NCBI GenBank assembly: GCA_018971305.1 | Contig: JAGXBC010000001.1 | Coordinates: 98,284 to 162,283, forward strand | Direction: 5' to 3' | Length of the DNA stretch: 64,000 nucleotides | From: Patescibacteria group bacterium | GTDB lineage: Bacteria > Patescibacteriota > Minisyncoccia > UBA6257 > 2-01-FULL-56-20 | Program-made: the position numbers and the translations under genes | The notes under the pieces: model-generated | Seen by the model: only the letters and a program-made list of their open reading frames with translations | The model's database searches: none | Told to the model about the DNA's origin: nothing | Shown: piece by piece, positions 1 to 64,000 of the stretch | Layout: each line of letters starts with the position of its first letter | Position numbering within the stretch: position 1 is the first letter of the stretch

Positions 1-189
1 TAACATATCGGTTGCCTTATTTTCCAGATTATCCAATCTTTGACCAAGCGCGGAACAGAAATTCGCACCGGCGGCAGTGCCGGTTGAATTTCCTGCGGTC
101 GTCGGCCGGCCTTGAGCCGAAACGAAAACAGGCGCTATACTTGCCGTCGCCACAACTAAAATTAATGAATAGTTAATTAGTTTTTTCAT
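1..189 (-). CDS. Partial CDS (N-terminal 63 aa, continues beyond the window start). Secreted or membrane protein with a signal-peptide-like N-terminus.
   Basis: An ATG at 187-189 (minus) opens a frame that runs off the window edge. It translates MKKLINYSLILVVATASIAPVFVSAQ..., which reads as a hydrophobic signal peptide. Confidence 0.35.
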   Translation of the reverse strand, partial: MKKLINYSLILVVATASIAPVFVSAQGRPTTAGNSTGTAAGANFCSALGQRLDNLENKATDML

Positions 190-193
190 ATTT

Positions 194-475
194 TTAGAAT
201 TGGCTGGGGCTCAAAGATTGGTCAAAGGAATTACTGACATCTGTCGACGGAGCAACCAAAGATGGGTCCGACTCCGAAGGCGTAGCCGCGAGCTGATTAG
301 TGTCGCTCAAAATATTATTGGCTATCGCATCCGGATCAGAAGACTGCTGAGACTGCTGCGTGGCAGATGTTTCCGTCACAGGCGCACTGACCGGAGCAGC
401 GGGCTTCCATTGCAAATAAACTACCGCTACCGCCGCCACTACAATAATTATCACTAACAAAATTGTTTTATTCAT
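194..475 (-). CDS. Small hypothetical protein with an N-terminal TM anchor and a Ser/Gln/Pro-rich tail.
   Basis: 93-aa ORF. MNKTILLVIIIVVAAVAVVYL is a hydrophobic segment followed by a low-complexity tail. It sits in tandem with the upstream partial secreted protein. Confidence 0.4.
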   Translation of the reverse strand: MNKTILLVIIIVVAAVAVVYLQWKPAAPVSAPVTETSATQQSQQSSDPDAIANNILSDTNQLAATPSESDPSLVAPSTDVSNSFDQSLSPSQF

Positions 476-598
476 GAATTTTGACCAAATTTACTTCGAC
501 CTTTTATGTAAATATATACGGATTTACAGGATTAATTATAACATGGATTCGTTTATATTTTCGAGAAACGCGGTCCATTGCCTCCTGCAGCCAATGCC

Positions 599-658
599 CG
601 CTGCCTCTCGGAAATTTGAACGCCGCTTTGCGGCGTACCAAGCTCAAATTTCCTCCGA
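599..658. repeat. Left arm of a ~60-nt inverted repeat that flanks the 5S rRNA gene. Its partner is at 1040-1099.
   Basis: The reverse complement of 1040-1099 matches 599-658 at about 58 of 60 positions (cgctgcctctcggaaattYgaRcgccgctttgcggcgtaccaagctcaaatttcctccga). Confidence 0.8.
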
Positions 659-731
659 TAGCTTCTCGAAAACAAAAACTTCATCCGATAAAAATATTCA
701 AAGAATGAAGCAACAAAAAAACTGCGGTGCT

Positions 732-856
<125 letters not shown>

Positions 857-1039
857 AACACCGCAGCATTCTGTTGTTTACATTATTTTCAGAAACGTAG
901 GCTTGCTGTTTTGATGAAACGAATTTTCATCAAATGGTTCGCTCGACAAAAATTCATCCTTTGCGAATTCTTGTCTCGCTGCCATTTGTAAGAAGCTCGC
1001 CTATTTCAGAAACGGAAACTTTCCCTTCGCGAGGAGCTC

Positions 1040-1099
1040 TCGGAGGAAATTTGAGCTTGGTACGCCGCAAAGCGGCGCTCGAATTTCCGAGAGGCAGCG
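1040..1099. repeat. Right arm of the 5S-flanking inverted repeat, lying between the 23S 3' end and the 5S.
   Basis: See partner at 599-658. In the pre-rRNA the two arms would form a ~60-bp duplex enclosing the 5S. Confidence 0.8.
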
Positions 1100-1276
1100 A
1101 AAATTTCTCGCTTGAAGAAATTTATCGCGGTTCTCGGGAAGGGAAAGTTGTAGTAAGTCAGCATTGGGATGGTTGGCGTGTATTAGTACTCCTTGGCTTA
1201 AACCCTTGCGGGCCTTACACCTAGAGCCTATCAACGTCGTAGTCTTCAACGAACACATGATACCTAATCTTGGGGT

Positions 1277-1310
<34 letters not shown>

Positions 1311-1428
1311 CTTCCCGACATAGCTACCCGGCGCTTCAGTTGGTACCAAAGCCGGTAGACCAGAGGTCAGTTCAGCCCAGTCCTCTCGTACTAGGGCCAA
1401 CTCCCCTCAAGTATTAACGCCTGCAACA

Positions 1429-1469
<41 letters not shown>

Positions 1470-2125
1470 ACGTGCCACTTTAATTGGCGAACAGCCAAAC
1501 GCTTGGGAGCTTCTACACCCCCGCGCTGTGGCGAGCCGACATCGAGGTGCCGAGCGAAGTCGTCGATAGGAACTCTCGGACTTCACCAGCCTGTTATCCC
1601 CGGAGTAGCTTTTATCCGGTGTCTCCGATCTTTCTATGAAGAATCGTCGGGTCACTAACTTCTGCTTTCGCATCTGCTCGACTTGTATGTCTCGCAGTTA
1701 AGCCGGCTTTTGCGTTTACACGTCCTGCCCGATTTCCATCCGGGCTAAGCCGACCTTAATAAACTCCTCCGTTACTCTTTTGGAGGAAAACGCCCCATTT
1801 AAACTGCCTACCAAGCACTGTCCCGGTGAGATTTCCATTGTTAGGTTTCTCACTGGTTAGACGTTAAAGTTTTAAAAATGGCTGTTTCATTGTCGGATCC
1901 ACGGCGCCCGAGAGCACCGCTTCAAATCCTCACCACTACGCTACGTAGTAAAACTCTAAAATCAATACCAAGCTGCAGTAAAGCTTCCGGGGTCTTTTCG
2001 TCCCGCTGCAGGTATCCCGCGTCTTCACGGGAATCGCATTTTCACCGAGCTTGCCTCTGAGACAGTTCTCTGATCGTTACGCCTTTCGTGCGCTTCGGAA
2101 CTTACCCGAAAAGGAATTGCGCTTA

Positions 2126-2825
2126 ATTGTGTTATTCTGCCCGGCTCCTTTTCCGGACAACTCTGCATATCGCTATGCAGTTCGGACTATATCTTATCTA
2201 AACCCGAACCGCTCTGCGGTTTTAGGGCTGACCCCAACATATAGTCTCTGAGGATTCTAAAAACGTTTCTTTCTTCGATTCGTTTTGCCTGCAAATTTTA
2301 AAATCTTCTGCCATCCATTTTTTGTTAGGTGTTTCTTTCTCGCCATATCCGCAACAACTTTCTTAAAAATAGAAAAGTCGTTTATTTTATATGTTCGGAG
2401 TGGAAACCTATCAAAGAATGGAATAATAGTGCTTTGCAATTCCGAAATTGACCTTACGCAATAGCGATAAAGATGTTCATGATGATTATCGTATCGTTTA
2501 TTCAGAACGATACTGCCACAACTAAAAAATTCTTTTATCGCTTCTAGCGCTTTTAAACTTTTAGCGCCTTGTGTAATTACGAATTCCGGAAAAATTTGCT
2601 TGCCGAATCGAGTGGTCGGATTCTTGATAACCGAAATTACGAAGCTTCCTTCGCCATCGGTAAATCCAGAAATCCAACTTGCCATTTTTAGCCTTTCCTG
2701 CTGATTGTCTGCACCGAAAACTTTTTTACCTGGCATAATATATCTATGGACGTATTATACCATAGTAGTCTCGGATTCTCCAGATATTCCAGCATATAGT
2801 TGAGTTTTACTAAAGCAACGCATTC
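2126..2825 (-). mobile_element. Group I intron in the 23S rRNA. It is inserted between exon sequences that correspond to E. coli ...CGGTCCTAAGGT|AGCGAAATTCC... (about position 1917).
   Basis: Exon homology to 23S stops after ...CGTTCTAAGGT (complement of 2826-2836). It resumes at AAGCGCAATTCCTTTTCGGGTAAGTTCC (complement of ~2124 downward). The ~700 nt between encode a LAGLIDADG ORF. Boundaries are good to +/- a few nt. Confidence 0.7.
2257..2736 (-). CDS. LAGLIDADG-family homing endonuclease (single-motif, I-CreI-like), encoded inside the intron.
   Basis: 159 aa containing ...WISGFTDGEGSF..., the LAGLIDADG motif. It lies wholly within the 23S interruption. Confidence 0.85.
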   Translation of the reverse strand: MPGKKVFGADNQQERLKMASWISGFTDGEGSFVISVIKNPTTRFGKQIFPEFVITQGAKSLKALEAIKEFFSCGSIVLNKRYDNHHEHLYRYCVRSISELQSTIIPFFDRFPLRTYKINDFSIFKKVVADMARKKHLTKNGWQKILKFAGKTNRRKKRF

Positions 2826-5035
2826 ACCTTAGAACGATTATAGTTATCGCTGACATTGACGAGGGCTTGAGCCGGTGGGCAGTACATATTGCTACATACC
2901 ACTCCCAGCCTTGACCTTCTCGCATCGGTCAGGCGTCACCCCCTATACATCCTCTTGCGAGTTCGCAGGGAGCTGTGTTTTTGGTAAACAGTCGCCAGAG
3001 AGACTTTCGCTGCGGCCCTTCAATGAAGAAGGGCAGGCCATATCGCTAACTTACGGCCGCTTTTTTGCCGAGTTCCTTAGAGGCAAATCACTCGTTCCCC
3101 TTGGGCTTCTCGCCCTATCCACCTGTGTCGGTTTCCGGTACGGATCCCACATAACATAAACACCGCGCTTTTCTCGGAAGGCTATTCGTCGAAGTTTGCG
3201 GAGTAAATTCTCCGCATTCCCGCTCTCCCGGCCGGAGCCTTAGAGCACGGATGCCAAACCAATAAGGCACTTCGATTTATTTCCTTCGCACACTATGTGT
3301 AATTATGCGGGAGGGACGGAATATTAACCGTCTGACCATCAGCTGCGGCTTTCGCCATTGCCTTAGGACCGCCTAACCCGTGGTTGATTGCCAGTGCCAC
3401 GGAAACCTTGGATTTTCGGGGTTCCAATTTCTCATTGGGATTGTGGTTACTCATGCCAACATTTGCTCTTCGTACCGCTCCACGCGCCCTCGCGGGTCGG
3501 GCTTCAACGCAATACGAATGCTCTCCTACCACACCAATGCACAGCATTGGAAGCTCCAAACTCCAAAAATACAATTTCCAAACGTTTGGAAATTAAATAC
3601 TTGGAATTTGAAATTTCCAGTGCCATGCACTGGCATTCATATCTTCGGTACCATGCTTAGCCCCGGTACATTTTCGGCGCACATCGCCATCGAATAGTGA
3701 GTTGTTACACACTCTTTAAAGGATGGCTACCTCTAAGCCAACCTACTATCTGTCTATGGCGACACACTACCTTTAACACTTAGCATGGATTTAGGGACCT
3801 TAGATGATGATCTGGGCTGTTGCCCTCGCGACCATGGAGCTTAGCCCCCACAGTCTGACTAATGGAATTTTGACTCTTGGTATTCGGAGTTTGATTGATC
3901 TGTCGGCCTTTCGGCCTTTACAGATCATCCAGTGCTCTACCCCCAAGAGGAACTTCCACCGCTAGTCCTAAAACTATTTCGGAGAGAACCAGCTATTACC
4001 AGATTCGATTAGCTTTTCACTCCTTACCTCAGGTCATCCGAAGGTTTTGAACAACCAACCGGTTCGGGCCTCCAGTCCGCTTTCGCGAACTTTCACCCTG
4101 CCCAAGGCAAGCTCATCTGGCTTCGGGTCTATACTGCACTGCTTTATTTCGCCCTATTAAGACTCGGTTTCCCTATGCGTACATACCATTTAGGTACTTA
4201 CACGAGCAATGCAAAAATAAGTCGTTGGCTCATTCTTCAATAGGCACACTGTTGTCCTCGTTCTTCCTCTCGAAAAAACGTTCGGACTTCAGTTCCTTGT
4301 AGACAAATGGTTTCAGGTTCTATTTCAACGGCCTCACCGGCCTGCTTTTCGCCTTTCCCTCACGGTACTTGTTCACTATCGATCATCAAAAGTATTTAGC
4401 CTTACCAGATAGTACTGGCAAATTCCTTCGAGACTGTTTGACCTCGAAGTACTCAAGATGCAGCTTGATTTAACTCTTGCTGCAAAAAAACTAAGAAGTT
4501 CTCCGGTTTTCGCCTACCGGGCTATCACCGTCTTTGGCGCCCCTTTCCAGTGGGCTTCGACTAACCGAAAAATTTGTAACTTCTCCTTATTCCGTAAACC
4601 GCCAAATCTCCGACTCCGCCAGACGGCGGATCGGAAACTCGGCGATTCAAAGAACAGAGTTTTTTTCTTTTTACCCCAAGCTCTAAAACTTAGAGCTTAG
4701 TTTGGGCTCTTCCCTTTTCTCTCGCCGATACTAAGGGAATAACGTTTGTTCTTTATTCCTCCGCTTACTGGAATGTTTTACTTCAGCGGGTTTGCTTTCG
4801 GCTTACGCCGAAAAATTGAGGTTTGCTCAATTGGGTTTCCCCATTCGGAAATCCCCGGATCGCAGGTTGCTACGCACCTCCCCGGGGCGTATCGTTGCTA
4901 CGCCACGTCCTTCATCGCCTTTTGATGTCTAGGCATCCACCATTCGCCCTTATTGCCAACCATCCCAATACTGACTTTTTGCCGAGACTGAGAGAAAGAG
5001 GTCTCTATTATAAATAAAGAGACCGGAGTTTTTGC

Positions 5036-5108
5036 AGGCACGGGCAGGAATCGAACCTGCGATTAGATGGCTTGCACACCATCCGCCTTACCACTTGGCT
5101 ACCGTGCC
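5036..5108 (-). tRNA. tRNA, most consistent with tRNA-Cys(GCA), but the anticodon loop is non-canonical at 8 nt.
   Basis: Minus strand reads GGCACGG-TA-GCC..GGC-G-GATGG-UGUGCAAG-CCATC-TAATC-GCAGG-TTCGATT-CCTGC-CCGTGCC-T. Acceptor and T arms are canonical. The discriminator is U73, as in tRNA-Cys. The anticodon stem GATGG/CCATC leaves an 8-nt loop that contains GCA. Confidence 0.5.
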
Positions 5109-5149
5109 GAGCTAAAAACTAAAAATGAAAAAACAAAGAGCTAAGGGTT

Positions 5150-5226
5150 TGGTCGGTCCGGCTGGATTTGAACCAGCAACCTCCTGCTCCGACAGCAGAC
5201 GCGCTACCAGGTTACGCTACGGACCG
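5150..5226 (-). tRNA. tRNA-Arg-like (anticodon UCG), with G at position 33 and an encoded CCA.
   Basis: Minus strand reads CGGTCCG-TA-GCGT-AACCTGGTA-GCGC-G-TCTGC-TGTCGGA-GCAGG-AGGTT-GCTGG-TTCAAAT-CCAGC-CGGACCG-A-CCA. Acceptor, D and T arms are canonical. The loop UGUCGGA gives anticodon UCG, with G33 in place of the usual U33. Confidence 0.5.
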
Positions 5227-5454
5227 ACACAAAATTTCCTTCTCTCAGTCTCGGCTATGCCCTGCCCGCCACGAGAAATTGTACTCTGGAAAATAAAATG
5301 TTGTTCGAAAATGCGATTGTATTTTCAGAGATCCCGCTCCGCCAAATGGCGGACGGAATAAGATGTGACGCAGGGCTTCTGATATTTTCGCCCGACTCTA
5401 CATTTCGGGCGCTACCTAAAGTCGATAGTTTATAAAGCTGCGATCGGCTCAGGA

Positions 5455-5481
5455 GCAACAAAAAACCGCTTCGTAAAGCGG
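5455..5481 (-). terminator. Candidate Rho-independent terminator on the minus strand, upstream of the tRNA-tRNA-23S-5S transcription unit.
   Basis: The minus strand reads CCGCTT-TACG-AAGCGG followed by TTTTTTGTTG. Confidence 0.35.
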
Positions 5482-5617
5482 CGTTCATGCACCAAAAAGC
5501 GCATGCGAATCAGCCGCTTGTACTTAGGAGTTTTTTACAGATATTCATTCTTGAAGTTCATTATACTCCCCCGGTAAAACATGTCAAGGGCATAAGAATC
5601 TGATAAGATATAGCATT

Positions 5618-6616
5618 ATGACCGCCAAGAAAGCCATAAAAAATTGGCACATAGGAAAAATTTTCGGACTTTATCCTGTCTCCACGGGGATATTTAACGA
5701 AACACATATCGCACGCTCCAACACTGGCGTGTATGTTCTGCAAAGACTGCATCCTCTTATATCAAGAAAAGGACCGACAGAAAATTATCTGGCTGCATCG
5801 GTATTTCTCGCGAGCAAAAACCTGCCCGCCCAGAGAGTTATTCTTACGAAGCGCGGCAATCTGCTTGCTAAAGATGGCGATCGTTTTTGGAGATTGCTTA
5901 CCGCCATACCAGGGCATGTTTACAATAAAGCGAAAAATATAAAAATGGTCGGGGAAGCCGGGATGCAGCTTGGAAAATTCCATGCGCTTTTCAAAAGTTT
6001 TCGTGGCCAGATTAAAAAACCTTTACCGATGTTCCAATACGATAATGTCCTGAAAAATCTTAGACGCCACTCAAAAGAATTTTTCGCCGACAAAAATATC
6101 GCCGTTCGCGAAGCGGCTAAATTTCTGCTCGCAGAATTTCCCAAAAATTTTCTTCCCAAAAATCTTCCCCGCCGCCTCATCCACACCGACCCAAAAATTT
6201 CCAATTTTATTTTTGACGATAAAGACAACGCCGTCGCGATGATAGATATGGACACCATACAATACCTTTCCCCGCTCTACGACCTGGGCGATGCCCTGAG
6301 GTCTTTCTGCGGCAAAAAGGAGGACGACCCGAAAAATAAATTCGATATAAAAAAATATAAAGCGTTCTTAGCCGGATATAAAAAGAGTTCCGGCAGTTAT
6401 CTGGGCCGCAAGGAATGGCAACTTATCCGGCAGGCAACCGGGCTCGTAATTTTGGGCCTGGCAACCCGATTTTTGAACGATTACGTGGACGATTTCTACT
6501 TCGGCTGGAATCCGAAAAAATATAAATCAAGAAAAGAACATAACCTCGCCCGCGCATTGGGACAAATTGCGCTGTATAAAGATTTTAGAAGTAAGGTTCA
6601 TGGAGAACACTGGTAA
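5618..6616 (+). CDS. Aminoglycoside/homoserine-kinase-type phosphotransferase (APH family).
   Basis: 332 aa. Contains an HTDPKISNFIFD catalytic-loop-like motif (H-x-D-x4-N) and a DMDT..Y motif typical of the APH/choline kinase fold. Confidence 0.6.
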   Translation: MTAKKAIKNWHIGKIFGLYPVSTGIFNETHIARSNTGVYVLQRLHPLISRKGPTENYLAASVFLASKNLPAQRVILTKRGNLLAKDGDRFWRLLTAIPGHVYNKAKNIKMVGEAGMQLGKFHALFKSFRGQIKKPLPMFQYDNVLKNLRRHSKEFFADKNIAVREAAKFLLAEFPKNFLPKNLPRRLIHTDPKISNFIFDDKDNAVAMIDMDTIQYLSPLYDLGDALRSFCGKKEDDPKNKFDIKKYKAFLAGYKKSSGSYLGRKEWQLIRQATGLVILGLATRFLNDYVDDFYFGWNPKKYKSRKEHNLARALGQIALYKDFRSKVHGEHW

Positions 6617-6671
6617 GATATTTGTTTTTGCTATTTTACTCTTATTTAGATAATATTTTGCTATAGTTTTC

Positions 6672-6743
6672 TATAAAAAATCGGGCCGTAGTATACCGGT
6701 AGTACGTGCGCTTCGGGTGCGCAAAGACCGGGTTCGATTCCCG
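6672..6743 (+). tRNA. tRNA-Pro(CGG).
   Basis: CGGGCCG-TA-GTAT-ACCGGTA-GTAC-G-TGCGC-TTCGGGT-GCGCA-AAGAC-CCGGG-TTCGATT-CCCGG-CGGCCCG-A. Anticodon CGG, G37. Confidence 0.85.
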
Positions 6744-6798
6744 GCGGCCCGACATAACTGCCAGAGCGGTAGGAATACCATCCTTGCCAAACTTTACG

Positions 6799-7599
6799 CT
6801 ATTGGGTAAAAAGAGCTGCTTTCAGCTGGTTGTACTCGACTGTTGGATTAGAAGTATTTATGTGTATGCCGTTTTCATATAGAGCCTCGGCTAGGAGTCC
6901 TGGTTCATTTTGGATGGTCGCCGGCGATTCTATATCGAGCTCTAAGATTTTCGGGAGAGGATCCTCGGCTACTTTTGCTGCGTTGAATACATCGTACATT
7001 TCCATACCGTCATATCGCGTATAGTGTTCTTCGATCAAACAAATGTCCAAGTTCACGCTATAATGGGCACCCAGCCCCACGTCAGAATTGCCACTCGCAG
7101 AACCCGCGTACTGTTGCTGCCATGCTGCGTAAGAAACCTGACACCTTGCTTCATCTTGCGATGGCTGAATGGTCGCGTATGAGCCCGATTGAGGACCGTT
7201 GATATCAAATAGCGCCGAAGGGGCGGGTTGTTCTCCTGACTGGTGTGTAGTTGGGCTGCTGTATGAGGCTCCCTGATTATTAGATGCTGCGAAGGCGATG
7301 ATGATGACAACGATTGTGACTAACAAAATAAGCCACGCATTTCTCCATCTCCGCTGAGTATTCTTAAAATGTTCAACGCTGGCCCAGTGTTTGTTCTTCC
7401 AGGCCCATTCATTGCCTTTTGCGCCCAGAACGAAAATCATCACTAGATTGACGATAGGGATAAGCGCCAAAAGCGCGATATAGGTACCATTCCCGAGCCC
7501 CCATATCCAGTTCAATCCAAAAGCACCCCAATTCCACCCCCTTATCTCGGAAGGGACATAATCATCGACCCTACCGTCTTTAATTTTATATTTTGTCAT
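6799..7599 (-). CDS. Hypothetical membrane protein (two predicted TM segments with a Gln/Ser-rich extracellular region).
   Basis: 266-aa ORF. Hydrophobic stretches at IALLALIPIVNLVMIFVLG and AWLILLVTIVVIIIAFAA. Confidence 0.5.
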   Translation of the reverse strand: MTKYKIKDGRVDDYVPSEIRGWNWGAFGLNWIWGLGNGTYIALLALIPIVNLVMIFVLGAKGNEWAWKNKHWASVEHFKNTQRRWRNAWLILLVTIVVIIIAFAASNNQGASYSSPTTHQSGEQPAPSALFDINGPQSGSYATIQPSQDEARCQVSYAAWQQQYAGSASGNSDVGLGAHYSVNLDICLIEEHYTRYDGMEMYDVFNAAKVAEDPLPKILELDIESPATIQNEPGLLAEALYENGIHINTSNPTVEYNQLKAALFTQ

Positions 7600-7640
7600 A
7601 AATCTTTATTATAACCGTCTGATTGTTTTTATTATTTAGA

Positions 7641-8072
7641 CTATTTATCCCCCGTACTGCCGAATCCCCCGCGGGTTTTGCCAGGCATTTTTTCAACCTC
7701 TTCCCAGTCGGCTTTGGCGAATTTTATAAACATTCCCTGTGTCAGCCGCTCGCCTTTTTCCACGCGCACCGGTTTGTCCGTGAAGTTGTAATAGGCAGAT
7801 TTGAATTCGTCATCATCACCGCAATAATCCGGGTCAACGATTCCCACCCCATTAACCATCATCAATCCCTTTTTATGGGCCGAACTTCTGGCAGCAAGCA
7901 AAATAAAATGTTCCGCCGGCGCTTCCATTGCGACATTAAGCGGCACGAGGCGAATCTCTTTCGGGGGGATTTCCACGTCTTCCCTCGCCGTCAGGTCAAA
8001 AGCCGCGGCACCGCTAGTTTTGTGCTCCGGCAAGGGAATATTTTTATCAAAACGTTTTATTTTAACGCGCAT
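7641..8072 (-). CDS. dut: dUTP diphosphatase (dUTPase).
   Basis: 143 aa with the conserved dUTPase motifs AARSS..KKG, GVGIVDPDY.GD and the C-terminal RGGFGSTG. Confidence 0.85.
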   Translation of the reverse strand: MRVKIKRFDKNIPLPEHKTSGAAAFDLTAREDVEIPPKEIRLVPLNVAMEAPAEHFILLAARSSAHKKGLMMVNGVGIVDPDYCGDDDEFKSAYYNFTDKPVRVEKGERLTQGMFIKFAKADWEEVEKMPGKTRGGFGSTGDK

Positions 8073-8472
8073 TCGGGTGTTTTATATTTTTTCTGTGATG
8101 ATGCAATTTTTTTGATTTCTGCGTTAGGGCGAAAACAGTCAAAACAAGAATATAATCGGCTATGATATCGGAAGCGAGGTGATAATGCGTTCCCGAAATA
8201 AACGACACCACAAATAGGCTGGATATAAGGGCGGTCCAGAAAATAACAAACAGTTCTCCGGGATGGCGGCCATCATGCAGGTCGTACCAGCGGTCAAATT
8301 CTTTGGTGCCGACATAAATAGTTAGTATGCCGGCATATAGCGCGCTAAGCGGCGCTATCAGATCGGAATAAAAATCCATAGAGAAAAAATTCATGACAAT
8401 AAAAATCATGAATATCAGCGTCCAAATATCACATAGAATTCTCCAAATTTTTTCCTCGCGAAAAATATTCAT
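8062..8472 (-). CDS. Hypothetical integral membrane protein.
   Basis: 136 aa with 3-4 hydrophobic helices. It overlaps the dut start by 11 nt, which suggests one operon. Confidence 0.45.
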   Translation of the reverse strand: MNIFREEKIWRILCDIWTLIFMIFIVMNFFSMDFYSDLIAPLSALYAGILTIYVGTKEFDRWYDLHDGRHPGELFVIFWTALISSLFVVSFISGTHYHLASDIIADYILVLTVFALTQKSKKLHHHRKNIKHPNAR

Positions 8473-8588
8473 CCCATTAGAAGCAGGTCGCGATTAATGC
8501 AGCCTGCAAAATTATTTTATAATAACGACCATATATTTGATTAAATTATGTTGTTTAAGGAGGCAATTGCGGCTTCTAACGGGATTCA

Positions 8589-10082
8589 TTATTTAACGTG
8601 GTGTTTTTCTTTGATCTCCTCCTCGACGCCATCCTCAAATTCATCTTTGCGGTTTTTGGCTTTTTCCGCAAGCTTTTTAAGATCGTTGTCAGACATACTG
8701 CCCAGTTCTTTTACTCTCTCCTCCAGTTTTTCTTTGTCGTTACCTTTCGGTTCATCCAAAACCTCCTCTAAAAGGACCGATAAAACCCAACCAACGCGCG
8801 GTCCGGGCGGTACTTCTAAAATTTTCATCACATCATCACCGCGCACCGCAAGCATCTTCGGAGAAATAGGATCACGCTTGACTTTATCTATCATAAATAA
8901 AAGGTGGCGCAGTTTATAGGGAAACGCCTTGGGCACTCCCGAGCCGATCCTGTCAGCTTCGCGGACTTGCAACAGCTCATCAACGCTTTCCGGACCGACG
9001 CGAGCTAAAAACCTGCGCACCCCGGCGGCGGATACTTCATCGGTGTTGTAATAAAACATATGATAGCGGACAAGGTGTGCCACTTTCTCGGAAAATTCTT
9101 TGGGGAAGTGCAGGCGGTCAAGGGAGATGGTAGCAAGTTTTGCTCCGATATATTCGTGCTGATAAAAAGTCGAGTCCGGACCCTCGCCCCTCTTTGATTT
9201 CGGCTTGCCCACATCATGTAAAAGCGAGGCCAATCGCACTTCGGTCGAATAATTTTGCTTGGCGGTGTAATCGAGAGCACGCACGTTATGTTCGAAAACT
9301 GTGTAAATATGATGCTTATTCTGGCCGACATTTATCCCCTCACGCAGCTCGGGAATAACGTTCCTCAATAAATTAAGTTCTTCCAAAAGAATTATACCCT
9401 GGGCCGCGCGCGGACAGTTTAGAATCTTTATGAACTCGTCGCGGATGCGCTCTTTGGCTATCATCTCCAGTTCGCCGGAAAGTTTTTCGATGGCCTTACG
9501 CGTGCTTGGCTCTATCTGAAAATCCAACTCAACGGCAAAGCGGACCGCGCGCATTAGGCGCAACGCATCTTCAGAGAAACGCTCCTCTGAGTTGCCCACC
9601 GTACGAATAATTTTATCCTTCAGGTCGTCTTGCCCCTCAAAAGAGTCGATAATTTCACTTTTCTTCCCAACAACATCAAGCGCGAGGGCATTTATCGTAA
9701 AATCGCGCCTGGCCAGGTCTTCTTCCACCGTTTTGGCAAACTTAATTTCGTCCGGATGGCGTTTGTCGGTATATTTTCCTTCTATTCTATAAGTAGTAAC
9801 CTCCACAACCTTAAGCCGCGGGTCTTCCGACTCGGTTTTTATGCCAACTGTTCCAAAATCATTTTCATAAACCGTGGCGGGCTTGTCCTCCGTAGCACCA
9901 GCAAAGGAGGAAAATAATTTCTGCACTTCTTCCGGTTTGGCATTCGTAGTTATATCCCAATCTTTCGGCTCTCTTCCCAGCAAAAGATCGCGAACACAGC
10001 CGCCAACAAGATGGGCGTCGTAACCGGCCTCATTAAGCCTCTTCCCGATTCTTTTAACCTCTTTGGGGATGTCGTAATTCAT
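8589..10082 (-). CDS. cca: CCA-adding tRNA nucleotidyltransferase with an HD domain, plus a Lys/Glu-rich C-terminal tail.
   Basis: The N-terminus has GGCVRDLLLGREPKDWDITT, the PolyA_pol head signature. HDVGKP marks the HD domain. 497 aa. Confidence 0.8.
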   Translation of the reverse strand: MNYDIPKEVKRIGKRLNEAGYDAHLVGGCVRDLLLGREPKDWDITTNAKPEEVQKLFSSFAGATEDKPATVYENDFGTVGIKTESEDPRLKVVEVTTYRIEGKYTDKRHPDEIKFAKTVEEDLARRDFTINALALDVVGKKSEIIDSFEGQDDLKDKIIRTVGNSEERFSEDALRLMRAVRFAVELDFQIEPSTRKAIEKLSGELEMIAKERIRDEFIKILNCPRAAQGIILLEELNLLRNVIPELREGINVGQNKHHIYTVFEHNVRALDYTAKQNYSTEVRLASLLHDVGKPKSKRGEGPDSTFYQHEYIGAKLATISLDRLHFPKEFSEKVAHLVRYHMFYYNTDEVSAAGVRRFLARVGPESVDELLQVREADRIGSGVPKAFPYKLRHLLFMIDKVKRDPISPKMLAVRGDDVMKILEVPPGPRVGWVLSVLLEEVLDEPKGNDKEKLEERVKELGSMSDNDLKKLAEKAKNRKDEFEDGVEEEIKEKHHVK

Positions 10083-10163
10083 TCATTTTATTGTATGCTG
10101 ATTTGCTGCTTTTTTCTAATACATTTATACTTCTACCCAGAAACTTAATCAGTTGGAGGCAAG

Positions 10164-10649
10164 ATGGAACAATACGAGATAGCTCCAAAAATATTTCTAG
10201 AAACAGTAAAGTGCGCGCTTTCTCTCCGTAAGCCCGAATACATCTTCATCCGACAGGTCGGCTCCGCGGGCGGTAAAACCATTGTAAGCATAGAATTGAG
10301 GAATAAAAATCTGTCTTTGCAAAAAACTCGCGGCGGAATAAAAATAATCGTCAATAAAAAAGAGATATTTTTCTGGAGAACGTCGCGCTCGCTGCTCAGC
10401 GGAAAACAATGGTCTATTGCGTACGAACGCTGGGACGAAAATAACCGGCTCCATCACGCTGTCACCGGGTACGAAAATCCCGACGACAACGCATTGCCGC
10501 GAATTGTAAAGACATTCTTACGTGCGGTAAGTTCCGATCGTCATTACGGAGAAATTAGATTTAACGGGAAAATTTCTATAATAGTTGATGAGAAAAACAC
10601 GAACAGGAACGAAAATGTCGCTTACTGGAAGTGGAAACTAAAAAAATAA
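10164..10649 (+). CDS. Hypothetical protein.
   Basis: 161-aa ORF, divergent from cca, with a terminator immediately downstream. Confidence 0.4.
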   Translation: MEQYEIAPKIFLETVKCALSLRKPEYIFIRQVGSAGGKTIVSIELRNKNLSLQKTRGGIKIIVNKKEIFFWRTSRSLLSGKQWSIAYERWDENNRLHHAVTGYENPDDNALPRIVKTFLRAVSSDRHYGEIRFNGKISIIVDEKNTNRNENVAYWKWKLKK

Positions 10650-10651
10650 CC

Positions 10652-10681
10652 CCGACGGCCAATAACCGTCGGCAATTTTTT
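10652..10681. terminator. Bidirectional Rho-independent terminator between convergent genes.
   Basis: CCGACGG-ccaataa-CCGTCGG is followed by caaTTTTTT on the plus strand. The same hairpin is preceded by an A-run, so it reads as a T-run on the minus strand. Confidence 0.55.
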
Positions 10682-10781
10682 ACTCAGCCGCCAGAAGCGG
10701 CTGGGTTTATCTTGCCTCCGCCCCGAATTGTTTCTTCCTGCCTGCCGCCTGCCTGTCGGCAGACAGGGCGGGCAGGGGCTT

Positions 10782-11924
10782 CTACCTTATTTCGGCGTTG
10801 AATTGACCCTTTGTCTCATCTATAACTTTATTCTGTAACGGTTCTATCTCTTCGGTCTTTAGTGTCCGCTCGTTGGAACGATAGATGATACGGTACGTGT
10901 AACTAATTTTATCCACCCCGAATTTTTCCGCATTCTCATATTTATCAAGCAGCGAAACTTCTTCAACGAGATCCCCTCCTATATCGCGGATAAGGTCAAA
11001 ATAATTATTCGGCACAAAGCTCTTATCTACTACAAAAGAAATATCACGCGTGATGGGCGGGAATTTGCTGACCTCTTTGAATTTCTGTCCAAGTTTTAAT
11101 TGACGAGTGACGCGCGGATCGTTGGACCACAAAAGCCGGATATCCGGAAGCTGCATACTCAAAATCGCCAGGCGCTCCAAACCAAAACCAAAAGCCCAAC
11201 CGTTCCAGATTTTTGAATCCACGCCCAAATTGTCCAGAACTTTTGACTGTACGACGCCGCTCCCCAAAACTTCCACCCAATTGCCGGCCAGATCAATCTC
11301 CATTTCCAAACTCGGGTCCGTATAAGGAAATGTGTCTTTATTAAAACGATACTTAATATCTTTTCCGTAAATCGCCTGCGCGATTTTTACCAAAACATCC
11401 TGTAGCTCCTTGATGCCGATTTCTTTTTCTTCCCTGCGGCAAAGATACCAGCCGTCTATCTGATGGAAAACATTCATGTGCTTGCGGTCTATTTCGTCCT
11501 TGCGGTAAACCTTGCCATAAGAAAGCGCGCCAACGGCCTCTCCTTTCTTTATCTTTTCTTTCACCGATTCAAGCCCAAGCCAGTAATACCACATTATAGT
11601 GGTGTGCGTGCGCAAAATATTGGCGTCGTCCACGTAATACGTGTCCGAACGGCTCCGCGCCGGATGATCCGGAGGAAAATTAAATAAGTCAAAGCTTTCC
11701 TTGACGGGAACTATTTCCGGAACGTTTATCACGTCGAAATCCTTGAAGTCGGGCAGGGTTACCACTCTCTCGGCCAATTCGTGGATAGGATTTCCCGGCG
11801 TACGCGAAAGGTCCGGCATGTCCAAAAACCGCCGCATGCGCGCGGCCTCGGCGTCTGTGCGTTTTTCAAGCACTATCCGCAAACGTTTTGCCCCAGAAGA
11901 ATCGATTGTTGTTTCTTTGTGCAT
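10782..11924 (-). CDS. pheS: Phenylalanyl-tRNA synthetase alpha-type catalytic subunit fused to a C-terminal FDX-ACB anticodon-binding domain (monomeric, mitochondrial-like architecture).
   Basis: Class II aaRS motifs are present: motif 2 is FPPDHPARSRSDTYY and motif 3 is GWAFGFGLERLAIL. The C-terminal ~95 aa (FPPITRDISFVVDKSF...ERTLKTEEIE...) closely resembles the FDX-ACB domain normally found at the C-terminus of PheT. The long N-terminal coiled coil of bacterial PheS is absent. Confidence 0.8.
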   Translation of the reverse strand: MHKETTIDSSGAKRLRIVLEKRTDAEAARMRRFLDMPDLSRTPGNPIHELAERVVTLPDFKDFDVINVPEIVPVKESFDLFNFPPDHPARSRSDTYYVDDANILRTHTTIMWYYWLGLESVKEKIKKGEAVGALSYGKVYRKDEIDRKHMNVFHQIDGWYLCRREEKEIGIKELQDVLVKIAQAIYGKDIKYRFNKDTFPYTDPSLEMEIDLAGNWVEVLGSGVVQSKVLDNLGVDSKIWNGWAFGFGLERLAILSMQLPDIRLLWSNDPRVTRQLKLGQKFKEVSKFPPITRDISFVVDKSFVPNNYFDLIRDIGGDLVEEVSLLDKYENAEKFGVDKISYTYRIIYRSNERTLKTEEIEPLQNKVIDETKGQFNAEIR

Positions 11925-11949
11925 TGGAAAGCTCGCTTGTTTTAATTAT

Positions 11950-12972
11950 TTATCTCCGCCCCAACTCATCATTATAGTCTTTCAAAAATATATTACGTAA
12001 GCCATTCAATGATACATCGGATACATGCGTTCCCAAAAACTCCATAATGTTTTCCTCGGCCCGCCCATAATCTTCACCTCTGCTTTTTCGCTTTTCGTCG
12101 TCCACTTCACGCAAGGCCTCTTTCTCTGTCACCACAGAATCCAGGTCAACAATTCGGCCATCCAAAGTGATATTGTGATCAGAAAGATAGCCGTGTAGCC
12201 AGCCATGCTTGTGCATTCTGGCAATATTCTGTGCCGTCGTTTTTGTAAGCCAAATTAAATAATCTGTAGTATTAAATTTTTTTGGATCCAGCCCCAATTC
12301 TTGCGCCACTAGCAGGCGGGCGTCTTCGATCAGCTCTCTTTTATCATATGCATCTTCAAGCCGCATACGCGTCCCGAACGCGCGCACCAGCACAACCGGT
12401 TCGTCTTCGGAACGAAGATTGCCGGCCTCTTTCGCTTCTTTAATTCCCATTCTACGCCCACCACTGCCTATAATTTCGTTGAGTTTAATGAGCGCTATGT
12501 CGCGATGCGTCCTTATACCTGCCTTAAGAAATTTTTCGCTCATATCAATATCGCTCCTCGCGTAACCCTCATCTAGAATACCCCACGTTGATTCTTTATT
12601 TCTCTCGTGTGGCACCGGGGGCCGAACGGCGAGCCGAGGATTATAGTAATCATTAAATGCGTAGCCGATACCCTTAACGTCAACATCCCTATAAAGCCGC
12701 CCCTCATCATCTTTGAAAATAACGTGCCCGATTATGCCTGACCGCTTGTGTTGCCTATGAACTTCAAGCTCATATCCGTCCTCCGGATAATCTTCCTGTG
12801 TAAGGAACATTCCCAATTTGGACGGTTTCCCTTCTCGCAGATCAAAGGGCAACTGAAGATGGGGGTTTACCCACTCCACGACGTTCTTAACTTCAACTGC
12901 CGGAAGGGTTTCGCGCCCCTCCGCCAGTTTATCTCCGCCAATACCGATTGGTAAATTTTCTTTATTTTTCAT
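11950..12972 (-). CDS. Protein-kinase-like fold phosphotransferase (Kdo/WaaP/APH-like), function unknown.
   Basis: The HGWLHGYLSDHNITLDGRIVDLDS catalytic-loop-like segment points to this fold. The tracked ORF (to 13068) begins inside tRNA-Met, so the start is moved to the first ATG after the tRNA (12970-12972), giving MKNKENLPIG.... Confidence 0.5.
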   Translation of the reverse strand: MKNKENLPIGIGGDKLAEGRETLPAVEVKNVVEWVNPHLQLPFDLREGKPSKLGMFLTQEDYPEDGYELEVHRQHKRSGIIGHVIFKDDEGRLYRDVDVKGIGYAFNDYYNPRLAVRPPVPHERNKESTWGILDEGYARSDIDMSEKFLKAGIRTHRDIALIKLNEIIGSGGRRMGIKEAKEAGNLRSEDEPVVLVRAFGTRMRLEDAYDKRELIEDARLLVAQELGLDPKKFNTTDYLIWLTKTTAQNIARMHKHGWLHGYLSDHNITLDGRIVDLDSVVTEKEALREVDDEKRKSRGEDYGRAEENIMEFLGTHVSDVSLNGLRNIFLKDYNDELGRR

Positions 12973-12980
12973 ATTTTCTG

Positions 12981-13052
12981 TGCCGACGGCAGGAATCGAA
13001 CCTGCGACCCAGCGCTTATGAAACGCTTGCTCTACCACTGAGCTACGCCGGC
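12981..13052 (-). tRNA. tRNA-Met (elongator-type, anticodon CAU).
   Basis: GCCGGCG-TA-GCTC-AGTGGTA-GAGC-A-AGCGT-TTCATAA-GCGCT-GGGTC-GCAGG-TTCGATT-CCTGC-CGTCGGC-A. The anticodon stem lacks the GGG/CCC of initiator tRNAs. Confidence 0.85.
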
Positions 13053-13191
13053 AATTATTCCTCCCCAAACATGCCGTTCCCTTAAATATTTTTTAACATT
13101 TATTTTGTCTATTGGCAAAAAAAGCTTGATAAAAGAAGCTTGGCGGCGTACAATTGATTATAGATTGAAAGAAAATTTGCGGGGGTGACAC

Positions 13192-13563
13192 GTGTTTTCC
13201 GGAATCGGCAGAAACCCTAAAAGAGCCACCAACGAGAGAATAGGACTGGCAATTAGTCTGATTTTTGCGATAATCGTGGCTGTTATTGCCTCTAAGCGGA
13301 CAAAGAAAATCACCGAACAGAATTCCGAACTGCATCTTGGGCAACAACTTACGGATGCATATTGCCGCGGCTGCCATACTTTTAATCATGAGCCGATCGG
13401 TGGCATGCGACATGTTAATACACTTAAAACCAGCGACGAAACGTTGCTATGGCAAATAGGCAACGATCCATCGAATACATCCCCAAACAGAAAAGATGAC
13501 CAGGTGGCAATTTTTAAATTCCTGCGCTATCAGGAAAAGCATCCAACCCAGGCACAAAAGTGA
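13192..13563 (+). CDS. Hypothetical membrane-anchored protein (possible GTG start).
   Basis: 123-aa ORF with an N-terminal TM segment LAISLIFAIIVAVIA and a Cys/His pair (CRGCH). Confidence 0.35.
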   Translation: MFSGIGRNPKRATNERIGLAISLIFAIIVAVIASKRTKKITEQNSELHLGQQLTDAYCRGCHTFNHEPIGGMRHVNTLKTSDETLLWQIGNDPSNTSPNRKDDQVAIFKFLRYQEKHPTQAQK

Positions 13564-13748
13564 GTGCTAAGGCCTACAACGCGACACCAAAATAACGGTG
13601 CCGCTTTTTATATTCTTCACCCCATCCCGATAATTCACTCTCTATAAACACCGACAACAATTAGAATTTTTCCGCGACGCATTGACGACTAATTGAAAAC
13701 ATAAGATACTGGGGAATAGTTATTAACCAATAAAAAATTAATAAAGGA

Positions 13749-14645
13749 GTGATAATGGACGATATAAGTATTATCGCCGGCCCGTTCACTGACGACATCC
13801 TGAATGTTTTTTTCCGAACTTTTGGGTTTTGGAATAGACCTGTCGTAAACGAAAAAACGGTTACAACCAAAAAGCAATTACGAGTTAGAGATAAATTTCT
13901 GATTCGGAATAACGAACAAATAGTAACGGCACTGGAAAACAGGCGTCTCGGAAATCTTCTCCAAAAACTGCGGTGGGCAAATCCCCCGTCCATCTGTCTC
14001 GCTCAACTTGAAACATATCCTAAACGGATTAGGCTTGTTACTTATGTGACAAAATTTTCCGTCTTTCCGAAACGCATTCTGTCATTCTGCAAAAAATCAG
14101 CTTTCCTAATCGCAGGCGAACACGTTATGGAGTCCAACGCGATAACTATCTGTCCGGAAAATTTATGGCGAGCTTCTAATAAGAATCCGCGGGATGATGA
14201 TGTTTTTAGATATAAGCGCGCACTTACGTGGACCCTGGCGCACGAATTGGGCCATTCCTGGCTCCACAAACAAAAACATTGGACGCACGTTCCACCCTGG
14301 TTTATTAGAGTAATCCTTGCTGTGCCGCGGCTATTCCAGCAAGTCATCCTAGCCCACAAAGAAGGCCGGCTGGCGATAGCGGCGGGATTACTTTTCTATA
14401 TCTTCCTTCTCCCTCAGCAACTACTGACAGCGGTGGAATACACAATTTGTTCATTACTGGTCACTATCGCCTTACTGTGGCTGGACAAAATTATTCTTCC
14501 AATTATGATCGAAATGAAAGCCGATGAATTCGCGGAAAAGTTCATGTTAAAGAACGGCGAAGAGCTCTCCAGGTGTATCAGCGCCAGAAAAGAATCACCA
14601 TATTCTGATATCGGTTACAAAACCCCGACACCATTGTTCAAATGA
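13749..14645 (+). CDS. Membrane-associated zinc metallopeptidase-like protein (HExxH).
   Basis: LAHELGHSW is an HExxH motif. C-terminal hydrophobic helices. 298 aa. Confidence 0.5.
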   Translation: MIMDDISIIAGPFTDDILNVFFRTFGFWNRPVVNEKTVTTKKQLRVRDKFLIRNNEQIVTALENRRLGNLLQKLRWANPPSICLAQLETYPKRIRLVTYVTKFSVFPKRILSFCKKSAFLIAGEHVMESNAITICPENLWRASNKNPRDDDVFRYKRALTWTLAHELGHSWLHKQKHWTHVPPWFIRVILAVPRLFQQVILAHKEGRLAIAAGLLFYIFLLPQQLLTAVEYTICSLLVTIALLWLDKIILPIMIEMKADEFAEKFMLKNGEELSRCISARKESPYSDIGYKTPTPLFK

Positions 14646-14811
14646 CTTTCGGGGTTTTTATTTTTATAACTTGTTCAACTCCTATCATTATTTTTACTAG
14701 AAGCGTAAGTTTGCGCTTCTTGAGGGTTTCTCGGAGCCACGAAGGTGGTGAGAGTAAGCGCGCTTCAAGCATGAAGCGACGCGTCCCTCAAGAAGCACGA
14801 ACCGGAGCCAT

Positions 14812-14887
14812 TTGCGGGGGTGGGAGTTGAACCCACTTCAGCAGCTTATGGGGCTGCCCGGAGAAAACCTTCCCCAGCCCTCCCGCG
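14812..14887 (-). tRNA. tRNA-like gene with anticodon CAU. It has an initiator-like acceptor end but an irregular D-arm. It could be an atypical tRNA-Met/fMet or a pseudogene.
   Basis: The minus strand carries a clean anticodon arm GCAGC-CCCAUAA-GCUGC and a T arm GUGGG-UUCAACU-CCCAC. The 3' end CCCCGCAA is identical to the E. coli tRNA-fMet acceptor 3' strand plus A72-A73. The 5' side CGCGGGA... would give C1xA72. The D region is ~4 nt too long to fold canonically, and there is no GGG/CCC in the anticodon stem. Confidence 0.35.
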
Positions 14888-14953
14888 CATTAAACACAAA
14901 ATCAAGTATAAACGAATTGTCAAAAATCTCCAAGCGTGAGAACATAAATATTA

Positions 14954-16189
14954 ATGAGACTTGCGATACTTGGCTTCGGCCGCGAAGGAAAATCTATTTT
15001 GAAATTTATAAAAAAATCTCCCGAATACCGCGGCGCGAAAATTGAAATTCTTGATAAAAAGCGCAGTAAAAATTATCTAAAAAATCTGGAAAAATTCGGT
15101 ATTATATTCCGCTCCCCGGGAATCCCCTATAATCTGCCAGAGCTGAAACGCGCGAGGAAAACCGGTGTTAGATTTTCCAGCGCCACGAAACTGTTTTTTA
15201 ACAATTGTCCGACAAAAAATATCATCGGCGTTACAGGCACTAAAGGCAAAGGCACAACCTCTACGCTGCTTTATAAAATCCTTAAAGCTTCCGGTAGGCG
15301 GGTTTTACTCGCCGGCAACATCGGAAAATCCGCGCTGGAAATTTTGCCGAGACTAAAAAATAATTCCTTGGTTGTCTTGGAATTATCCAGTTTCCAGCTC
15401 CAAGACCTCACGCTATCACCGCATATCGCCGTAGTTCTGGATATCTTCCCAGACCATCAAGACGCGCACCTCAATCTCCGCGAATACTACGAAGCGAAAA
15501 CCAACGTCGCCCGCAATCAGAAAAAGTCGGATAAAATTTTCTTTTTTAAGGATAATGCCTTAAGCCGCTGGACTGCCGCAAAGAGCCGCGGCAAAAAAAT
15601 AGGAATTGATCCAAAAAAATTCCGTCTCTTCGGCTGGGAAGATTTAAAAATCAGGGGTTGGTATAATTTTAAAAATGCAGTCATGGCGGCGACCGTCACC
15701 GAATCCCTGGGAATACCGGAGAAAATAATATTAAAAACAGTAAAAAGTTTCCGCGGCAATGAACATCGCCTGGAATTCGTAAGAAAAATCGGCGGCGTAG
15801 AATTCTGGAACGATTCCGCCTCAACAAACCCGCAAACAACCGCGGCGGCGATAAAAGCATTCCCAAAGGAAGGCAAAATACTTATTGCCGGAGGCCAGGA
15901 TAAAGGACTAGATTACAAACCACTCGCTCAAGCCCTGAAAAATTCCGACACAAAGCTTGTAATTCTTTTCGGCGAGAATAAAAGTAAAATCGCCGGTGCA
16001 ATTAAAAAATCAGGCGTCCCAATAAAATTTGTTAAAGATTTAAAAACTGCCATCCGGACATCTTATAATTTCGCCAAAAAATCACCGCCCGCAAAAATAT
16101 TATTCTCACCCGGAGCCACAAGTTTTGATATGTTCGAAAACTATGCCAACCGCGGCAAACAGTTCAAACTATTGACAAAAAAGTTATAA
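14954..16189 (+). CDS. murD: UDP-N-acetylmuramoyl-L-alanine--D-glutamate ligase.
   Basis: 411 aa with GVTGTKGKGTT (P-loop) and LLAGNIG, an overall Mur ligase layout. Confidence 0.8.
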   Translation: MRLAILGFGREGKSILKFIKKSPEYRGAKIEILDKKRSKNYLKNLEKFGIIFRSPGIPYNLPELKRARKTGVRFSSATKLFFNNCPTKNIIGVTGTKGKGTTSTLLYKILKASGRRVLLAGNIGKSALEILPRLKNNSLVVLELSSFQLQDLTLSPHIAVVLDIFPDHQDAHLNLREYYEAKTNVARNQKKSDKIFFFKDNALSRWTAAKSRGKKIGIDPKKFRLFGWEDLKIRGWYNFKNAVMAATVTESLGIPEKIILKTVKSFRGNEHRLEFVRKIGGVEFWNDSASTNPQTTAAAIKAFPKEGKILIAGGQDKGLDYKPLAQALKNSDTKLVILFGENKSKIAGAIKKSGVPIKFVKDLKTAIRTSYNFAKKSPPAKILFSPGATSFDMFENYANRGKQFKLLTKKL

Positions 16190-16237
16190 CAGGATACAAT
16201 CTGAACAGCTTAAATTTTTAATTTAGTGAGGTGATAA

Positions 16238-16843
16238 GTGAAAAAGTTTGAGATTCTGCAGCTTAAGAAGGGGCTGCACCTAATGGCAACGACAAGCGAA
16301 AAAAATCGTCCCGCTGGATATATTCCCGAAGAATGTCTCTTGGAATATTTCCAGAGACCGAACATAACAACTCCGTTCATAGAATTGGTAATTTACAGGA
16401 GGCAGGCAGGAAGGTTTGAATACTTATACCAGAACCGCAACGATAAATGGTGGAAGGGGTTCTGCGCTTACGGCAGTATGGTCCGCAAGAGCCATCCGGC
16501 TTCTCCGGTGGAGATCGCCCAAAAAGCGATGGACCGGGAATTCAAGGGTCTTGGACTTGTAGTCAAATCGCTTCAGATTGTGAGTTCTCTTCATTGGCGG
16601 AAGCATCCGTGGTGCAATCCATTTGCCACTGTTTACCTGGTAAGAGTTCTCGGAGATGTTCCGGAAACGTCTGACCGCAAATGGATTTCGGCAGACAACA
16701 TGCCGAAAAATATGGTGATGAACCATGGGCTCTACATCCTCCAATGCGAATATTTCCTCAGCAGCGGACCGCTTATCTTCACACCGGAGGAACCAGACGG
16801 TCTACCGAAAAACTTTCGGAAACAATTCAAGGAGAAGCTATAG
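16238..16843 (+). CDS. Hypothetical protein (GTG start).
   Basis: 201-aa ORF preceded by a GAGGTGA ribosome-binding site. A hairpin terminator overlaps its stop codon. Confidence 0.4.
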   Translation: MKKFEILQLKKGLHLMATTSEKNRPAGYIPEECLLEYFQRPNITTPFIELVIYRRQAGRFEYLYQNRNDKWWKGFCAYGSMVRKSHPASPVEIAQKAMDREFKGLGLVVKSLQIVSSLHWRKHPWCNPFATVYLVRVLGDVPETSDRKWISADNMPKNMVMNHGLYILQCEYFLSSGPLIFTPEEPDGLPKNFRKQFKEKL

Positions 16844-16860
16844 GCTTCTCCTGTTTTTTT
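16831..16860 (+). terminator. Rho-independent terminator.
   Basis: GGAGAAGC-tatag-GCTTCTCC followed by TGTTTTTTT. Confidence 0.6.
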
Positions 16861-16887
16861 GCAAAAATCCATAAAAATCAATAGAAT
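16859..16887 (+). promoter_or_regulatory. Candidate sigma70-like promoter for gatCA, placed so the transcript would be nearly leaderless.
   Basis: TTGCAA (16859-16864), a 17-nt spacer, then TAGAAT (16882-16887). The gatC ATG is at 16896, only 8 nt beyond the -10. Confidence 0.35.
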
Positions 16888-16895
16888 TTACTTAT

Positions 16896-17189
16896 ATGTC
16901 ATCCCCTATCAACAAAAAAACATTGGAGCATTTAGCCGAACTTGCCCGCATAAAGCTGAACACTCAGGAAGAAGAGAAATTACTCCAGGACCTGCAAAAA
17001 ATATTGGAGCATTTTGAAGAGTTAAAAACTCTTGATACCGCAGGCGTGGAACCGATGAGCGGCGGCGGGGGCCTGAAAAACATTTTCCGCGACGACGCGG
17101 CTGCAGAAAATACAAATCAGCGTGCCGGCATTGAACAATTCCCGGACAAACAAGATGACTACTTAAAAGTTCCACCCGTCTTTGAATAA
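16896..17189 (+). CDS. gatC: Glu-tRNA(Gln)/Asp-tRNA(Asn) amidotransferase subunit C.
   Basis: 97 aa, GatC-like (LARIKL...EEE..L..L..IL.....L), immediately upstream of gatA. Confidence 0.75.
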   Translation: MSSPINKKTLEHLAELARIKLNTQEEEKLLQDLQKILEHFEELKTLDTAGVEPMSGGGGLKNIFRDDAAAENTNQRAGIEQFPDKQDDYLKVPPVFE

Positions 17190-17191
17190 AA

Positions 17192-18649
17192 ATGGCGACA
17201 GTACTTGAAAACCTAACCCTTAAATCCTTCCACGAAGGATTGGTAAATAAAAAATTTTCCGCCCTAGAGATAACGCAGGCTGTTTTTTCACATATCAAAA
17301 ATACGGACAAACAAATAGGCGCCTACCTAAGCTTGAACGAAAACGGAGCCATTAAAGACGCCGAGAAGGTTGACGTAGCCATAGCTCGCGGAGAAAACAT
17401 TGGCTATCTGGCCGGAGCATCTCTTGCCGTAAAGGACAACATATTGATAGATGGCTTACCTGCGACAGCTGCCTCAAAAATTTTGGAAAACTACGTGGCT
17501 AGCTATGATGCCGGAGTTATAAAGAAGCTCAAATCGGAAAACGCGGTGTTTTTGGGCAAGGCAAATCTTGATGAATTCGCGATGGGTTCTTCCACGGAAA
17601 ACTCCGGTTTCAAGATAACAAAGAACCCGCACGACCATGAACGCGTTCCCGGAGGTTCGTCCGGCGGTTCTGCCGCAGCTGTTGCGGCGCACATGGCAAT
17701 CGCGGCTTTGGGCTCGGACACCGGGGGATCTATCCGCCTGCCGGCAAGCTTCTGCGGAGTAGTTGGACTTGGTCCGACATACGGCTCTGTCTCCCGCTCG
17801 GGGCTTATTGCCATGACCTCCAGCCTTGACCAGATAGGACCCATCACAAAAACCGTTGAGGATTCCGCGATTTTGTTTAAGGCGATATCCGGCGGTGATA
17901 GCATGGACTCAACAAACGCTAATCGTAGTTACGGCGACGAACTTCTGAATCCTAATCTTGATAGCATTAAAGGATTAACTGTCGGCCTGCCAGACGAGTA
18001 TTTTGGCGAAGGCATCAGCGCAGAAGTCCGTTCCGGAGTTGAAACAGCTATAGAAAAAATAAAAAGTTTGGGGCTTAAATTCAAAAAAATATCACTGCCG
18101 CACACGAAATATGCGCTTTCCTGCTACTACATAATAGTTCCGGCGGAGGTGAGTTCTAACTCGGCAAGATATGATGGCATACGCTACTCACGGAACACGG
18201 AACACGCGCCACAGAACACGAAACTTTATGATATCTATCTCAAACAGCGTGGCGTAGGGTTCGGGCCGGAACCGAAGCGAAGAATAATCCTCGGAACCTT
18301 TGTTCTATCTTCTGGATATTACGATTCTTATTACGATAAAGCCCAGCGGGTTCGCACTCTCATTAAAAAAGATTTTGATGAGGCATTTAAAGAGGTGGAC
18401 GTGATGCTCACTCCTGTTGCGCCAACAACCGCCTTCAAGATTGGAGAGAAGGCGAACGATCCTATTTCCATGTATCTGGCCGATACCTTCACTATTCCAT
18501 TGAAACTTGCGGGACTCCCGGCAATTTCTATCCCAGTGAAGCAATACAAAGTCGGCTCCAAAGAACTTCCTGTCGGTTTCCAACTCATCGGCAAACACTG
18601 GCGCGAAGTTGATATTTTGGGCCTGGGACAATATTATGAAAAATTATAA
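17192..18649 (+). CDS. gatA: Glu-tRNA(Gln) amidotransferase subunit A (amidase-signature enzyme).
   Basis: 485 aa with the amidase signature GGSSGGSAAAVA and a conserved Ser-cisSer-Lys context. Confidence 0.85.
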   Translation: MATVLENLTLKSFHEGLVNKKFSALEITQAVFSHIKNTDKQIGAYLSLNENGAIKDAEKVDVAIARGENIGYLAGASLAVKDNILIDGLPATAASKILENYVASYDAGVIKKLKSENAVFLGKANLDEFAMGSSTENSGFKITKNPHDHERVPGGSSGGSAAAVAAHMAIAALGSDTGGSIRLPASFCGVVGLGPTYGSVSRSGLIAMTSSLDQIGPITKTVEDSAILFKAISGGDSMDSTNANRSYGDELLNPNLDSIKGLTVGLPDEYFGEGISAEVRSGVETAIEKIKSLGLKFKKISLPHTKYALSCYYIIVPAEVSSNSARYDGIRYSRNTEHAPQNTKLYDIYLKQRGVGFGPEPKRRIILGTFVLSSGYYDSYYDKAQRVRTLIKKDFDEAFKEVDVMLTPVAPTTAFKIGEKANDPISMYLADTFTIPLKLAGLPAISIPVKQYKVGSKELPVGFQLIGKHWREVDILGLGQYYEKL

Positions 18650-18658
18650 AATTACATC

Positions 18659-19234
18659 ATGCCAACCCCACTTTTAGCGCAACTAACACAAATACAGCAA
18701 CTGAATAATGTTCTGAAGAGCCAGCAGGTGCAGCAGGTAGAGCAACAAACCTTGAATGTCTATTCTTCTAATTTAGGATACCTTAAGGCCGGCTCCATAC
18801 TCTTAACGATATTTTTTCTTATTAGCTGCGTATTCTTTATGGTCAAAACAGGCTGGCTCGCCCTGCGTATAGATAGAGTTGAAGACGTGCTCCTGAAAAG
18901 CGATATGCCGAGAAAGCGTTCTATCAAAGTTTGGAATAAAATAAAAACGCACTTCTTTGCCGGCGACGATAATAGTCTAAAATTGGCTCTCATAGAAGCT
19001 GATAACGTTTTAGATGAGGCGCTGCGCCTTGCCGGTTTTAGAGGCGACAACCTTGGCGAACGCCTGAAGCAGATTGAAGAATCCCAGCTCGCGAACATCC
19101 AAGAGGTCTGGGAAGCCCATAAATTGAGAAATCGCCTCGTACACGAAACGGATTTCAAGTTAAACAGAAACATCGCCGAAAAAGCCCTTACTATTTACGA
19201 GGAAACCCTCAAAGACCTAGGACTTCTCGACTAA
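18659..19234 (+). CDS. Hypothetical membrane protein. It sits where gatB would normally be.
   Basis: 191 aa with a TM segment ILLTIFFLISCVFFMV. No GatB motifs. Confidence 0.4.
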   Translation: MPTPLLAQLTQIQQLNNVLKSQQVQQVEQQTLNVYSSNLGYLKAGSILLTIFFLISCVFFMVKTGWLALRIDRVEDVLLKSDMPRKRSIKVWNKIKTHFFAGDDNSLKLALIEADNVLDEALRLAGFRGDNLGERLKQIEESQLANIQEVWEAHKLRNRLVHETDFKLNRNIAEKALTIYEETLKDLGLLD

Positions 19235-19282
19235 AAACTCCCCAATCTTTGTCGGAACGAGCCGATATTTAATATTTCAGAA

Positions 19283-20233
19283 CTATTGAGTGGTAGAAGA
19301 GCTGCTTACCGCGGATGTGGATGTGATGGTAGATATGTCCGAACCGTTGACTGCCGTTATAGTGGCATCTCTTGAACCTGGCGCGTGCGTTCCAGATAGG
19401 GAAACAGTTTGATTCACGAATGGTTTCAGTGCTGCATCAACTTTGGCATCTTTGTAATTTTTTACGTAAATCTTTATACCGTTTTTAGTGGTGAGATTGT
19501 ATTGTACCTGCCCGCCTCCGGCGAGTACGCCGCTCACACTGAAGGCCAGGTCTTCGGTAGACGTAGAACCCGAAGGAACTCCGACAAAAGAAATCTCATC
19601 AATCAGCCCCTGGTTATCTTTTTGCAACGAAGAAACTTGCGAGGCTAGATCGCCATTCTTGCTCTTTAAATCGGCAATTTGGGAATTGAGAGCGGTTATA
19701 TTTGATACGACGGCGTCTCCACTAGAAGAAAAAGCTGTTATTTTTTGCTGAAAAGATTTGTCCTGTAAGTACAAATATACGTCCCCTGCCGCGAGCGCCA
19801 CTGCAACCACTCCGAGAACAATCATAATGATGGTTGGCGCGGTAAATCTTGACATACCTGGCATTTTCTTCGTCAATAAAATTTTATTGGCTGTTTCGGG
19901 TTTGTTATTATTTTTATCGGCAGTTGCTTTCGCAGCCATATTAAGCTGCGTACTGCCCAAAAGATCGCTTACGATTATGGGGGCCTGCTGACTGGAAGGT
20001 AGACCGAAATTAGCTACGATTGGAGCATTCGATTTAGCTGCCATGTCTTTGCTGGTCGCTGCTTGTCCATCTGATACAGCGGCTTGTTTCCCGCCACCGG
20101 ATATCTCACCCAAGGAATCTTCTACGTCCGCAGACGGCCAACCGGCATCCACAAGAGCCGCCTTCGTCGCACTCGCATCAACTCCGAGCTTGAGCTGTTC
20201 TTTTATATAATCAACGAGTTGCTGTTGAACCAT
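19283..20233 (-). CDS. Hypothetical membrane-anchored protein with a coiled-coil region and an Ala/Ser-rich sequence.
   Basis: 316-aa ORF with a central TM segment IIMIVLGVVAVALAAG. Confidence 0.4.
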   Translation of the reverse strand: MVQQQLVDYIKEQLKLGVDASATKAALVDAGWPSADVEDSLGEISGGGKQAAVSDGQAATSKDMAAKSNAPIVANFGLPSSQQAPIIVSDLLGSTQLNMAAKATADKNNNKPETANKILLTKKMPGMSRFTAPTIIMIVLGVVAVALAAGDVYLYLQDKSFQQKITAFSSSGDAVVSNITALNSQIADLKSKNGDLASQVSSLQKDNQGLIDEISFVGVPSGSTSTEDLAFSVSGVLAGGGQVQYNLTTKNGIKIYVKNYKDAKVDAALKPFVNQTVSLSGTHAPGSRDATITAVNGSDISTITSTSAVSSSSTTQ

Positions 20234-20401
20234 ATGAATAATTATAGCACTTTTACACGACTACACATCCACAATATGGTAAACCCCGATTTATATAACT
20301 CACGGATTGTTGCGGGAAGCTCATATAAGCCGGATATTTGACGACGATAACAATGTCTTGCTACGGTAGTGATAGCAGAATTGAGTATTGGAGGAAAAGA
20401 T

Positions 20402-22042
20402 ATGAAACAAACACTATGCTTGTTGCTGTTGTTGATTGGCTTACCGTCTATTGCTCTTACCCAACAGAAAGGAATAGTTGACCCCAAAAGCGCTATCGTA
20501 AGAATTAAGTCCGGAAGGGTTTTTTCCATTAGGAAATCGGGAAATGGGATTTGCCTCGACACCCCATGCCTGCACGTACTCGCCAATGCCCACACAATAT
20601 ATTTTATGGAAAAAGGGATTCGAGTTGAAGGTGTAAAGGTTAAAAAGTCTCAGATGGCAACCGGCCCAAAAGACGAAGGCGCAAAGCCATCGCTTATCGC
20701 TGGAGTTTACAGTTGGACCGGAAATCCAGAACGAGATATAGCATTGCTTACCCTGGAAAAACCTCTGCCGGATAGATTCCGCAGCCTACCATTTGCCGAT
20801 CATAATCCTGCCATGAATGAACAGGTAACGGGTATTGCTTATAGCGGTGATGTTTTAAAGATTTATGATGGACAAATTACCGGGCTTGGAGTAGTTATTG
20901 GTACAGATCAAGACCCCCGCTCTTCCGCGGTAAAAATTGAGAGGCTTCTTGATTTAAGCTTTATTATCAGCTTCGGTAACAGCGGCGGCGCTGTCTGTGA
21001 TGCAACTGGCCATATCATAGGAATCATAAAAGGCATTACCTATGACAAAGATTCCGGAGGGTCATCGGTCGCAACCGGCACCCTGGCAGTTCCGATATCC
21101 ACTATATACAAATTTCTTGCGGATACAGATCACGATCTATGGACACGACTCTTCAAGTCCGAGCTACTACCGTATGAAATATCCGACGGATCTTCGATAA
21201 ACAATAATAATCCTGTTAATCCGAAGGTTCCGGATACAATCGTTGCGCCTGCGGTCCCCAACTCCATTGTCACGGGAGATGCCCAAACTATAACCCCCAC
21301 AAATGCCGAGAGGATAAAAAGTTATCTGGATACACCACCAGTAAAGGACAAGACCGTCGACGAGAAACTGTTTATAAGCAAAGCGAAAAATGTTGCGAGC
21401 GCCAATCTTTCATCAATGATAAATGTTTTCGCAACACAGAAAGTAGACTTCTGGGGAGACGGACAGGAGAAAATGTCTTGGTCCTATGAAGTGGCGATTT
21501 ACGAAGACAGGGAGATGTTCAAAAGGGTCCACCCGAACGGTAAAATAGATAAGGATACATCTTCGCCGCCATGTCCATCGTACGGAACTTGTCCAGAAAG
21601 ACAGTGGAGGGATTTTCTCTATTACTTTACCACTGCGAAGAATTTGTCATATGAGGGCAGAAGCTCTGTTAAAAAAGAAATCGTATATGTGTTCAGTTAC
21701 GAGAATAATCTATGTCCCGTACACGAAATAAACACCTCTTTATTGATTCATTTTAATTGGAGGGGGTATGTCGGTTGTTCTAGTAAAATCATAACGGATG
21801 TAAACCTTAATCCGATAAAGATTTATCTCCAGTACTCACCAATGTCAATCCCCCGCATTATGACCACGGAGGTGGAATATTCCAGGATTGACTTCCAAAA
21901 TGGTTCCAAACCTCTATGGCTGCCGACAAAGATAGATATGTCTGCCACGTTTTACAATGGCAGCAAACATTTCGCCTCGGGAACTTGGAACAATTACCAC
22001 AAGTTCTATTCCAAAACAAAGATCGTATCGTTCAAGCAATAA
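20402..22042 (+). CDS. Secreted trypsin-like (S1 family) serine peptidase with a ~300-aa C-terminal domain of unknown function.
   Basis: A signal peptide MKQTLCLLLLLIGLPSIAL follows a GGAGGA ribosome-binding site. Catalytic His is at HVLANAH, Asp at DIALL, and Ser in GNSGG. Confidence 0.65.
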   Translation: MKQTLCLLLLLIGLPSIALTQQKGIVDPKSAIVRIKSGRVFSIRKSGNGICLDTPCLHVLANAHTIYFMEKGIRVEGVKVKKSQMATGPKDEGAKPSLIAGVYSWTGNPERDIALLTLEKPLPDRFRSLPFADHNPAMNEQVTGIAYSGDVLKIYDGQITGLGVVIGTDQDPRSSAVKIERLLDLSFIISFGNSGGAVCDATGHIIGIIKGITYDKDSGGSSVATGTLAVPISTIYKFLADTDHDLWTRLFKSELLPYEISDGSSINNNNPVNPKVPDTIVAPAVPNSIVTGDAQTITPTNAERIKSYLDTPPVKDKTVDEKLFISKAKNVASANLSSMINVFATQKVDFWGDGQEKMSWSYEVAIYEDREMFKRVHPNGKIDKDTSSPPCPSYGTCPERQWRDFLYYFTTAKNLSYEGRSSVKKEIVYVFSYENNLCPVHEINTSLLIHFNWRGYVGCSSKIITDVNLNPIKIYLQYSPMSIPRIMTTEVEYSRIDFQNGSKPLWLPTKIDMSATFYNGSKHFASGTWNNYHKFYSKTKIVSFKQ

Positions 22043-22048
22043 AGATAA

Positions 22049-22078
22049 CCGGACGCCAGAATCGTCCGGTTTTTTAAT
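22049..22078 (+). terminator. Rho-independent terminator.
   Basis: CCGGACG-ccagaat-CGTCCGG followed by TTTTTTAATTTT. Confidence 0.65.
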
Positions 22079-22141
22079 TTTATTGGCGCAACGTACTGGA
22101 CGCCGCTGGAACCAGAATTAGGGAGTATACTAGGGCGATTT

Positions 22142-22882
22142 TTATAGCTCGCCCACCTTAATAGTTTCGATTACCATCTTCATTGGGATGCCACTTTTGT
22201 AATGCTTGCCCTGCCTAATCATATCTGATGACGGTTCTCGTATTGATTTCGTGAGTAAGCCATTTTTACCACACAAATTCATGTAATACTCCATCGGCCT
22301 ATAATACACAGACAGATCATCTTGCTTGCTCAGCCAGTGGTTGAAGGTTTTAACCTTGCGAGCTTCTAAATACTTTTCATTTTCATCATCGGCTTTCTCT
22401 TGAGGTACTGCTTCAATAGCTTTATAAAGAGACCATTTCATGGGATGGTCTATTGAGTAGATAAATCTGCCATTCATTTTAAGAATCTTTCGGACGTTAG
22501 AAAGGAATTTATCTACATCTTCTACATACCAAATAGCCATATGGATAATGACCAAATCAAAATAATTCTCTGGAAAATTTGTAAAATCTTCTGCTTCTTG
22601 TACGAAAAACTTTACGTTTAAGTTCTCATACTTTTCTTTCGATAGTTTTATTAGCTCGGGAGATATATCTGAAGCCCATACTTCTTTAGCGCCTTCTCTC
22701 ATTAGCTTCCTTGCAATATAGCCATTACCGCAAGCTATGTCGCAAATAGCTAGGCCTTTCTGGTCGCCAATTAAATCAAAAAGCGGTGGGTCGATGGTGT
22801 GCTGGTGATTATAGCTACCAGTATCACCCATATCTTCGTCATATTGTTTCGCGAACCTTTCAAACGAGGTATCGGAGTCCAT
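22142..22882 (-). CDS. Class I SAM-dependent methyltransferase.
   Basis: 246 aa. Motif I is ICDIACGNGY and motif post-I is ASDIS. Confidence 0.65.
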   Translation of the reverse strand: MDSDTSFERFAKQYDEDMGDTGSYNHQHTIDPPLFDLIGDQKGLAICDIACGNGYIARKLMREGAKEVWASDISPELIKLSKEKYENLNVKFFVQEAEDFTNFPENYFDLVIIHMAIWYVEDVDKFLSNVRKILKMNGRFIYSIDHPMKWSLYKAIEAVPQEKADDENEKYLEARKVKTFNHWLSKQDDLSVYYRPMEYYMNLCGKNGLLTKSIREPSSDMIRQGKHYKSGIPMKMVIETIKVGEL

Positions 22883-22963
22883 ACGATAATTTAAGCAAGG
22901 CGTAGTTCAAACGTCCATTCGCCCGCGTTTATAAAGCGAGGAAATATAAGGCTCAAATTTTTG

Positions 22964-23038
22964 CGCGGCCGACCGGATTCGAACCGGCGATCTTCCCCGT
23001 GACAGGGGGACGTGTTAACCAGGCTACACCACGGCCGC
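22964..23038 (-). tRNA. tRNA-Asp(GUC).
   Basis: GCGGCCG-TG-GTGT-AGCCTGGTTA-ACAC-G-TCCCC-CTGTCAC-GGGGA-AGATC-GCCGG-TTCGAAT-CCGGT-CGGCCGC-G. Confidence 0.85.
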
Positions 23039-23202
23039 ATACAAGTTAAATCTAATGTAAATAAAGAAAAAAGTGAAGTGGCGGAACGGTGCAATCATAA
23101 CCTGCTTGGCTCCTTGATTATTTATATCGGGATATTGTCATATCTTAAAGATGGTGGTATAGAATTATAGATAGAGATTCTATTGATGCGCAAAAAGGAG
23201 GT

Positions 23203-23754
23203 GTGCGGATGAGCAATGACGAAAGGCCCCCAAAATGCACTGAGTGGCTAAAAATTCCCCGCTTAATATATAAAAACAAAATTCTGCCGGTCTCCTTCAT
23301 AAGACACCTGAAGCATTGCAATGATTGTTTCATCCCTGCCACTTATTTTTTGGCAGAGATAGAAGCGGTCTCGACAATCTCCCACGCCTTCCGAGATAAC
23401 AACTGTCCGGAATCGGATAGCTTCCTTGTATTGCTAAGTTATGCCATAAGAGAATCCTTGATAAAAATAATGGGGAACACGAAAACGTTTCGCCTATATT
23501 TTACGCAACAAGAATGCGACGGGCTGATTGCCACCTGTAACCATATAAAGGGGCACCCACCGAGCTGTTGCGATCTGTGCAGATCATATTACGAACATCT
23601 GCTCGACCTGACGATAGAACTGCAAAAAAAATATGCCGAAAATATAAACCATGGCAAAAGAGTAATGGTGATCATCAGAGAACAATCCGTTACTGTGTGT
23701 GCCTCCGAAATACTGGAAAATCTTACGCTGAAGCCAGGCACTAAACCCAACTGA
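23203..23754 (+). CDS. Hypothetical Cys-rich protein.
   Basis: 183-aa ORF with several Cys pairs (CNDC, CC..C..C) that could bind metal. Confidence 0.35.
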   Translation: MRMSNDERPPKCTEWLKIPRLIYKNKILPVSFIRHLKHCNDCFIPATYFLAEIEAVSTISHAFRDNNCPESDSFLVLLSYAIRESLIKIMGNTKTFRLYFTQQECDGLIATCNHIKGHPPSCCDLCRSYYEHLLDLTIELQKKYAENINHGKRVMVIIREQSVTVCASEILENLTLKPGTKPN

Positions 23755-23786
23755 GAAAAGTTGGGATTTTTTTCTCCAAAACACTA

Positions 23787-25847
<2,061 letters not shown>

Positions 25848-26417
25848 TTACTGCGGGGGCGCAAAAACCTGGAAGTAGGTACGGAAAGACCTGCTCGCGA
25901 AGTTAGCCTCTCCAACCGCCTGGACGGAAGAAGCGTTAGAACAATTCAATTGTTGTTGCTCGGTGCCGTTAGAAGGGTCAAGACCGTAACAGGTCACGAC
26001 AACACTCGCGCCGTCGGCATATGGTCCAAGATTATATCCGCCGCTTGAATCGCAATTACTGCTCGGACATCCGATCGGGGGGCTTGATGGATGGAAATAC
26101 TGATACAATCCCCATTCCACGCCGCTGTCTGCTGCCATAATTGATTTAGTGGAATTGGTGAGGTCGGTTGTCTGGCGTATCTGATACGTCATTAAAAGTC
26201 CGGCTAAAGCGGATATTCCCAAAAGCGCTCCGCCCAAAGCCATAGAGGCGAGAATCATTATCTGGCCGCGGCGATTATCGGTTAGTGATTTATAGATCAG
26301 GAATTTTGAGGAAACAAAAGGCATATTTAAATTATACCCGTAAAAAATCCATCTCCAAAATCCTAAACATGCAGCCGATCGGTTCCCAGCTCTCTGTGAT
26401 TCGATAATAAATATCAA
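25848..26417 (-). CDS. Hypothetical secreted or pilin-like protein at the distal end of the pilus locus.
   Basis: 189-aa ORF. The internal segment RRGQIMILASMALGGALLGISALAGLL is a hydrophobic N-terminus that resembles a degenerate prepilin. It is Cys-rich. Confidence 0.35.
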   Translation of the reverse strand: MIFIIESQRAGNRSAACLGFWRWIFYGYNLNMPFVSSKFLIYKSLTDNRRGQIMILASMALGGALLGISALAGLLMTYQIRQTTDLTNSTKSIMAADSGVEWGLYQYFHPSSPPIGCPSSNCDSSGGYNLGPYADGASVVVTCYGLDPSNGTEQQQLNCSNASSVQAVGEANFASRSFRTYFQVFAPPQ

Positions 26418-26431
26418 AAAGTCGTAACCAA

Positions 26432-26986
26432 CTATTTCTCTATATAACCCAAAGTGATTACCTTAACGGTAGTTTGGACCGGAACAGATGTCTGGCCAGC
26501 AAAGTTTTGGCAAGTCAAAGTGTAGACGGTCGTAGCACCCGGAGAAACCTGGATTTGTCCTGAAGGGTTCTGATTTTGAGCTGCTACGAAAGCGCCGCTG
26601 CCATCGGTCTTGGACCCCATGATAACACAGGATGCGGGTACGGCATTCGTACAGTTCCAGGAAAGCGTAGACGATGCCGGAGGCGGGATAAGAAGTTGGG
26701 GCGGATTTGCGCTGAATGTCGGGCACGCGGCAGGATCAAAGACTTGAAGTGTAAGCGTAAGTGCCTGGGAATTTACACTGTTCCCTGTTGAAGCGTCTAT
26801 TCCCTGGACCGTTAGCGGTATAGAATACGTATTCGCCACACTGGGAGTAACATCTATTGAACCGGGTATCGCCGTTGAAGCCGCCGGAACTCTCCGGAAA
26901 GAAAAAAGGAATAGGGCGATGATGGCAACGATGACTATGGATACCGCTTCTTTGCCGCTTAAGATTTTTACAATTTTTTGTTTCAT
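26432..26986 (-). CDS. Hypothetical secreted protein (Ig-like or beta-rich). It may start further upstream.
   Basis: MKQKIVKILSGKEAVSIVIVAIIALFLF is a signal anchor. It is followed by a Thr/Ser/Pro-rich beta-like sequence. Confidence 0.4.
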   Translation of the reverse strand: MKQKIVKILSGKEAVSIVIVAIIALFLFSFRRVPAASTAIPGSIDVTPSVANTYSIPLTVQGIDASTGNSVNSQALTLTLQVFDPAACPTFSANPPQLLIPPPASSTLSWNCTNAVPASCVIMGSKTDGSGAFVAAQNQNPSGQIQVSPGATTVYTLTCQNFAGQTSVPVQTTVKVITLGYIEK

Positions 26987-27047
26987 TTGTTTCGTGTTCG
27001 TGATTAATATTAAATATTTATTATCAGGGAAACTCAGTATTGATTTA

Positions 27048-30000
27048 CTATAATGTCCCACCTCCGCCATTAATATCTGTTACTGTAATGGTGGCCTGCG
27101 CGTATTTACTGGGATCCGCATCACTTGTTACTGTCAAAGTACACGTCCCGATGCCATTCGGTGTATAGATCCAATAATTACCACTGCTGAAATTAAGCGA
27201 GCCGGCGCAGGTATCATCATAGGAGAAAGAAGTGTTAGTCGTCCCTCCGACCACAATGGTGAAAGTCTTAGTCCCACCAATCTTCACCCCTGCTGTAGTC
27301 GGAGAGATTGTAATGGTTACAGGATTTACGGTAACTGTTGCAGACGCGGTCTTTGTGCTATCAACGATGCTTTTCGCCGTGACGGTGCAGGTGGTTACGA
27401 CCGTAACGGAAGACGGCGCCGTGTACGAACCGATATTGGAAACAGTACCGCAACCGGTAGCGGGACTCACCGACCAGGTAACACCGGAATTGTTGACAGT
27501 TCCGTTAATGGAAGCGTTGAATTGTTGGCTGTTGCCGACAGATAGAGTAGCACTCGTTGGAGATATGGTAACGACCATAGAATTTACGGTAACTGTTGCC
27601 GACGCCGACTTTGTGCTATCGGCATTACTTGTAGCTGTTACGGTGCAAGTCGCCGCGGAACTAGGAGCGGTGTAAAGACCACCGGAAGATACAGAACCGC
27701 AACCGGTAGCAGGACTCACGGACCAGGTAACACCGGAGTTATTTACAGTCCCATTAATGGAAGCGTTGAATTGTTTTTGATTACTACCATTAGACGGGAG
27801 AGTAGCGCTCGATGGAGAAATCGTAACTGCTATAGAGGCCTGAGTGGCTTGAAGAGTAATGTTCGCTATAGAGGATTTCGTGGGGTCGGCATTGCTTGTC
27901 GCCGTCACGGTGCAACCCGTTGCCACGGAACTGGGAGCGGTGTATGTCACGTAATCTGTTGAAGTTGCGGTAGTTAGCGGGGAAACCGAACCGCAACCGC
28001 TTACTGGGCTTAGGGACCAGGTAACGGAGGTGTCATCATCTCCCCCAACCGTAGCCGAGAATGACTGGTTACCATTTGTTGGCACTGTGGCGGATGTAGG
28101 TGCGATGGAAACAATTACTGGGTTTATTGTGAAAGTGGCGGAGGAGGATACCGTTGGGTCGGCATTACTTGTTGCAGTCACCGTGCAAGTAGTTGCAACT
28201 GCAACTGAAGACGGCGCAGTGTATATAACAGAATTAGGGTTGCCGGAAGTAGCGAGCGGGGAAACCGAACCGCAACCGCTCGCGGGACTGACGGACCAGG
28301 TAACGGCGGTATTTATAGTTCCATCAACCGCCGCAGAGAATGATTGAGTATCTTTGATTTGTAATGGTGCAAGGGTTAGCGCTGCGGTTGTCGGTGAAAC
28401 TGAGATAATTATGTTATTCATAGTAACGGTTGCCGAGGCCGTTTTAGTCGGGTCTGCATTACTGGCGACAGTAACGGTGCAAGTTTCTTTAATACTAGGC
28501 GCAGTGTATAAGCCACCAGCAGTGATAGAACCGCAACCGCTTGCTGGGCTTACGGACCAGGTAACAGCGGTATTCGTGGTTCCACTGCCGATTACCGCTT
28601 GAAATTGATGGGTCTCGCCGAATCGTAGAACCACAGCTGTCGGCGAAGAGATTGAAATAGTCACGGGAAGTGTTGAGCCGGTAACTTGGCCGCTGGCGTC
28701 TACCGGGCAATTGATAGACGCGCTCGCATCGGAAGATATTGATCCTAATGTACAGATAGCTCCAAGCTCACCTCCACCAGTATTTTTCACATAGAAAGGT
28801 ATGGATACTTTTTGACCAGTTGTAGATTTGAGAGTAATTGACGGCTGATAATTAACAGAATCAAATGATGCCCAAAGAACAGGGGCAGTAATCCAGTTAA
28901 TAGTAAAAGTAATATTGCCTCCGCCGTTCAACGGACAGGTGGCCTGAGGCCCGCTACTGCCGCAGCTTGAAGTAATGCTCCCCAATACATAACCCGTCGG
29001 AGCCACTGGCGCACCTACCGTATAATTGGCGCCAGTAGGTAGGTTATCGTAAGTAGCAGAGGTACCCGAACAAGATGATATAGAACAAGGATCAATTGAT
29101 GGATAATAAGGAAATTGCCAAGAAGCGGAAAGCGGAGTACCGGTAGTTGGATCGTTTGAACTCACTGCCTGAGAGTTAACGGTTATCGATCCACCGGGGC
29201 TGAAAAATTTATAAACAACAGAATTGGTCGTATAATTTCCACCGCTGCATCCTGAATAGCTTGTTGAAACGGAAACATTTCCCGGAGACGAAAGGCTGAT
29301 TATTGCATGAGACGGCTCGCTACCTGCGGCCTGAGTATTGTATTCAAACACGCGGAATGTTCCATCGCTGTTCCAGGGGACAGGTGCTCCGGAAACATTA
29401 GTATGTATATAACAACCTCCGCCGGACTGATCGCCTCCGCCAACTCCAATAATATGAGGTGTATTTTCCACGAGCCAATGCCCGGCAGGAAGACTTACTG
29501 TTGGAGCGGCATACACCGATGTCCTGACGGCCGCAAAATCCGTGCCTCCATTAATCAAAAAAAACTTATAAACGATGGAATTGCTGGTATAGTTACCGCC
29601 GCTGCAGCCCGGATAGCTTGTTGAAACAGATACGTTACCGGGGGATGAAAGATTAAACATCGCCTGGGAAGGCTCCAGTATCGCTGCTCCTGCGGAGTAT
29701 TCAAAAACGCGGAAAGTTCCGTCATCATTGGAGGAAACTAGTGGCCCGGAGACAGTTGTGTGTATTGAACAACCTCCGCCGGACTGATCGCCTCCGCCGC
29801 TTCCTACGATATGAGGCGTATTTTCCACAAGCCAATTCCCTGCGGGCAGACTTACAGTCATAACAGAATTACTCGTGGTCCTCGCAACAGCAAATTCTGC
29901 ACTACCAGTGATCAGGAAGAACTTATAGACAACCGAGTTCGTGGTATAATTTCCTCCATCGCAGCCGGTATAACTTGTTGAAATATAAATCTTCCCGGGA

Positions 30001-30395
30001 GCAGAAAGGCTTATTCTGGTGTGAGCAGGTTCAATACCTGCGGCCTGAGTATTGTATTCAAACACGCGGAAAGTGCCGTTATCATTCCAGGAAACTAGTG
30101 CTCCCGAAACACTCGTATATATGGAACATCCTCCGCCGAACCGATTGCCTCCTCCGGCTCCAACAATATGAGGAGTATTTTCCACAAGCCAGTCTCCGGC
30201 AGGCAAGCTTACCGTTTGCAAACCGACTGTCGGAGAGGTCACCACAAGAAAAGCCGACGAACCTGAAGATGCATACGCCTTGTTAACTGACGCCGGAGAT
30301 AGAAATGATAAACATATCGAAAGAGATAAAACAAAAATAGCTGGACCAAGATAGAATTTTTTCATATAAAATTTACTCGCTGTTTTTTGTTTCAA
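27048..30395 (-). CDS. Giant (1115 aa) secreted surface protein or adhesin with internal tandem repeats (bacterial Ig-like-type).
   Basis: It has a signal peptide. There are three ~110-aa N-terminal repeats (LPAG.WLVENTPHI.G.GGG...GGGC.I.T.VSG...). There are seven or more ~90-aa repeats (VTWSVSP.SGCGS...YTAPSS...TCTVTATSNADPTK.ASATVTVN). Confidence 0.7.
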   Translation of the reverse strand: MKQKTASKFYMKKFYLGPAIFVLSLSICLSFLSPASVNKAYASSGSSAFLVVTSPTVGLQTVSLPAGDWLVENTPHIVGAGGGNRFGGGCSIYTSVSGALVSWNDNGTFRVFEYNTQAAGIEPAHTRISLSAPGKIYISTSYTGCDGGNYTTNSVVYKFFLITGSAEFAVARTTSNSVMTVSLPAGNWLVENTPHIVGSGGGDQSGGGCSIHTTVSGPLVSSNDDGTFRVFEYSAGAAILEPSQAMFNLSSPGNVSVSTSYPGCSGGNYTSNSIVYKFFLINGGTDFAAVRTSVYAAPTVSLPAGHWLVENTPHIIGVGGGDQSGGGCYIHTNVSGAPVPWNSDGTFRVFEYNTQAAGSEPSHAIISLSSPGNVSVSTSYSGCSGGNYTTNSVVYKFFSPGGSITVNSQAVSSNDPTTGTPLSASWQFPYYPSIDPCSISSCSGTSATYDNLPTGANYTVGAPVAPTGYVLGSITSSCGSSGPQATCPLNGGGNITFTINWITAPVLWASFDSVNYQPSITLKSTTGQKVSIPFYVKNTGGGELGAICTLGSISSDASASINCPVDASGQVTGSTLPVTISISSPTAVVLRFGETHQFQAVIGSGTTNTAVTWSVSPASGCGSITAGGLYTAPSIKETCTVTVASNADPTKTASATVTMNNIIISVSPTTAALTLAPLQIKDTQSFSAAVDGTINTAVTWSVSPASGCGSVSPLATSGNPNSVIYTAPSSVAVATTCTVTATSNADPTVSSSATFTINPVIVSIAPTSATVPTNGNQSFSATVGGDDDTSVTWSLSPVSGCGSVSPLTTATSTDYVTYTAPSSVATGCTVTATSNADPTKSSIANITLQATQASIAVTISPSSATLPSNGSNQKQFNASINGTVNNSGVTWSVSPATGCGSVSSGGLYTAPSSAATCTVTATSNADSTKSASATVTVNSMVVTISPTSATLSVGNSQQFNASINGTVNNSGVTWSVSPATGCGTVSNIGSYTAPSSVTVVTTCTVTAKSIVDSTKTASATVTVNPVTITISPTTAGVKIGGTKTFTIVVGGTTNTSFSYDDTCAGSLNFSSGNYWIYTPNGIGTCTLTVTSDADPSKYAQATITVTDINGGGGTL

Positions 30396-30396
30396 T

Positions 30397-30900
30397 TTAT
30401 TTCCCCGGCGTATAGCTTATAGTAACTTCTCGCACCTTACCGTTATCGACGATAGCCATACTCATAGATGTGCCGCCCTTCTCCGCGCCTAAGCCTCGAG
30501 AATTAGTATACTTTGTTATCTCGCGAGTGATAGTCCAGCCGTTTTGCGAAAAATATTTCTTATATTGAGAAAACAAATCCAACATAGATTCCGCCGATAT
30601 AAAATCGGTTGTGTCTTGCGTTGAACCGTCATACGGATAATTTATCTGGTAGCTCTGGCTTGTTGTTGCGTTCGCGGAACCCAAAATCAACTCACTCGGG
30701 AAACCGGGAGTTAGCTTACCCTGGGAAGCGTACGCGGCAATTGGTTTTACGTTCTCAGCTACCGAAGGCGATGGCGAGGACGTATTTTGTACCGCCTTTT
30801 TTTGCGCCGGTTTGCGGAACACCACTAAAGCCGTAGCGGCAACGACCACTATTATTATCGCTGTTACAGGTATTAGACTGTGTTTTGTATTTATCTCCAT
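30397..30900 (-). CDS. Hypothetical membrane-anchored protein. The start is uncertain, and the ORF is open to 31023.
   Basis: MEINTKHSLIPVTAIIIVVVAATALVVF is a TM anchor followed by a soluble domain. Confidence 0.4.
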   Translation of the reverse strand: MEINTKHSLIPVTAIIIVVVAATALVVFRKPAQKKAVQNTSSPSPSVAENVKPIAAYASQGKLTPGFPSELILGSANATTSQSYQINYPYDGSTQDTTDFISAESMLDLFSQYKKYFSQNGWTITREITKYTNSRGLGAEKGGTSMSMAIVDNGKVREVTISYTPGK

Positions 30901-31074
30901 CGTTGGCCTATGATGATGTCTTTTTCTAGCTATCTTTCTGTGTCGCCGCATGATTCCTGCTAATAATTTTATTATACCACATGGAATATGAACATATCGT
31001 TGAAAATTGCCTATCGTATGCATAAAACAAAACCCCCTCCGGCCGAAGTCGGAGGGGTTGAGAGATAAGGTAAT

Positions 31075-32667
31075 TTACGGTAACAGCCACCTGCCTATCA
31101 CGGCCGTTCCGCAATTTGCAGAACCGCAGGCGTTATTGCCGTCTGTGCCGGTTCCAACAAGAGCAATGCCTCCTGCGTCAGATTTGCTGCCGCTATTCCA
31201 GGAAGAAACAATGCCTAGGGGCAGCGAATCGAATCGCTGTTTCCATAGCACGGCTCCTCCAGAAGCTCCATTACCGTCCGAAGCCCAGGAAATCGCGCCA
31301 CCGTTGCTGACCTGGTTATTTATAAGCCCGGAGAGAGAACCAACAACAACTATATCGGTTCCATTGTTAATGAAAGAGCCGTTGTTCAAGTTAGTGAAGG
31401 AAGTAGCGGCATTATCTCCATCCCAAGTGCGGGACGTTGTAACATTTTGTATATCAGAGGCTAAACCCATGATTCCGAAATAGGTTTTGCTGCCGCTGAA
31501 AAATGTTTCTGAGACAATGACATTACCGTTCACCAACTCTTCAACCGGTCTTGCGTTAAACCAACCTGAAAAAACTGTGGCGCCATTAATTGACAACTGC
31601 CCATTAGGTGTCCATTTCTCCATATAGAAACCGGATACGTACCAGCTTCCGTCGCCGCCAAGGGTAAACCAGTTGCCTGTCACCCACATATGGTCGGCCA
31701 GGACTAGGAGCCCGGTGATTTCCGTTCTGTCGGCAAATCTCTCCGCAGGGATATTACCTACGGCAAACATGTTCAGAACGTTTCCCGCTAAATCCGCGGT
31801 AACAACCCAGTCGCCCGAGCAAGCATTAAACGCCAGCCCGCACAACTGATAGTCTGACCTAACGGCAAGATAAAGTTTGCCGCCCATAACTGAAATGGCT
31901 ACGGCCTCTGTTCGCAAGCCGCTCCCATCCCCGACAACGTTGCCGTTCCGGTCAAACTGAAAAGTTTTTTCCAGAACGACATGCGTTGGATCCGACGGCA
32001 ACAATCCCAAAATCATCGCCGAACGTCCGGAGGGGTCAGAACTAGTGCCAGCGTAACCAACGGCAAAAACATTGCCGCTGACTGTGTCGTAGAACGAGGC
32101 GCTTAAACTTGACGGCCAGGTATTAACCCATTCGCCAAGTTTATTTCCGTCCGCGCCGTAAGTAATGAATGCTGCCTGCGGGTCCGCGGCTCCTTGTAGC
32201 ACAGCATCAGCTCCGGCAACAAGAATTCCTGTTGCAGTAGTTGACGCTGTTTCCCCCGAAGCCGTTCCATTTTGCGGCGCCCAGAACTTGAGTGCTGTAA
32301 AACTTCCCGGACCGGCAACGATAGTCACCGTAGCAATCGCGCAGTTTGTCGCATCCGTGCGAGAACAATTTTTTACCTTAACCGTTGCCGGATTCGGCGG
32401 TAGTTGCGGTGGTGTATAGAGGCCAGAGATATCTATGGTCCCCACGGTAGAGTTACCGCTCTGAACATCATTAACATACCAGTTCGCGTCCACGTTGGAC
32501 GTAAACTGTTGAGTTTTCCCGATCGGCACAGTTGCCGAAGTCGGTGAGACGGTAGCTTTCACTGGTGGTGGAGGCGGAGGTGGAGTTGCGCTTCCATTAT
32601 TACCCTTACCACAAGCCCCTAAAAAACTAATCCAAAAGATCAGAGTAACCAAATATACTTTTCGCAT
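31075..32667 (-). CDS. Lipoprotein with a Pro-rich linker, an Ig-like segment and a beta-propeller-like repeat region.
   Basis: Signal peptide plus lipobox LGAC|G, then PPPPPPP. 530 aa. Confidence 0.55.
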   Translation of the reverse strand: MRKVYLVTLIFWISFLGACGKGNNGSATPPPPPPPVKATVSPTSATVPIGKTQQFTSNVDANWYVNDVQSGNSTVGTIDISGLYTPPQLPPNPATVKVKNCSRTDATNCAIATVTIVAGPGSFTALKFWAPQNGTASGETASTTATGILVAGADAVLQGAADPQAAFITYGADGNKLGEWVNTWPSSLSASFYDTVSGNVFAVGYAGTSSDPSGRSAMILGLLPSDPTHVVLEKTFQFDRNGNVVGDGSGLRTEAVAISVMGGKLYLAVRSDYQLCGLAFNACSGDWVVTADLAGNVLNMFAVGNIPAERFADRTEITGLLVLADHMWVTGNWFTLGGDGSWYVSGFYMEKWTPNGQLSINGATVFSGWFNARPVEELVNGNVIVSETFFSGSKTYFGIMGLASDIQNVTTSRTWDGDNAATSFTNLNNGSFINNGTDIVVVGSLSGLINNQVSNGGAISWASDGNGASGGAVLWKQRFDSLPLGIVSSWNSGSKSDAGGIALVGTGTDGNNACGSANCGTAVIGRWLLP

Positions 32668-32799
32668 TGTCTGTCCCCCTTAGACCCTAAAATATTCAAG
32701 AGTCAATTATTGCCTTTTTATACAATACCAAAAAATTTCCGATTTGTCAAATGACCTCGGGTTTATAGTAATAAAACCGTAGCTCACACCTCCATAATT

Positions 32800-33447
32800 C
32801 TATCCGTCAGGCTGCCTAGAACTAATTGTCGTCTGCAGGTGAATAATGCTTTGTTGCAGGGCCGGGTCGGTTGTGTTCGGATGAATACCCAAAAAAATAG
32901 TTATACGCGGCTGGTATTTATCAAAAGACTGATTGCCCATTAACTGAAAATAAAGATAATCAACAATTACATTAGAGCTCGTAAGGGCGTCTGATGAAAC
33001 GCTACACGAAGGCAGCACCCCGGAAACAACATTACTGTTCTTCCTAAGAACTCCGTCCGGCGTTCGGCAATAAGCAACCTCTCGGCCAATGGCATCCACA
33101 AAAGCAAGGGTATTATAACTTCCCCAGGCGGCACTTTGAGGATTGCAATCTTCGTATGTCGCCAGGGCATTTGGGTCTTCTGTTCCGTGGCAAAACCACC
33201 TGCCGGTCCTGATGTCTCGAGCTATCGTCTCTATAGCCAAGCTGGCATTGCTGTTCGCGGCCAGAAGCTGCTGGACTTCACGCTGGATGCGAATCGCCCG
33301 AGCAAAACCCCCAGCGGCGATACCAACCAATATCACAAAGACAGATACCGCTACGATAAGTTCGATTAAGGTAAAACCGCATTTACGGCTTGAAATTTTA
33401 AATTGTCTGACCGTCAGCAAGACAGGAAAGTTTGAATTTTTTTTCAT
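32800..33447 (-). CDS. Type IV pilus minor pilin or pseudopilin.
   Basis: Prepilin-type N-terminus ...RKCG|FTLIELIVAVSVFVILVGIAAG, a class III signal with a methylation motif. Confidence 0.7.
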   Translation of the reverse strand: MKKNSNFPVLLTVRQFKISSRKCGFTLIELIVAVSVFVILVGIAAGGFARAIRIQREVQQLLAANSNASLAIETIARDIRTGRWFCHGTEDPNALATYEDCNPQSAAWGSYNTLAFVDAIGREVAYCRTPDGVLRKNSNVVSGVLPSCSVSSDALTSSNVIVDYLYFQLMGNQSFDKYQPRITIFLGIHPNTTDPALQQSIIHLQTTISSRQPDG

Positions 33448-33448
33448 A

Positions 33449-34012
33449 TTATTGTCGCCAGTTCCAAAAAACATCATCTATTTCTACGCTCTCCGTTCTG
33501 CCACCCTGGGCAAGCCAGGTAACTTTTGATGCCACGGTTGTGGAAGCAGACCCCGAAGTGCCTATCGTGATAACTCTCTTAAAAAAAGTCGGTACGCCGG
33601 TCGCCCCCGGGCTTTTCGGATCATTATAAGTGTTATTGGATGAATCAAAAAGCAAATAACTGCTGGCCGACCCCACAGGACGCAGTGCCGCCCCCGGGCA
33701 TGGAACCGTGGCAGTGTCATAATAAGAAACTTCAAAGTCTCCACCAGCCGGAAAACCGCAATTCCAGGAATACCCTTGGATATGATTTGCATCAATTAAA
33801 TTTTTCACAACCTCTATCCCCTCCATGGCAAGATAATTAGCAGTATAGGTATTAGCTATTCTTCGATTGAGCCCCAAAGAAGAAGAAAGCAATGCGACTA
33901 TGCCCAAAAAACCTACCATAAGAATGCTAAGGGCCACCATCGCCTCCACAAGAAAAAAACCGCGCCGGGCATTAAAGCAGAACCGCAAAAACTCTGGAAT
34001 TTTTTTTAACAT
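33449..34012 (-). CDS. Type IV pilus minor pilin (PilV-like).
   Basis: N-terminus ...NARRG|FFLVEAMVALSILMVGFLGIVAL. Confidence 0.65.
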   Translation of the reverse strand: MLKKIPEFLRFCFNARRGFFLVEAMVALSILMVGFLGIVALLSSSLGLNRRIANTYTANYLAMEGIEVVKNLIDANHIQGYSWNCGFPAGGDFEVSYYDTATVPCPGAALRPVGSASSYLLFDSSNNTYNDPKSPGATGVPTFFKRVITIGTSGSASTTVASKVTWLAQGGRTESVEIDDVFWNWRQ

Positions 34013-34017
34013 CTTAA

Positions 34018-34674
34018 TTAAAAATTAATTTGGCCCAACGGGGCAGAAACATTGATTGTTTGTTTGGAAGAACCATCGGCGGTTTGCAGGTAAATAGTCC
34101 CTACGCCGCTTTTATAGACCGTAAAAAGCGAGTTCGAATTATTATTCACGGCTATAAAAGTGTCCGGAACGGGCGCCAGAAAGAATACCATATCTAAAAC
34201 GCTAAATGGTGCCGGCGGTTTCGGGCTGGAAGATTCGTAAAGAAATTTTAATTGGCTGGGAAGGGCGGTAGTGGAAACATCTGTATAGCGGGGAAGCGTT
34301 TTGCCTCCGATAGAATATTGATCTCCGGTTCCCATTATATAACCATCTTTTATCTGGTTGCAGCCATAGGCATAACTAAAAATATGGGCAACGCCTGAAA
34401 CATAATCCATGCGCACGCCGTAACCACAAGGCACGTTCAGGTCGTTTCTTCTTGTTGTAATCGCGAGAGATTTAGCCTTAAAAATAAAGCCGACAAGCCC
34501 AGCCTCTTCATTAGACAATATTAACTGATTGCGGCTTGAACTGCTGTAAGAAATAACCATAGAGGACATCATGGCTATTATACCTACGACTACAAGAAGT
34601 TCGATTAGCGTAAAACCGGAGCCTCTGCTGTTTATGATTTTAGATTCGTGGCTTGGAGTTGCATTCATCGGCAA
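34018..34674 (-). CDS. Type IV pilus minor pilin.
   Basis: N-terminus ...SRGSG|FTLIELLVVVGIIAMMSSMVI. Confidence 0.7.
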   Translation of the reverse strand: MPMNATPSHESKIINSRGSGFTLIELLVVVGIIAMMSSMVISYSSSSRNQLILSNEEAGLVGFIFKAKSLAITTRRNDLNVPCGYGVRMDYVSGVAHIFSYAYGCNQIKDGYIMGTGDQYSIGGKTLPRYTDVSTTALPSQLKFLYESSSPKPPAPFSVLDMVFFLAPVPDTFIAVNNNSNSLFTVYKSGVGTIYLQTADGSSKQTINVSAPLGQINF

Positions 34675-34716
34675 CTTTATTTTACCACAAAAAACGATTG
34701 GCCCTCGGGGACTTCT

Positions 34717-35553
34717 TCACCGCAAAAGCCAGTTGAAATAATTATCCAAAACCGTCCGACCAAAAAAGAAAATCAATACCGAGGAGGCAACGAGAAACGG
34801 CCCAAAGGGTACTGCGCTTTTAAGTTTTTTTCCATAAGCCAAAATGAGATAACCGCCGCAAATCGCTCCGATAATGAATCCTGCAGCCATAATAAAGAGA
34901 ATGTCCGGCCAGCCGAATAAAAAACCTAGCGGGATTATCAGTTTAAGATCTCCTAAACCCATTCCCCTGCCCTTAGTGGCCAAAATCAAAAAGCCGAAAA
35001 ACGCTCCGCCGATTATTGCGGCAAAGATATGATTCAGCCAAACATTACCTTGAAATCCGAAAAGTGTGCCATAAGAACCGGAGAACGACGCACCTCCACC
35101 AAACACTAAAATAAGGATGGCAAGTGCAAGCAATATAATATTCGCTTCATCGGGAATAATAGATAAACGCAGGTCTATTAAAAAAACAACAAGGAGCGTA
35201 AGAAAGACCAACGTCCACAGGACGGAGAGCGTATAGTAAGTGATGGGTAGCGAGTAGTAGGAAGATAGATATTGGGGAACAAAAACAAAAAATATCCCGC
35301 TTACGATCTCAACTGCAGGATACTGGAAGCTCAAGCGCTCGCCGCAGCGACGGCAACGCCCGCCTTGAATCATAAAACTTAAAAGCGGTACAAGCTCAAA
35401 CCAGCGCAAAGTTTTTTTGCAATTCGGGCAATGGGATCTGCCGCCGATAATCTTTCCAGAAAATAAAAACTTGTCCGGCTGATAGCGAACAGAAACAACG
35501 TTTAAAAAACTGCCGATAGCCGCTCCGAAAATAAAAAGTAAGGCGATATTCAT
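34717..35553 (-). CDS. pilD: Prepilin peptidase (A24 family).
   Basis: An N-terminal Zn-finger-like Cys tetrad (CPNC....C..C), multiple TM helices, and a conserved GLGD.KL region. Confidence 0.8.
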   Translation of the reverse strand: MNIALLFIFGAAIGSFLNVVSVRYQPDKFLFSGKIIGGRSHCPNCKKTLRWFELVPLLSFMIQGGRCRRCGERLSFQYPAVEIVSGIFFVFVPQYLSSYYSLPITYYTLSVLWTLVFLTLLVVFLIDLRLSIIPDEANIILLALAILILVFGGGASFSGSYGTLFGFQGNVWLNHIFAAIIGGAFFGFLILATKGRGMGLGDLKLIIPLGFLFGWPDILFIMAAGFIIGAICGGYLILAYGKKLKSAVPFGPFLVASSVLIFFFGRTVLDNYFNWLLR

Positions 35554-35630
35554 TATTTTATTTTATCACAAAAACAGGCGGGGTATCGCTTTCGGCATAT
35601 ACAGAATTACTGTCTGGGCTACTTAGAAAA

Positions 35631-36146
35631 TTATAATCGGACACAGTAAACCGGACTACTGCAGTCAACTCCGTAGATAATACTGTGCGGACTGCTCTGA
35701 AGAGCCTGGTTGTTTGGGTCTTCAAGAACCGCTCCTAAAACATAACTGCTTCCACCGTCCGTCCCATAAAAATAATCGTTGCCTATTGTTGGATCATTAG
35801 GTACGCTATCAATACGAATATTGCTGTTTATGAGAACCGATTGAAGATCAGACCACTGGAGATTGACTATCCCTTTCGCCGCCGCAGGGCATGCTTGTCC
35901 ATCCGTAGAAGGAGCAGGAGTAGCCGAAGTTGGATAATGTGTACATCTATTAAAGAAAATTTCCAGGGCGTTTTGCACTTCGCGCAAGTCGGCTATGCGG
36001 CGCGCGTCGCGGCTGGCAGTCCTTGCGGGACCAAGACCCACAAGAATTACCGACGCCAAAATGGAAATAATGGCCACAACGATGAGCATTTCAATGAGCG
36101 TAAAACCACGCCCTCTTTGGAATAAATTGCTATTGTTATTTATCAT
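35631..36146 (-). CDS. pilA: Type IV pilin (major pilin candidate, PilA-like), paralog 1.
   Basis: ...FQRGRG|FTLIEMLIVVAIISILASVILVGLGPARTASRDARRIADLREVQNALE. Strongly similar to the adjacent pilin. Confidence 0.75.
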   Translation of the reverse strand: MINNNSNLFQRGRGFTLIEMLIVVAIISILASVILVGLGPARTASRDARRIADLREVQNALEIFFNRCTHYPTSATPAPSTDGQACPAAAKGIVNLQWSDLQSVLINSNIRIDSVPNDPTIGNDYFYGTDGGSSYVLGAVLEDPNNQALQSSPHSIIYGVDCSSPVYCVRL

Positions 36147-36323
36147 GTTATTGTCGTTTAGTTCTCTCCGACCTTTTCCCGAATTGCTTACAAAATAAAA
36201 TTTGATGTTATGAATATTATAACATACCAAGCTAGCCGATAGCCGCAGGTAACCCCCAAAATATACAGCCGGCGAAATAATTCGCCGGCTGTATAGACAA
36301 ACGATAATCTGTTAAAACTTTTC

Positions 36324-36902
36324 TTATTGCGAACCAACGCAGTAATAAGGTGGATTTTCAGGAGCTTGCCCGGAAGAAGTCGGAGTCGGGGAAGTGCCGC
36401 AATCCATAGAGCCAATAGTAGGAGCAGCAGTAGTACCTGCGTCAACAGGCAATTTCACTGAAGCCGAGGGGTTGTCTATGTCACTGGACAATGCTTGGTT
36501 ATTCTTATCCTCAAGCAAGGTCCTCAAAACATATCCAGTTCCACCACCAGTAGAGGCATAGGAATAAAAATTGGTCGCGTTATTTATAGGATCAAGCGGT
36601 AAGGTAACGGAGCTGACTACATTATTTAGGGCAGTCTGTAGTTTAGTCCAAGAGGTGGAATCGTTCGGAGTAATCAGTCCCTGCTTAGTACAGTTTGAGT
36701 TGGTAGAAGGACCACCGGGGTAAGAGTTGCAATCATTATAGTACTGCTCTATAAGACCCTGTACTTGACGCATATCGGCTATACGGCGGGCATCACGGCT
36801 CGATATCCTAGCAGGCCCAAGACCGAGCAAAACGATGGAAGCCAGAATAGCTATAATGGCCACAACGATGAGCATTTCAATGAGCGTAAAGCCGGAACCC
36901 AT
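36324..36902 (-). CDS. pilA: Type IV pilin (PilA-like), paralog 2.
   Basis: ...MGSG|FTLIEMLIVVAIIAILASIVLLGLGPARISSRDARRIADMRQVQGLIE. It matches the neighbouring pilin through the N-terminal ~60 aa. Confidence 0.75.
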   Translation of the reverse strand: MGSGFTLIEMLIVVAIIAILASIVLLGLGPARISSRDARRIADMRQVQGLIEQYYNDCNSYPGGPSTNSNCTKQGLITPNDSTSWTKLQTALNNVVSSVTLPLDPINNATNFYSYASTGGGTGYVLRTLLEDKNNQALSSDIDNPSASVKLPVDAGTTAAPTIGSMDCGTSPTPTSSGQAPENPPYYCVGSQ

Positions 36903-37091
36903 TTTCCCGCCCCACTTATTCCGCTCAATATCCTGCCTGGTGATATTATTTTTTGATGAAAACATTTTATTTTAAGATTTATTTACATGATTTCGACCTT
37001 TCTTTCGGCCCCTTAAAGGAGCACGACTTTAAATAATTATAGCATATTGAAATATGGCAATAAGCAATGGTTGTAAAATATGGCTAATATA

Positions 37092-38306
37092 TTAGCTGCC
37101 GAAACTGGACGTTAGCTTATAAAGCGGGATGATAATGGCCGCAAATAAGAGGCCCACCATTACACCGATAACAACCATTAAGAGCGGCTGGATAAGGTCA
37201 ACGAGGTTGTTGGTAACCGTATCCGCCTCACGGCTGTAGAAATTACCCAGTCGGATAAAAATCTGTTCGATTTTTCCGGTTGTTTCCCCGACCGCTACCA
37301 TCTGGGCCACGAGCGGAGGGAAATATTCCGGATATTCTTCTATACTTTGTGAAAGCAACCTCCCCTGTCGCACTTTCTCCGCAATTTCGTGCAAGATATC
37401 GCGATAAAGTACGTTACCAACCATATGGCCCATAACTTCCAAGGCCTGAGCTACGGGAATGCCGCCGTGGACCAAAAGTACTGCGGCATTTGAAAACCTG
37501 GATATTGTGAGCGGTAAAAAAACTTTATTCAAAAGAGGCAGCTTAATTTTTGCGTCATCTACCATGGCACGGCCTTCCGGCGTACGCGCATAATCCAACG
37601 CCAAAATAACCAAGCCCACGAGAACCACGAGGACGAGCAGCCACCACTTCCCTAAAAACGTACCACTGGAGAGTAATACTTGGGTATAAATAGGCAGTTG
37701 CACGTTCGATTGCTGGAAAATTGGCAAGAGCTGCGGGAAAACGAATGTGACCATAATAAAACCCACGACAATAAACAAACCGACGATTATTCCCGGATAG
37801 ATAAGCGCGGAAGAAGCCTTGCTTGCCAAGATACCTTCTTTTTCGGTGTAGTCAGCTAAAAATCCCGCGACTTCATTCAGGTTTCCAGTAATTTCGGCAG
37901 CACGCACCATTTCAACGTAGAAACTGGGAAAAACATCTCCCTGCCTATCCATCGCCTGAGAAAAAGAAAGTCCGGCATCAATATCTTCCGCAACCTGGAA
38001 AATTGCCTCCCGGAGCACTGGCTGTCTTGTCTGGGCGTAAAGAGTTCTGAGTGCGGCGTTCAGAGGCAAACGTGCTTCCAACAGGGTGGCAAGCTGACGC
38101 GCAAAAATAACCATATCCTTGCGCTTAACTCTGCCGAAGTAACTAGCAATGTTTTCAAACCAGCTCTTACCCTCGGCCGACTCTATGCTTAATATAAAAA
38201 GGTTGTGCCCGGCTAAAATATTGGCAGCGGAATCCCTATCTCCTGCCTCCACAAAACCGATCTGCATTTCTCCTTCCTGGGTTTTGGCTTTGTACTTGAA
38301 TTTCAT
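37092..38306 (-). CDS. pilC: Type IV pilus inner-membrane platform protein (GspF family).
   Basis: MKFKYKAKTQEGE..G...A.....A...L, a typical PilC N-terminus. Two GspF repeats with TM helices. Confidence 0.8.
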   Translation of the reverse strand: MKFKYKAKTQEGEMQIGFVEAGDRDSAANILAGHNLFILSIESAEGKSWFENIASYFGRVKRKDMVIFARQLATLLEARLPLNAALRTLYAQTRQPVLREAIFQVAEDIDAGLSFSQAMDRQGDVFPSFYVEMVRAAEITGNLNEVAGFLADYTEKEGILASKASSALIYPGIIVGLFIVVGFIMVTFVFPQLLPIFQQSNVQLPIYTQVLLSSGTFLGKWWLLVLVVLVGLVILALDYARTPEGRAMVDDAKIKLPLLNKVFLPLTISRFSNAAVLLVHGGIPVAQALEVMGHMVGNVLYRDILHEIAEKVRQGRLLSQSIEEYPEYFPPLVAQMVAVGETTGKIEQIFIRLGNFYSREADTVTNNLVDLIQPLLMVVIGVMVGLLFAAIIIPLYKLTSSFGS

Positions 38307-38392
38307 AGCTTGCGGAGCATGCAACAAGAAACATATAACCTTGAGCCCAGAATTCGGTGATACTCAACGTTACGTATCCCCTGTTCCATGTT

Positions 38393-39466
38393 TTACGTCC
38401 TTTCGAGAAGTATCCGGAGTTCTGCCGGATTCAAAGAGTAGAGCTCGGCGTTCTCCAGCGTAACTTCTTTGTTTTTTATCAAACCTACAAGTGAACGATT
38501 GAGCGTAACCATTCCTTCCTGTAAGCTCGTCTCAATAACGAGGTCTATCTGATAAATTTTCCGTTCACGGATGAGATTCCTTATAGCAGGATTCACAAGC
38601 ATGATTTCCATAGCCGGAATTCTTCCTCCCGATATGCGCGGCAAGAGACGCTCGGAAACGATGGCCACAAGAGTGGCGGCAAGTTGAGATGTGACCTGCC
38701 CCTGCTGTTCTGCCGGGAAAGAATCTATGATTCGGTCTATTGTTTGGGAAGCAGAGTTTGTGTGAAGAGTGGAGAATACCAAGTGGCCGGTTTCCGCAGC
38801 CGTCATGGAAGTGGCAATAGAAGTAGCGTCGCGCATTTCGCCGATCATAATAACATCCGGATCTTGACGCAAAATCGTCCGCAAACCGGCGTGGAATGTC
38901 GGCGTGTCGGTTCCCACTTCTCTTTGTGACACAATGCATCTGTCCTGAGTAAAAAGATATTCTATCGGGTCCTCAATCGTAATAATGTGATCGGAGCGCG
39001 TATGATTGACCTCATCTAGAACCGCGGCAAGAGTTGAGGATTTTCCGTGCCCCGCCGGACCCACTGCCAAAACGAAACCCTGGGAAAGCCTGGTGAAATC
39101 ATGGAGTATCGGCGGCAGGTTGAGTTCTTCAATATTCTTTATACGCGCCGCGATAAGCCGGAGGGAAGCCGCGACATATCCGCGCTGGAAATAAACGTTG
39201 GTCCTGAACCTGGCCTTCTCTTCAAAACTATAAGCGAAGTCCAATTGCTTATCTTTTAAGAATCGCTCTTTTTGTTCCGAGTTCAAAAGATTGAAAACCA
39301 ATCCTTCGGCAACCTCCGGAGTAATCACGGGCTCTTTTTGCAGGGGAACGAGAACTCCGTCCACCCTCAAGGTTGGCCGCCTGCCTACGGCAATGTGCAA
39401 ATCCGAAGCATTAAGCTTCGCTGTAGTTATTAATAAATCTTTTAATTTATCTTTATAGTCATCCAT
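38393..39466 (-). CDS. pilT: Type IV pilus retraction ATPase (twitching motility).
   Basis: 357 aa. Walker A is GPAGHGKSST. PilT-type layout, shorter than PilB, lacking the N-terminal GSPII domain. Confidence 0.8.
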   Translation of the reverse strand: MDDYKDKLKDLLITTAKLNASDLHIAVGRRPTLRVDGVLVPLQKEPVITPEVAEGLVFNLLNSEQKERFLKDKQLDFAYSFEEKARFRTNVYFQRGYVAASLRLIAARIKNIEELNLPPILHDFTRLSQGFVLAVGPAGHGKSSTLAAVLDEVNHTRSDHIITIEDPIEYLFTQDRCIVSQREVGTDTPTFHAGLRTILRQDPDVIMIGEMRDATSIATSMTAAETGHLVFSTLHTNSASQTIDRIIDSFPAEQQGQVTSQLAATLVAIVSERLLPRISGGRIPAMEIMLVNPAIRNLIRERKIYQIDLVIETSLQEGMVTLNRSLVGLIKNKEVTLENAELYSLNPAELRILLERT

Positions 39467-39478
39467 TTATTTATATTA

Positions 39479-41200
39479 TTACATATCTTCTGTTTCTCGG
39501 ATAACCTCCTCTATAGTCACCAAACCATCAAGCGCCTTCAAGACACCGTCAGTCCTCATCGTCATCATCCCCTGGTCTTTGGCAACTTTGAATATTCTCT
39601 GCTGAGTGGGACCACTGCTTATCACCTCCTCCAGCTCCGGAGACATTTTTAATACCTCAAACAGGGCGCCGCGGCCGACGGTTCCTCGCCCCCTGCATTT
39701 AGGACAGCCTTTGCCGTGATATATCTTGTGGGGTTCTTTGTATTTAGATTGCAATTCTGGTGGTAAGTCGCTAAGAGCTTTATTAATGGCTTTTTCAATG
39801 GCCGGTGACGCAGCTTCGGCCTCTTTGCAGTCCTGGCAAAGCAAACCAACAAGTCTCTGCCCTATCATAAGATTAAGAGACACTGGCAAAAGAAATGGCT
39901 CTATCTTCATATCAAGCAAACGCGGAATAACACCAAGGGCGTTATTGGTGTGCAAGGTTGAAAGAACTATATGTCCGGTAAGAGCGGCCTGTACGCCAAG
40001 TCCGGCAGTTTCGTTATCACGGATCTCGCCGACCATAATAATGTCGGGGTCCTGGCGAAGAATCTGCCTCAAGCCCGAAGAAAAATCATAACCTATCTCC
40101 GGACGAACCTGCGACTGGTTTACTCCGGAAACAAAATACTCAACCGGATCTTCCAAGCTTACGATGTTAACGTTCTCTTTATTTAATATCTGCAACAGCG
40201 CGTAGATAGTGGTTGTTTTACCAGAACCCGTAGGCCCGGTGACAAGAATCATGCCGAACGGCTTATTAATCCCCTCCTTAACGATATCCAGGTTTGTATG
40301 TATCAATCCGAGATCGCTAAAGTCCTTTAAGCCAACAGTGGAATCCAGTACTCTGATAGCCACTTTTTCCCCAAGCGGCGTAGGGAAAGTTGAAACGCGG
40401 AAATCTATTTCCCTGTCAAAAACCCTGGAGCGGAATCTGCCGTCCTGCGGGATGCGATTTTCATCTATTTTCAAACTGGAAATAACCTTTATCCTTGAAA
40501 TTACCGGCTGAGACAACTCTAATGGCAACGAGGCAACTTCGCGCAAATCGCCGTCAACCCTGAATCTGATCCTCAAGTAACTCTCCTGCGGTTCAATATG
40601 AATATCCGAGGCCTTGGAAGAAATAGCTTCCTTAAAAGTATCGCCGACAATTCTAATTATCGGAGCCTCATCCCTGGAACCGCCCTCATCCAAACTTACG
40701 ATTTTTCTCCCGCCCTCTCCATGTTTAAGCCCTAGCGACTGGACAGCTCTTTCCACTTCTGAACGATAGGGGGAATATTTTCTGAGAACCGACTCCCAAT
40801 CCCCATAAGAGATAACATAAACCCCGAGGTTGAGATGACTTTGCCGCGCCACAAATTTTAGAGCATCCTGAGCCTTAGTGTCGTCCGGGTTCAACATGCC
40901 GACAACAAGCAAATTGTCTCTTCTGCTGATAGGTATAGAGCCGTAAGTTCTCGCCGTTTCTTCCGGAATCATATCCAAAATATCGCTGCTTATTGCCGCA
41001 GCATCAATTTTTTTGTAAGGAACATTCAATGTCACGCTCTTTAATCTTGCCAATTTCTCTTCATCAATCAGCCGGCGCCCGAAAATAATCGCCTCGGCCG
41101 AACGACCGGACAGTAAAGACTCGCGCCGCAGTTTAGTTACTGCCGGCTCATCTAACAGTTTGGCTCGTTGGATTTGTTTTAATAATTCGTCGTCTGACAT
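39479..41200 (-). CDS. pilB: Type IV pilus assembly (extension) ATPase, GspE family, with a C-terminal tetracysteine.
   Basis: 573 aa. Walker A is GPTGSGKTTT. A GSPII-like N-terminus and the Cys motif CQDC....CPKC. Confidence 0.85.
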   Translation of the reverse strand: MSDDELLKQIQRAKLLDEPAVTKLRRESLLSGRSAEAIIFGRRLIDEEKLARLKSVTLNVPYKKIDAAAISSDILDMIPEETARTYGSIPISRRDNLLVVGMLNPDDTKAQDALKFVARQSHLNLGVYVISYGDWESVLRKYSPYRSEVERAVQSLGLKHGEGGRKIVSLDEGGSRDEAPIIRIVGDTFKEAISSKASDIHIEPQESYLRIRFRVDGDLREVASLPLELSQPVISRIKVISSLKIDENRIPQDGRFRSRVFDREIDFRVSTFPTPLGEKVAIRVLDSTVGLKDFSDLGLIHTNLDIVKEGINKPFGMILVTGPTGSGKTTTIYALLQILNKENVNIVSLEDPVEYFVSGVNQSQVRPEIGYDFSSGLRQILRQDPDIIMVGEIRDNETAGLGVQAALTGHIVLSTLHTNNALGVIPRLLDMKIEPFLLPVSLNLMIGQRLVGLLCQDCKEAEAASPAIEKAINKALSDLPPELQSKYKEPHKIYHGKGCPKCRGRGTVGRGALFEVLKMSPELEEVISSGPTQQRIFKVAKDQGMMTMRTDGVLKALDGLVTIEEVIRETEDM

Positions 41201-41261
41201 TGCTTTTTAGTTAATTGACCTACGTTGCTTATAAAATTTGGGGTTGGCTATCGGATGCGAC

Positions 41262-41555
41262 TTACTGCACTGGTACAAAGGGATTATCGCGACCTGCATT
41301 ACCGGGAACCGGGGGAGCGACATATTGCTTTAAGGACTGAAAACTCTGGCTGTTTATTACGTCTTCGGGATTCAACTTTATTTTGGAGAGCGGATCAACG
41401 TTTTGGAAGTTAGCGGGAGCGGCTACTTCCACCAATTGAGGCTGATTGAAAAAGATGTAATAAACAGCCGCAACAATAATTCCAAGAACTGCAAGCCAGG
41501 TTATAATGCTCACTATATTTGTTTTGTTTTTTTCTTCTTCTAAAACTATAGCCAT
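41262..41555 (-). CDS. Small membrane protein in the pilus operon (PilP-like?).
   Basis: 97 aa with a single TM segment IITWLAVLGIIVAAVYYIFF. It sits between pilO and pilB. Confidence 0.4.
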   Translation of the reverse strand: MAIVLEEEKNKTNIVSIITWLAVLGIIVAAVYYIFFNQPQLVEVAAPANFQNVDPLSKIKLNPEDVINSQSFQSLKQYVAPPVPGNAGRDNPFVPVQ

Positions 41556-41591
41556 GTTAATTTATTTTGTTGTATATTTTATCACTCCGTA

Positions 41592-42200
41592 TCACTTGGT
41601 AATCTGATAATAGGTAACCAGGGATAAATTGTAATGATAGATAGGAATGGCCACTCCTTTGTCTGGAGGCGTCGGCTGGATACCCAAAGACTTCACGTCA
41701 AAAATTCTTATATTGGTTTCCAACATAGAAACAAATTTTTGGAAGTCGCTATACGAACCGCTGCCGGAGAGGTTTATATTAACCGATCCTACCGGTTTCT
41801 GCAGGGAGGACTGTGCTGATTTTTGGGCTGCCGGACCATACGCCGCGCCACCCGTGGAGCCAGAAGAAGAAAGACCTATAGAAGGTATTTCTATAGAACT
41901 GGCCTGAGTCAAACCATAAATTTGCACCAAGGCACCAGCCAAATCTTCTCCGTCGGGCAAGGCAGCAGAAACGACTTGCTGAACCTGACCCTGCCCTTGA
42001 TAAGCGCTTATCAAGGCTTGCACCTGCTGTATCGCATTTTTCTCAGAATTCAGGAATGCCTGCTTGCTTAGTTCGTCTGCTTTTATACTTTGGGCGTCTT
42101 GATATGCCGGCTGTATCAACTGAGAATAAATAACTATAGAAGCCACGAGAAAGAATAATCCCAGTATCAAACTTAGAAATCTTTTTGTTGGTTGTTTCAT
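41592..42200 (-). CDS. pilO: PilO-like pilus assembly protein.
   Basis: 202 aa with an N-terminal TM segment then coiled coil. Position between PilN and PilB. Confidence 0.5.
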   Translation of the reverse strand: MKQPTKRFLSLILGLFFLVASIVIYSQLIQPAYQDAQSIKADELSKQAFLNSEKNAIQQVQALISAYQGQGQVQQVVSAALPDGEDLAGALVQIYGLTQASSIEIPSIGLSSSGSTGGAAYGPAAQKSAQSSLQKPVGSVNINLSGSGSYSDFQKFVSMLETNIRIFDVKSLGIQPTPPDKGVAIPIYHYNLSLVTYYQITK

Positions 42201-42229
42201 TTTCCAATATTGATAGAGAACTTATAAGT

Positions 42230-42817
42230 TTATTTACCGGAAGAATTTACCGTGGAAGCGGAAAAGTACCCTCCGATAAATTTCAGGTCAACACTGAATT
42301 GCCAATTGTTGCCGCTACCGGAGACGCCATTGGTTTCCATACTTGTAAGTTCCGGCAAGGATTGGAAGATCGCCAATTGTTGTCCAACGTCCGCTACGGA
42401 CTTGGCTGTTCCCGATAAAGATACTTGACCCCCTTGTGAGTCTAGGCTGAAACTTGTCCAGTAAACATTGGTCTGGGTATTTTTACTAAGCCAGGAAAAG
42501 ATCCTGGAAGAGATAGTATGGTTGTCCAATAATTTTTTAAGGTTGGCTAACTGGGAATAGAATTGTATTATTTTCGCCTGCTGATCAAGTGGTATTTGCT
42601 GGCCAAAAGCTTGGATCTGGTCCTGTAATTGCTGAACCTGCGTATTCAAATAAGATTTATAGCCAAAAGCGAGTCCGAAATATATAAGCAGGCTAAAAAT
42701 AAAAACCGTGCTGGAAAACATTAAAAGCTGGCGAGACCAACCCGGGGTTTTGGGAGGCTCTCTGCCTATTTGCTCTAAAGCTTTTTGGGGTAGTGGCATG
42801 ATTATGGTAAATTTCAA
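42230..42817 (-). CDS. pilN: PilN-like pilus assembly protein.
   Basis: 195 aa with an N-terminal TM segment then a coiled coil (QVQQLQDQIQ). Directly downstream of pilM. Confidence 0.5.
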   Translation of the reverse strand: MKFTIIMPLPQKALEQIGREPPKTPGWSRQLLMFSSTVFIFSLLIYFGLAFGYKSYLNTQVQQLQDQIQAFGQQIPLDQQAKIIQFYSQLANLKKLLDNHTISSRIFSWLSKNTQTNVYWTSFSLDSQGGQVSLSGTAKSVADVGQQLAIFQSLPELTSMETNGVSGSGNNWQFSVDLKFIGGYFSASTVNSSGK

Positions 42818-42897
42818 TTTACATTTTTACAGTTCCCAGATGTCTCAAAAGGCAAATCGGGAATCGTTTAAAAATTGTAAATTAATGATCGGGGGAT

Positions 42898-43995
42898 TTA
42901 TGTGAACTCCCTAAGCGCTAATCCCAGTGCCACGCTCATTACTGGGCTTAACTCCGGAATTAATGGTTCAACGGCCAACGGATATTCAAATTTGGCAAAA
43001 GGGGCGGTTATGGCTATCGGTAATTTAAGCTCCTTTTCAAAATATTTTTCTATCCCCGGCAGGTTTGCTCCCCCGCCGGAAAGGATTATCCGCTCAGGAT
43101 TTGCAGCTTTGGGAAATTGGCCTCCGTATTTATAGAGTGCCTTTCTCACCTCATTAATTATAGCATCCAAAAAAGGCAACATTATTGTGGATAACTCGTA
43201 GTTTGGACCAGTTCCTATGACACCGCGTTCCTTCTTTAGCTCCTCGGCGCGCAAAGGGTTAATCCCCAAACTCACGGCTATAGCCTGCGTGAGAGACGAC
43301 CCGCCGAAATCATTCTGGGTAAAGAATTTAAGCTGGCCTTTTTCTAGAAATGTAATGCTTGTTGAGCGGCTGCCGATGTCTACTACCGCAGTAGGGGTCG
43401 GATCAACTCCCCCAAAAATCCTTGCCAGGCCCAGATTTTCAATTTCCAGGGCTTTAAGATGAAGTCCGGCAGCCTTAAAAATTTTCTGATACTTCTTTAT
43501 CTGTTCCTGCGGAACGGATATCAAAAGTATTTGGTTGTGATCAAAACCTTTATCGTCCCGATAATCCCCTACCTTCAGCCAATCCAGAGCGACTTCTGAT
43601 ATAGGCTGAGGTATATATTGCTTCGCTTCAAACACCAATGATTTTTCCAATTCACTTGGCTTCATAGCCGGAAAATCCAATACGGTCATAAAGGCTAAAA
43701 ATGGCGGCAGAGACGCAAGGGCTTCCGTAGTATCCGTCTTCATTTCCGCAACAACCATCTTTAAAAGATCAACAACTTCGTTATCAAAAAGTTTTAGCGA
43801 ACTTGTTTGTAGCGCCTGGTTAGCTCTCGCGAGATAACCGCTCGACTCCAAAATACCGTAATTAGTTATTTCCGGAGACTGCTTGCCCTGTTTTATGTCT
43901 GCTACCTTTATGGATGTAGTACCGATATCTACTGCCAAATAAGACGGGAAAACCTTCTGTTTAAAAAATTTAAAAAGGCCGAAGGGGTTGTTCAT
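42898..43995 (-). CDS. pilM: Type IV pilus assembly protein PilM (actin-like ATPase fold).
   Basis: 365 aa. N-terminus ...YLAVDIGTTSIKVA, an actin-fold phosphate-1 motif. First gene of the pil operon. Confidence 0.75.
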   Translation of the reverse strand: MNNPFGLFKFFKQKVFPSYLAVDIGTTSIKVADIKQGKQSPEITNYGILESSGYLARANQALQTSSLKLFDNEVVDLLKMVVAEMKTDTTEALASLPPFLAFMTVLDFPAMKPSELEKSLVFEAKQYIPQPISEVALDWLKVGDYRDDKGFDHNQILLISVPQEQIKKYQKIFKAAGLHLKALEIENLGLARIFGGVDPTPTAVVDIGSRSTSITFLEKGQLKFFTQNDFGGSSLTQAIAVSLGINPLRAEELKKERGVIGTGPNYELSTIMLPFLDAIINEVRKALYKYGGQFPKAANPERIILSGGGANLPGIEKYFEKELKLPIAITAPFAKFEYPLAVEPLIPELSPVMSVALGLALREFT

Positions 43996-44020
43996 TTCCC
44001 ATTAATTATACCACTATAAT

Positions 44021-44746
44021 TTGCCATTTGCCCCCGCTGCGCTTACATTATTGATAATGATCTTGGACGGACTTTTAGATATAATTTTCCCTTCGTATTG
44101 CGTGGGCTGCAATATTTATATTACCGGAGGAAAAACCATCTGTGAAAAATGTTTCGCGGGAATAAAAATAAACTCTGGGTTTTTTTGCGGCCGATGTTCT
44201 GCGCGCCTGCCCGTTGCGAAAAAAATCTGCCATCCAGACTTTCCCTATATTCTCGGTTCGGCCTCAAGTTATGATGACGAAAAAATAAAAAATCTTGTCC
44301 GTCTTTTGAAATTCAAATATATAAAAAAATCCGCCGAACCGCTTGCCGACCTGATTGTCCGTTATATTAGTGCAACAAACCTGGAAATAAAAAACTTTAC
44401 GGTGGTGCCGATTCCTCTTTCCAGGAAACGCCTGCGTGAGCGCGGATTCAACCAGGCGGAGTTAATAGCTGCGAAGATTGCCGAATATTTCGGACTTCCA
44501 TTGCGAACAGACATACTGCTCCGCCAGAAACACACGAAGCCGCAAAGTGAAACAAAAACATTGTATGAAAGAAAAAATAATGTTATCGGTTGCTTTGTTA
44601 TAAACAACTCCGAAAAACTCCTAAATGGAAACATATTACTGATAGACGACGTGACAACCTCTGGAGCGACACTACTCGCGGCAGCGGAAGCTCTGAAGCT
44701 CTGCGGCGCAAGAAAAATAATCGCGTTAACAGCGGCAAGGGCTTAA
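44021..44746 (+). CDS. comFC: ComF-family protein (competence, phosphoribosyltransferase domain, ComFC-like).
   Basis: The N-terminus has 4 Cys (CVGC...C..C). The C-terminus has a PRTase motif LLIDDVTTSGATL. Confidence 0.75.
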   Translation: MPFAPAALTLLIMILDGLLDIIFPSYCVGCNIYITGGKTICEKCFAGIKINSGFFCGRCSARLPVAKKICHPDFPYILGSASSYDDEKIKNLVRLLKFKYIKKSAEPLADLIVRYISATNLEIKNFTVVPIPLSRKRLRERGFNQAELIAAKIAEYFGLPLRTDILLRQKHTKPQSETKTLYERKNNVIGCFVINNSEKLLNGNILLIDDVTTSGATLLAAAEALKLCGARKIIALTAARA

Positions 44747-44806
44747 CCACCGGAGTAAACTTGGGGAAACTTTAAGAAATGGGGTGTTCGTGTTAAATTA
44801 TTAGCA

Positions 44807-45277
44807 ATGGCACAATTTGAAATAAAATGGACTGCTCCGGAATTCCCCTTCAGGGAAAAGGGGGTCTCTTGGTACTGGATTTCTATCATCGTGGCGGTAA
44901 TCATTCTCGGGATTTCTATTTGGCAGAAAAATTTCCTCTTCGGATTTTTTATTGTCATCGCCGAAATTCTTGTCCTGACCTGGGCTAATCGCGAACCGCA
45001 GCTCGTGGAATTCGTCATAAACGAGAAGGGTCTTTCCATCGGAGAAAATAAGTTTACCGCCTACACGACGATGGAGAGCTTCAGTGTAGAAGCAAATGCA
45101 GACAAAGAATGGCCCGATATATTCTTTCAATTTCATAGACGCCTTAGGCCGATTTTGAAAATAAGAGTTCCGCACGACCGTCTCACGGAAATCCAAAAAT
45201 CTTTAAAAGCCGTTTTACCGCAAACGGAGCACGAGACCTCTTTTCTTGACACATTAGAGGAACTTATAGGATTCTAA
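44807..45277 (+). CDS. Hypothetical membrane protein.
   Basis: 156 aa with two TM helices near the N-terminus. Confidence 0.4.
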   Translation: MAQFEIKWTAPEFPFREKGVSWYWISIIVAVIILGISIWQKNFLFGFFIVIAEILVLTWANREPQLVEFVINEKGLSIGENKFTAYTTMESFSVEANADKEWPDIFFQFHRRLRPILKIRVPHDRLTEIQKSLKAVLPQTEHETSFLDTLEELIGF

Positions 45278-45286
45278 TAAAGAACT

Positions 45287-45358
45287 GCCCTCGTCGTTCA
45301 ACGGATAGGACGCAAGATTGCGGATCTTGTAATCGAGGTTCGATTCCTCGCGGGGGCA
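45287..45358 (+). tRNA. tRNA-Arg (anticodon GCG).
   Basis: GCCCTCG-TC-GTTC-AACGGATA-GGAC-G-CAAGA-TTGCGGA-TCTTG-TAAT-CGAGG-TTCGATT-CCTCG-CGGGGGC-A. Accessory DNA begins directly downstream. Confidence 0.75.
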
Positions 45359-45451
45359 CAAGCTAGTGAGACCCCTCTCGATACCGAGAGGGGTCGGTGC
45401 GTTGCCCAGCCTAAAATTGACAGAGGAAAAGGAAAGTAGAATATTTAATGC

Positions 45452-45988
45452 ATGCCAATTGGAAGCTCCTCAATTTCTTTATGGGGGATAGCCTCGTCAA
45501 TATTTGATCTTTACTGGACCGGCGAACTTATCTGGGCCGTAGTTATAATTGGGATAGCGACAATTCTTGCCTTCCGAGCGATTTACAGAAAAGAACGGAG
45601 ATTTATAAAAAACATTTCAAAAAGGTTTACTATTTTCTCGCTAACTAGCGTCAGCCTAGATGCCGAACTCGACCTTGTTAAACGGAGCGGATTATTCAAT
45701 GCGCCGGGTAAGATAGAAACGGATCAGCGAATTTTCGATGGCCTTGATAGAAATCAAGGCCTGCTCGTTCTTGCAATCGATGAAAAAACCAATGAACAGA
45801 CGTTCGAGCAAATTTACAGGAAAATAGAGGCATTGCGGAAGCCGGTGATCATCTACACCGCGGGCAACAGACAAATCCCTTGGCTGACTAGCGATTTACA
45901 CGCCTATTCTTTTTATACGATCGCAACGAGCCCCCTGAGATTGATGAGTGACATTTTTACAATCCTTTCCACATTCCCCAATGATTGA
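45452..45988 (+). CDS. Small two-TM protein with a ~110-aa C-terminal alpha/beta domain. Candidate membrane effector or sensor of the adjacent nucleotidyltransferase pair.
   Basis: 178 aa. TM helices at SLWGIASSIFDLYW and LIWAVVIIGIATILAF. The C-terminus has beta-alpha-beta-like segments (LLVLAIDE..., PVIIYTAG...). Its stop overlaps the start of the next gene. Confidence 0.5.
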   Translation: MPIGSSSISLWGIASSIFDLYWTGELIWAVVIIGIATILAFRAIYRKERRFIKNISKRFTIFSLTSVSLDAELDLVKRSGLFNAPGKIETDQRIFDGLDRNQGLLVLAIDEKTNEQTFEQIYRKIEALRKPVIIYTAGNRQIPWLTSDLHAYSFYTIATSPLRLMSDIFTILSTFPND

Positions 45989-47285
45989 GGAACTCCTCTC
46001 GCAATATATAAAGAAAACACTCTCGCCAGAAAGGAAAGAAAGGGAGAATGTTTCTGCTCGATATGAACAACTGCAAAAAATTTTCGGCGACTCAGCCGAA
46101 ATTTTTCAAATTGGTTCATACGTAAGATTTACGGCTATAAAACCAATTCACGATCTGGATGTAGTTTGGGTTTTGCCAGACGAAGTTCGCATCAAGAAAG
46201 CTATTAACCCAGAGAATTTCACTGCTAGTGGTGTTTTAGAAGAGTTGGCTCAGCAACTTGAAAATGAATACAAGAAAATTGGGGAGCGGCCATCAATTGA
46301 AGCTCAAACCCATTCCGTGGTGATTCGCTTTGGGAAAAATCTTGATTTTTCAATTGATGTGGTGCCTGCATTTAAAACGAAAGAAAAAAACGAATTTGGT
46401 TCTTTCATATATCTAGTTCCAGAAGGCGATCCCGTGCGCTGGATAAAATCAGATCCGCTCGGATATATTGAGGTTGCCAAGAAGTTAAACGAGAAAAACA
46501 ATTCCTTCAGGAAGATAACGAAATTTGTAAAAGGCTGGGAAAAATCACGTAGGAAAAATTACCCACTTATCGAACTGAAATCCTTCCATCTGGAAAACAT
46601 CGTCTCCGATCTGCTGCAGAAAAATCCTGACCTCAATTGCTACGAAGGCATCAAGAAGTTTTATCAGTCGCTCAGCGCATACCTGATTCCCCAACTCAGA
46701 GATCGCGCGGATGGCACCCGTTTTATCGATGATTATCTAAAAGACATTGACGCCTTCGATAAAAGAGAAATTGCAGAGCTTGCGCTTTTAGCTCAGAGGA
46801 CAATCTCAGAAATCGAATCATCGAGCGAAAAAGAAGACGTAATAAAGCTCAGCGAACGATTGGCGGATGCCAGTGATTTCGGCGAAGAATTTATTCAAAA
46901 ACAGGGAATCGCTTTCGTGCATAAAAAAGATTTACTTAAGTTGAGAGTTGACGGTCGAGTTACCGGAGAGGAAAGGAAGAGAGGCTCTTTCCGTGAATAT
47001 CTATTAAAAAATGCGGAGAATAGAGTTCGTGGCTTGGGAAGAAAAATTCATTATTATCTTTCCAATCCCAGAAACATTCCAGACGGTGCAGTGCTAAAAT
47101 GGAAGGTTAAAAATAGAATTAGTGACTATGCCAAGGAACATCCTCGAGGCGAAATCAGCAATCATGCCACAAAAAATGATCCGGAAGTCACGGCGTTTCG
47201 CGGGCAGCACTATGTGGATTGTTATCTCGTGAAAGATAGTAAAGTTCTAGGAATCGGGAGGCAATATTTGATTATTGAACTTTAA
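45981..47285 (+). CDS. cGAS/DncV/OAS-like nucleotidyltransferase (CD-NTase-like), paralog A.
   Basis: Pol-beta NTase catalytic motifs IGSYVRFTAIKPIHDLDVVWVL (GS...[DE]h[DE]h) and, downstream, FSIDVVPAF as the third acidic residue. A ~45-aa helical N-terminus and a large C-terminal helical domain. ~434 aa from MIEELL. Confidence 0.6.
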   Translation: MIEELLSQYIKKTLSPERKERENVSARYEQLQKIFGDSAEIFQIGSYVRFTAIKPIHDLDVVWVLPDEVRIKKAINPENFTASGVLEELAQQLENEYKKIGERPSIEAQTHSVVIRFGKNLDFSIDVVPAFKTKEKNEFGSFIYLVPEGDPVRWIKSDPLGYIEVAKKLNEKNNSFRKITKFVKGWEKSRRKNYPLIELKSFHLENIVSDLLQKNPDLNCYEGIKKFYQSLSAYLIPQLRDRADGTRFIDDYLKDIDAFDKREIAELALLAQRTISEIESSSEKEDVIKLSERLADASDFGEEFIQKQGIAFVHKKDLLKLRVDGRVTGEERKRGSFREYLLKNAENRVRGLGRKIHYYLSNPRNIPDGAVLKWKVKNRISDYAKEHPRGEISNHATKNDPEVTAFRGQHYVDCYLVKDSKVLGIGRQYLIIEL

Positions 47286-47291
47286 ACCACC

Positions 47292-48071
47292 ATGACGCAG
47301 GATCAGTATTTCGATTCGATTCTTGCGCGACACAACCCAGTTCCGCTCGGATTTTTTGGATCGCCCCTAAACATCGCTATTGATGCCTTAACTAAAGAAG
47401 CCCGAGCTTGGGGCGGGCACCACATTTCCAATATCGGTCTTTCCGGGTCATATGCGAAAGGGACCGCCATTTCCGGCCAGTCGGACGTAGATTTATTTAT
47501 TTCACTACACCACAACGTGATACAAGGAAACGTCACGCTCAAAGACGTGTATGAAAGCCTCTACAATTATCTGAAAAAATATGGCGCTCAAAAGCAAAAT
47601 GTTTCTCTGCATATAAAACATGGGAATGTCGAAATCGATCTAGTGCCCGCGGTCAGGCAGAACGTTTTGAGCAGCGACCATTCTTTGTGGAGTAATCGAA
47701 AACAAACCTGGCTGAAAACAAATGTTCTGACCCACATCAATACCATCAAATCTTCTGGGAGAAATAAGGAAATCCGAGCCACTAAAATATGGCGAAAACT
47801 TCATGGCTTAGATTTCCCTTCCCTCTACCTTGAACTTTCGGTTATCGAAGCACTTTCCAATCAGTACATCTTTTCTTTCCCTTCGCCAGCCGATAATTTT
47901 CTTAAGGTACTGGACTATTTTCAAGGTTCGTTTTTAACAGCGAAAGTTGTTGATCCCGCAAACACCAATAATGCAATTTCCGACGATCTAACTTTTCAGG
48001 AAAAGCAGAGCATAGCTCGCCAGGCAAAAATTTCCAGATCGCAACCAAACTGGAGCGGAATTATTTGGTAG
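47292..48071 (+). CDS. Minimal cGAS/OAS/SMODS-like nucleotidyltransferase, paralog B.
   Basis: LSGSYAKGTAISGQSDVDLFISL and VEIDLVPAV. The motif spacing matches paralog A. 259 aa. Confidence 0.55.
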   Translation: MTQDQYFDSILARHNPVPLGFFGSPLNIAIDALTKEARAWGGHHISNIGLSGSYAKGTAISGQSDVDLFISLHHNVIQGNVTLKDVYESLYNYLKKYGAQKQNVSLHIKHGNVEIDLVPAVRQNVLSSDHSLWSNRKQTWLKTNVLTHINTIKSSGRNKEIRATKIWRKLHGLDFPSLYLELSVIEALSNQYIFSFPSPADNFLKVLDYFQGSFLTAKVVDPANTNNAISDDLTFQEKQSIARQAKISRSQPNWSGIIW

Positions 48072-48102
48072 ATGCCCGCTAGGCAGAAAGGTATATTCGT
48101 CG

Positions 48103-49452
48103 CTATGAATCCTTTGTTTTCGCGAGCGTCAGTTCTTTATCCTTCAACACGAGTTTGCTCTTCAGTGATTCCAAAATCTCACGTTTCTCAATAAGCGTCC
48201 CGGATTTTAGGATATGCTTCGCGTATGCCCGCAGGTTGAATTCTTGATCTTTCGTCTCATCCTCTTCTTCGCGGATACCCAGGATGTTTTTATTGAAGCT
48301 CCGGTGCCGCTCGATCTCATCCCGCAGTTTCTCCTTGATTGCAAGCTCGTTCAGGTCAATCGTATCCATAATGTCGACGAGCTGATGGAGCACGCCATCT
48401 TCCTTGATGTAGGTGTTCTTGCAGTGCCGATCTTTGCTCCGCGAGCAGAGATAATAGACGTGGCGATTCGTGCCGCCGCCCTTGAGCTTCTTGAATTTCT
48501 CCATGGCAGTGATGCCCGATCCACAGGGACCACACGATATCAGATTGGTGAATGCCCACTCCTTTGCTTCACCACGCACATATTTATCCCGTGTGACGCG
48601 CTCGCGCGTTTTCTCGAAGAGTTCTCTTGTAATGAGGGCCTTATGCTGCCCGGTATACCAGTTGCCGCTCTTTCTCGGATATTCGAAGATGCCGTAGTAA
48701 AAAGTGTTTTCAAGGATAGTATAAATATTTCCTATTGAGAGATACTTGCCGTTTTTCGTTTTGAAATTTAGATCGAATCTGAGCCAATGGTAGAGCTTCA
48801 CGCCCGACCATTGTTCGTTCCCGATCTTCTCGAACATCTGCCGGATGACAGGAGCTCGTTCCGGATCGACGAGCAGCTGACACTTCCGATCCAGGCGCTT
48901 TTCCGACAAGTATCCTGTTGGCGTCGATGACGGCCATAGCCCCATCTCACAGCGCGTCCGCAGTCCTCGTTTCACATTTTCCGATTTGTTGTCGTTTTCG
49001 AGTTTCGCTTGGGAGCAAAGGATCATCAACAGGAATTTCTCGTTCGGCGAATTCTTGAAATTCTGCGTGTACGTCCTTATCTCTATGAGAAGCTTCTGAT
49101 CCATAAGGTCAACCAAGCTGCCGAGATCTCCAGCGTTTCTGCTTAACCGATCTGCTGCCCACGTGAGGATGCCCGTGTACCTTCCGCTCCGTAGGTCACG
49201 GATGATGTCGTTGAACACGGGGCGGGTGCCCGAGTCTTTCGCCGAGTGGGCCTCGCGCCGGATGTCCACGATCTCGAGCGTATCCCGTTCGGCGATCCGC
49301 AACATCTCCTTTACCTGTGAATCGATAGAAAGGGCTTGCTTCTCATCCTGTTCGGTTGATTTCCTCGCGTAGAGCACGTATTTGACCTTTTCCGGCTGCT
49401 GGACGCTCGTGGGGGCCCCAGCTGCCATCAGCCCCATGGTTTGGTTGGTCAT
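48103..49452 (-). CDS. Large serine recombinase (integrase).
   Basis: 449 aa. N-terminal resolvase catalytic domain (YARKSTEQDEKQALSIDSQ with the Ser nucleophile, LTWAADRLSRN), a recombinase domain, and a zinc-ribbon C-x2-C...C-x2-C region. Confidence 0.8.
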   Translation of the reverse strand: MTNQTMGLMAAGAPTSVQQPEKVKYVLYARKSTEQDEKQALSIDSQVKEMLRIAERDTLEIVDIRREAHSAKDSGTRPVFNDIIRDLRSGRYTGILTWAADRLSRNAGDLGSLVDLMDQKLLIEIRTYTQNFKNSPNEKFLLMILCSQAKLENDNKSENVKRGLRTRCEMGLWPSSTPTGYLSEKRLDRKCQLLVDPERAPVIRQMFEKIGNEQWSGVKLYHWLRFDLNFKTKNGKYLSIGNIYTILENTFYYGIFEYPRKSGNWYTGQHKALITRELFEKTRERVTRDKYVRGEAKEWAFTNLISCGPCGSGITAMEKFKKLKGGGTNRHVYYLCSRSKDRHCKNTYIKEDGVLHQLVDIMDTIDLNELAIKEKLRDEIERHRSFNKNILGIREEEDETKDQEFNLRAYAKHILKSGTLIEKREILESLKSKLVLKDKELTLAKTKDS

Positions 49453-49574
49453 ACCCTAAGGGATGACGCGATCTCCCTAGAAAGTCCAGACCTTCAAAGG
49501 CCGCCGAAACGCTCGTTTAATGCTTCCCCAGATTGTGCCACTCTCGCTATTAGCCGGGAGGTGGATTAAAATCG

Positions 49575-50291
49575 TTAGACCATTTTTTGCATTAGCAATT
49601 GTGTCGCAATGTTGAAATATAAATATTCCTCCTTGGATAGTGCTTCGTTGTGCTGAATCCTATTACGATACTCTGCTAATTCCGCAAGTTTTCCGGCAAT
49701 CACAAATGTGCTAGGAAATCTACCTCTAAACAAATCACGATTATTCTTGTCGCCCATAATATGGGAGAAATCTTTAATTCCTGCCGCTGAAAAAAGCTCT
49801 TCTGGGTGGCCACCTGGCTTCCACGAAGCATGCCTCGATTTCCAATATTGCGTTTTAAGTATTTCGTATGTCGTTTCATCCAGATGCTTCTCCCAACTAC
49901 TGCCGTAGACATCTTCAAAAACATCGGCGTACAATTTTCTCAACGCTTCTTCGAGTAATCGAATGTTCTTTCTTGCGGTAGTCAACCTTGTTAGCTCAAA
50001 AGGATCTATCTGTATAGCAGCCTTTTTTCGCAAGACAATCGGTTCGTCTCCAGGTAGCCTTTTCCCCCAAAAGACATCGCCATCTTCATCAATCTCCTTT
50101 TTTAAGACACCCTTTCGATACATAGATTTCAAAGCGATAAGCACAGCGCCCTTCTTCTTATCTCCGGCCTTCGCTATGCCATGTTTTTTCCTCGCAATGG
50201 CAGAGAGGAGGGTTTCTTGAGAAACCCATTCCTTATCAAACATCTCTATCTTAATCAATTCTTGATAGTTAGTAGCCATTATACGGTCCAC
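49575..50291 (-). CDS. HEPN-domain protein (Swt1/Abi-like).
   Basis: 238 aa with a C-terminal R-x4-H motif (RNRIQHNE), the HEPN RNase signature. It overlaps the upstream gene by 13 nt. Confidence 0.5.
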   Translation of the reverse strand: MDRIMATNYQELIKIEMFDKEWVSQETLLSAIARKKHGIAKAGDKKKGAVLIALKSMYRKGVLKKEIDEDGDVFWGKRLPGDEPIVLRKKAAIQIDPFELTRLTTARKNIRLLEEALRKLYADVFEDVYGSSWEKHLDETTYEILKTQYWKSRHASWKPGGHPEELFSAAGIKDFSHIMGDKNNRDLFRGRFPSTFVIAGKLAELAEYRNRIQHNEALSKEEYLYFNIATQLLMQKMV

Positions 50292-50791
50292 GCGAATTTT
50301 TTGATTCGACCTGGGTGTTTAACAGATGACGCGACATATAGATATCTAAAACCCCTAGATCCAGGGCACACGCTCTTGCAAAGATTGACCGAATCTAGCA
50401 GCTTTCGCTCACCCTTTTTCCCTTCCTTATAGGTTGTTACAAAAAGACGGAACTCGGCGATGCCAACCGTGAGCTTCCGAAAATCTTTTAATATATTATC
50501 ATCGTCATTCTGCCTTTCAATCTCGGAGATTAATTTTAATCCCTTTAGATCCCGCCAGTTTTTCCCGAGATCAGCCCAACAAAGATCGAAAAGCCATTCA
50601 CCACTATCGGTATTAAGTTTTTTGGGACCGGATGCAAAAACTTTGTAGTCAAGTTTGTGCCCTAGATTGGTCAAAGACTTCTTTATTGAAAAAGTCCAGG
50701 CCGCCGAGCTTTCCCTATTCTCGTTTTTGCGTCCAGCATGCCGAATCACAGCTACCATTTTATCTTCTATTGGGAAAGAATTTGTAGGCAT
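50279..50791 (-). CDS. Hypothetical protein, co-transcribed partner of the HEPN protein.
   Basis: 170-aa ORF that overlaps the HEPN gene start. Confidence 0.4.
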   Translation of the reverse strand: MPTNSFPIEDKMVAVIRHAGRKNENRESSAAWTFSIKKSLTNLGHKLDYKVFASGPKKLNTDSGEWLFDLCWADLGKNWRDLKGLKLISEIERQNDDDNILKDFRKLTVGIAEFRLFVTTYKEGKKGERKLLDSVNLCKSVCPGSRGFRYLYVASSVKHPGRIKKFAWTV

Positions 50792-50803
50792 GAGGCTAAG
50801 GGT

Positions 50804-51199
50804 TTATAAAAGCCGTGCCGCTGCTTGCACGCTTTTGTCAAAGTTTTTATCGAACTGATGTTCCCAAAATCTGGTTACCCGCCAACCCTTACTTCTCAAT
50901 GCTCGGTTTACGATTTTCGCTCGCTCCTTATTGCCGCGAATTTTTTTCTGCCAATAGCTCCGTTGTGATTTTGGCATTCTACAGTGCCACCTACAGCCGT
51001 GCCAAAAGCACGAATCGAGAAAAATAACCGACTTTTTTCTCTTGGAAACGATGTCCGGCTTTCCAATTAAACTCGCGTGTTGCTGAAACGACTTTCCTTG
51101 TTTCTTCAGGGCTTTGACGATCCCTCTTTCGAGTCTAGTATTCTCGGAACGAATGAGAGACATCACCCCTGAGCGTTGCTTCTTAGTTAGGGTGTCCAT
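50804..51199 (-). CDS. vsr: Very-short-patch repair endonuclease.
   Basis: 131 aa with the Vsr signature IFLDSCFWHGC and a downstream His. Confidence 0.8.
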   Translation of the reverse strand: MDTLTKKQRSGVMSLIRSENTRLERGIVKALKKQGKSFQQHASLIGKPDIVSKRKKSVIFLDSCFWHGCRWHCRMPKSQRSYWQKKIRGNKERAKIVNRALRSKGWRVTRFWEHQFDKNFDKSVQAAARLL

Positions 51200-51202
51200 A
51201 AA

Positions 51203-51712
51203 TTAGGTGCTAAAAACAGTTTTCGTCTGCGAAATGAGATCTTGACTCAAGATGAGATACCAAGCTCGCATCCTCTTTTGCCACTTCCGAAATTTCAGGA
51301 ATTGATCCCATGTAATCTCGATGACTTTCTTGGGTTGGTAGGTCTTATCGATCAAGACAACGATAACGTATTCAAATTTTTTCTCAGGCTGCTGTTCGTC
51401 TTGATCCCCGCAACCATAGAACACACCCGTGACATTCCCTGGTTCAGAGATCGTCTTAACGCTGTAGCGCTCTCCCTTTCTGCTCAACGCATCCACGTTT
51501 TGCGTTCCTTCAGGAGCCGCCTGGAGTTTCGGCAAACTCGGCACTTCATTGTAAATTTTTATTGCCAAAAATTCTCCTCGCTCGCCGACGATGTTCCGCG
51601 TTCTCACTAATCCGCGCTCTTTCAATTTAAGTCCTATATAGGGATAGATGGTCCACATCTCCTCATCGGATAGATTATTAATCTCCCTTTCGAGATCTTC
51701 AATTTTAGGCAT
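51203..51712 (-). CDS. Hypothetical protein between dcm and vsr (possible nuclease or specificity component). The start is set at an internal ATG to give an 8-nt overlap with the dcm stop.
   Basis: The ORF is open from 51847, but upstream of 51712 it would overlap dcm by 142 nt. Confidence 0.4.
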   Translation of the reverse strand: MPKIEDLEREINNLSDEEMWTIYPYIGLKLKERGLVRTRNIVGERGEFLAIKIYNEVPSLPKLQAAPEGTQNVDALSRKGERYSVKTISEPGNVTGVFYGCGDQDEQQPEKKFEYVIVVLIDKTYQPKKVIEITWDQFLKFRKWQKRMRAWYLILSQDLISQTKTVFST

Positions 51713-52934
51713 TGGATTGTCGTTTCCGCTTCGCGGCCAAAACGCGTTCTCCGAAATGTTCTGCAAAGACTTTTGCCAATAAAGGCGGCACCGCGTTCCC
51801 AACGTGTTTTTGTTGCGTATCCATCTTTCCGTAAAAAACGAAGTCATCGTCGAATGATTGAAAGCGAGCCGCTTCTCTCACTGTGATAGCGCGATTGCTT
51901 TCGTAATGCAGGAAGCGGCCGGATCCCGGATTCAGAAAGTGAGCGGTGATAGTTTGGGCTATACCGTCGCGATGCAAACGGCCATAAGCTTGACTGAAAT
52001 ATTCCTGATCTCGCTTTCGATCAAAGCGGCTATTCTTGGGTAAATCTTTATTACTCGACCCCTCTTCGATTTTGTTGATTTTTATCAAGAAGTCTTCTCC
52101 GTGGGATCGTGCCACGTGGTTACAAAGAATCTTTGCTCGTTGCCTGCGGGATGCTTGGTAATCCGTAAATGGGGCGGCGGCATACCCGGTCGCTTCTTGG
52201 CCAGCCTCAATACGCGGTAAGTCGCCGATGGCATCCTCCACAGAAATATACGGCGTTAAAATAGTTCCGAAATCATCCAAGGCAACTTCTTCCAAAATGT
52301 CCTTCGCAAAAGGCAATTTCTTATATCGTAACGGAGGAAAGTCGAGCGGTACGTCGGCAGCATACTTATTTTGAACCGCTGCTATGAGTAAGCGCTTTCT
52401 GAGCTGTGGAACTCCGTAATCATGCGCGATGACCACCTGCATATTTGAGCTATAGCCCATTTTTTCAAGCTCCTCTCGGATCTCGACGATAAATTTGCCC
52501 TTTGCGTATGATGCTGCATTTGGGACGTTTTCGATAAGGACGAAGATGGGTTTCAGCAATCCGACAAAGCGCAAGAATTCTTTCATCAACCTATTGCGCG
52601 GATCGTTGATAATGCGGTCGGATCTATTGGCGGTGAGCGCGGAGAATCCTTGGCATGGCGGTCCACCAACTAGGAAATCGAGTTCTGCCCCGCCGTTTAG
52701 CAGAGCGTTCTTGCGCAATGTTTTCTCATCAAGTTTTCCGATATCGGCCCAGAGGTAAGGCACTGATGGCCTATTTCTCTTGAAGGTAGTGATTGCGTCA
52801 GCATCATGATCGACCAATAAGACTGGTTGGAGTCCCCAATCTTTCGGTAAAAGCGCTTTGCAAAATCCTTCCGTTATACCTCCGACGCCAGCGAATAGGT
52901 CTATGAACGTAAGGGTATGCGCTTCTCTTTTCAT
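51705..52934 (-). CDS. dcm: DNA (cytosine-5)-methyltransferase.
   Basis: 409 aa. Motif I is DLFAGVGG, motif IV is GGPPCQGFS, motif VI is ENV. Confidence 0.9.
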   Translation of the reverse strand: MKREAHTLTFIDLFAGVGGITEGFCKALLPKDWGLQPVLLVDHDADAITTFKRNRPSVPYLWADIGKLDEKTLRKNALLNGGAELDFLVGGPPCQGFSALTANRSDRIINDPRNRLMKEFLRFVGLLKPIFVLIENVPNAASYAKGKFIVEIREELEKMGYSSNMQVVIAHDYGVPQLRKRLLIAAVQNKYAADVPLDFPPLRYKKLPFAKDILEEVALDDFGTILTPYISVEDAIGDLPRIEAGQEATGYAAAPFTDYQASRRQRAKILCNHVARSHGEDFLIKINKIEEGSSNKDLPKNSRFDRKRDQEYFSQAYGRLHRDGIAQTITAHFLNPGSGRFLHYESNRAITVREAARFQSFDDDFVFYGKMDTQQKHVGNAVPPLLAKVFAEHFGERVLAAKRKRQSNA

Positions 52935-54820
52935 AGTTGATTGTTTGGTTCTATTACTTCGTTACTTTTAGATGCCGCCGCAGCTTTCGCGGTTATTTTT
53001 CCGTTAGAGACAAATTTTTCATGGAAAAGAAATGGCTCGAGTTCCTTCGTCGCAGAGTCATGCAATCGCTTGGAAACCTCGTCGAATTTATTGTCGATCT
53101 CGTCGGCGGTTAATTGGGTTCCCCGTTTTTCCATCTCGTGCACGGTTTGCTTCAAAATGATGTCCACGTATCTTTGAAACATATACTCGCGCCACCGAAC
53201 ATGTTCCGTCCCGTAATCCTCGCGGATTTTATGCGCGAGCGGGGCCTGAGTATTAATCCAATACACATTGTGTTCGTAGTCGGCACGGCGCTGATAAACA
53301 AGAGGGTGGCGTGCGTCGCAGTTTACCGTATTGCCCGGACTAAGCGGATCATCGTCAGAGTTAGAAAGGAGAACAAGCGGAAATTTATGGCCTTTGCTTT
53401 TTTGATCTCCAGAACCACTTCCTTCGGTCGTCGATCCGCCATCGCCCTCAGTCTCTCCCTTGCCCATCCCCGCTCCTTGTCCTTCTCGCAGTCCGCCCGC
53501 ATCTCCTGGGTTTGTGCCCGCAAAGATTTCTCCATAAACTTGCGACATAAAACCATTTTTCCATCGGTTCAGAAAATCGTTAAATATCGAGGTGTTCTTA
53601 AGATCAATCTGTTGCTGCTCGAGCTTGGTCCGCTCAACCATTTTATCGGTTAGATCGTTTATTCGTTCGCAAATCCACCAAAGTAGAGCGTCTGTAAGTT
53701 CGGTTTTGGCGAGATGTTCTCGGTCATTCAGCACCAGGTCATTATCAGGGTCCTCTAGAATGGGACACTCACACTCGCCGTATACAAATTCGGTCATTTC
53801 GGAGTTCCGCAAAGCCCCTCCCAGCTCGCTGATCTTATATGACGCGATAATGCCAATATCTTTGCTTTTAAAGTTGATGCAATTGAGCGCGGCGCGATCC
53901 CCGTATCGGTTAAAAGGTTCCTCTGAGGTGAAGAGGGTCAATCCTCCCTTCGGAAATTTTTCGTTAGCTAATGCCACATATTCCTTGCCATACGGCAATT
54001 GCTCTGGAATTTCAAAGGTTACGGGATCTTCGAATCCAAACTTCGGCTTTATAACCTCCGGCTCGAGACGCATGAGATCGCCATTGTCCAGCACACCGTA
54101 CACCAATTTCGTTTGCACGATATTTCGCGCCTGAGGATGAACCCGCAAGCGGTACAGTAAGTTGTTATATTTTCTCATCCCGACATTTTCCGGCTTGGTG
54201 CCACTAATCACAGTGAAGCGGATGTCCTTAAGACGGAATCGTTCCTGAAGCGCGTCCGTTTCGGGGAGTTTCAAAAGCTGGGGGATCAAATCAGCGATGC
54301 CAGCTATCTTGAATGCTTCTTCCGGTTTTACTTTTTTATCTTCAAATCCATTTAAGAAGCCATAGTCTTTGTCCTCGTCGAATCCAAAGATGTTCAGATG
54401 ACCATTGCGATACGTGATGAATCGGCTCGTCTGAAACATCTGGCGCATATAGAATTTTCCGCCGTTTCCATGTCCGCCGTACGTTTTCAACTCTTTCAGC
54501 CCCTGCTTTGCAGCCATGCGATCGAACCAGCGAGCGAAATTATCGTTGATGACCTTGTGTGTTGTTCCTGAAAAATCTATACATTCGAAACGAATTGGGT
54601 CTGTTTTGGTCTTGCTTCGGAACCGAACCACAATGACTTGCTCGGAATCTGGAATGTGAATTTTCTGCGCGGCCCCGTCCCTTAAGTAAGCGTCAACAGA
54701 GTTTTTGAGCCATTCCGCGAGCCCCTTTACATGATCGAATCTGAAGCTCTTGCCAAACATGTCAAGCGCGCTCTTCGCGTCTATGACGGCTTCGATCTTA
54801 TTGATCTTGGGATTTTTCAT
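52931..54820 (-). CDS. GHKL-superfamily (histidine-kinase/MutL/MORC-like) ATPase with a long C-terminal region.
   Basis: An N-box-like AEWLKNSVDAY, a G1/G2-like NGDLM...G.G, and a C-terminal Gly/acidic low-complexity linker. ~629 aa from an internal ATG. The ORF is open to 54883, but that would overlap the upstream gene by 62 nt. Confidence 0.55.
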   Translation of the reverse strand: MKNPKINKIEAVIDAKSALDMFGKSFRFDHVKGLAEWLKNSVDAYLRDGAAQKIHIPDSEQVIVVRFRSKTKTDPIRFECIDFSGTTHKVINDNFARWFDRMAAKQGLKELKTYGGHGNGGKFYMRQMFQTSRFITYRNGHLNIFGFDEDKDYGFLNGFEDKKVKPEEAFKIAGIADLIPQLLKLPETDALQERFRLKDIRFTVISGTKPENVGMRKYNNLLYRLRVHPQARNIVQTKLVYGVLDNGDLMRLEPEVIKPKFGFEDPVTFEIPEQLPYGKEYVALANEKFPKGGLTLFTSEEPFNRYGDRAALNCINFKSKDIGIIASYKISELGGALRNSEMTEFVYGECECPILEDPDNDLVLNDREHLAKTELTDALLWWICERINDLTDKMVERTKLEQQQIDLKNTSIFNDFLNRWKNGFMSQVYGEIFAGTNPGDAGGLREGQGAGMGKGETEGDGGSTTEGSGSGDQKSKGHKFPLVLLSNSDDDPLSPGNTVNCDARHPLVYQRRADYEHNVYWINTQAPLAHKIREDYGTEHVRWREYMFQRYVDIILKQTVHEMEKRGTQLTADEIDNKFDEVSKRLHDSATKELEPFLFHEKFVSNGKITAKAAAASKSNEVIEPNNQL

Positions 54821-54821
54821 G

Positions 54822-55424
54822 TTATTTTTGGGGGATGATAGTTTTAAATTTTTCATCAGTAAGTAAATATTTATTAAGATCATTCAAGATTTTAAACCGA
54901 GGATTGCCCGAAAAGATGCGTCGAGCGTTTTCGATCGCGGAGCTGATGACCGCAATACGACCCAAAAATTCGTTTTTGCCAGTTCGAACCGTCACGCTGT
55001 AAAACGCGTAGATGTCGCTATCCAAAATTTTCTCCTTTTCGCCGCCTTCATAAAGCTTGAAGGCGTCTGATTGAAATAATTTATCGGCTTCTGCCTGCTC
55101 GTCTCTGCCGAGCCGCTCTGTTCGAGTTTTCTCCACCTGGTCGCCGCTAATTTTTGAGACGAGAGGCCCAATGTAAGCAAGGCCATGTTCAGTAAGCGAA
55201 AAGAATTTATTTGCCGTTCTAATAAAACCCTTGCTTTTCAAAGGTCCATAAAGTGGCTTATGAATATCCGAAGAATCGGGGTATTCGTAACCGCGCAGAC
55301 TGAAATCCTCTGGAAATTTTTTCCACACCGCGACAACGATGTCCTCGTATTTAAGGGGCTTCGTCGATCCCTGCGATAGGTCGTACATAGCAACTAGTAT
55401 TTTGTCGCGAACTGATAACGCCAT
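54822..55424 (-). CDS. Hypothetical protein (possible wHTH), first large gene of the GHKL-Dcm-Vsr cassette.
   Basis: 200-aa ORF with translational coupling to the GHKL gene. Confidence 0.4.
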   Translation of the reverse strand: MALSVRDKILVAMYDLSQGSTKPLKYEDIVVAVWKKFPEDFSLRGYEYPDSSDIHKPLYGPLKSKGFIRTANKFFSLTEHGLAYIGPLVSKISGDQVEKTRTERLGRDEQAEADKLFQSDAFKLYEGGEKEKILDSDIYAFYSVTVRTGKNEFLGRIAVISSAIENARRIFSGNPRFKILNDLNKYLLTDEKFKTIIPQK

Positions 55425-55429
55425 TTGGG

Positions 55430-55675
55430 TTATAGTTTAAAGTCTTTGTTTTTAGGATAGTGAAATTTCGCTTTGACGTCTTTTACACGTCGATCGATTT
55501 CGGAAAATATTTTGTTGATATCTTCTTCGGTGTATTCATATGCGCTGCGATTAGAACAGTTTCCAAGAACTTTCAACCGCCGGAGAATGGCGTTGGTTCT
55601 AAGAGTCGCAAGCCTTTTGAACCTTTCTCTCTTCGCTTCTTTCGGGAAATTTTTTTCCATATATTCTATATACAA
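55430..55675 (-). CDS. Small hypothetical basic protein.
   Basis: 81-aa ORF, 5 nt upstream of the next gene on the same strand. Confidence 0.35.
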   Translation of the reverse strand: MYIEYMEKNFPKEAKRERFKRLATLRTNAILRRLKVLGNCSNRSAYEYTEEDINKIFSEIDRRVKDVKAKFHYPKNKDFKL

Positions 55676-55895
55676 TAGGATACCTTTATTTGCAAGGGCG
55701 ACACATATGTACTTATAGTAATGCGCTATTTCAAAAAGTCAAGTTTGCGTTGGGGATAAACATCCCGATGCCGGATTCCATCGTCACATTGATTTTTCAT
55801 AATAACTCATTTTCCGAGCACTTTCATAGATTGAATATTAGATCTCACAACTTAAAACTCCTCTTCGCGAGGAGCTTTAAGTTTTTCTTTTTCTC

Positions 55896-56477
55896 TTACT
55901 GCAGCTGTATGTCCACCGGCTGCCCAAAGGAAAAGAGCGGCTGGTAATGGAGAATCATCTTCGCAGTGGCATTACTCGGCACCTCGAAGACCATATCTCC
56001 CGTGACGCTGCCGCCGGGGGCAAGTTCGCTGGCCGCCGAGTCAAGCTTGTTGAGCCCTATACCCGCCGTGATTGCTTCATCGTGCAGGGCACCGTTCGCA
56101 TCCTGCAGCTTGAAACCCCACATGCCGGAGACGCTCAAATTGCCCGTTCCTTGATTCGTCATCGATACCGTGACGACCACGAAGACGTCGCTTGGGTTCT
56201 GCGGCGTGTCAAACTGGTTGGAACTGTGCCAGTTTTTGTTCACCTTCGTGACCGAGAGCACCGTATCGCCCTGCTTGATCTGGTCGCCGACGTTGAAAAC
56301 CTGCGGCTGGTTACTTGGCGCTTGCGCTCCGGCGGTCGTATTTCCGTTTTCGCCGACCTTCTGCGGGGCACTATTACTCCCGCTCACTCCCGCGATGATA
56401 AGGATCACGATAACGACCAAGCCCCAGAACCACCACTGCTTATAGAATTTCTTTTTTGGCTTTTCAGAGTTTTCCAT
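55896..56477 (-). CDS. DUF4352-like membrane-anchored beta-sandwich protein.
   Basis: MENSEKPKKKFYKQWWFWGLVVIVILIIAGV is a TM anchor followed by a soluble domain. The ORF is open to 56534. Confidence 0.45.
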   Translation of the reverse strand: MENSEKPKKKFYKQWWFWGLVVIVILIIAGVSGSNSAPQKVGENGNTTAGAQAPSNQPQVFNVGDQIKQGDTVLSVTKVNKNWHSSNQFDTPQNPSDVFVVVTVSMTNQGTGNLSVSGMWGFKLQDANGALHDEAITAGIGLNKLDSAASELAPGGSVTGDMVFEVPSNATAKMILHYQPLFSFGQPVDIQLQ

Positions 56478-56663
56478 AGTATTAGCTGTTTTTATTTCGA
56501 CCTTTCGGGATTTGCTATTTTCTTCCCAAAACAATTGATGACGCCTGGGCGGCGGAAGTCCATAGCCTCAAAACCGCCGCGCTGGCTTCACGAATCGCGC
56601 CAGACTGACCACTCCAGCTTATCATAATATCTAAAATTTGGATATTGGTTTTCTGGATATAGC

Positions 56664-56894
56664 GTGAGAGGTATGGTGAAATCAATCCAGACGAAGGAAT
56701 ATGCCCTGCTCGTGGAACGACTGCGAAAGGCGAGGATAGGAGCCGGGCTTACCCAGGCGCAAATCGCCAAGAAGATCGGACGACCGCAGTCCCATATTTC
56801 GAATATTGAATCGGGGCAGCAACGGATTGACGTAGTCGAGTTGAAACGGTTCGCGGAGTTGTACGGGAAAAACATTAAATTCTTCATAAAGTAA
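56664..56894 (+). CDS. XRE-family helix-turn-helix transcriptional regulator.
   Basis: ...LTQAQIAKKIGRPQSHISNIESGQQ... is a classic Cro/C1 HTH. 76 aa. Confidence 0.75.
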   Translation: MRGMVKSIQTKEYALLVERLRKARIGAGLTQAQIAKKIGRPQSHISNIESGQQRIDVVELKRFAELYGKNIKFFIK

Positions 56895-56962
56895 GCAAGG
56901 TGGTCTCCAATGAAAAAAGAGCATCTCGTAGATGCTCTTTTTTCTACCGCTGCGGTTCCGTC

Positions 56963-57685
56963 CTATTTCGGCCGCGGTCCTTGCCACGATGGCCGATAAC
57001 CATCTTTCGGCACCTCGAGGCGCGGAACGGGCGCAAAGACCTGCGGGGTCACTGTGATCGTACCGCTGTCGCTCGGCGGGTTCGTTGGGTTCGCCCTCGG
57101 CAGGAGATCGATTGGCTTAGTCGTGTCATTCGAACGTGGCGCAGGCGGCGCCGATTCGGTTGCCGGTAGCTCCTGCGATGACGTGCCCGAGGGATCGCTC
57201 TTTGCGCCGCCCGCGATGATCCCGCGCAACGCCGCCGGAATCGGTTTCGCCTTCGGCGCCGGGATGCTGATCCTCGGCAATGCCGTGCCTGATGGCGATG
57301 ACGATTCCTGCCTGCCCGCTTCCGCTTGGGCATCAGCGGGAGGCTTCGCGCCTTGGCCGGCACTTGCGCTTGCAGAGGCCGACTGCCGCAAGAGCAGCGG
57401 GTTCACTTCGTCCCGCATCTCCCATGTCGGCATGCCAATGGCGAGGGCGATGTCGTTGTAGGGAATATCCACGGTAAAAGGGTCCGGAGCGATATCCGTC
57501 TTCGGGTCGGTGCTGACCGCTTGGATGTCGAGGTGCCTCGTCGGCGGTTCTTGCGCCGTTGTTGTAACCTCCGGTTGCTCCGCTTCCGCTTCACTTGCGG
57601 CAACTGCCTGAGCTTTACCGCCTATGAGCCATTCGCCGAACCGAACAAAGAAGCGTCCGGCCAAATTCAATATGTTGTTAAACAT
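56963..57685 (-). CDS. Hypothetical Ala/Pro-rich protein at the distal end of the GC-rich phage-like segment.
   Basis: 240-aa ORF in a ~60% GC region. Low-complexity sequence. Confidence 0.4.
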   Translation of the reverse strand: MFNNILNLAGRFFVRFGEWLIGGKAQAVAASEAEAEQPEVTTTAQEPPTRHLDIQAVSTDPKTDIAPDPFTVDIPYNDIALAIGMPTWEMRDEVNPLLLRQSASASASAGQGAKPPADAQAEAGRQESSSPSGTALPRISIPAPKAKPIPAALRGIIAGGAKSDPSGTSSQELPATESAPPAPRSNDTTKPIDLLPRANPTNPPSDSGTITVTPQVFAPVPRLEVPKDGYRPSWQGPRPK

Positions 57686-57699
57686 GATTGAAAATATAA

Positions 57700-59322
57700 T
57701 TAGGTTTGGTCGACCTTTGGTTCCGGTAATGGTGGCGAAGAAGTGGGGCGCGAGCCAAAGCCTTGCGCGGAAGCATTGTCCAGGAGATCAATGGGATCAA
57801 CGGAATAACTTTCGGCGGGCTTGGAGCTGCGGTTTTTGTCGCCGCAGACGGTTTCAATTTCGCCGGTATCCAGGTCAAGCGTCCACATGCCCGCGAATTG
57901 CACGTCCTGGCCGATCGTGGCGTGGGCGAGAATCGTAAACGCGTCCACTTGATCGTCGTAGCGTTCCACGCCGAATCCCACGAGCTGCTGCTCAAGGGTT
58001 TCCGTCCGCGGCTTTTGGGGAAAAAGAATCCTGCCGATGCGGATGAGGCCCGCCACCGTGGAAAGCCGGGCGCGTTTGTCGGTTGTGGCCGGGACCCCGA
58101 TCACCGGGAGCCCCATGGCGGCGAGCCGCTCAATGAGCATCTGCTGGTACTGCACCTTCTCAATGCGCAGTTCAACAGCGCCGTAGAGCGCGGCGTATTT
58201 CTCATAGAGCGCCTTCAGGGCGTTCACGACGTCTTCGGAGTTCATGCGCCGGTTCACCGTCTCTATGATGTAGGCACGGAACGCGTCCCCGTGGCCCGCG
58301 AAAAGGCCCACCGCGATCCCGGTATAGTCCGCGCTGCTTTTCGTGCTGATCGCGGGGTCGCAGGCGATCACCACTTTCAGGATCTCCTTCGCGGGAAGTT
58401 CGCTCCAACGCTGGAACCAGTCCGGGAAGACGAGCCGGTCCTCGTTCGCAATAATGCGGAGACCGTACTCGCGTTCCCAGGTCGCCTCGTCGCCGATTTT
58501 CTTTTTGAACGCGTCAAGCGATTCCGCCGTGGGGAATTTTTCCGGCCACTGGCAGACGCCTTCGTCGTCCACGAGCGGAAAGCGGCGGAAGACGCCCCTG
58601 CGGTCGCCTTTCACAATCTGTTCCTTGAGGCGGCCGAGGAGCGAATATTCATTCAGGAAATTCCCGAGGACGTACACCTTCGTTTCGGGCGTGCCGAGGG
58701 GAATGATCTCGGAGTTAAAGAATTCATACGTTTGATCGCGCGATTCCTTCACGCGGGTGTTCTGCAAATTTTCGAGGTCGTCACAGATAATCAGGTCTGG
58801 GCGGTAATGCCGGTAGCGCAGTCCGCGCACCGCCTGCTCCGAGGAGAGCGCGACGATCCGCGCGTCAAATTTCTTGAATGTCATCCCGAGCGCGGTGCGT
58901 TCGTCGCCGTCCATGTCGATCGGTCCGAAATCGTTGCGGAGCAGCGGCGATGCGAGCGCCATGCGGATGTTTGAGAAGTGCTGTTTTGACTGGTGCAGGG
59001 TTTCACTGATAATCGTGATAAAGTGCGCCCGGCCGCTCAGAATTGACCACAGGGAGAGCGAGGTGTTGAAGATGGCGGACTTCCCGCTGTTGCGAAAACC
59101 CGCCACGATGCAGAGGTCGCTCGCATTCGCTTCCGTGAGCGCGAACATTTCCTTGTGGAATTGTCCCATCGGGTCCTTGAGGTAGTCCGCCAAATAGATG
59201 TTGAAGAAGAGCGGGTGCGACCACTGGCCGAGCTTGCGCCGCAAAAGGCGGCTCTTCCGAATGACATCAATGAAGAAATTGAACTTGTCTGCGTTGTTGC
59301 TGGGGGCTGGTAAAAGATTCAT
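57700..59322 (-). CDS. Phage terminase large subunit.
   Basis: 540 aa. Walker A-like AGFRNSGKS, Walker B LIICDDLEN, and a C-terminal RNaseH-like nuclease region. Directly downstream of a small-terminase-like gene. Confidence 0.7.
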   Translation of the reverse strand: MNLLPAPSNNADKFNFFIDVIRKSRLLRRKLGQWSHPLFFNIYLADYLKDPMGQFHKEMFALTEANASDLCIVAGFRNSGKSAIFNTSLSLWSILSGRAHFITIISETLHQSKQHFSNIRMALASPLLRNDFGPIDMDGDERTALGMTFKKFDARIVALSSEQAVRGLRYRHYRPDLIICDDLENLQNTRVKESRDQTYEFFNSEIIPLGTPETKVYVLGNFLNEYSLLGRLKEQIVKGDRRGVFRRFPLVDDEGVCQWPEKFPTAESLDAFKKKIGDEATWEREYGLRIIANEDRLVFPDWFQRWSELPAKEILKVVIACDPAISTKSSADYTGIAVGLFAGHGDAFRAYIIETVNRRMNSEDVVNALKALYEKYAALYGAVELRIEKVQYQQMLIERLAAMGLPVIGVPATTDKRARLSTVAGLIRIGRILFPQKPRTETLEQQLVGFGVERYDDQVDAFTILAHATIGQDVQFAGMWTLDLDTGEIETVCGDKNRSSKPAESYSVDPIDLLDNASAQGFGSRPTSSPPLPEPKVDQT

Positions 59323-59326
59323 GTTT

Positions 59327-59731
59327 TTATTTTTGGATCATGAGGTTTATGTAATTTGCGGGGAATCCTGCTAAGCGGAGCGCTTCGCGAAGGAGTTCGA
59401 CTTCTTCGGGAGTCAACTCTTCGCGCAGATCAACGGTCCCTGAAAGCTCCAGCCGGTTGCGGTACTCGTCCTTGTTGTTCTTGAGCCAAAAAATGGCTGC
59501 ATTCAGTTTCCCTTGTTTGATCGCCTGGATAATTTGACTCTCCGCCGCGTCGTTCACGAGGTTCTTGCCGTCGAGCTGCGCTTCGTCGGCCTCCTTCGCG
59601 AACGCGGGGTCCTCCTGCTTGCGGCGGTAGAACGTCCGCCTGCTGATGCCCGCCTTCGCGCACGCCGACTCTATGACCGGCGACCTCCGCAGCGCGTCGA
59701 GAATGATTTGTTTTTCTTCGTCGCGGGTCAT
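59327..59731 (-). CDS. Phage terminase small subunit-like DNA-binding protein. The start is set at an internal ATG, and the ORF is open to 59869.
   Basis: MTRDEEKQIILDALRR...GISRRTFYRRKQ is an HTH. It abuts terL, and its start overlaps the stop of the upstream gene at 59731. Confidence 0.55.
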   Translation of the reverse strand: MTRDEEKQIILDALRRSPVIESACAKAGISRRTFYRRKQEDPAFAKEADEAQLDGKNLVNDAAESQIIQAIKQGKLNAAIFWLKNNKDEYRNRLELSGTVDLREELTPEEVELLREALRLAGFPANYINLMIQK

Positions 59732-61065
59732 TAGAGTGTTACGGCCTTGCGGCCCGTTAATTTTTCCCACCGCCGTATCGCGACCGTAAGATACACCGGC
59801 GATTTTTCCATCATGAAGCAGCGGCGCTTCATCTTGGTCGCGGCGATCAGCGTGCTCCCCGATCCGCAAAACGGTTCAAGGACAAGATCGCCGCGATGCG
59901 TGAGCACTTTCAAATAGGGAATGAGCAGGGGCAGGGGCTTGGTCCCGAAGACGATGTTTTGCCCGCTGTGCTTCGCGTCGTCCGCGACGTGCTCGATGTA
60001 ATCGGTCGGACAAATCTTTTTTCCTTTTTCGTAACTTTCCCACGCCGGTTTTCCGGAGGTCATGAAGAGCGCGTTTTCGTATTCGTTCTGCAGCAGTTCG
60101 TCCTCCTCCGGTTCGAGATTGAGCGCGACGTCGCCGCCGGTGCCTACGACGGCAATGTCGGTTTTATTAAAGAACTTATATTTCGCCGAGAAATTTTGCA
60201 CTCTGTTCGGCACATGCCAGGTGATCGTGTTGCGATAGCGCCAGTGCTTTTCCATGGCGTTCCATATCGTCCGCAAGTTTTTTGGATTTTCAAAAACTAT
60301 TATCGAGAAATCCGGCTTCTGCACTTTCGCCACGGCATCCATCCACCGCTCGGTAAAGTCCGGCGGCAGTTCGTCCGTCCCCAAATACTTCCGGTCCTTC
60401 CTGTAGCCAAACCCTTCGGTAGGCTTGCCGTGCCGCTTGCCGCCGCGCAAATAGTGGAGGATGTAGGGCGGATCGGTAAAACACATGTCGGCCCTCTCGC
60501 CGCCCATGAGCTTCAGCATGTCCGCTTCTATGGTTGAGTCGCCGCACATGGCGCGGCTGCCATCCAGGTCGTACACGTCGCCCTTCTGTATTTCGATGGA
60601 GGCGATGTCCAATTTCTCAAGCTCGCGCTGCAGGTCAAAGACCTCGTGGTTGTCCTCAACCTGAAAGATGTCGTCCAGCTCCTCGCTCGTGAAGCCCAGG
60701 TTTTTCAGAAAACCCTCGTCGAACTCCGCGAGCGCGGCGAAGTCAAACTCGCCGACGTTTTTTGAAAGGCGAATACAGAGTTCTTTTTCGCGCTCAAGGT
60801 CAGGGATATTGACGTAGACGCAAGGAACTTTTTCATATCCCAGTTTCCGATACGCCTTGAGGCGCTGGTGGCCGCCGATCAGAACGTTCTTCCGCTGCGG
60901 CGCGGAGTTCAGGATGAGAGGGTCCACGATGCCGAACCCGACGATGGACTGCTCCAGGTCGGCGAGCCCTTTCGCGTCTATCGTTTTGGGGTTGTACTCG
61001 TTTTCGCGGATGTTCGCGATGGGAACGTATTCAATGTGCAGTTTTTCTTCTAGGATTTTGTCCAT
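59731..61065 (-). CDS. ParB-like nuclease domain fused to an N6-adenine/N4-cytosine DNA methyltransferase.
   Basis: The N-terminus has a ParB/Srx fold (...GGHQRLKA...). The MTase has motif IV TDPPY and motif I FCGSGST. 444 aa. Confidence 0.75.
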   Translation of the reverse strand: MDKILEEKLHIEYVPIANIRENEYNPKTIDAKGLADLEQSIVGFGIVDPLILNSAPQRKNVLIGGHQRLKAYRKLGYEKVPCVYVNIPDLEREKELCIRLSKNVGEFDFAALAEFDEGFLKNLGFTSEELDDIFQVEDNHEVFDLQRELEKLDIASIEIQKGDVYDLDGSRAMCGDSTIEADMLKLMGGERADMCFTDPPYILHYLRGGKRHGKPTEGFGYRKDRKYLGTDELPPDFTERWMDAVAKVQKPDFSIIVFENPKNLRTIWNAMEKHWRYRNTITWHVPNRVQNFSAKYKFFNKTDIAVVGTGGDVALNLEPEEDELLQNEYENALFMTSGKPAWESYEKGKKICPTDYIEHVADDAKHSGQNIVFGTKPLPLLIPYLKVLTHRGDLVLEPFCGSGSTLIAATKMKRRCFMMEKSPVYLTVAIRRWEKLTGRKAVTL

Positions 61066-61224
61066 GGTATTAATAGATTATTTTTTGTCGACATTTTTAT
61101 TTTTATTCAACCATGCACAAATCATCCCGGTGGTTCTTGCTATTTCCTGCTGCCCGCCAAGAGAGCAATAAAAACGGGCCGCATTGGCGGCTCATTTTGC
61201 CTATTCACAAACAACCAGCAAGAA

Positions 61225-61833
61225 TCAGGTTTCTATCACGAGACCCTTGCCGGGCACCGTCCGAATGAGGGGCGATCCATCAGGACGATTGAGGGGAAAT
61301 TTGATCTTCTGTCGCTTGCGCTTGTGCTTCAATGTAGTGAGCGCGTTCGCGATGCGCTGGCGCTGAACCTTTTTGTCCTCCGCGAAACGCCGCCTCCCAT
61401 GGTGTTCAAGATATTCATAAAGGTCATCGTATGATAAAAATCCGCCTGCGTCCGATTCCTGCAAGAGCGCTTTTACGACAAGCACGTAATCCGCCATCGG
61501 ATCAGGGAAGTCGATGAGCTTGCCTCGGGTATAAAAATTATCGTCACGATATTCAAGGAGAGCCTCTTTCGCGTGTATGGTTTTTCCCGTGCCCGCGCGG
61601 ATGGCCCTGATAGAAGCTTCATCTAAATGAACGGGCTTTGAAAGGACGGGGAAGAATTTAATCGGCTTCGGGTTCAACATCTCCTGAAGTCTCTTAGCCC
61701 CTTCATTCAAAGATTTCAAGTGCGGCTCGAGATATACCGTGCTTAGCTCAGCCATTGCCTTTTTACCCTCCGACGTTTGTCGCCATTCGCGGGCCGTCAT
61801 CTGGGATTTACCTTTTTTCTTCATCGCGCGCAT
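61225..61833 (-). CDS. Hypothetical protein (phage-associated).
   Basis: 202-aa ORF. Confidence 0.35.
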   Translation of the reverse strand: MRAMKKKGKSQMTAREWRQTSEGKKAMAELSTVYLEPHLKSLNEGAKRLQEMLNPKPIKFFPVLSKPVHLDEASIRAIRAGTGKTIHAKEALLEYRDDNFYTRGKLIDFPDPMADYVLVVKALLQESDAGGFLSYDDLYEYLEHHGRRRFAEDKKVQRQRIANALTTLKHKRKRQKIKFPLNRPDGSPLIRTVPGKGLVIET

Positions 61834-61916
61834 GTCATAATTTTACCAATGTTCAGGGGTGTATGCCATTTGCGCCAGATCAAGCCCTCATCCAAACATG
61901 CTGCTATAATTTATTC

Positions 61917-62552
61917 ATGATTAAGGCGGTGATTTTTGATATTGACGGCACGCTCCTCGATTCATTTGAATCAAATTTTGAGTTTTATCGGGTGTTGTTA
62001 AGAGCAAGCGGCTATGAGGCTCCGACCCGAGAGGAATTCGCAAAACTTACCCACGCGACCCTGCACGACGCGATCCGGGCGTTTACCGGCGTTTCTGATC
62101 CTGATGAGATAAAGAAAATTTGGGCCGCAGGATATGATGCGGCTTCGAAAGTTCAGGATGCAGTGCTTCTCAAGGGAGCGGTTGAGGCGATTCGGGAACT
62201 CTCCAGGCGCTACGCGCTCGCCATCGCGACGAACCGGAACGCGGTGTATGTCTACGAGCCTCCCCTCGACCAGTTAAAGCCGTATTTCAAGACGAGCGTG
62301 AGCTACGAAGACACGAGGAACCATAAGCCGGACCCGGAGCCATTGCTTCTTGCAGCCACGCAGTTGGGAGCGAAGCCGATAGAGTGCGTCTACGTGGGAG
62401 ATGCGGAAGTCGACTTCCAAGCCGCCCGATCGGCCGGAATGAGATTTATTCTCTGCGGAAACGCCGCGCTCAAAGTAGCTGATGGTTATGCTACCACCCT
62501 TCAAGAGGTGCCCCGAATCCTCAAAACACTGGATAACGCCGATCAAAAGTGA
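61917..62552 (+). CDS. HAD-superfamily hydrolase (phosphatase).
   Basis: MIKAVIFDIDGTLLDS is HAD motif I, followed by motif II/III-like segments. The ORF is open from 61755. Confidence 0.7.
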   Translation: MIKAVIFDIDGTLLDSFESNFEFYRVLLRASGYEAPTREEFAKLTHATLHDAIRAFTGVSDPDEIKKIWAAGYDAASKVQDAVLLKGAVEAIRELSRRYALAIATNRNAVYVYEPPLDQLKPYFKTSVSYEDTRNHKPDPEPLLLAATQLGAKPIECVYVGDAEVDFQAARSAGMRFILCGNAALKVADGYATTLQEVPRILKTLDNADQK

Positions 62553-62568
62553 GCGGCTCGTTTAGAGT

Positions 62569-62743
62569 CCGAAAACCCTTGCTTTTCTTTTGAATGGCAC
62601 AGCGGGATGGCATATGAGAAAGTCACCCTGTGCAGTGCCATTTGTGCCATTTTATGGAATTAAGTCCAGCTCGTGGGGCACCCTACAAGAGAGAAGAAGG
62701 GTGCGATCTTCCAAAACCCTTGTTTTTCCGTTAGAATGAACGC
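62569..62743. repeat. Imperfect ~30-nt direct repeats with an internal palindrome, between HAD and the second recombinase gene. Candidate recombination (att) or regulatory site.
   Basis: 62569-62600 (ccgaaaacccttgcttttcttttgaatggcac) against 62710-62743 (tccaaaacccttgtttttccgttagaatgaacgc). Also an inverted pair aatggcac...gtgccatt at 62593-62650. Confidence 0.4.
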
Positions 62744-62760
62744 TACCGAGGGAGCTGTTT

Positions 62761-64000
62761 TCACTTTTCAAAACGACCCCAAAGGACGCTTGTAAAATCT
62801 CGTTGTGGTATGTTCAGTACCGACACAGCGCACACCGTAGTAAAAGTCAAATCCCCAGACACCGCCGCGCACGGCTCGGCGGCCAGTTCGTATTGTAATT
62901 TGGGGGCAAACGAGAATTCGCGGTTTCGCAAAATATGGTTCGAGCCGATGTTTTTAAGAAATGTTGTCATTGCGTTCGTGTCTCCGCTCTCAACGAGTTT
63001 TGATGCCTGATTGAGCGATAAAACGAACTCGCGGGCCGGTTCGAGCCACGACAGACCCTTGTCGGTAAAATCTTTTATTTTTTCATTGAGTTCGACCTTT
63101 CGGGAAAGCAGCTGCTCTTTCTTCGCGGCGTATTCCGTTTGGGTCAAGGCGTCGGCAAGATATGCGTCGAGAAGTTTGGACAGCTTTGCTTCGATTTTGG
63201 AAACTTCGTTTTTCAATACATCAATCTCGGCTCGCGCCTCATCTCTCGCCTTGTCCTGTTCCGCGTCGAACGCCGCTAATACTTTCTCAGCGTCCTCGCT
63301 CGATAAAGAAACTTTTTCGAGAAATGAAATTATCTGCTCCATTAGCAACTCCTCGCGCAGATAATGTTTTTCTTGGCATACACCGCCTTTCTTCGTGCAG
63401 CGATAATATGCGTGGCCTTTCTGCATTTCGGCGGTGATAGATGAGCCGCACGAGGCGCACTTCAACAAACCAAGAAAAGCGAACTTGTGCTTGCCTGTCT
63501 CTATCTCCTTGCCGCGTTTCGTCCTCACGTCTTGGCATTTATCAAAAAGTTTCTTTGATATCAGCGGTTCGTGCGTCCCTTCAAAGATTTCGCCTCGGTA
63601 TCTCATCAGGCCGACATAGAACGGGTTGGTCAAAATCTTCTGTATGTTGCTAAGCGAGATTTCCTTACCCAGATTGCCGCGCAATCCGTTCGCTTTGCAC
63701 CATAGAACGAGCGCGTGAAGCGTATAGGTGCCCGTTCCGTAAATCTCAAAGAGCTTGCGGACTTTAGGAGCTTTCTCGGTATCAACGTCTATGCCTCGCG
63801 TCTTCGGGTTGTTGAGGTAGCCAATCGGTGCCCAGCTCGGCCATACGCCGTTTCTTAGCTTCTGTCGCAAGCCGCGCTTCACATTCTCTCGAAGATTATC
63901 TACGAAATATTTGCTTTGACCGAACGCGATATTGAGCATAAATAGGCCTTGCGGTGTCGGCTCAAACCAGAACGTCGGGAACTTGAGGGACTTAATCAGG
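62761..64000 (-). CDS. Large serine recombinase, truncated by the window end. The N-terminal catalytic domain lies beyond 64000.
   Basis: The recombinase domain and a zinc-ribbon region (C..C....C..C) followed by a coiled coil. It aligns with the C-terminal two-thirds of the recombinase at 48103-49452. Confidence 0.7.
   Translation of the reverse strand, partial: LIKSLKFPTFWFEPTPQGLFMLNIAFGQSKYFVDNLRENVKRGLRQKLRNGVWPSWAPIGYLNNPKTRGIDVDTEKAPKVRKLFEIYGTGTYTLHALVLWCKANGLRGNLGKEISLSNIQKILTNPFYVGLMRYRGEIFEGTHEPLISKKLFDKCQDVRTKRGKEIETGKHKFAFLGLLKCASCGSSITAEMQKGHAYYRCTKKGGVCQEKHYLREELLMEQIISFLEKVSLSSEDAEKVLAAFDAEQDKARDEARAEIDVLKNEVSKIEAKLSKLLDAYLADALTQTEYAAKKEQLLSRKVELNEKIKDFTDKGLSWLEPAREFVLSLNQASKLVESGDTNAMTTFLKNIGSNHILRNREFSFAPKLQYELAAEPCAAVSGDLTFTTVCAVSVLNIPQRDFTSVLWGRFEK

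Follow-up and report, generated by a model that had tools for sequence, protein, structure and literature searches.

A type I CBASS operon probably sits at the tip of a tRNA-associated island

The window analysed here, a stretch of 64,000 nucleotides, carries a CBASS operon and a large serine recombinase (LSR) directly 3' of a tRNA-Arg gene. We give a probability of roughly 70% to the reading that 45360-49493 forms the tRNA-side tip of a larger mobile island integrated in a Patescibacteria (CPR, Paceibacteria-like) host. The island would cover roughly 45.3-62.8 kb (no less than 15.7 kb, with a likely length of about 16-17.5 kb) and would be a member of a large family with a ParB-methylase, TerS, TerL and LSR backbone. 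Comparison of family members shows two variable slots that carry differing anti-phage genes: slot B, from the LSR stop codon to the tRNA junction, and slot A, from TerL to the LSR. In the window, slot B holds the CBASS operon, and slot A a cytosine methylase with Vsr, a methyl-directed nuclease-like gene, a HEPN gene and several unknowns. Integration by the LSR would take place at the 3' end of the tRNA gene or within it; afterwards the LSR gene would form the tRNA-side end of the element, reading towards the tRNA, and the element would supply the 11-bp hairpin that follows the tRNA. All features listed in the preliminary description are present at their coordinates; those of the tRNA-proximal segment are:

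45287-45359, +: tRNA-Arg(GCG) (ARAGORN; Rfam tRNA 58 bits)
45360-45405, +: element-borne end sequence, CAAGCTAGTGAGACC then a hairpin (fold and comparison of loci)
45417-45445, +: promoter-like site (TTGACA, 17 nt, AATATT; consensus match only), just 5' of the CBASS operon
45452-45988, +: CBASS effector, 178-aa membrane protein (PADLOC CBASS model match)
45981-47285, +: CD-NTase 1, 434 aa, SMODS and C-terminal AGS-C (Ig-like) (Pfam, PADLOC)
47292-48071, +: CD-NTase 2, 259 aa, SMODS, short cyclase without sensor domain (Pfam, PADLOC)
48103-49452, -: LSR (integrase), 449 aa, convergent with tRNA and cargo (Pfam Resolvase, Recombinase and Zn_ribbon_recom)
49453-49493, -: LSR leader (CTGGAC, small hairpin, TTGCGTCAT...ATG), conserved across LSR subfamilies

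Foreign DNA starts directly after tRNA-Arg(GCG)

The tRNA-Arg(GCG) is a host gene and would be the integration target, with the left junction (attL region) at about 45335-45405. It adjoins the same 156-aa gene and the ComF and pilus genes in about 20 island-free relatives, and the synteny of PilM, ComF, the 156-aa gene and the tRNA is kept in Patescibacteria relatives, the nearest of which are 60-69% identical in PilM and include no same-species empty site. The genes of 45452-63939 are all missing from the approximately 20 relatives with this tRNA, except for an LSR in L006 (56% identity), which lies 120 bp from the tRNA and has no cargo. A tRNA-Gly(GCC) follows the tRNA-Arg at 155-2940 bp in these relatives; it is absent from the window up to 64000, and to the right of tRNA-Arg host genes do not return before at least 61 kb. 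Since about 20 relatives have the tRNA-Arg without these genes, the island should span from the tRNA to at least 61 kb. The preliminary description had an integrative element starting right at the tRNA 3' end and suggested a search of related genomes for an empty site; relatives that keep the tRNA without these genes were found, and a start of foreign DNA at the tRNA is supported.

The strong hairpin previously noted 3' of the tRNA (45370-45395) is indeed present: it has a perfect 11-bp stem (GACCCCTCTCG/CGAGAGGGGTC) with a dG of -24.5 kcal/mol (z = -4.1 against shuffled sequences, none of which folds equally well), and no T-tract lies directly 3' of it. The whole of 45360-45405 recurs nearly identical at other chromosomal sites, 3' of a tRNA-Arg(CCT) in L046 and of a tRNA-like fragment in L045, and is absent 3' of tRNA-Arg(GCG) in the approximately 20 relatives without an LSR. 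Other LSR subfamilies each keep their own flank across different tRNAs. From these comparisons, the sequence 3' of the tRNA is supplied by the element, not the host, and probably represents the P' arm of attL and/or the tRNA terminator.

It is unlikely that we are looking instead at a fixed chromosomal defence island or hotspot in the tRNA-Arg to tRNA-Gly spacer, with the LSR and terminase as relics and the CBASS genes having arrived otherwise. The range of spacer lengths across relatives speaks for such a hotspot, as do the lack of capsid, tail or replication genes, a second LSR close by, and degenerate versions of the post-tRNA flank motif in two loci without an LSR (L011 and L033). Yet the LSR is full length, with a YxRKS catalytic motif that does not vary across 31 homologues; its family, found mostly in Patescibacteria, counts over 8000 members at E<1e-30, with over 100 at 61-68% identity; the same backbone occurs at at least eight kinds of tRNA; and the element-end sequence is approximately 97% conserved between loci at different sites. 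An intact LSR, a large family, many tRNA sites and a conserved end point to recent, active movement. No capsid, portal, tail or replication genes were recognised among the island genes, and the island may be a decayed relic.

The recombinase closes a backbone shared across many tRNA sites

The enzyme already described as a convergent large serine recombinase carries the three Pfam domains typical of LSRs and matches the phrog_95 integrase (4e-62). Its relatives adjoin Arg, Gln, Ser, Asp, Trp, Lys, Val, Asn and Glu tRNAs, and the same tRNA is targeted in different lineages (the window, L006 and L113). We surveyed 83 loci of the family. The 3' flanks of the LSR hold 59 tRNAs in 370,722 bp, the first of them convergent with the LSR in 40/40 loci, against none in the 405,288 bp of 5' flank. 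The 5' side is therefore not ordinary host DNA, for which about one tRNA per 6-20 kb would be expected. TerL turns up in 49 of the 80 loci whose 5' flank is at least 6 kb long, and in 45 of these it shares the strand of the LSR; the LSR is the final gene after ParB-methylase, TerS and TerL, and both order and strand match the window module. TerL is absent from the other 31 loci, and the backbone is not universal in the family. The corresponding features of the window are:

49575-57685, -: slot A, second variable cargo slot, TerL to LSR (gene and domain calls), with a HEPN_Swt1 protein, a 170-aa protein, Vsr, a C5 cytosine methylase, 641-650-aa and 200-aa unknowns, a DUF4352 protein and a 240-aa unknown
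51203-51712: methyl-directed REase-like protein, in slot A
56673-56894, +: HTH_3 protein, in slot A
57700-59322, -: TerL
59327-59731, -: TerS-like protein
59731-61065, -: ParB_N and N6/N4 DNA methylase protein
61066-62859, no strand: probable right-end zone of the island
61225-61833, -: 202-aa unknown, in the right-end zone
61917-62552, +: HAD hydrolase, in the right-end zone
62761-64000, -: second, different LSR, cut by the window end (Pfam Recombinase and Zn_ribbon_recom; frame open to base 64000)

Both slots vary. In 16/45 loci the distance from TerL to the LSR is below 350 bp, and slot A ranges from 30 bp to 9.3 kb; in the window, 8.2 kb with restriction and HEPN genes separate the backbone module from the LSR. 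Slot B is empty in 12/40 loci and elsewhere contains R-M, Shedu, PLD or RT genes; L045 has SIR2 there, and L046 an APH-like gene.

The LSR leader is, as its conservation suggests, regulatory and not the partner att arm, because it is kept across subfamilies with unrelated tRNA-side flanks. Nucleotide homology to L045, L046 and L006 stops within it, 37-41 nt upstream of the LSR start; taken alone, this stop would fit a 4-kb boundary.

The segment had originally been described as a minimal 4-kb cassette closed by its integrase. This part of the proposal is not supported, given that the LSR ends a ParB-methylase, TerS and TerL module in 49/80 loci, that the window itself carries this module (57700-61065), and that no tRNA occurs in 405 kb of LSR 5' flank. 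We thus regard as very unlikely a self-contained element of about 4.1 kb (45360 to ~49493), made of CBASS and its own integrase beside an unrelated phage-like region. The homology stop favours it, and so do the L006 LSR just 120 bp from its tRNA and the cargo between conserved hairpin and LSR, which differs among otherwise 90-95% identical LSR loci. Against it, 45 loci at a wide variety of tRNAs have TerL, TerS and ParB-methylase linked to the LSR on its strand, there is no tRNA-Gly where one would be expected just past the LSR, the HEPN and 170-aa genes on the LSR side away from the tRNA are common to the window and L045, and the tRNA-side flank shares no repeat beyond chance with the conserved leader. 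The test proposed earlier, a search past the recombinase for a second copy of the tRNA 3' end as an att repeat, gave a negative result. To our knowledge, serine recombinases create no direct repeats of this kind, and hence the negative search does not discriminate between models. As for the earlier caveat that the recombinase might belong to a neighbouring element, it does belong to a larger one, but that element includes the cargo and is not a separate neighbour.

The right end probably lies between 61 and 63 kb

On the larger-island reading, the right boundary is probably within 61066-62859. This placement rests on the position of the backbone module, on analogies with tandem elements and on where contigs break. 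GC in the backbone is 0.51-0.57 (0.57 for the module at 57700-61065) vs 0.45 for the host. Two samples have Logan contigs that stop at 62859, one contig being exactly 45323-62859, and the assembly graph has breaks at 45316/45323 and 62859, both seen in two samples; tRNAs are common assembly break points. No att sequence or tRNA-like fragment was recognised in 61066-62859, and neither attR nor a right-hand host flank was identified in the window. Tandem LSR units are present in related contigs, and the second LSR probably belongs to a neighbouring tandem element.

A complete temperate phage, of which the island would be one prophage end with structural genes outside the window and a circularly permuted integrated map, also seems highly improbable: TerS and TerL are present, IMG/VR classes many family contigs as viral and some contigs have two LSR units 16-37 kb apart, but a Pfam census of 105 proteins upstream of ParB-methylase returned defence genes and LexA/S24-type repressors with no portal, capsid or tail families in its top 25, the repeat unit of L127 is only about 12 kb, and a different LSR lies at most 1.7 kb from the backbone in the window.

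The slot B cargo combines two cyclases with one effector

By Pfam and PADLOC the cargo is CBASS, in line with the anti-phage system that had been anticipated, and its domain composition makes it type I: a membrane effector, a CD-NTase-AGS-C and a second, short CD-NTase. Effector and CD-NTase 1 genes overlap by 8 nt, a 6-nt gap separates the two cyclase genes, and the stop codons of CD-NTase 2 and the LSR converge 31 nt apart. The start of CD-NTase 1 at 45981 was taken from the Logan gene call (the mechanical ORF begins with GTG at 45948).

The two nucleotidyltransferases of the preliminary description are, more specifically, CD-NTase cyclases. CD-NTase 1 matches Pfam SMODS (8e-16) and AGS_C (1.6e-13) and PADLOC Cyclase (5e-91), and at the catalytic GS...DLD...D motif it aligns with the PDB 6p8u nucleotidyltransferase. 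CD-NTase 2 matches SMODS (2.4e-9) and, over its full length, PADLOC Cyclase PDLC00803 (1.4e-78), its GS...DVD...D motif aligning with the CD-NTase of PDB 9sa4. The small protein labelled "2TM" is a membrane protein, with only one strongly hydrophobic segment (residues 26-44, Kyte-Doolittle 2.45) and a weak segment preceding it; the N-terminus has a membrane helix or helices, and the count of two is uncertain. Its C-terminal part is a CheY/flavodoxin-like alpha/beta domain, a putative cyclic-oligonucleotide sensor.

The closest homologues of CD-NTase 2 lie in two-gene operons with the same effector family, and an independent locus (L214) comprises a tRNA-Gln, an effector, an AGS-C cyclase and a convergent LSR. 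With its three genes, the operon looks like a combination of two layouts known from two-gene operons, one pairing the effector with a short cyclase and the other pairing it with an AGS-C cyclase. The signal is most likely a cyclic oligoadenylate, because the effector family is also found beside Cas10 and the sequence of CD-NTase 1 comes closest to the PDB 6p8u/6p82 cyclases and E. coli CdnC (6p80). From what is known of these families, phage infection would lead one or both CD-NTases to synthesise a cyclic oligonucleotide, with the Ig-like AGS-C of one cyclase as a suggested modifier of phage sensing; the product would bind the cytoplasmic alpha/beta domain of the 178-aa protein, and the activated effector would damage the membrane and abort infection. 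We infer CBASS activity, signal molecule and second-cyclase role from sequence.

Relation to known systems

CD-NTase-AGS-C fusions occur in approximately 40% of type I CBASS operons (bioRxiv 10.1101/2023.05.21.541620). The window operon resembles type I CBASS in its SMODS cyclases with intact GS/DxD/D motifs, one of them an AGS-C fusion, in its adjacent membrane effector and in having no Cap2/Cap3, HORMA/TRIP13 or other ancillary genes, and all three of its proteins match PADLOC CBASS models. It departs from the usual arrangement in having two cyclases of different clusters for one effector, whereas its nearest relatives are two-gene operons; no description of a two-cyclase CBASS was found in the literature searched, which is not proof of absence. 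The alpha/beta domain of the effector also differs from the beta-barrel of Cap15, and members of the effector family are found beside Cas10 as well.

Phage satellites with defence hotspots include PICI, P4-like elements and PLE, the latter using a large serine recombinase (PMC9638900, PMC10085698). Like them, the island is small and integrated, has its integrase at one end and carries packaging genes as well as defence genes in variable slots by the integrase, and LexA/S24-type repressors occur in family members. Unlike them, it resides in a CPR bacterium, combines ParB-methylase, both terminase subunits and an LSR in its backbone and targets a tRNA 3' end, and no replication or capsid-remodelling genes were recognised in it. 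With tyrosine-integrase tRNA islands and prophages it shares the start at a tRNA 3' end, the integrase at the tRNA side, cargo between integrase and attachment site, and reuse of the same tRNA across lineages; it differs in its serine recombinase and in lacking a far-end direct repeat of the tRNA 3' end.

Integration of serine recombinases into tRNA genes "is rare" (PMC3218068); examples are phage phiRSM1 (tRNA-Ser) and, with tRNA-Leu, eight Mycobacterium AICEs. Given how rarely such integration is reported, the LSR family is more notable than the single instance in the window. It shares with phiRSM1 and the AICEs the association of a serine recombinase with a tRNA gene 3' end, but is very large, lies beside many tRNA species and has a convergent first downstream tRNA in 40/40 loci.

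The tRNA-Arg locus and its genes

The stretch that follows tRNA-Arg(GCG) is, with a probability that we put at roughly 0.7, the outermost part of a ~16-17-kb island that owes its integration to a large serine recombinase (LSR1). The preliminary description had seen here a compact element of ~4 kb, running from the end of the tRNA to the recombinase with a cargo of three genes. Everything it described (tRNA, hairpin, three genes and convergent recombinase) was found in place; the features of the locus, in window positions, are:

45287-45359, + strand: tRNA-Arg(GCG), on which ARAGORN and Rfam agree
45370-45395: perfect 11-bp inverted repeat, ten bases past tRNA-Arg(GCG), from RNA folding
45417-45445, + strand: promoter-like TTGACA, 17 nt, AATATT, by resemblance to the consensus
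45452-45988, + strand: 178-aa gene (effector)
45981-47285, + strand: 434-aa gene (long cyclase), overlapping the 178-aa gene by 8 nt
47292-48071, + strand: 259-aa gene (short cyclase), after a 6-nt gap from the 434-aa gene
48103-49452, - strand: 449-aa LSR1 gene, convergent, 31 nt past the stop codon of the 259-aa gene
49453-49493, - strand: leader of LSR1 (CTGGAC, a small hairpin, then TTGCGTCAT...ATG), from comparison
62761-64000, - strand: second large serine recombinase (LSR2), cut by the window end, its frame open to base 64000

The three ORFs between tRNA-Arg and LSR1 are tightly packed and all lie on the + strand. As RNA, the inverted repeat folds with -24.5 kcal/mol (z = -4.1; 0 of 200 shuffles fold equally well), and there is no T-run 3' of this hairpin. 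LSR1 has the Resolvase, Recombinase and Zn_ribbon_recom Pfam domains, matches the phrog_95 integrase (4e-62) and carries residues Y25, Y28, R30, K31 and S32, invariant in 31 homologues, i.e. the domains and catalytic serine of a large serine recombinase.

The left junction

Type IV pilus genes, a ComF-like gene and a 156-aa gene lie 5' of tRNA-Arg(GCG). The relatives of the PilM protein among species-representative genomes (48-69% identity) are all Patescibacteria/Paceibacteria MAGs, and most share the gene order up to the tRNA. In ~20 of them a tRNA-Gly(GCC) follows tRNA-Arg(GCG) at 155-2940 bp. Homologues of the genes at 45452-63939 are absent from these PilM relatives except for the closest one, L006, in which an LSR of 56% identity stands convergent at 120 bp from the tRNA, with no cargo. 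Conversely, the genes found past tRNA-Arg and tRNA-Gly in the relatives have zero homologues within the window, and tRNA-Gly is absent from it. From this we infer foreign DNA from the tRNA to at least the last recognisable island genes, past 49.5 kb. The preliminary description was right to place the left boundary at the tRNA 3' end. The empty site that had been predicted exists as well, in ~20 relatives with the same tRNA and no island genes, which are other species than that of the window, related at genus or family level. Like a tRNA-integrated island, the segment begins where a tRNA gene ends, and related genomes do not have it.

Six relatives (L011, L015, L018, L021, L022 and L025) carry the block of 156-aa gene, tRNA-Arg and tRNA-Gly inverted, 6-9 kb from ComF, and the neighbourhood is therefore rearrangement-prone. 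Two others, L012 and L031, have inserts of 2.4-2.9 kb between tRNA-Arg and tRNA-Gly.

Two related loci, L045 and L046, encode LSRs (P0001 and P0002) that are 95% and 90% identical to LSR1, and both contain the CAAGCTAGTGAGACC-plus-hairpin sequence of the window. In L046 it stands 3' of a tRNA-Arg(CCT), near prfB, ftsEX and ATP synthase genes, and in L045 it is preceded by a tRNA-like fragment only. The motif is absent after tRNA-Arg(GCG) in ~20 LSR-free relatives; L011 and L033 have it in a degenerate form. On these comparisons the sequence 3' of the tRNA is part of the element, and the attL region is bracketed to ~45335-45405. Neither attR nor attP was found. The window holds one copy of the end motif in all, and nothing in it corresponds to what lies left of the motif in L045. 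When viral contigs were scanned for the exact hairpin motif, as a sign of a free (attP) form, none matched.

The repeat of the tRNA 3' end that the preliminary description had expected past the recombinase did not turn up either. We searched with 36-, 22- and 24-nt probes, tolerating as many as 4 mismatches, and aligned both strands locally; in the island only the tRNA itself matched, and no second copy was present in the window (up to 3-4 mismatches) or within 10 kb at 40 related loci. A direct repeat of the tRNA 3' end is not expected from a serine recombinase, so its absence is no argument against integration. A fragment at ~62655-62680, picked by eye, was no better than shuffled sequence. 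Extra fragments that look like a tRNA 3' end do occur on the stretch from the intact tRNA to the LSR, in L045 (12422-12480, resembling the tRNA-Lys of L045 itself) and in locus L079 (10118-10141), which suggests scars of successive integrations with the crossover within the T-arm region of the tRNA.

A recombinase family with a terminase backbone

The LSR family is large, with >8000 matches at E<1e-30 and >100 at 61-68% identity; the named matches are mostly Patescibacteria or their subgroups, with one from Caldisericia. For comparison we collected 80 metagenomic and 69 IMG/VR loci with LSR relatives of at least 40% identity, the latter from an alignment query; when viral contigs were scanned with the LSR or the short cyclase as single proteins, nothing was returned. 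Over 83 loci there are 0 tRNAs in 405,288 bp of 5' flank and 59 in 370,722 bp of 3' flank, and the first 3'-side tRNA is convergent with the LSR in 40/40 loci. The tRNAs concerned include those for Gln, Ser, Trp, Asp, Arg, Lys, Val and Asn, plus Glu in the viral set.

On the other side of the recombinase, among the 80 loci whose 5' flank is 6 kb or longer, TerL occurs in 49 (45 of them on the LSR strand) and a ParB-methylase in 50, and the order across loci is ParB-methylase, TerS, TerL, LSR. Of the 45 loci with TerL and the LSR on one strand, 16 have <350 bp between the two genes; the others have variable genes there, over as much as 9.3 kb. Exactly this ParB-methylase/TerS/TerL module is present in the window at 57700-61065, where GC content is 0.51-0.57 in the backbone genes vs 0.45 in host genes.

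A complete prophage, in which genes for portal, capsid and tail would adjoin the terminase, is unlikely: none of these genes is seen between 49.5 and 64 kb in the window, nor do they figure among the commonest families of the relatives, and there are no virion families among the 25 commonest Pfam families of the 105 proteins upstream of the ParB-methylase. Seven of these 105 proteins (flanks to 10 kb) are S24/LexA repressors. The island may be a PICI-like phage satellite, which would combine an integrase, packaging genes and a repressor but lack the genes of a full virion; up to its end at 64 kb, the window shows the LSR, TerS, TerL and an HTH_3 protein at 56673-56894.

Four loci (L050, L055, L106 and L115) have a second conserved gene set 5' of the LSR on the opposite strand, instead of or besides the terminase module (protein clusters c5, of ~504-595 aa, c6, of ~810-1060 aa, c10 and c36-c40). 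This suggests that another type of backbone uses the same LSR family.

The recombinase leader and the extent of the island

If the recombinase closed a 4-kb element, the attL/attR pair would consist of the tRNA flank and the leader of LSR1. Nucleotide similarity to L045, L046 and L006 does end close by, 37-41 nt upstream of the LSR start codon. This leader is kept in ~60 loci irrespective of the adjoining tRNA or tRNA-side flank, with variation in its hairpin sequence (e.g. CTCTCTAGAGAG or CCCTAGNGGGG), and base-pairing is possible between its TCAT and the ATGA at the LSR start codon. The flanks on the tRNA side sort into subtypes that are not related to one another. A single protein binds both arms of an attachment site, which would be expected to diverge in step; given a constant leader beside unrelated flanks, the leader is better read, on sequence comparison, as a regulatory element at the edge of a second variable slot than as an att arm, and it may exert translational or operator control of the integrase. 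In addition, across 39 loci a repeat common to the tRNA flank and the region upstream of the LSR was no better than in mismatched locus pairs, and we therefore reject the pairing of these two sequences as attL and attR. With the leader conserved across flank subtypes, no repeat between flank and leader, and a terminase module linked to the LSR, a 4-kb element closed by the recombinase does not hold, and the larger island is preferred.

The right end of this island is less sharply placed. No tRNA-like fragment or att-like repeat was found right of LSR1. The backbone ends at 61065 and LSR2 starts 1.7 kb further; it is ~37% identical to the LSR of L006, which is itself 56% identical to LSR1. That LSR2 lacks a catalytic domain was considered and dropped: since the reading frame is open to the window end, the domain must lie past 64000. 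LSR2 probably belongs to a neighbouring tandem element, and tandem LSR units are present in relatives. Locus L127, a candidate circular genome, was rejected as such and is read as a tandem pair, its ends being 93% identical over 438 nt rather than identical.

Independent short-read assemblies also bear on this end. Logan contigs L001-L005, L212 and L213 (three runs) are 100% identical to the window and break at 45316/45323, in the anticodon loop of tRNA-Arg, and at 62859, in two samples each; one contig corresponds exactly to 45323-62859. Breaks inside the tRNA are weak evidence, as tRNAs are usual branch points of assembly graphs. No repeated k-mer of at least 13 nt explains the break at 62859. 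Together these positions hint at a right end between 61.1 and 62.9 kb.

Two cargo slots flank the integrase

Between the shared end sequence and the LSR, the window has CBASS genes (see below), L045 a SIR2 gene and a 317-aa gene, L046 an APH-like kinase and L006 nothing. Since the cargo differs from one locus to another at this position, the CBASS is a part of the element and occupies a variable stretch that extends from the LSR stop to the tRNA junction (slot B). Slot B is empty (83-202 bp) in 12/40 loci and holds 1-13 genes in the others. A Pfam census of 83 proteins from this slot gave mostly restriction-modification, PLD nucleases, Shedu, reverse transcriptases and SNF2 helicases. As an independent example, locus L214 shows, at a tRNA-Gln, the succession of tRNA, effector (44% identity), AGS-C cyclase and convergent LSR (57%).

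The second slot (slot A), between TerL and the LSR, spans 8.2 kb in the window and contains a HEPN protein, Vsr, a methyl-directed-nuclease-like gene, a C5 methylase and several unknowns. The nuclease-like gene matches the PADLOC model mREase_II for methyl-directed type II restriction enzymes (4.6e-55), and the HEPN_Swt1 protein matches the candidate system PDC-M34B. The HEPN gene and those for proteins of 170 and 214 aa are common to the window and L045, on the same side of the LSR. Proteins of 170, 641-650 and 200 aa encoded on the - strand in the block 49575-55424 have no family match and could be part of an undescribed defence system. Further defence genes lie upstream of the ParB-methylase in relatives, including restriction-modification, OLD/AAA_15, GmrSD, a Thoeris TIR protein and CBASS with SAVED or Cap15.

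A predicted CBASS with two cyclases and one effector

Both proteins that had been called nucleotidyltransferases are indeed such enzymes, namely CD-NTases: each has the Pfam domain SMODS, with a C-terminal AGS_C in the long one, PADLOC cyclase models match them with 5e-91 (long cyclase) and 1.4e-78 (short cyclase), and their catalytic GS...DxD...D motifs align with those of solved CD-NTase structures. The small protein, described as having two transmembrane segments, has a single strongly hydrophobic one (residues 26-44). It fits the PADLOC model C3a59 of CBASS TM effectors (3.5e-14) and, more weakly, that of a membrane protein of type III CRISPR operons. An AlphaFold2 model (pLDDT 80.8) has a long helix at the N-terminus and an alpha/beta domain with four strands; the latter is not the C-terminal beta-barrel receptor domain for cyclic dinucleotides of Cap15-type effectors, and a sequence search against the PDB gave no usable match. 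None of the ancillary genes that define types II to IV (Cap2/Cap3, HORMA/TRIP13, Cap9/Cap10-type) lies between tRNA-Arg and LSR1, and the locus combines a catalytic cyclase, an effector in the same operon and zero ancillary genes, as in type I. Because both nucleotidyltransferases are CD-NTases and the 178-aa protein fits a CBASS effector model, the cargo is, judging from sequence, a type I CBASS with one effector and two cyclases; by Pfam and PADLOC the suspicion of an anti-phage cargo was correct.

AGS-C fusions occur in ~40% of type I CBASS (bioRxiv 10.1101/2023.05.21.541620). The short cyclase has its nearest homologues, at 65% and 59% identity, in two-gene operons with an effector of 177-178 aa, 55-57% identical to that of the window, and a gene overlap of 4 nt. 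Other effector homologues are paired with an AGS-C cyclase alone (L091, L214 and L216). As its relatives pair with one cyclase or the other, the CBASS of the window combines both two-gene types. A literature search found no description of a two-cyclase CBASS, which is weak evidence of novelty.

Effector homologues invariably adjoin a cyclase or Cas10; in L217 (1-4534), a homologue (27% identity) stands in divergent orientation beside Cas10 and a RAMP protein. One effector family appears to serve both type III CRISPR and CBASS signalling. Given the association with Cas10 and the similarity in sequence of the long cyclase to the cyclases of 6p8u/6p82 and to E. coli CdnC, our best guess for the signal is a cyclic oligoadenylate. 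Under a tentative reading, two unrelated CD-NTases would feed a single membrane effector, making a two-sensor CBASS, and the effector would come from a CARF-like family common to type III CRISPR signalling.

Relation to known elements

It is well established that satellites and prophages carry defence genes beside their integrase, and a single locus with defence cargo, integrase and tRNA is of an ordinary kind; what drives the interest is the pattern at the level of the family. Little is known about the mobile elements and immune systems of CPR/Patescibacteria, whose genomes are tiny. Serine integrases, for their part, are sought after for genome engineering. Islands integrated at tRNAs are classic, but they use tyrosine integrases to target the tRNA 3' ends, whereas the family described here uses serine recombinases. 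Serine recombinases have been described as integrating into tRNA genes only rarely, the examples being phiRSM1 and a group of Mycobacterium AICEs (PMC3218068), and PLE is a satellite with a large serine recombinase (PMC9638900). Notable in the family are its tRNA-directed serine integrases, a terminase backbone devoid of virion genes, two cargo slots and a CPR host range, a combination of which our literature searches found no description.

We tentatively propose, at somewhat less than even odds, that these loci form a very large, undescribed Patescibacteria family of small satellite-like islands, bearing terminases and no capsid, whose LSRs are specialised on many tRNA 3' ends and whose integrase is flanked by two exchangeable defence slots; the member in the window would carry a two-sensor CBASS with an effector whose CARF-like family is shared with type III CRISPR. 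If this picture is true, defence islands could be found between a tRNA and a convergent serine recombinase, and a large natural set of serine integrases with predictable tRNA-based targets would be at hand. The natural case of two cyclases with one effector would likewise test whether CBASS pools several phage sensors, and whether one effector family works for both CBASS and type III CRISPR.

Other observations in the window

A tRNA at 5036-5108 (- strand) was reported by ARAGORN as 'tRNA-???' with a two-base anticodon 'gc', and by Rfam as a normal tRNA (58 bits). The 23S rRNA match at 1167-4963 (- strand) extends over 3797 nt vs 2925 nt for the model, i.e. with ~870 nt inserted, and a 159-aa ORF (2257-2736, - strand) sits within it. 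Intron and homing-endonuclease insertions of this kind have been reported for CPR rRNA genes, and the ~870-nt insertion may be one of them.

Follow-up and report, generated by a model that had tools for sequence, protein, structure and literature searches.

In Type I CBASS, which is said to be one class of an earlier classification, a cyclase and an effector are encoded contiguously, Cap2, Cap3, HORMA and TRIP13 are absent, and the usual pattern is one cyclase per operon. The cyclase is fused to an AGS-C domain in ~40% of Type I operons (bioRxiv 10.1101/2023.05.21.541620). The CdnC/CdnD-NucC systems of E. coli MS115-1 and P. aeruginosa combine the cyclase with HORMA/TRIP13 and a nuclease effector. 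CdnC and CdnD reportedly make cyclic tri-AMP (cA3). NucC is a nuclease activated by this messenger (summarised in PMC11229360). On the side of type III CRISPR, Cam2 (CRISPR-associated membrane protein 2) is a membrane effector and a predicted cA3 sensor (Hoikkala et al. 2024, PMC11229360). Cam1, Csx23 and Cap15 share a common logic, in which N-terminal transmembrane (TM) helices are joined to a cytoplasmic cyclic-nucleotide sensor and defence acts by membrane depolarisation or disruption. Cam1 senses with a CARF domain, Csx23 with a unique tetrameric domain and Cap15 with a β-barrel.

The operon described here comprises three genes, A, B and C, in a stretch of 64,000 nucleotides of a Patescibacteria (CPR) genome, the whole of which is called the window. 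Since cyclase and effector are contiguous and Cap2, Cap3, HORMA and TRIP13 are absent, the operon is a Type I CBASS of an already described kind, and the original prediction of an undescribed module has to be given up. Like the Type I systems with a CD-NTase-AGS-C fusion and a TM effector, it has an effector-cyclase-only content, an AGS-C fusion (in B), a small membrane effector and a place in a defence island. It differs from them in that a further cyclase of another subfamily stands behind the same effector, in that the sensor of A is REC-like rather than a Cap15 β-barrel, SAVED or SLATT domain, and in its patescibacterial host. The CdnC/CdnD-NucC systems provide the best PDB matches of B (by sequence) and C (by structure); in contrast to them, HORMA/TRIP13 is absent here, the effector is a membrane protein instead of the NucC nuclease, and the identity is low (15–20% for C). 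What is unusual is that the one-cyclase-per-operon pattern is broken, in that two different cyclases follow one small membrane effector from a type III CRISPR-linked family. The literature searched contained nothing relevant on a pair of cyclases or CD-NTases within a single CBASS operon, though an earlier precedent may exist, and no account of Cam2 in a CBASS setting.

Layout of the operon and its flanks

The three ORFs were verified on the plus strand at the coordinates in Table 1, with B read from the ATG at 45981. They form one operon-like unit without accessory genes, as had been predicted: A shares 8 nt with B (ATGATTGA), a gap of 6 nt divides B from C, and a tRNA-Arg gene and a serine recombinase gene flank the unit. 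Profile searches of the operon neighbours found no Cap2/Cap3 (E1/E2/JAB), HORMA or TRIP13, and no cas genes lie near the operon in the window. The trio is 100% identical across three independent assemblies, and the two-cyclase layout was seen in one strain only, every copy being 100% identical. B has a lower GC3 (0.39 vs 0.46–0.47).

Table 1. Features of the operon and its surroundings (positions in the window)
Feature	Position	Strand	Basis or remark
tRNA-Arg (GCG)	45287..45359	+	ARAGORN; Rfam tRNA 58.4 bits
Perfect 11-bp stem-loop between the tRNA gene and A	45370..45395	+	RNA fold
Sigma-70-like promoter match TTGACA-17-AATATT	45417..45445	+	Consensus match only, 10/12; ends 7 nt before the ATG of A
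Gene A, 178 aa, predicted Cam2-like membrane effector	45452..45988	+	
Hydrophobic N-terminal helix region of A	45473..45583	+	Residues ~8-44
REC-like pseudo-receiver domain of A	45617..45979	+	Residues ~56-176
Gene B, 434 aa, CD-NTase (SMODS) with AGS-C fusion	45981..47285	+	
Ig-like AGS-C domain of B	46935..47267	+	Residues 319-429
Gene C, 259 aa, minimal CD-NTase	47292..48071	+	
Large serine recombinase, convergent to the operon	48103..49452	-	Pfam Resolvase 2.2e-20, Recombinase 2e-12, Zn_ribbon_recom 5.9e-8

The tRNA-Arg gene is the left edge of the mobile/defence island that contains the operon. Three independent assemblies break within it, at 45323, and no direct repeat of its 3' half, as an att site delimiting the island, was found within the window. 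The recombinase is likely the mobility gene of the island and stands outside the signalling module; A-family operons at three related loci (L001, L004 and L009) are likewise flanked by serine recombinases. The stem-loop upstream of A could be a tRNA terminator, a processing element or a recombination site, and the RNA fold of 45360-45455 has a minimum free energy of -30.1 kcal/mol (z = -3.1). An Rfam search for regulatory RNA near the operon gave the tRNA alone. Promoter-type matches in the region, among them the one in Table 1, are no more numerous than in shuffled sequences.

The two cyclases and the predicted effector

Both enzymes are cGAS/DncV-like, in agreement with the original prediction, rather than ANT or housekeeping Pol-β proteins. 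In B, a SMODS domain (residues 7-170; Pfam 7.9e-16, above the gathering score) is followed by the AGS-C domain (AGS_C 1.5e-13), and the match to the PADLOC oligonucleotide-cyclase model PDLC00785 (6.3e-91) reaches model position 441 of 443. A PDB sequence search aligned residues 11-231 of B with CdnD (1.7e-10) and also returned CdnC (1.8e-7). The smaller C matches SMODS (2.4e-9, above the gathering score) and covers the PADLOC cyclase model PDLC00803 in full (1-253 of 253; 1.4e-78). Its AlphaFold model (pLDDT 88) has both lobes, and the best Foldseek matches are CdnC (6u7b, 2.4e-12) and CdnD (6p82, TM 0.77-0.78 over ~280 columns). Overall, the similarity to CdnC/CdnD is TM 0.73-0.78, at 15–20% sequence identity in the Foldseek alignments. 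The bilobed cGAS-like fold is thus indicated by AlphaFold and Foldseek for C and by sequence match for B. In NCBIfam, CBASS cyclase models rank best for both proteins, yet under their equivalog cut-offs. CD-NTases dominate the matches in Pfam, NCBIfam, PDB and Foldseek, and no ANT family, a placement that had been named against the prediction, is among them. By profile and fold, B and C are bona fide CD-NTases and predicted cyclic-nucleotide synthases.

The catalytic triads are intact and the motifs are those originally quoted. The residues (G45 S46, D58xD60 and D126 in B; G52 S53, D65xD67 and D116 in C) are all invariant in a 15-sequence alignment of each family, and the N-terminus of B lines up with those of its homologues. 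The spacing had been called identical. That is so from GS to DxD, 13 residues in both, but from DxD to the third Asp there are 66 residues in B vs 49 in C. Similarly, the description of the two enzymes as paralogs is right at the level of the superfamily but not in the sense of a close pair. The identity between B and C is just 24% (E 2e-4) and each has far closer relatives elsewhere (45% identity for B, 65% for C); they belong to different subfamilies and are not recent or local duplicates.

The upstream protein A is, as proposed, a small membrane protein that is predicted to be an effector. The hydrophobic N-terminal helix region is followed by a basic juxtamembrane segment, RKERRF, and by a C-terminal domain for which structure prediction and fold search give a three-layer α/β, REC-like fold; the small α/β domain that had been noticed at the C-terminus is therefore present. 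Its conserved residues include R93, K124, R163 and T136. Two TM helices had been claimed. One hydrophobic helix at ~26-44 is clear, but the other segment (8-22, 15 residues) is weaker and the AlphaFold model has a single long helix (10-55), so that the number may be one or two. The comparison with 2TM CBASS effectors is apt as far as a small membrane effector is concerned, but A has neither the β-barrel of Cap15 nor the SAVED sensor of Cap14: Pfam and PADLOC detect no SAVED or β-barrel sensor and the predicted fold differs. Cam1, Csx23 and Cap15 are not among the fold-search matches of A. The receiver fold has no partner histidine kinase, and the PADLOC matches are to type III accessory models (C3a59, 3.5e-14; Mem_04, 7.9e-5). 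A matches the published description of Cam2 in its N-terminal TM helical region and C-terminal REC-like domain, homologues of A, though not A itself, lie beside Cas10, and A is regarded as a Cam2-like predicted membrane effector; the likeness is to that description and to the homologue loci, not to a Cam2 sequence. Both would sense cA3 and perturb the membrane, but A is paired with CD-NTases, not with Cas10. The idea that A is a chimera, with a 3' end taken from a B-partnered operon as its 'STFP' tail might imply, was rejected, since the consensus of the family has STFP, and it is 'STHA' that arose as a derived form, in the L001/L007 clade.

Partners in related loci and the probable messenger

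The survey yielded 17 distinct related loci from more than 20 contigs, several contigs representing the same locus. The A-family protein is partnered by Cas10 or by one cyclase, either B-like or C-like, and none of the 17 loci has two cyclases with one A-family effector. Homologues of A adjoin Cas10/RAMP type III CRISPR genes in L010, L016-L019 and L021 and a single CD-NTase in L001-L009, L011-L015, L022, L023, L036 and L037, the L015 system being a CBASS with E2. These neighbourhoods identify the A family as a nucleotide-signalling effector family, and within it the members linked to CRISPR and those linked to CBASS fall into separate clades. The family had no match in IMG/VR viral contigs and none in plasmids. 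The metagenome scan added only 2 further loci, and scanning viral sequences for B and for C gave 2 more each; as the viral, plasmid and metagenome scans added so few, the survey for further dual-cyclase operons is a small one.

The effectors of L013 and L004 are 59% identical and those of L022 and L015 are 48% identical (bootstrap 100 for both pairs), and in each pair one effector is partnered by a C-type cyclase and the other by an AGS-C/B-like cyclase. Judged by these swapped partners, the two kinds of cyclase are interchangeable for an A-family effector. The effectors nearest to A (55–61% identity) directly abut a C-type cyclase at 59–65% identity to C, without an intervening B, and A groups with C-partnered effectors in the tree. 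The closest relatives of B (44–45% identity) pair with DUF6602, as do many relatives of C (L027, L032, L033 and the plasmids L038-L040), and DUF6602 is NucC according to PADLOC (6.6e-85 to 8.7e-104). In L027, a B-type and a C-type cyclase lie within 2 kb of each other, but each has its own NucC gene, so this locus is two complete systems and not one.

Because NucC is a partner of relatives of B as well as of C, and CdnC and CdnD are the best PDB matches, the messenger of both cyclases is most likely cA3, a call by analogy that rests on the partners of relatives 39–47% identical. A few substitutions can alter the product specificity of a CD-NTase.

Readings of the two-cyclase arrangement

With modest confidence, we lean towards a two-input, one-output Type I CBASS anti-phage operon, in which B and C would be independent sensors that make the same messenger for one membrane effector. 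This reading builds on what is established here: the domains of each protein, active sites with no catalytic residue lost, genes packed closely into one operon, and the partner patterns of related loci. B and C would each be switched on by an infection cue of their own and would both make the same cyclic oligonucleotide, cA3 being the best candidate. Both would feed A, whose cytoplasmic pseudo-receiver domain would bind the messenger; oligomerisation of A or a rearrangement of its N-terminal helices would follow, and the resulting membrane damage or depolarisation would lead to abortive infection. That the effectors nearest to A abut a C-type cyclase directly, together with the lower GC3 of B, suggests that B was inserted between the genes of an ancestral A-C pair.

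The same insertion may have had no function at all. B could be left over from a second CBASS that lost its own effector, for example NucC, and could have landed between A and C by accident as an orphan, redundant or decaying gene, so that only C signals to A. This is possible but doubtful. The confinement of the layout to one strain, against 17 distinct related loci, would fit such an accident, as would the clustering of A with C-partnered effectors, the use of NucC rather than the A family by the nearest relatives of B, the slightly different GC3 and the gene shuffling of a recombinase-bearing island; A might recognise only the product of its ancestral partner C. However, B is full length and keeps every family-invariant residue, the catalytic ones included, and its translational coupling to A and its closeness to C seldom arise from random insertion. 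Moreover, A-family effectors elsewhere do partner B-like cyclases (37–39% identical to B in L012, L014 and L015), and swaps between effectors and cyclase kinds have been repeated. Those swaps of effector orthologues also speak against different messengers, by which C alone would make the activator of A while the product of B has its target elsewhere in the genome, or else antagonises or regulates A. CD-NTases reportedly have a wide diversity of products, and the low identity of B and C and their unequal DxD-third Asp distance would agree with separate products, but relatives of both share two effector families, one of them the cA3-activated NucC, and the operon has no second candidate receptor gene. 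We regard this reading as improbable.

A heterodimeric or two-product synthase was the model originally proposed. Such a heteromer, or a pair of sequential enzymes, would give two products or one that needs both cyclases, and would count as a novel type of CBASS. In its favour are the close linkage and probable co-translation of the genes, two intact active sites, and L027 as a second locus with both kinds of cyclase. The related loci nevertheless leave the model very unlikely: all others examined have either cyclase kind alone, with the same A effector family or with NucC, the L027 cyclases each own a NucC gene, and the literature searched contains no account of interdependent CD-NTases. Interdependence in a wider sense, for example a B-C heteromer with C gated by the AGS-C domain of B, or a two-step synthesis, by which the operon would compute on two infection cues or form a messenger that neither enzyme makes alone, has similarly little probability. 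If true, it would be a new CBASS architecture, and it would also make the receiver-fold domain a receptor for cyclic oligonucleotides that CBASS and type III CRISPR have in common.

If instead both cyclases feed one effector, as in the two-input reading that we prefer, the operon would be a compact natural case of input diversification in CBASS, with two sensors, one messenger and one killer. How CD-NTases are activated is a central open question, and the operon offers a matched pair, with and without AGS-C, that would share the same read-out. The occurrence of a Cam2-like TM-REC protein both in Cas10 loci and with CD-NTases whose relatives are partnered by NucC lends independent genomic support to the predicted binding of cA3 by the receiver fold, and the soluble domains of A-type proteins, at ~120 residues, are small and tractable for its study. 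The immune systems of CPR/Patescibacteria have been little studied, and it is from these bacteria that most CBASS-linked members of the A family come.

Genomic setting of the operon

The three plus-strand ORFs, encoding a predicted small membrane effector (A), a SMODS-AGS-C cyclase (B) and a minimal cyclase (C), lie exactly where the original prediction had placed them. The ATG at 45981 gives B an N-terminus that aligns with its homologues and overlaps the stop codon of A inside ATGATTGA, while 6 nt separate the stop of B from the start of C. The operon is 100% identical in three independent read-set assemblies.

With the tRNA-Arg(GCG) directly upstream, and a large serine recombinase directly downstream in convergent orientation, followed by a Swt1-like HEPN protein and restriction/methylation-type genes, the setting is a mobile defence island next to a tRNA. 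The hairpin between tRNA and operon has no T-run, the 650-aa island protein has no family match, and no att repeat was found within the window. In each of three independent Logan assemblies of this strain the contig begins at base 45323, inside the tRNA-Arg; this could come from a branching of the assembly graph at a conserved tRNA, or mark a variable junction of the island. The GC-rich region from 57000 is possibly a separate foreign segment.

Features of the operon and its surroundings in the window
Feature	Position	Strand	Description
tRNA, type undetermined	5036-5108		ARAGORN; two-base 'anticodon' (gc); adjoins tRNA-Arg(TCG)
Type IV pilus or competence cluster	39479-44746		just upstream of island; PilB-like ATPase, PilM/N/O-like proteins, ComF-like phosphoribosyltransferase (Pfam support for ComF only, others read from sequence)
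tRNA-Arg(GCG)	45287-45359		directly upstream of operon
Hairpin	45370-45395		perfect 11-bp stem, 4-nt loop: GACCCCTCTCG ATAC CGAGAGGGGTC
A	45452-45988	+	178 aa
B	45981-47285	+	434 aa
C	47292-48071	+	259 aa
Defence/mobility island	48103-54883	-	large serine recombinase, Swt1-like HEPN protein (238 aa), 170-aa unknown, Vsr, methyl-directed type II restriction-enzyme-like protein (214 aa, PADLOC 4.6e-55), m5C methyltransferase, 650-aa protein
GC-rich region	57000-61000		GC 0.55-0.60 vs about 0.45 elsewhere; several ORFs without defence-family match
Type II methyltransferase-like gene	59731-61065		within GC-rich region

The two cyclases and the membrane protein

Both cyclases are picked up by current annotation tools. 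In Pfam, B matches SMODS (7.9e-16) and AGS_C (1.5e-13) and C matches SMODS (2.4e-9), both SMODS scores exceeding the gathering thresholds. In PADLOC, B matches a CBASS 'oligonucleotide-cyclase' model (6.3e-91) and C a different cyclase model over its full length (1-253/253, 1.4e-78); the top NCBIfam matches of both are CBASS cyclase models, below equivalog cut-offs. Among solved structures, P. aeruginosa CdnD and E. coli MS115-1 CdnC come closest to B by sequence. Modelled with AlphaFold (pLDDT 88), C fits CdnC and CdnD with TM 0.73-0.78 and its top 40 Foldseek matches are all CD-NTases (40/40), so that C is a minimal but complete CD-NTase with both lobes. The catalytic residues of B (G45 S46, D58, D60, D126) and of C (G52 S53, D65, D67, D116) are all in place and do not vary in 15-member alignments of the families. 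These profile and structure matches, with the invariant residues, rule out the ANT or housekeeping nucleotidyltransferases against which the original prediction had been set.

The cyclases had been taken for paralogs with identical motif spacing. Thirteen residues do separate GS from DxD in both, but the third Asp follows DxD at a distance of 66 residues in B and 49 residues in C. The two proteins are only 24% identical (E 2e-4), whereas their nearest relatives in other genomes reach 45% for B and 65% for C. They are thus paralogs only at the level of the superfamily, belong to different CD-NTase subfamilies and did not arise by local duplication.

The N-terminus of A is hydrophobic, with a clear TM helix at about 26-44 and a weaker 15-residue segment at 8-22; the AlphaFold model has a single long helix (10-55). 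A basic RKERRF stretch and an alpha/beta domain follow. The PADLOC matches of A are 'C3a59, trans-membrane' (3.5e-14) and 'Mem_04', a model that stands for 2TM proteins with a globular part from type III CRISPR operons. These features agree with the description of Cam2 by Hoikkala et al. 2024 (PMC11229360), who predict a membrane effector activated by cA3: it has a variable-length TM region and a REC-like domain overlaid on 3lua, and occurs in 26 type III CRISPR loci, sometimes adjoining NucC or SAVED-CHAT. By its described features, A is thus a putative Cam2-like TM-REC effector.

Partners of the A family and the probable messenger

The A family is small and accounts for 146 of the 50%-identity clusters in a set of 1.84 billion representatives. 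Its genes from more than 20 contigs collapse to 17 distinct loci with three classes of neighbours: Cas10/RAMP type III CRISPR genes (L010, L016-L019, L021), one SMODS-AGS-C or B-like cyclase (L004-6/L011, L009, L012, L014, L023, L015), or one C-like 259-aa cyclase (L001-3, L007/8/L036, L013, L022, L037). None of the 17 has two cyclases beside the A-family gene. A bootstrapped NJ tree puts the CRISPR-linked effectors in one clade, apart from the CBASS-linked members. Within the CBASS-linked clade, close relatives switch partners: L013 and L004, whose effectors share 59% identity, have a C-type and an AGS-C partner respectively, and L022 and L015, whose effectors share 48%, have a C-type and a B-like (plus E2) partner. 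Each pair has bootstrap 100.

The CBASS-linked members come mostly from CPR/Patescibacteria MAGs (Saccharibacteria, Parcubacteria, Kaiserbacteria; L004, L011-L013, L022 and the window), the CRISPR-linked ones mainly from Nostocales cyanobacteria. The latter, cyanobacterial and other, lie at about 5800-6560 in each contig; that of L019 is near an RT-Cas1 fusion, and that of L018 gives a full-length match to C3a59 (1.8e-43) and a weak one to a CBASS '1TM' effector model. At L015:5977-8215 a 336-aa SMODS cyclase lacking AGS-C comes after the TM-REC effector, and then an E2 (Cap2-like) protein, so that the family also serves an E2-only CBASS. A 263-aa protein after the A-C pair in L001-L003 (L001:7326-8117), absent from L007 and L036 and without a Pfam or PADLOC match, could be an accessory or have no connection with the pair.

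The nearest relatives of B (44-45% identity) adjoin DUF6602 proteins, as do C-family cyclases on viral contigs and on rhizobial, Caballeronia and Paenibacillus plasmids. These DUF6602 proteins score as NucC in PADLOC (6.6e-85 to 8.7e-104), a cA3-activated nuclease common to CBASS and type III CRISPR (PMC11229360). From relatives 39-47% identical, we infer that the messenger common to B and C is probably cA3, because NucC and the A family are used by both subfamilies, the A family is used by Cas10 as well, and B and C have their best structural relatives in CdnC and CdnD. The two subfamilies co-occur a second time in L027:4260-9839, a 324-kb metagenome contig of 34% GC, where 2 kb separate two complete CBASS pairs of the NucC type: NucC with a SMODS-AGS-C cyclase 45% identical to B, and a C-family cyclase with NucC. 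Between them, these NucC proteins share 35% identity.

Possible function and origin of the A-B-C arrangement

The module is not undescribed as a class, since Type I CBASS, SMODS and SMODS-AGS-C enzymes and the logic of TM effectors are all known. Two aspects look new: one effector shared by two cyclases of different subfamilies in a single operon, and a Cam2-like TM-REC effector serving CBASS. No published mention of a two-cyclase, one-effector operon was found in the literature searched, which did not span two key papers; the one paper there that mentions both Cam2 and CBASS treats Cam2 as CRISPR-associated. The main use of the operon would be as a natural test bed for infection sensing by CD-NTases and for cA3 sensing by REC domains.

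On balance, we lean towards a two-input, one-output Type I CBASS. B, bearing an AGS-C Ig-like domain, and C would each respond to infection independently and make cA3, which would bind the REC-like domain of A and trigger membrane damage; phage-challenge work suggests that the AGS-C domain affects the range of phages sensed (bioRxiv 10.1101/2023.05.21.541620). The main rival, distinctly less probable, is that B is an accidental insertion without a special role, or an orphan. That A-B-C was seen in one strain only speaks for such an accident, but every invariant position of B is intact and the gene is translationally coupled. That B and C make different messengers is improbable given the effector repertoire shared by both cyclase kinds, and so is the heteromeric or two-step synthase originally proposed, since at all the other loci examined either kind serves these effector families on its own.

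The simplest history is an A-C pair with later insertion of B, because A is sister to effectors directly abutting a C-type cyclase (59-65% identical to C), with a 4-nt overlap or an 8-nt gap at the junction. GC3 is 0.39 for B against 0.46-0.47, a lower value that fits the insertion weakly.

Follow-up and report, generated by a model that had tools for sequence, protein, structure and literature searches.

Within the stretch of DNA analyzed here (the window, 64,000 nucleotides of a Patescibacteria contig), a cytosine methylase and a Vsr endonuclease stand beside a large GHKL ATPase in a compact minus-strand cassette, which raises the question of whether these genes form one functional system and what such a system would do. 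The cassette (50804-55675) belongs to the accessory part of a prophage-like island, at a site flanked by a large serine recombinase and a terminase. Every gene described in the original prediction is found, in minus-strand orientation, at the coordinates it gave, and the total is six (A, B, C, dcm, E and vsr) rather than five, gene A having been overlooked.

Organization of the cassette

The genes and associated sites are as follows.

Gene A: 55430..55675 (-), 81 aa from a TTG start, or more likely 76 aa from the ATG at 55660
Gene B: 54822..55424 (-), 200 aa, winged-helix protein with a helical C-terminal domain, obligate partner of C
Gene C: 52931..54820 (-), 629-aa GHKL ATPase; the longest ORF reaches 54883
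Gene D (dcm): 51705..52934 (-), C5 cytosine DNA methyltransferase, Dcm type
Gene E: 51203..51712 (-), 169 aa, BisI-family PD-(D/E)XK restriction endonuclease homolog
Gene F (vsr): 50804..51199 (-), Vsr very-short-patch-repair T:G mismatch endonuclease
Gene G: 50279-50791 (-), co-directional, after vsr
Gene H: 49575-50291 (-), HEPN protein, co-directional, after G
Promoter-like site upstream of A: 55715..55742 (-), TTGACT-16-TACTAT, from a consensus scan, likely operon start
Weak terminator-like hairpin at the vsr end: 50814..50831 (-), 5-bp stem with 4 GC pairs, followed by GCTTTTATAA, possible operon end
Hairpin, probable terminator of the upstream DUF4352 gene: about 55858-55874

The promoter-like and terminator-like sites are pattern matches only, neither kind being enriched relative to shuffled sequence. 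Strong homologs were found for every gene of the cassette, and therefore none is a chance ORF. The genes are co-directional and tightly packed; the 4-8 nt overlaps expected between them are found at C/dcm (4 nt) and dcm/E (8 nt) and at no other junction, with gaps of 5 nt at A/B, 1 nt at B/C and 3 nt at E/vsr. The B/C gap is counted from the 629-aa start of C at 54820, which agrees with NCBI protein P0001.

The window operon is a joining of three blocks: the A-B-C module, the Dcm and Vsr pair, and gene E between dcm and vsr. The proposal that the five genes first described are one conserved unit is not sustained, as E is found only in the nearest clade and the Dcm-(E)-Vsr, A/GHKL/partner and G-HEPN blocks reassort in related elements.

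The pairing of Dcm with Vsr, also part of that proposal, is genuine. The gene D product matches PF00145 (DNA_methylase; 3.6e-54, 184.8 bits) and TIGR00675 (1.2e-48), and C5-methylase motifs I, IV, VI, VIII and X are all present (FAGVGG, GPPCQGFS, ENV, QLRKR and GNAVPP). Among PDB sequences it matches the catalytic domains of DNMT1 best, and it is nearer to these than to M.HaeIII or M.HhaI. The gene F product matches TIGR00632 at 110.2 bits (cut-off 97.85) and PF03852 at 3.4e-20 (72.1 bits, cut-off 27).

Gene E is a BisI-family nuclease homolog

Gene E had been described as encoding an uncharacterized protein of 170 aa, and the restriction or effector component of the cassette as not recognizable. 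Both descriptions can be replaced: on sequence evidence, the 169-aa product is a BisI-family PD-(D/E)XK endonuclease homolog with its predicted catalytic residues intact. It matches the PADLOC mREase_II model at 2.1e-55, and a family profile built from 47 homologs matches Eco15I in the PDB at 3.4e-15 (profile positions 6-159) and NhoI at 1.9e-8, a full-length relationship. Residues E47, V73-D74 and S84-V85-K86 align with the catalytic E, AD/WD and QIK/QVK of Eco15I and NhoI, with Ser in place of Gln, and conservation of E47, D74 and K86 across the family reaches 90% or more. R147-M148 aligns with the H-V of NhoI and Eco15I, which corresponds to the (H/R)(V/I/T/M) motif of the internal-methyl pocket (PMC11347163); this motif is weak evidence because several E relatives carry T-M or G-I.

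The window's nearest relatives carry E at 73% identity, and it is absent from all 80 genome loci in which the module was found; its insertion between dcm and vsr is specific to this clade. Elsewhere, E homologs are usually flanked by a C5-methyltransferase and/or Vsr, with B-C in only 3-4 of 80 E-homolog loci. Such an association could be that of an ordinary Type II restriction-modification system, with Dcm as the methylase, E as its cognate methylation-sensitive endonuclease, Vsr alongside and A-B-C as unrelated passengers. The M-R-V gene order with its 8-nt overlap is classic, and BisI enzymes are structurally PvuII-like, with two homologs that cut unmodified DNA (PMC4926085, PMC11347163). 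However, among 32 methyltransferases encoded no more than 1.5 kb from an E homolog the median pairwise identity is 31%, against a median of 63% for their E proteins, and methylases so diverse beside E proteins so conserved do not fit matched Dcm and E specificities. Loci with the window-type Dcm mostly lack E, and the Dcm lineage beside which E is inserted otherwise travels with B-C and without E, as in locus L001. The R-M dipeptide is also retained at the methyl-pocket position, and on balance a Type II arrangement appears very unlikely. A methylase beside a methyl-dependent nuclease requires non-overlapping specificities. The habitual position of this subfamily between diverse C5-methylases and Vsr bears on how methyl-dependent restriction coexists with methylases.

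Gene C encodes a GHKL ATPase of an unnamed family

Gene C encodes a GHKL ATPase with intact ATPase motifs, of a family that is unnamed in Pfam, NCBIfam or PADLOC. The protein consists of a Bergerat fold and transducer (residues ~1-370), a long helix (374-433), a disordered Gly-rich linker (436-475) and a C-terminal domain (480-600). A Bergerat fold followed by a transducer is the arrangement of the MutL/GyrB/Hsp90/MORC branch, and the full order of ATPase, transducer, coiled coil, flexible linker and C-terminal domain is the MutL/Hsp90/MORC layout of a dimer-type GHKL protein. In an alignment of 36 diverse C homologs, the previously noted N-box-like sequence AEWLKNSVDAY forms part of an ExxxNxxDA motif in which E36, N40, D43 and A44 are invariant. 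The motif II residues D82-F-x-G85, the ATP lid G115GHGNGGK122 and T136 (the motif IV Thr) are likewise invariant, and the second Gly of DxGxG is not kept; motifs II-IV are assigned by position and by sub-threshold HATPase_c_3 alignments at residues 32-136. The closest of the low-rmsd structural neighbors are MORC and SMCHD1, with 281-291 residues aligned at 3.6-4.0 Å, and a Foldseek search of BFVD returned generic GHKL proteins only (giant-virus Hsp90, Topo II and rIIA; TM <=0.41).

At the sequence level, the window C protein does not match the curated GHKL models PF02518 and PF13589 even at E<=10, and PF13589 matches 17 of 36 relatives at 12-16 bits, all below the cut-off of 25. The C family profile retrieved only Hsp90-like N-terminal domains from the PDB, at E of about 0.5, and searches with the A, B and C sequences of Pfam, NCBIfam, PADLOC models and, by phmmer, the PDB gave no match up to E<=10. 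None of the three proteins has a recognized nuclease or other effector domain, the 480-600 domain of C included, and longer B and C homologs contain no domain fusions, their added length consisting of N-terminal extensions or longer Gly-rich linkers. A weak Pfam Phage_gp49 signal was seen in 8 of the 36 C homologs and was absent from 10 members rescanned singly.

Several known GHKL classes were considered for C. The sensor histidine kinases and canonical MutL had been raised with the original prediction as identities that would overturn it; C has neither a DHp/HisKA domain, a nearby response regulator nor the features of a kinase-type CA domain, and neither a MutL C-terminal dimerization/endonuclease domain nor a MutS partner. 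It also does not correspond to the CapK/CapS pair, a small anti-sigma-type GHKL Ser kinase with a STAS-domain repressor (PMC13373217), nor to MORC sensu stricto, as it lacks both the sequence signature specific to MORC and the SF-II helicase that usually accompanies MORC in prokaryotic operons. The features of paraMORC2-5 were sought among the invariant columns of the C alignment and the Pfam matches, where no ExxxH in S5 (paraMORC2), RE-fold nuclease C-terminal domain (paraMORC3), TIR domain (paraMORC4) or HxH C-terminal domain (paraMORC5) was found.

Partner genes and conservation of the A-B-C module

A fold search had been suggested for the 200-aa B protein, and a lack of conserved homologs in equivalent operons had been named as a point that would count against the prediction. 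B has a MarR-like winged helix and a helical C-terminal domain, without a nuclease fold. Across 80 genome loci, drawn from about ten phyla, its gene immediately precedes C in 74-75. The module occurs in Patescibacteria, Verrucomicrobiota, Acidobacteriota, Planctomycetota, Myxococcota, Ignavibacteriota, Nitrospirota and Actinomycetota. In the full-flank set, made up of the 50 of these 80 loci whose sequence extends 3 kb or more to each side, 46 loci have B, 40 an HTH partner, 35 (70%) Dcm and 23 (46%) Vsr.

Gene A encodes a small two-helix protein with homologs upstream of B-C in 31-33 of the 80 loci, sharing the motif RFKRLAxxRTNxVLxxLxxLGNCSNRxxYxYTExExxKIF. At least three further GHKL-motif proteins, unrelated to C, have an A gene ahead of them as well, and two of these adjoin Dcm-Vsr. 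Gene A is a conserved leader gene of GHKL modules and is part of the system. A second gene order, A-C-B, was found on one Ensifer plasmid and four viral contigs; tblastn of C against 72,556 plasmids gave one distant match, on an Ensifer plasmid, and tblastn against 50,697 phage genomes gave none.

The multi-HTH partner proteins of relatives carry HARE-HTH, Mrr_N, sigma-70 region 4, RpoA-CTD or DnaA C-terminal HTH domains, of which HARE-HTH and Mrr_N are modified-DNA reader domains. No A-like region was detected in the X3 partner proteins with the A profile. Among 83 operon neighbors, no nuclease, helicase or non-C5 methylase is constantly linked to the module. Frequent neighbors are defense and mobile-element genes (Shedu, Gabija/OLD-like ATPases, AIPR, VapBC and Fic), and serine recombinases are located near the module in 9 of the 50 full-flank loci.

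Coupling to cytosine methylation

The original prediction placed C among the prokaryotic GHKL ATPases whose genes lie inside operons resembling restriction-modification systems (Iyer et al. 2008, PMC2292703), and a C5-methylase/Vsr link that recurs across phyla in several arrangements fits this. In the first, dcm is directly downstream of C, with 41-53% identity to the window Dcm, in other phyla; in the others it is divergent upstream of A or convergent after X5 (25-35% identity). Vsr is present in 23 of the 35 full-flank loci that have Dcm, sometimes as a Dcm::Vsr fusion. Linkage in at least three arrangements, together with these fusions, argues for repeated recruitment rather than shared descent. 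The coupling is strong and also dispensable: of the 50 full-flank loci, 15 have B-C and no Dcm, 12 have B-C and a partner yet no methylase, and the distant A-C-B loci have neither Dcm nor Vsr. The methylase-free loci of these last two kinds indicate that methylation is not obligatory for A-B-C.

The neighborhood could alternatively be mosaic cargo, in which A-B-C, Dcm-(E)-Vsr and G-HEPN are independent units gathered in one accessory hotspot of related Patescibacteria prophages, their tight spacing reflecting operon compaction. In loci L172 and L173, blocks of these kinds are arranged differently and accompany different GHKL proteins (Dcm-Vsr-A-GHKL'-..-G and Dcm-E-Vsr-A-GHKL''-..-G-HEPN), and the Dcm-free loci and the scarcity of B-C beside E homologs point the same way. 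Because the three blocks reassort in related prophage-like elements, a common cargo hotspot could account in part for their being neighbors in the window. As a full explanation this is unlikely, however, as in 70% of full-flank loci no more than 4.5 kb separates dcm from C, a linkage that spans about ten phyla and several orientations and lineages, and dcm often overlaps or nearly abuts its neighbor, likewise beside the non-homologous A-led GHKL genes; the linkage appears to be far above the background density of dcm.

A role in repair is a live alternative for A-B-C, since MutL stimulates Vsr. C would then be a portable MutL analogue and B a lesion or DNA-end adaptor, together stimulating and coordinating Vsr nicking at Dcm-born T:G mismatches and so limiting the mutagenic cost of a mobile methylase. 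The gene distribution makes this improbable: half of the loci lack Vsr, 30% of the full-flank loci lack Dcm, and the distant A-C-B loci lack both. The multi-HTH partners, the toxin-antitoxin and defense neighbors and the mobile-element context also misfit pure repair, and no MutL_C or MutS-like component was found.

Proposed function

We tentatively favor, at somewhat less than even confidence, the view that A-B-C is a new paraMORC-like ATPase module that is genomically coupled to cytosine methylation and probably serves methylation-linked defense. This view is favored by the fold and motifs of C, the conserved synteny with Dcm, the reader domains of partner proteins, the defense and mobile-element neighbors, the BisI-family identity of E and the anti-phage precedent of GHKL-Shedu. 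It is weakened by the absence of a recognized effector domain and of any PADLOC match for A, B and C, by the methylase-free loci, by the reassortment of the blocks and by the need for non-overlapping Dcm and E specificities. A-B-C would be the ATP-driven sensing and restricting part of such a system, in the paraMORC tradition. Dcm would place 5-methylcytosine on the DNA of the element and its host as a self mark, and B would tether the C dimer to DNA, a task that a multi-HTH reader protein may share in most relatives. ATP binding would then shut C as a clamp on DNA without the proper mark, and the closed clamp may halt replication or transcription of the DNA held or recruit nucleases. Vsr would mend T:G mismatches arising from 5mC deamination, and E, in the window clade, would add cutting of heavily 5mC-modified invader DNA.

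The sigma-70 region 4, RpoA-CTD and DnaA C-terminal HTH domains of the partners, the MarR-like winged helix of B and the structural proximity of C to MORC and SMCHD1 are also consistent with a regulatory or epigenetic role, in which A-B-C (with X3, X5 or X9) would bind DNA and spend ATP on governing whether the mobile element or neighboring genes are transcribed or silenced, in the manner of MORC or CapK/CapS, and would not attack invaders directly; immune operons preceded by regulator pairs have been described (PMC13373217). We give this reading little credence. A bolder version of the clamp model, which we rate just as low, is that A-B-C is a nuclease-free immune or silencing machine: a MORC/SMCHD1-like, ATP-gated clamp, loaded by winged-helix and HTH reader subunits, that would entrap and compact DNA according to its 5-methylcytosine state and would be a counterpart, possibly an antecedent, of eukaryotic MORC-DNA methyltransferase silencing; the nearness of the linked methylase to DNMT1 is notable here. 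In a variant of this idea, which concerns relatives outside the window, the RpoA-CTD, sigma-70 region 4 and DnaA C-terminal domains of the partners could be decoys that sense phage take-over factors.

Apart from its function, the module defines a further GHKL family, found across many phyla, without a match in domain or defense databases; its coupling to C5-methylation is strong but non-obligatory, it has no recognized nuclease of its own, and its small leader A is common to other GHKL families. If defensive, it would extend the known methylation-linked systems by a new one whose mode of action is unusual and may rely on a clamp, and would offer an experimentally tractable bacterial model for the reading of DNA methylation by MORC-type ATPases.

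Comparison with known systems

The cassette resembles BREX-like methylase-linked, nuclease-free systems by analogy only, in combining a self-marking methylase with ATPase and DNA-binding parts and no obvious core nuclease; unlike BREX, it has no PglX, PglZ, BrxC or BrxL homologs, and its methylase is of the C5 rather than the N6-adenine type. With the MutL-Vsr-Dcm very-short-patch repair system of E. coli it shares Dcm, Vsr and a GHKL-transducer ATPase with a flexible linker and a C-terminal domain, but it has no MutL C-terminal domain or MutS, and the C module also occurs without Vsr or Dcm and on mobile elements. E resembles the 5mC-dependent Type IIM enzymes BisI, Eco15I and NhoI in size (169 aa), full-length profile, the Glu / xD / (Q/S)xK residues and R-M at the putative pocket. 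Its subfamily differs in the Ser for Gln of the (D/E)XK-equivalent triplet and in usually adjoining a C5-methyltransferase and Vsr, whereas most BisI homologs have been reported without a companion methylase (PMC4926085, PMC11347163).

GHKL ATPases inside restriction-modification operons were described and predicted by Iyer, Abhiman and Aravind in 2008 (PMC2292703), and MORC and paraMORC1-5 of that survey are like C in their GHKL and transducer domains, intact ATP motifs and sporadic, laterally mobile distribution. The neighborhoods are also alike in their C5-methylases, Vsr, HNH nucleases and AIPR (L169), and distinct GHKL families swap in equivalent operons. The position of A ahead of other GHKL genes parallels the 'functional displacement' described there (PMC2292703). 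The C module is unlike MORC and paraMORC in lacking an SF-II helicase, a PF13589 match at threshold and the paraMORC2-5 features, in having obligatory partners of its own (winged-helix B and small A), and in belonging mostly to uncultured lineages that were unavailable in 2008. To our knowledge, the GHKL-Shedu branch is the only one of these ATPases to have been tested since then. Its representative VcSduA (formerly paraMORC3) is experimentally anti-phage (PMC12137116) and consists of one polypeptide that ends in a DUF4263 PD-(D/E)XK nuclease, whereas C is methylase-linked, with two partner genes and no recognizable nuclease. The two are alike in being defense-island GHKL ATPases with a predicted ATP-controlled dimeric clamp.

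Organization of the cassette and its surroundings

The original prediction placed five genes, joined by overlaps of 4-8 nt, between 50804 and 55675. Tight packing is indeed found across this interval, but the genes number six, all on the minus strand:

55430-55675, minus strand: gene A, small helical protein, 81 aa from TTG
54822-55424, minus strand: gene B, winged-helix protein, 200 aa
52931-54820, minus strand: gene C, GHKL ATPase, 629 aa
51705-52934, minus strand: gene D, Dcm, 409 aa
51203-51712, minus strand: gene E, BisI-family nuclease, 169 aa
50804-51199, minus strand: gene F, Vsr, 131 aa

The junctions from A to F measure +5, +1, −4, −8 and +3 nt, so that the predicted overlaps hold for C/D (4 nt) and D/E (8 nt) and the remaining junctions are short gaps. 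An ATG at 55660 is the more likely start of gene A, yielding a 76 aa product, and the same call is made on an identical contig. The longest ORF of gene C reaches 54883; the start listed here agrees with that of NCBI protein P0001. Candidate operon limits are a promoter-like site 5' of A and a weak hairpin where F ends; both are only suggestions, since sites of either kind show no enrichment relative to shuffled sequence.

Gene D encodes a C5-methyltransferase (PF00145, 3.6e-54) with all catalytic motifs visible in its translation, and gene F a Vsr protein (TIGR00632, 110 bits, exceeding the cut-off), as originally predicted; both are ordinary members of their families. Among proteins of solved structure, D is closest in sequence to the catalytic domains of eukaryotic DNMT1 (E 7e-35, 124 bits), with M.HaeIII (2.5e-25) and M.HhaI (1.6e-16) ranked behind them.

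The setting of the cassette is that of a mobile element or defence island, with type IV pilus genes upstream of the island and the following features around it:

45452-48071, plus strand: CBASS-like trio
48103-49452, minus strand: large serine recombinase
49575-50791, minus strand: genes G (170 aa) and H (HEPN_Swt1 protein)
57700-59322, minus strand: terminase large subunit
59731-61065, minus strand: ParB_N and N6/N4 methylase fusion

Genes G and H lie directly 3' of F, co-directional with it and coupled to each other by a 1-nt overlap. G has no Pfam domain and only 18 homologs in a collection of 5.8 billion proteins, and in related elements (loci L116, L172 and L173) it also adjoins HEPN genes and/or GHKL modules led by gene A; H weakly matches the PADLOC candidate PDC-M34B. 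G and H may constitute a separate two-gene toxin or defence module. Past them and the serine recombinase are two SMODS cyclases on the opposite strand. They complete a trio that begins with a 178-aa protein bearing two hydrophobic helices at its N-terminus; the first cyclase (445 aa) combines SMODS with AGS_C, and the second SMODS protein has 259 aa. Despite its resemblance to CBASS, the trio scored under the cut-off of the NCBIfam CBASS models (100 vs 200 bits). On the other side of the island, with the terminase and ParB-methylase genes, G+C is markedly higher, rising from ~0.44 to ~0.60 on entry (about 56500-61000). Possible sources of this jump are prophage mosaicism, recent acquisition and a join in the assembly.

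Conservation of the ATPase and its partners

Gene C yielded no Pfam, NCBIfam, PADLOC or PDB sequence match, even at E≤10, and its homologs, at least 913 in number, are all annotated as hypothetical, none with a Pfam domain. By motif and fold, C is nevertheless a member of the GHKL superfamily, as had been predicted: the four Bergerat motifs (E36xxxN40xxD43A, D82xxG85, G115GHGNGGK and T136) are intact in C and invariant in 36 diverse members. In C, the ATPase and transducer are followed by a helix of 60 residues and a disordered, Gly-rich linker, with a C-terminal domain of ~120 residues beyond it. This layout recalls MutL and Hsp90, both constitutive C-terminal dimers in which N-terminal closure is gated by ATP. 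An invariant N-D-R-E stretch (residues 365-368) may resemble the catalytic loop of the Hsp90 middle domain. In membership tests C came out as neither a conventional histidine kinase nor MutL, the two identities the original prediction had guarded against, nor as CapK; membership in MORC or any of paraMORC2-5 was not demonstrable.

A scan of one genome per species identified 188 stretches containing relatives of C, the best 80 of which, from Patescibacteria, Verrucomicrobiota, Acidobacteriota, Planctomycetota, Myxococcota, Ignavibacteriota, Nitrospirota, Actinomycetota and others, were used for synteny analysis. The concern that the uncharacterized ORFs might lack conserved homologs in equivalent operons does not apply to B, which is located immediately 5' of C in 74-75 of these loci. 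Of the 50 loci flanked on each side by 3 kb or more, B is found in 46, a multi-HTH partner in 40, a C5-methylase within 4.5 kb in 35 and Vsr in 23 (every time with a methylase). These counts depend on our own ORF calling and clustering of the 80 loci, many of which derive from metagenome-assembled genomes. The association of A, B and C is obligate, and their coupling to Dcm and Vsr is frequent but non-obligatory; in Ignavibacteria loci, VapBC lies upstream and HNH downstream, and no methylase is present. Where Dcm is directly 3' of C it is 41-53% identical to the Dcm of the window; at other loci it is divergent from A, or convergent after the multi-HTH protein X5, and 25-35% identical, and a Dcm::Vsr fusion represents a further arrangement. 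These varied settings favor repeated recruitment of the methylase. That A-B-C is a portable MutL-like helper of Vsr repair is quite unlikely. E, G and H were not found in the 80 loci. The remaining neighbors are a mixed set that takes in Shedu, OLD/Gabija-like ATPases, AIPR, VapBC, Fic, HNH and trypsin-like peptidases, with housekeeping genes beyond; defence islands and mobile elements typically show such a pattern.

In most B-C systems there is also a large partner assembled from DNA-binding domains of transcription or replication proteins (L004, L068, L041 and 58 other loci), none of which is present in the window. Type X3 contains two RpoA-CTD domains, sigma-70 region 4 and a weak HARE-HTH; X5 the DnaA C-terminal HTH, sigma-70 region 4 and a Cys-rich tail; and X9 SeqA_N and Mrr_N. 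These proteins could read modified DNA or act as decoys for the take-over proteins of phages. That the system serves in regulation or silencing appears improbable.

Gene A is part of the system: its homologs are found 5' of B-C in 31-33 of the 80 loci, and in a distant branch the order is A-C'-B'. That branch is represented on a conjugative plasmid of Ensifer and four viral contigs from IMG/VR, in each case without a methylase close by. A is also found 5' of large proteins that bear GHKL motifs (ExxxNxxDA, DxxxxG, GxxGxGK) but are not detectably related to C. Each of them has an additional partner protein after it, which makes "A + GHKL ATPase + third protein" a modular theme. At least three other such A-led proteins were observed (L172:2025-5026, L173:1374-4993, L174:5977-8829, L178:5983-9722), each with its own partner of ~230-290 aa and one also with a DUF6339 protein. 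A may be the hallmark of a larger GHKL-module superfamily that has yet to be described. Two of these loci are prophage-like elements in which the A-led module adjoins Dcm-Vsr or Dcm-E-Vsr and G, and the association with C5-methylase and Vsr thus outlasts replacement of the ATPase family, the displacement argument by which Iyer et al. defined the paraMORCs (PMC2292703). At the same loci Dcm-(E)-Vsr, the A-led module and G-HEPN shift in order relative to each other, so that the operon in the window is a composite. This reordering favors the view that the genes are mosaic cargo with no joint function, a view that we nevertheless consider unlikely.

A BisI-family nuclease in the cassette

The ~170-aa protein that was originally described as unknown, gp E, can be assigned. 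It matches the PADLOC "Type II methyl-directed restriction enzyme" models (2e-55), and a profile built from 47 homologs aligns over the full length of Eco15I (3.4e-15) and NhoI (1.9e-8), both known from crystal structures. The catalytic Glu, "xD" and xK triplet are retained (E47, D74, S84-V-K86), and an R-M dipeptide falls where BisI-family enzymes have their (H/R)(V/I/T/M) methyl-pocket motif (PMC11347163). On these sequence grounds E is assigned as a new member of the BisI family of PD-(D/E)XK nucleases, and is most probably 5mC-dependent. In the relatives nearest to C (86% identity) the order is A-B-C-Dcm-E'-Vsr, with E' 73% identical to E, and the next (68% identity, L001) has A-B-C-Dcm-Vsr without E, indicating that E is a clade-specific insertion between dcm and vsr.

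Among 80 metagenomic loci encoding homologs of E (51-77% identity), a C5-methylase is present in 42 and Vsr in 26, usually abutting and on the same strand, and B-C in only 3-4. This BisI subfamily (L088-L167) is thus habitually accompanied by diverse C5-methylases and Vsr, forming a recurrent module independent of GHKL genes, in contrast to the published account, in which most BisI homologs have no companion methylase (PMC4926085). The pairing of methylase and nuclease could be read as an ordinary Type II restriction-modification system, with A-B-C as passengers; however, the E-linked methylases are diverse (median mutual identity 31%) and the E proteins conserved (median 63%), which argues against E as a cognate Type IIP enzyme and makes such a system very improbable.

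A possible defence function

Our preferred, still tentative, reading is that A-B-C, Dcm, Vsr and E form a methylation-linked defence system, with roles inferred for its components. A-B-C would provide ATP-driven DNA sensing and the restricting part, Dcm would provide the self-mark and Vsr damage control; E, in this clade only, would be an added nuclease against heavily 5mC-modified DNA. No recognized nuclease is present in A-B-C, for which BREX-type systems may serve as a precedent. By analogy, a clamp of the MORC/MutL type is a possible mode of action, and C is similar to the paraMORC class in both architecture and context.
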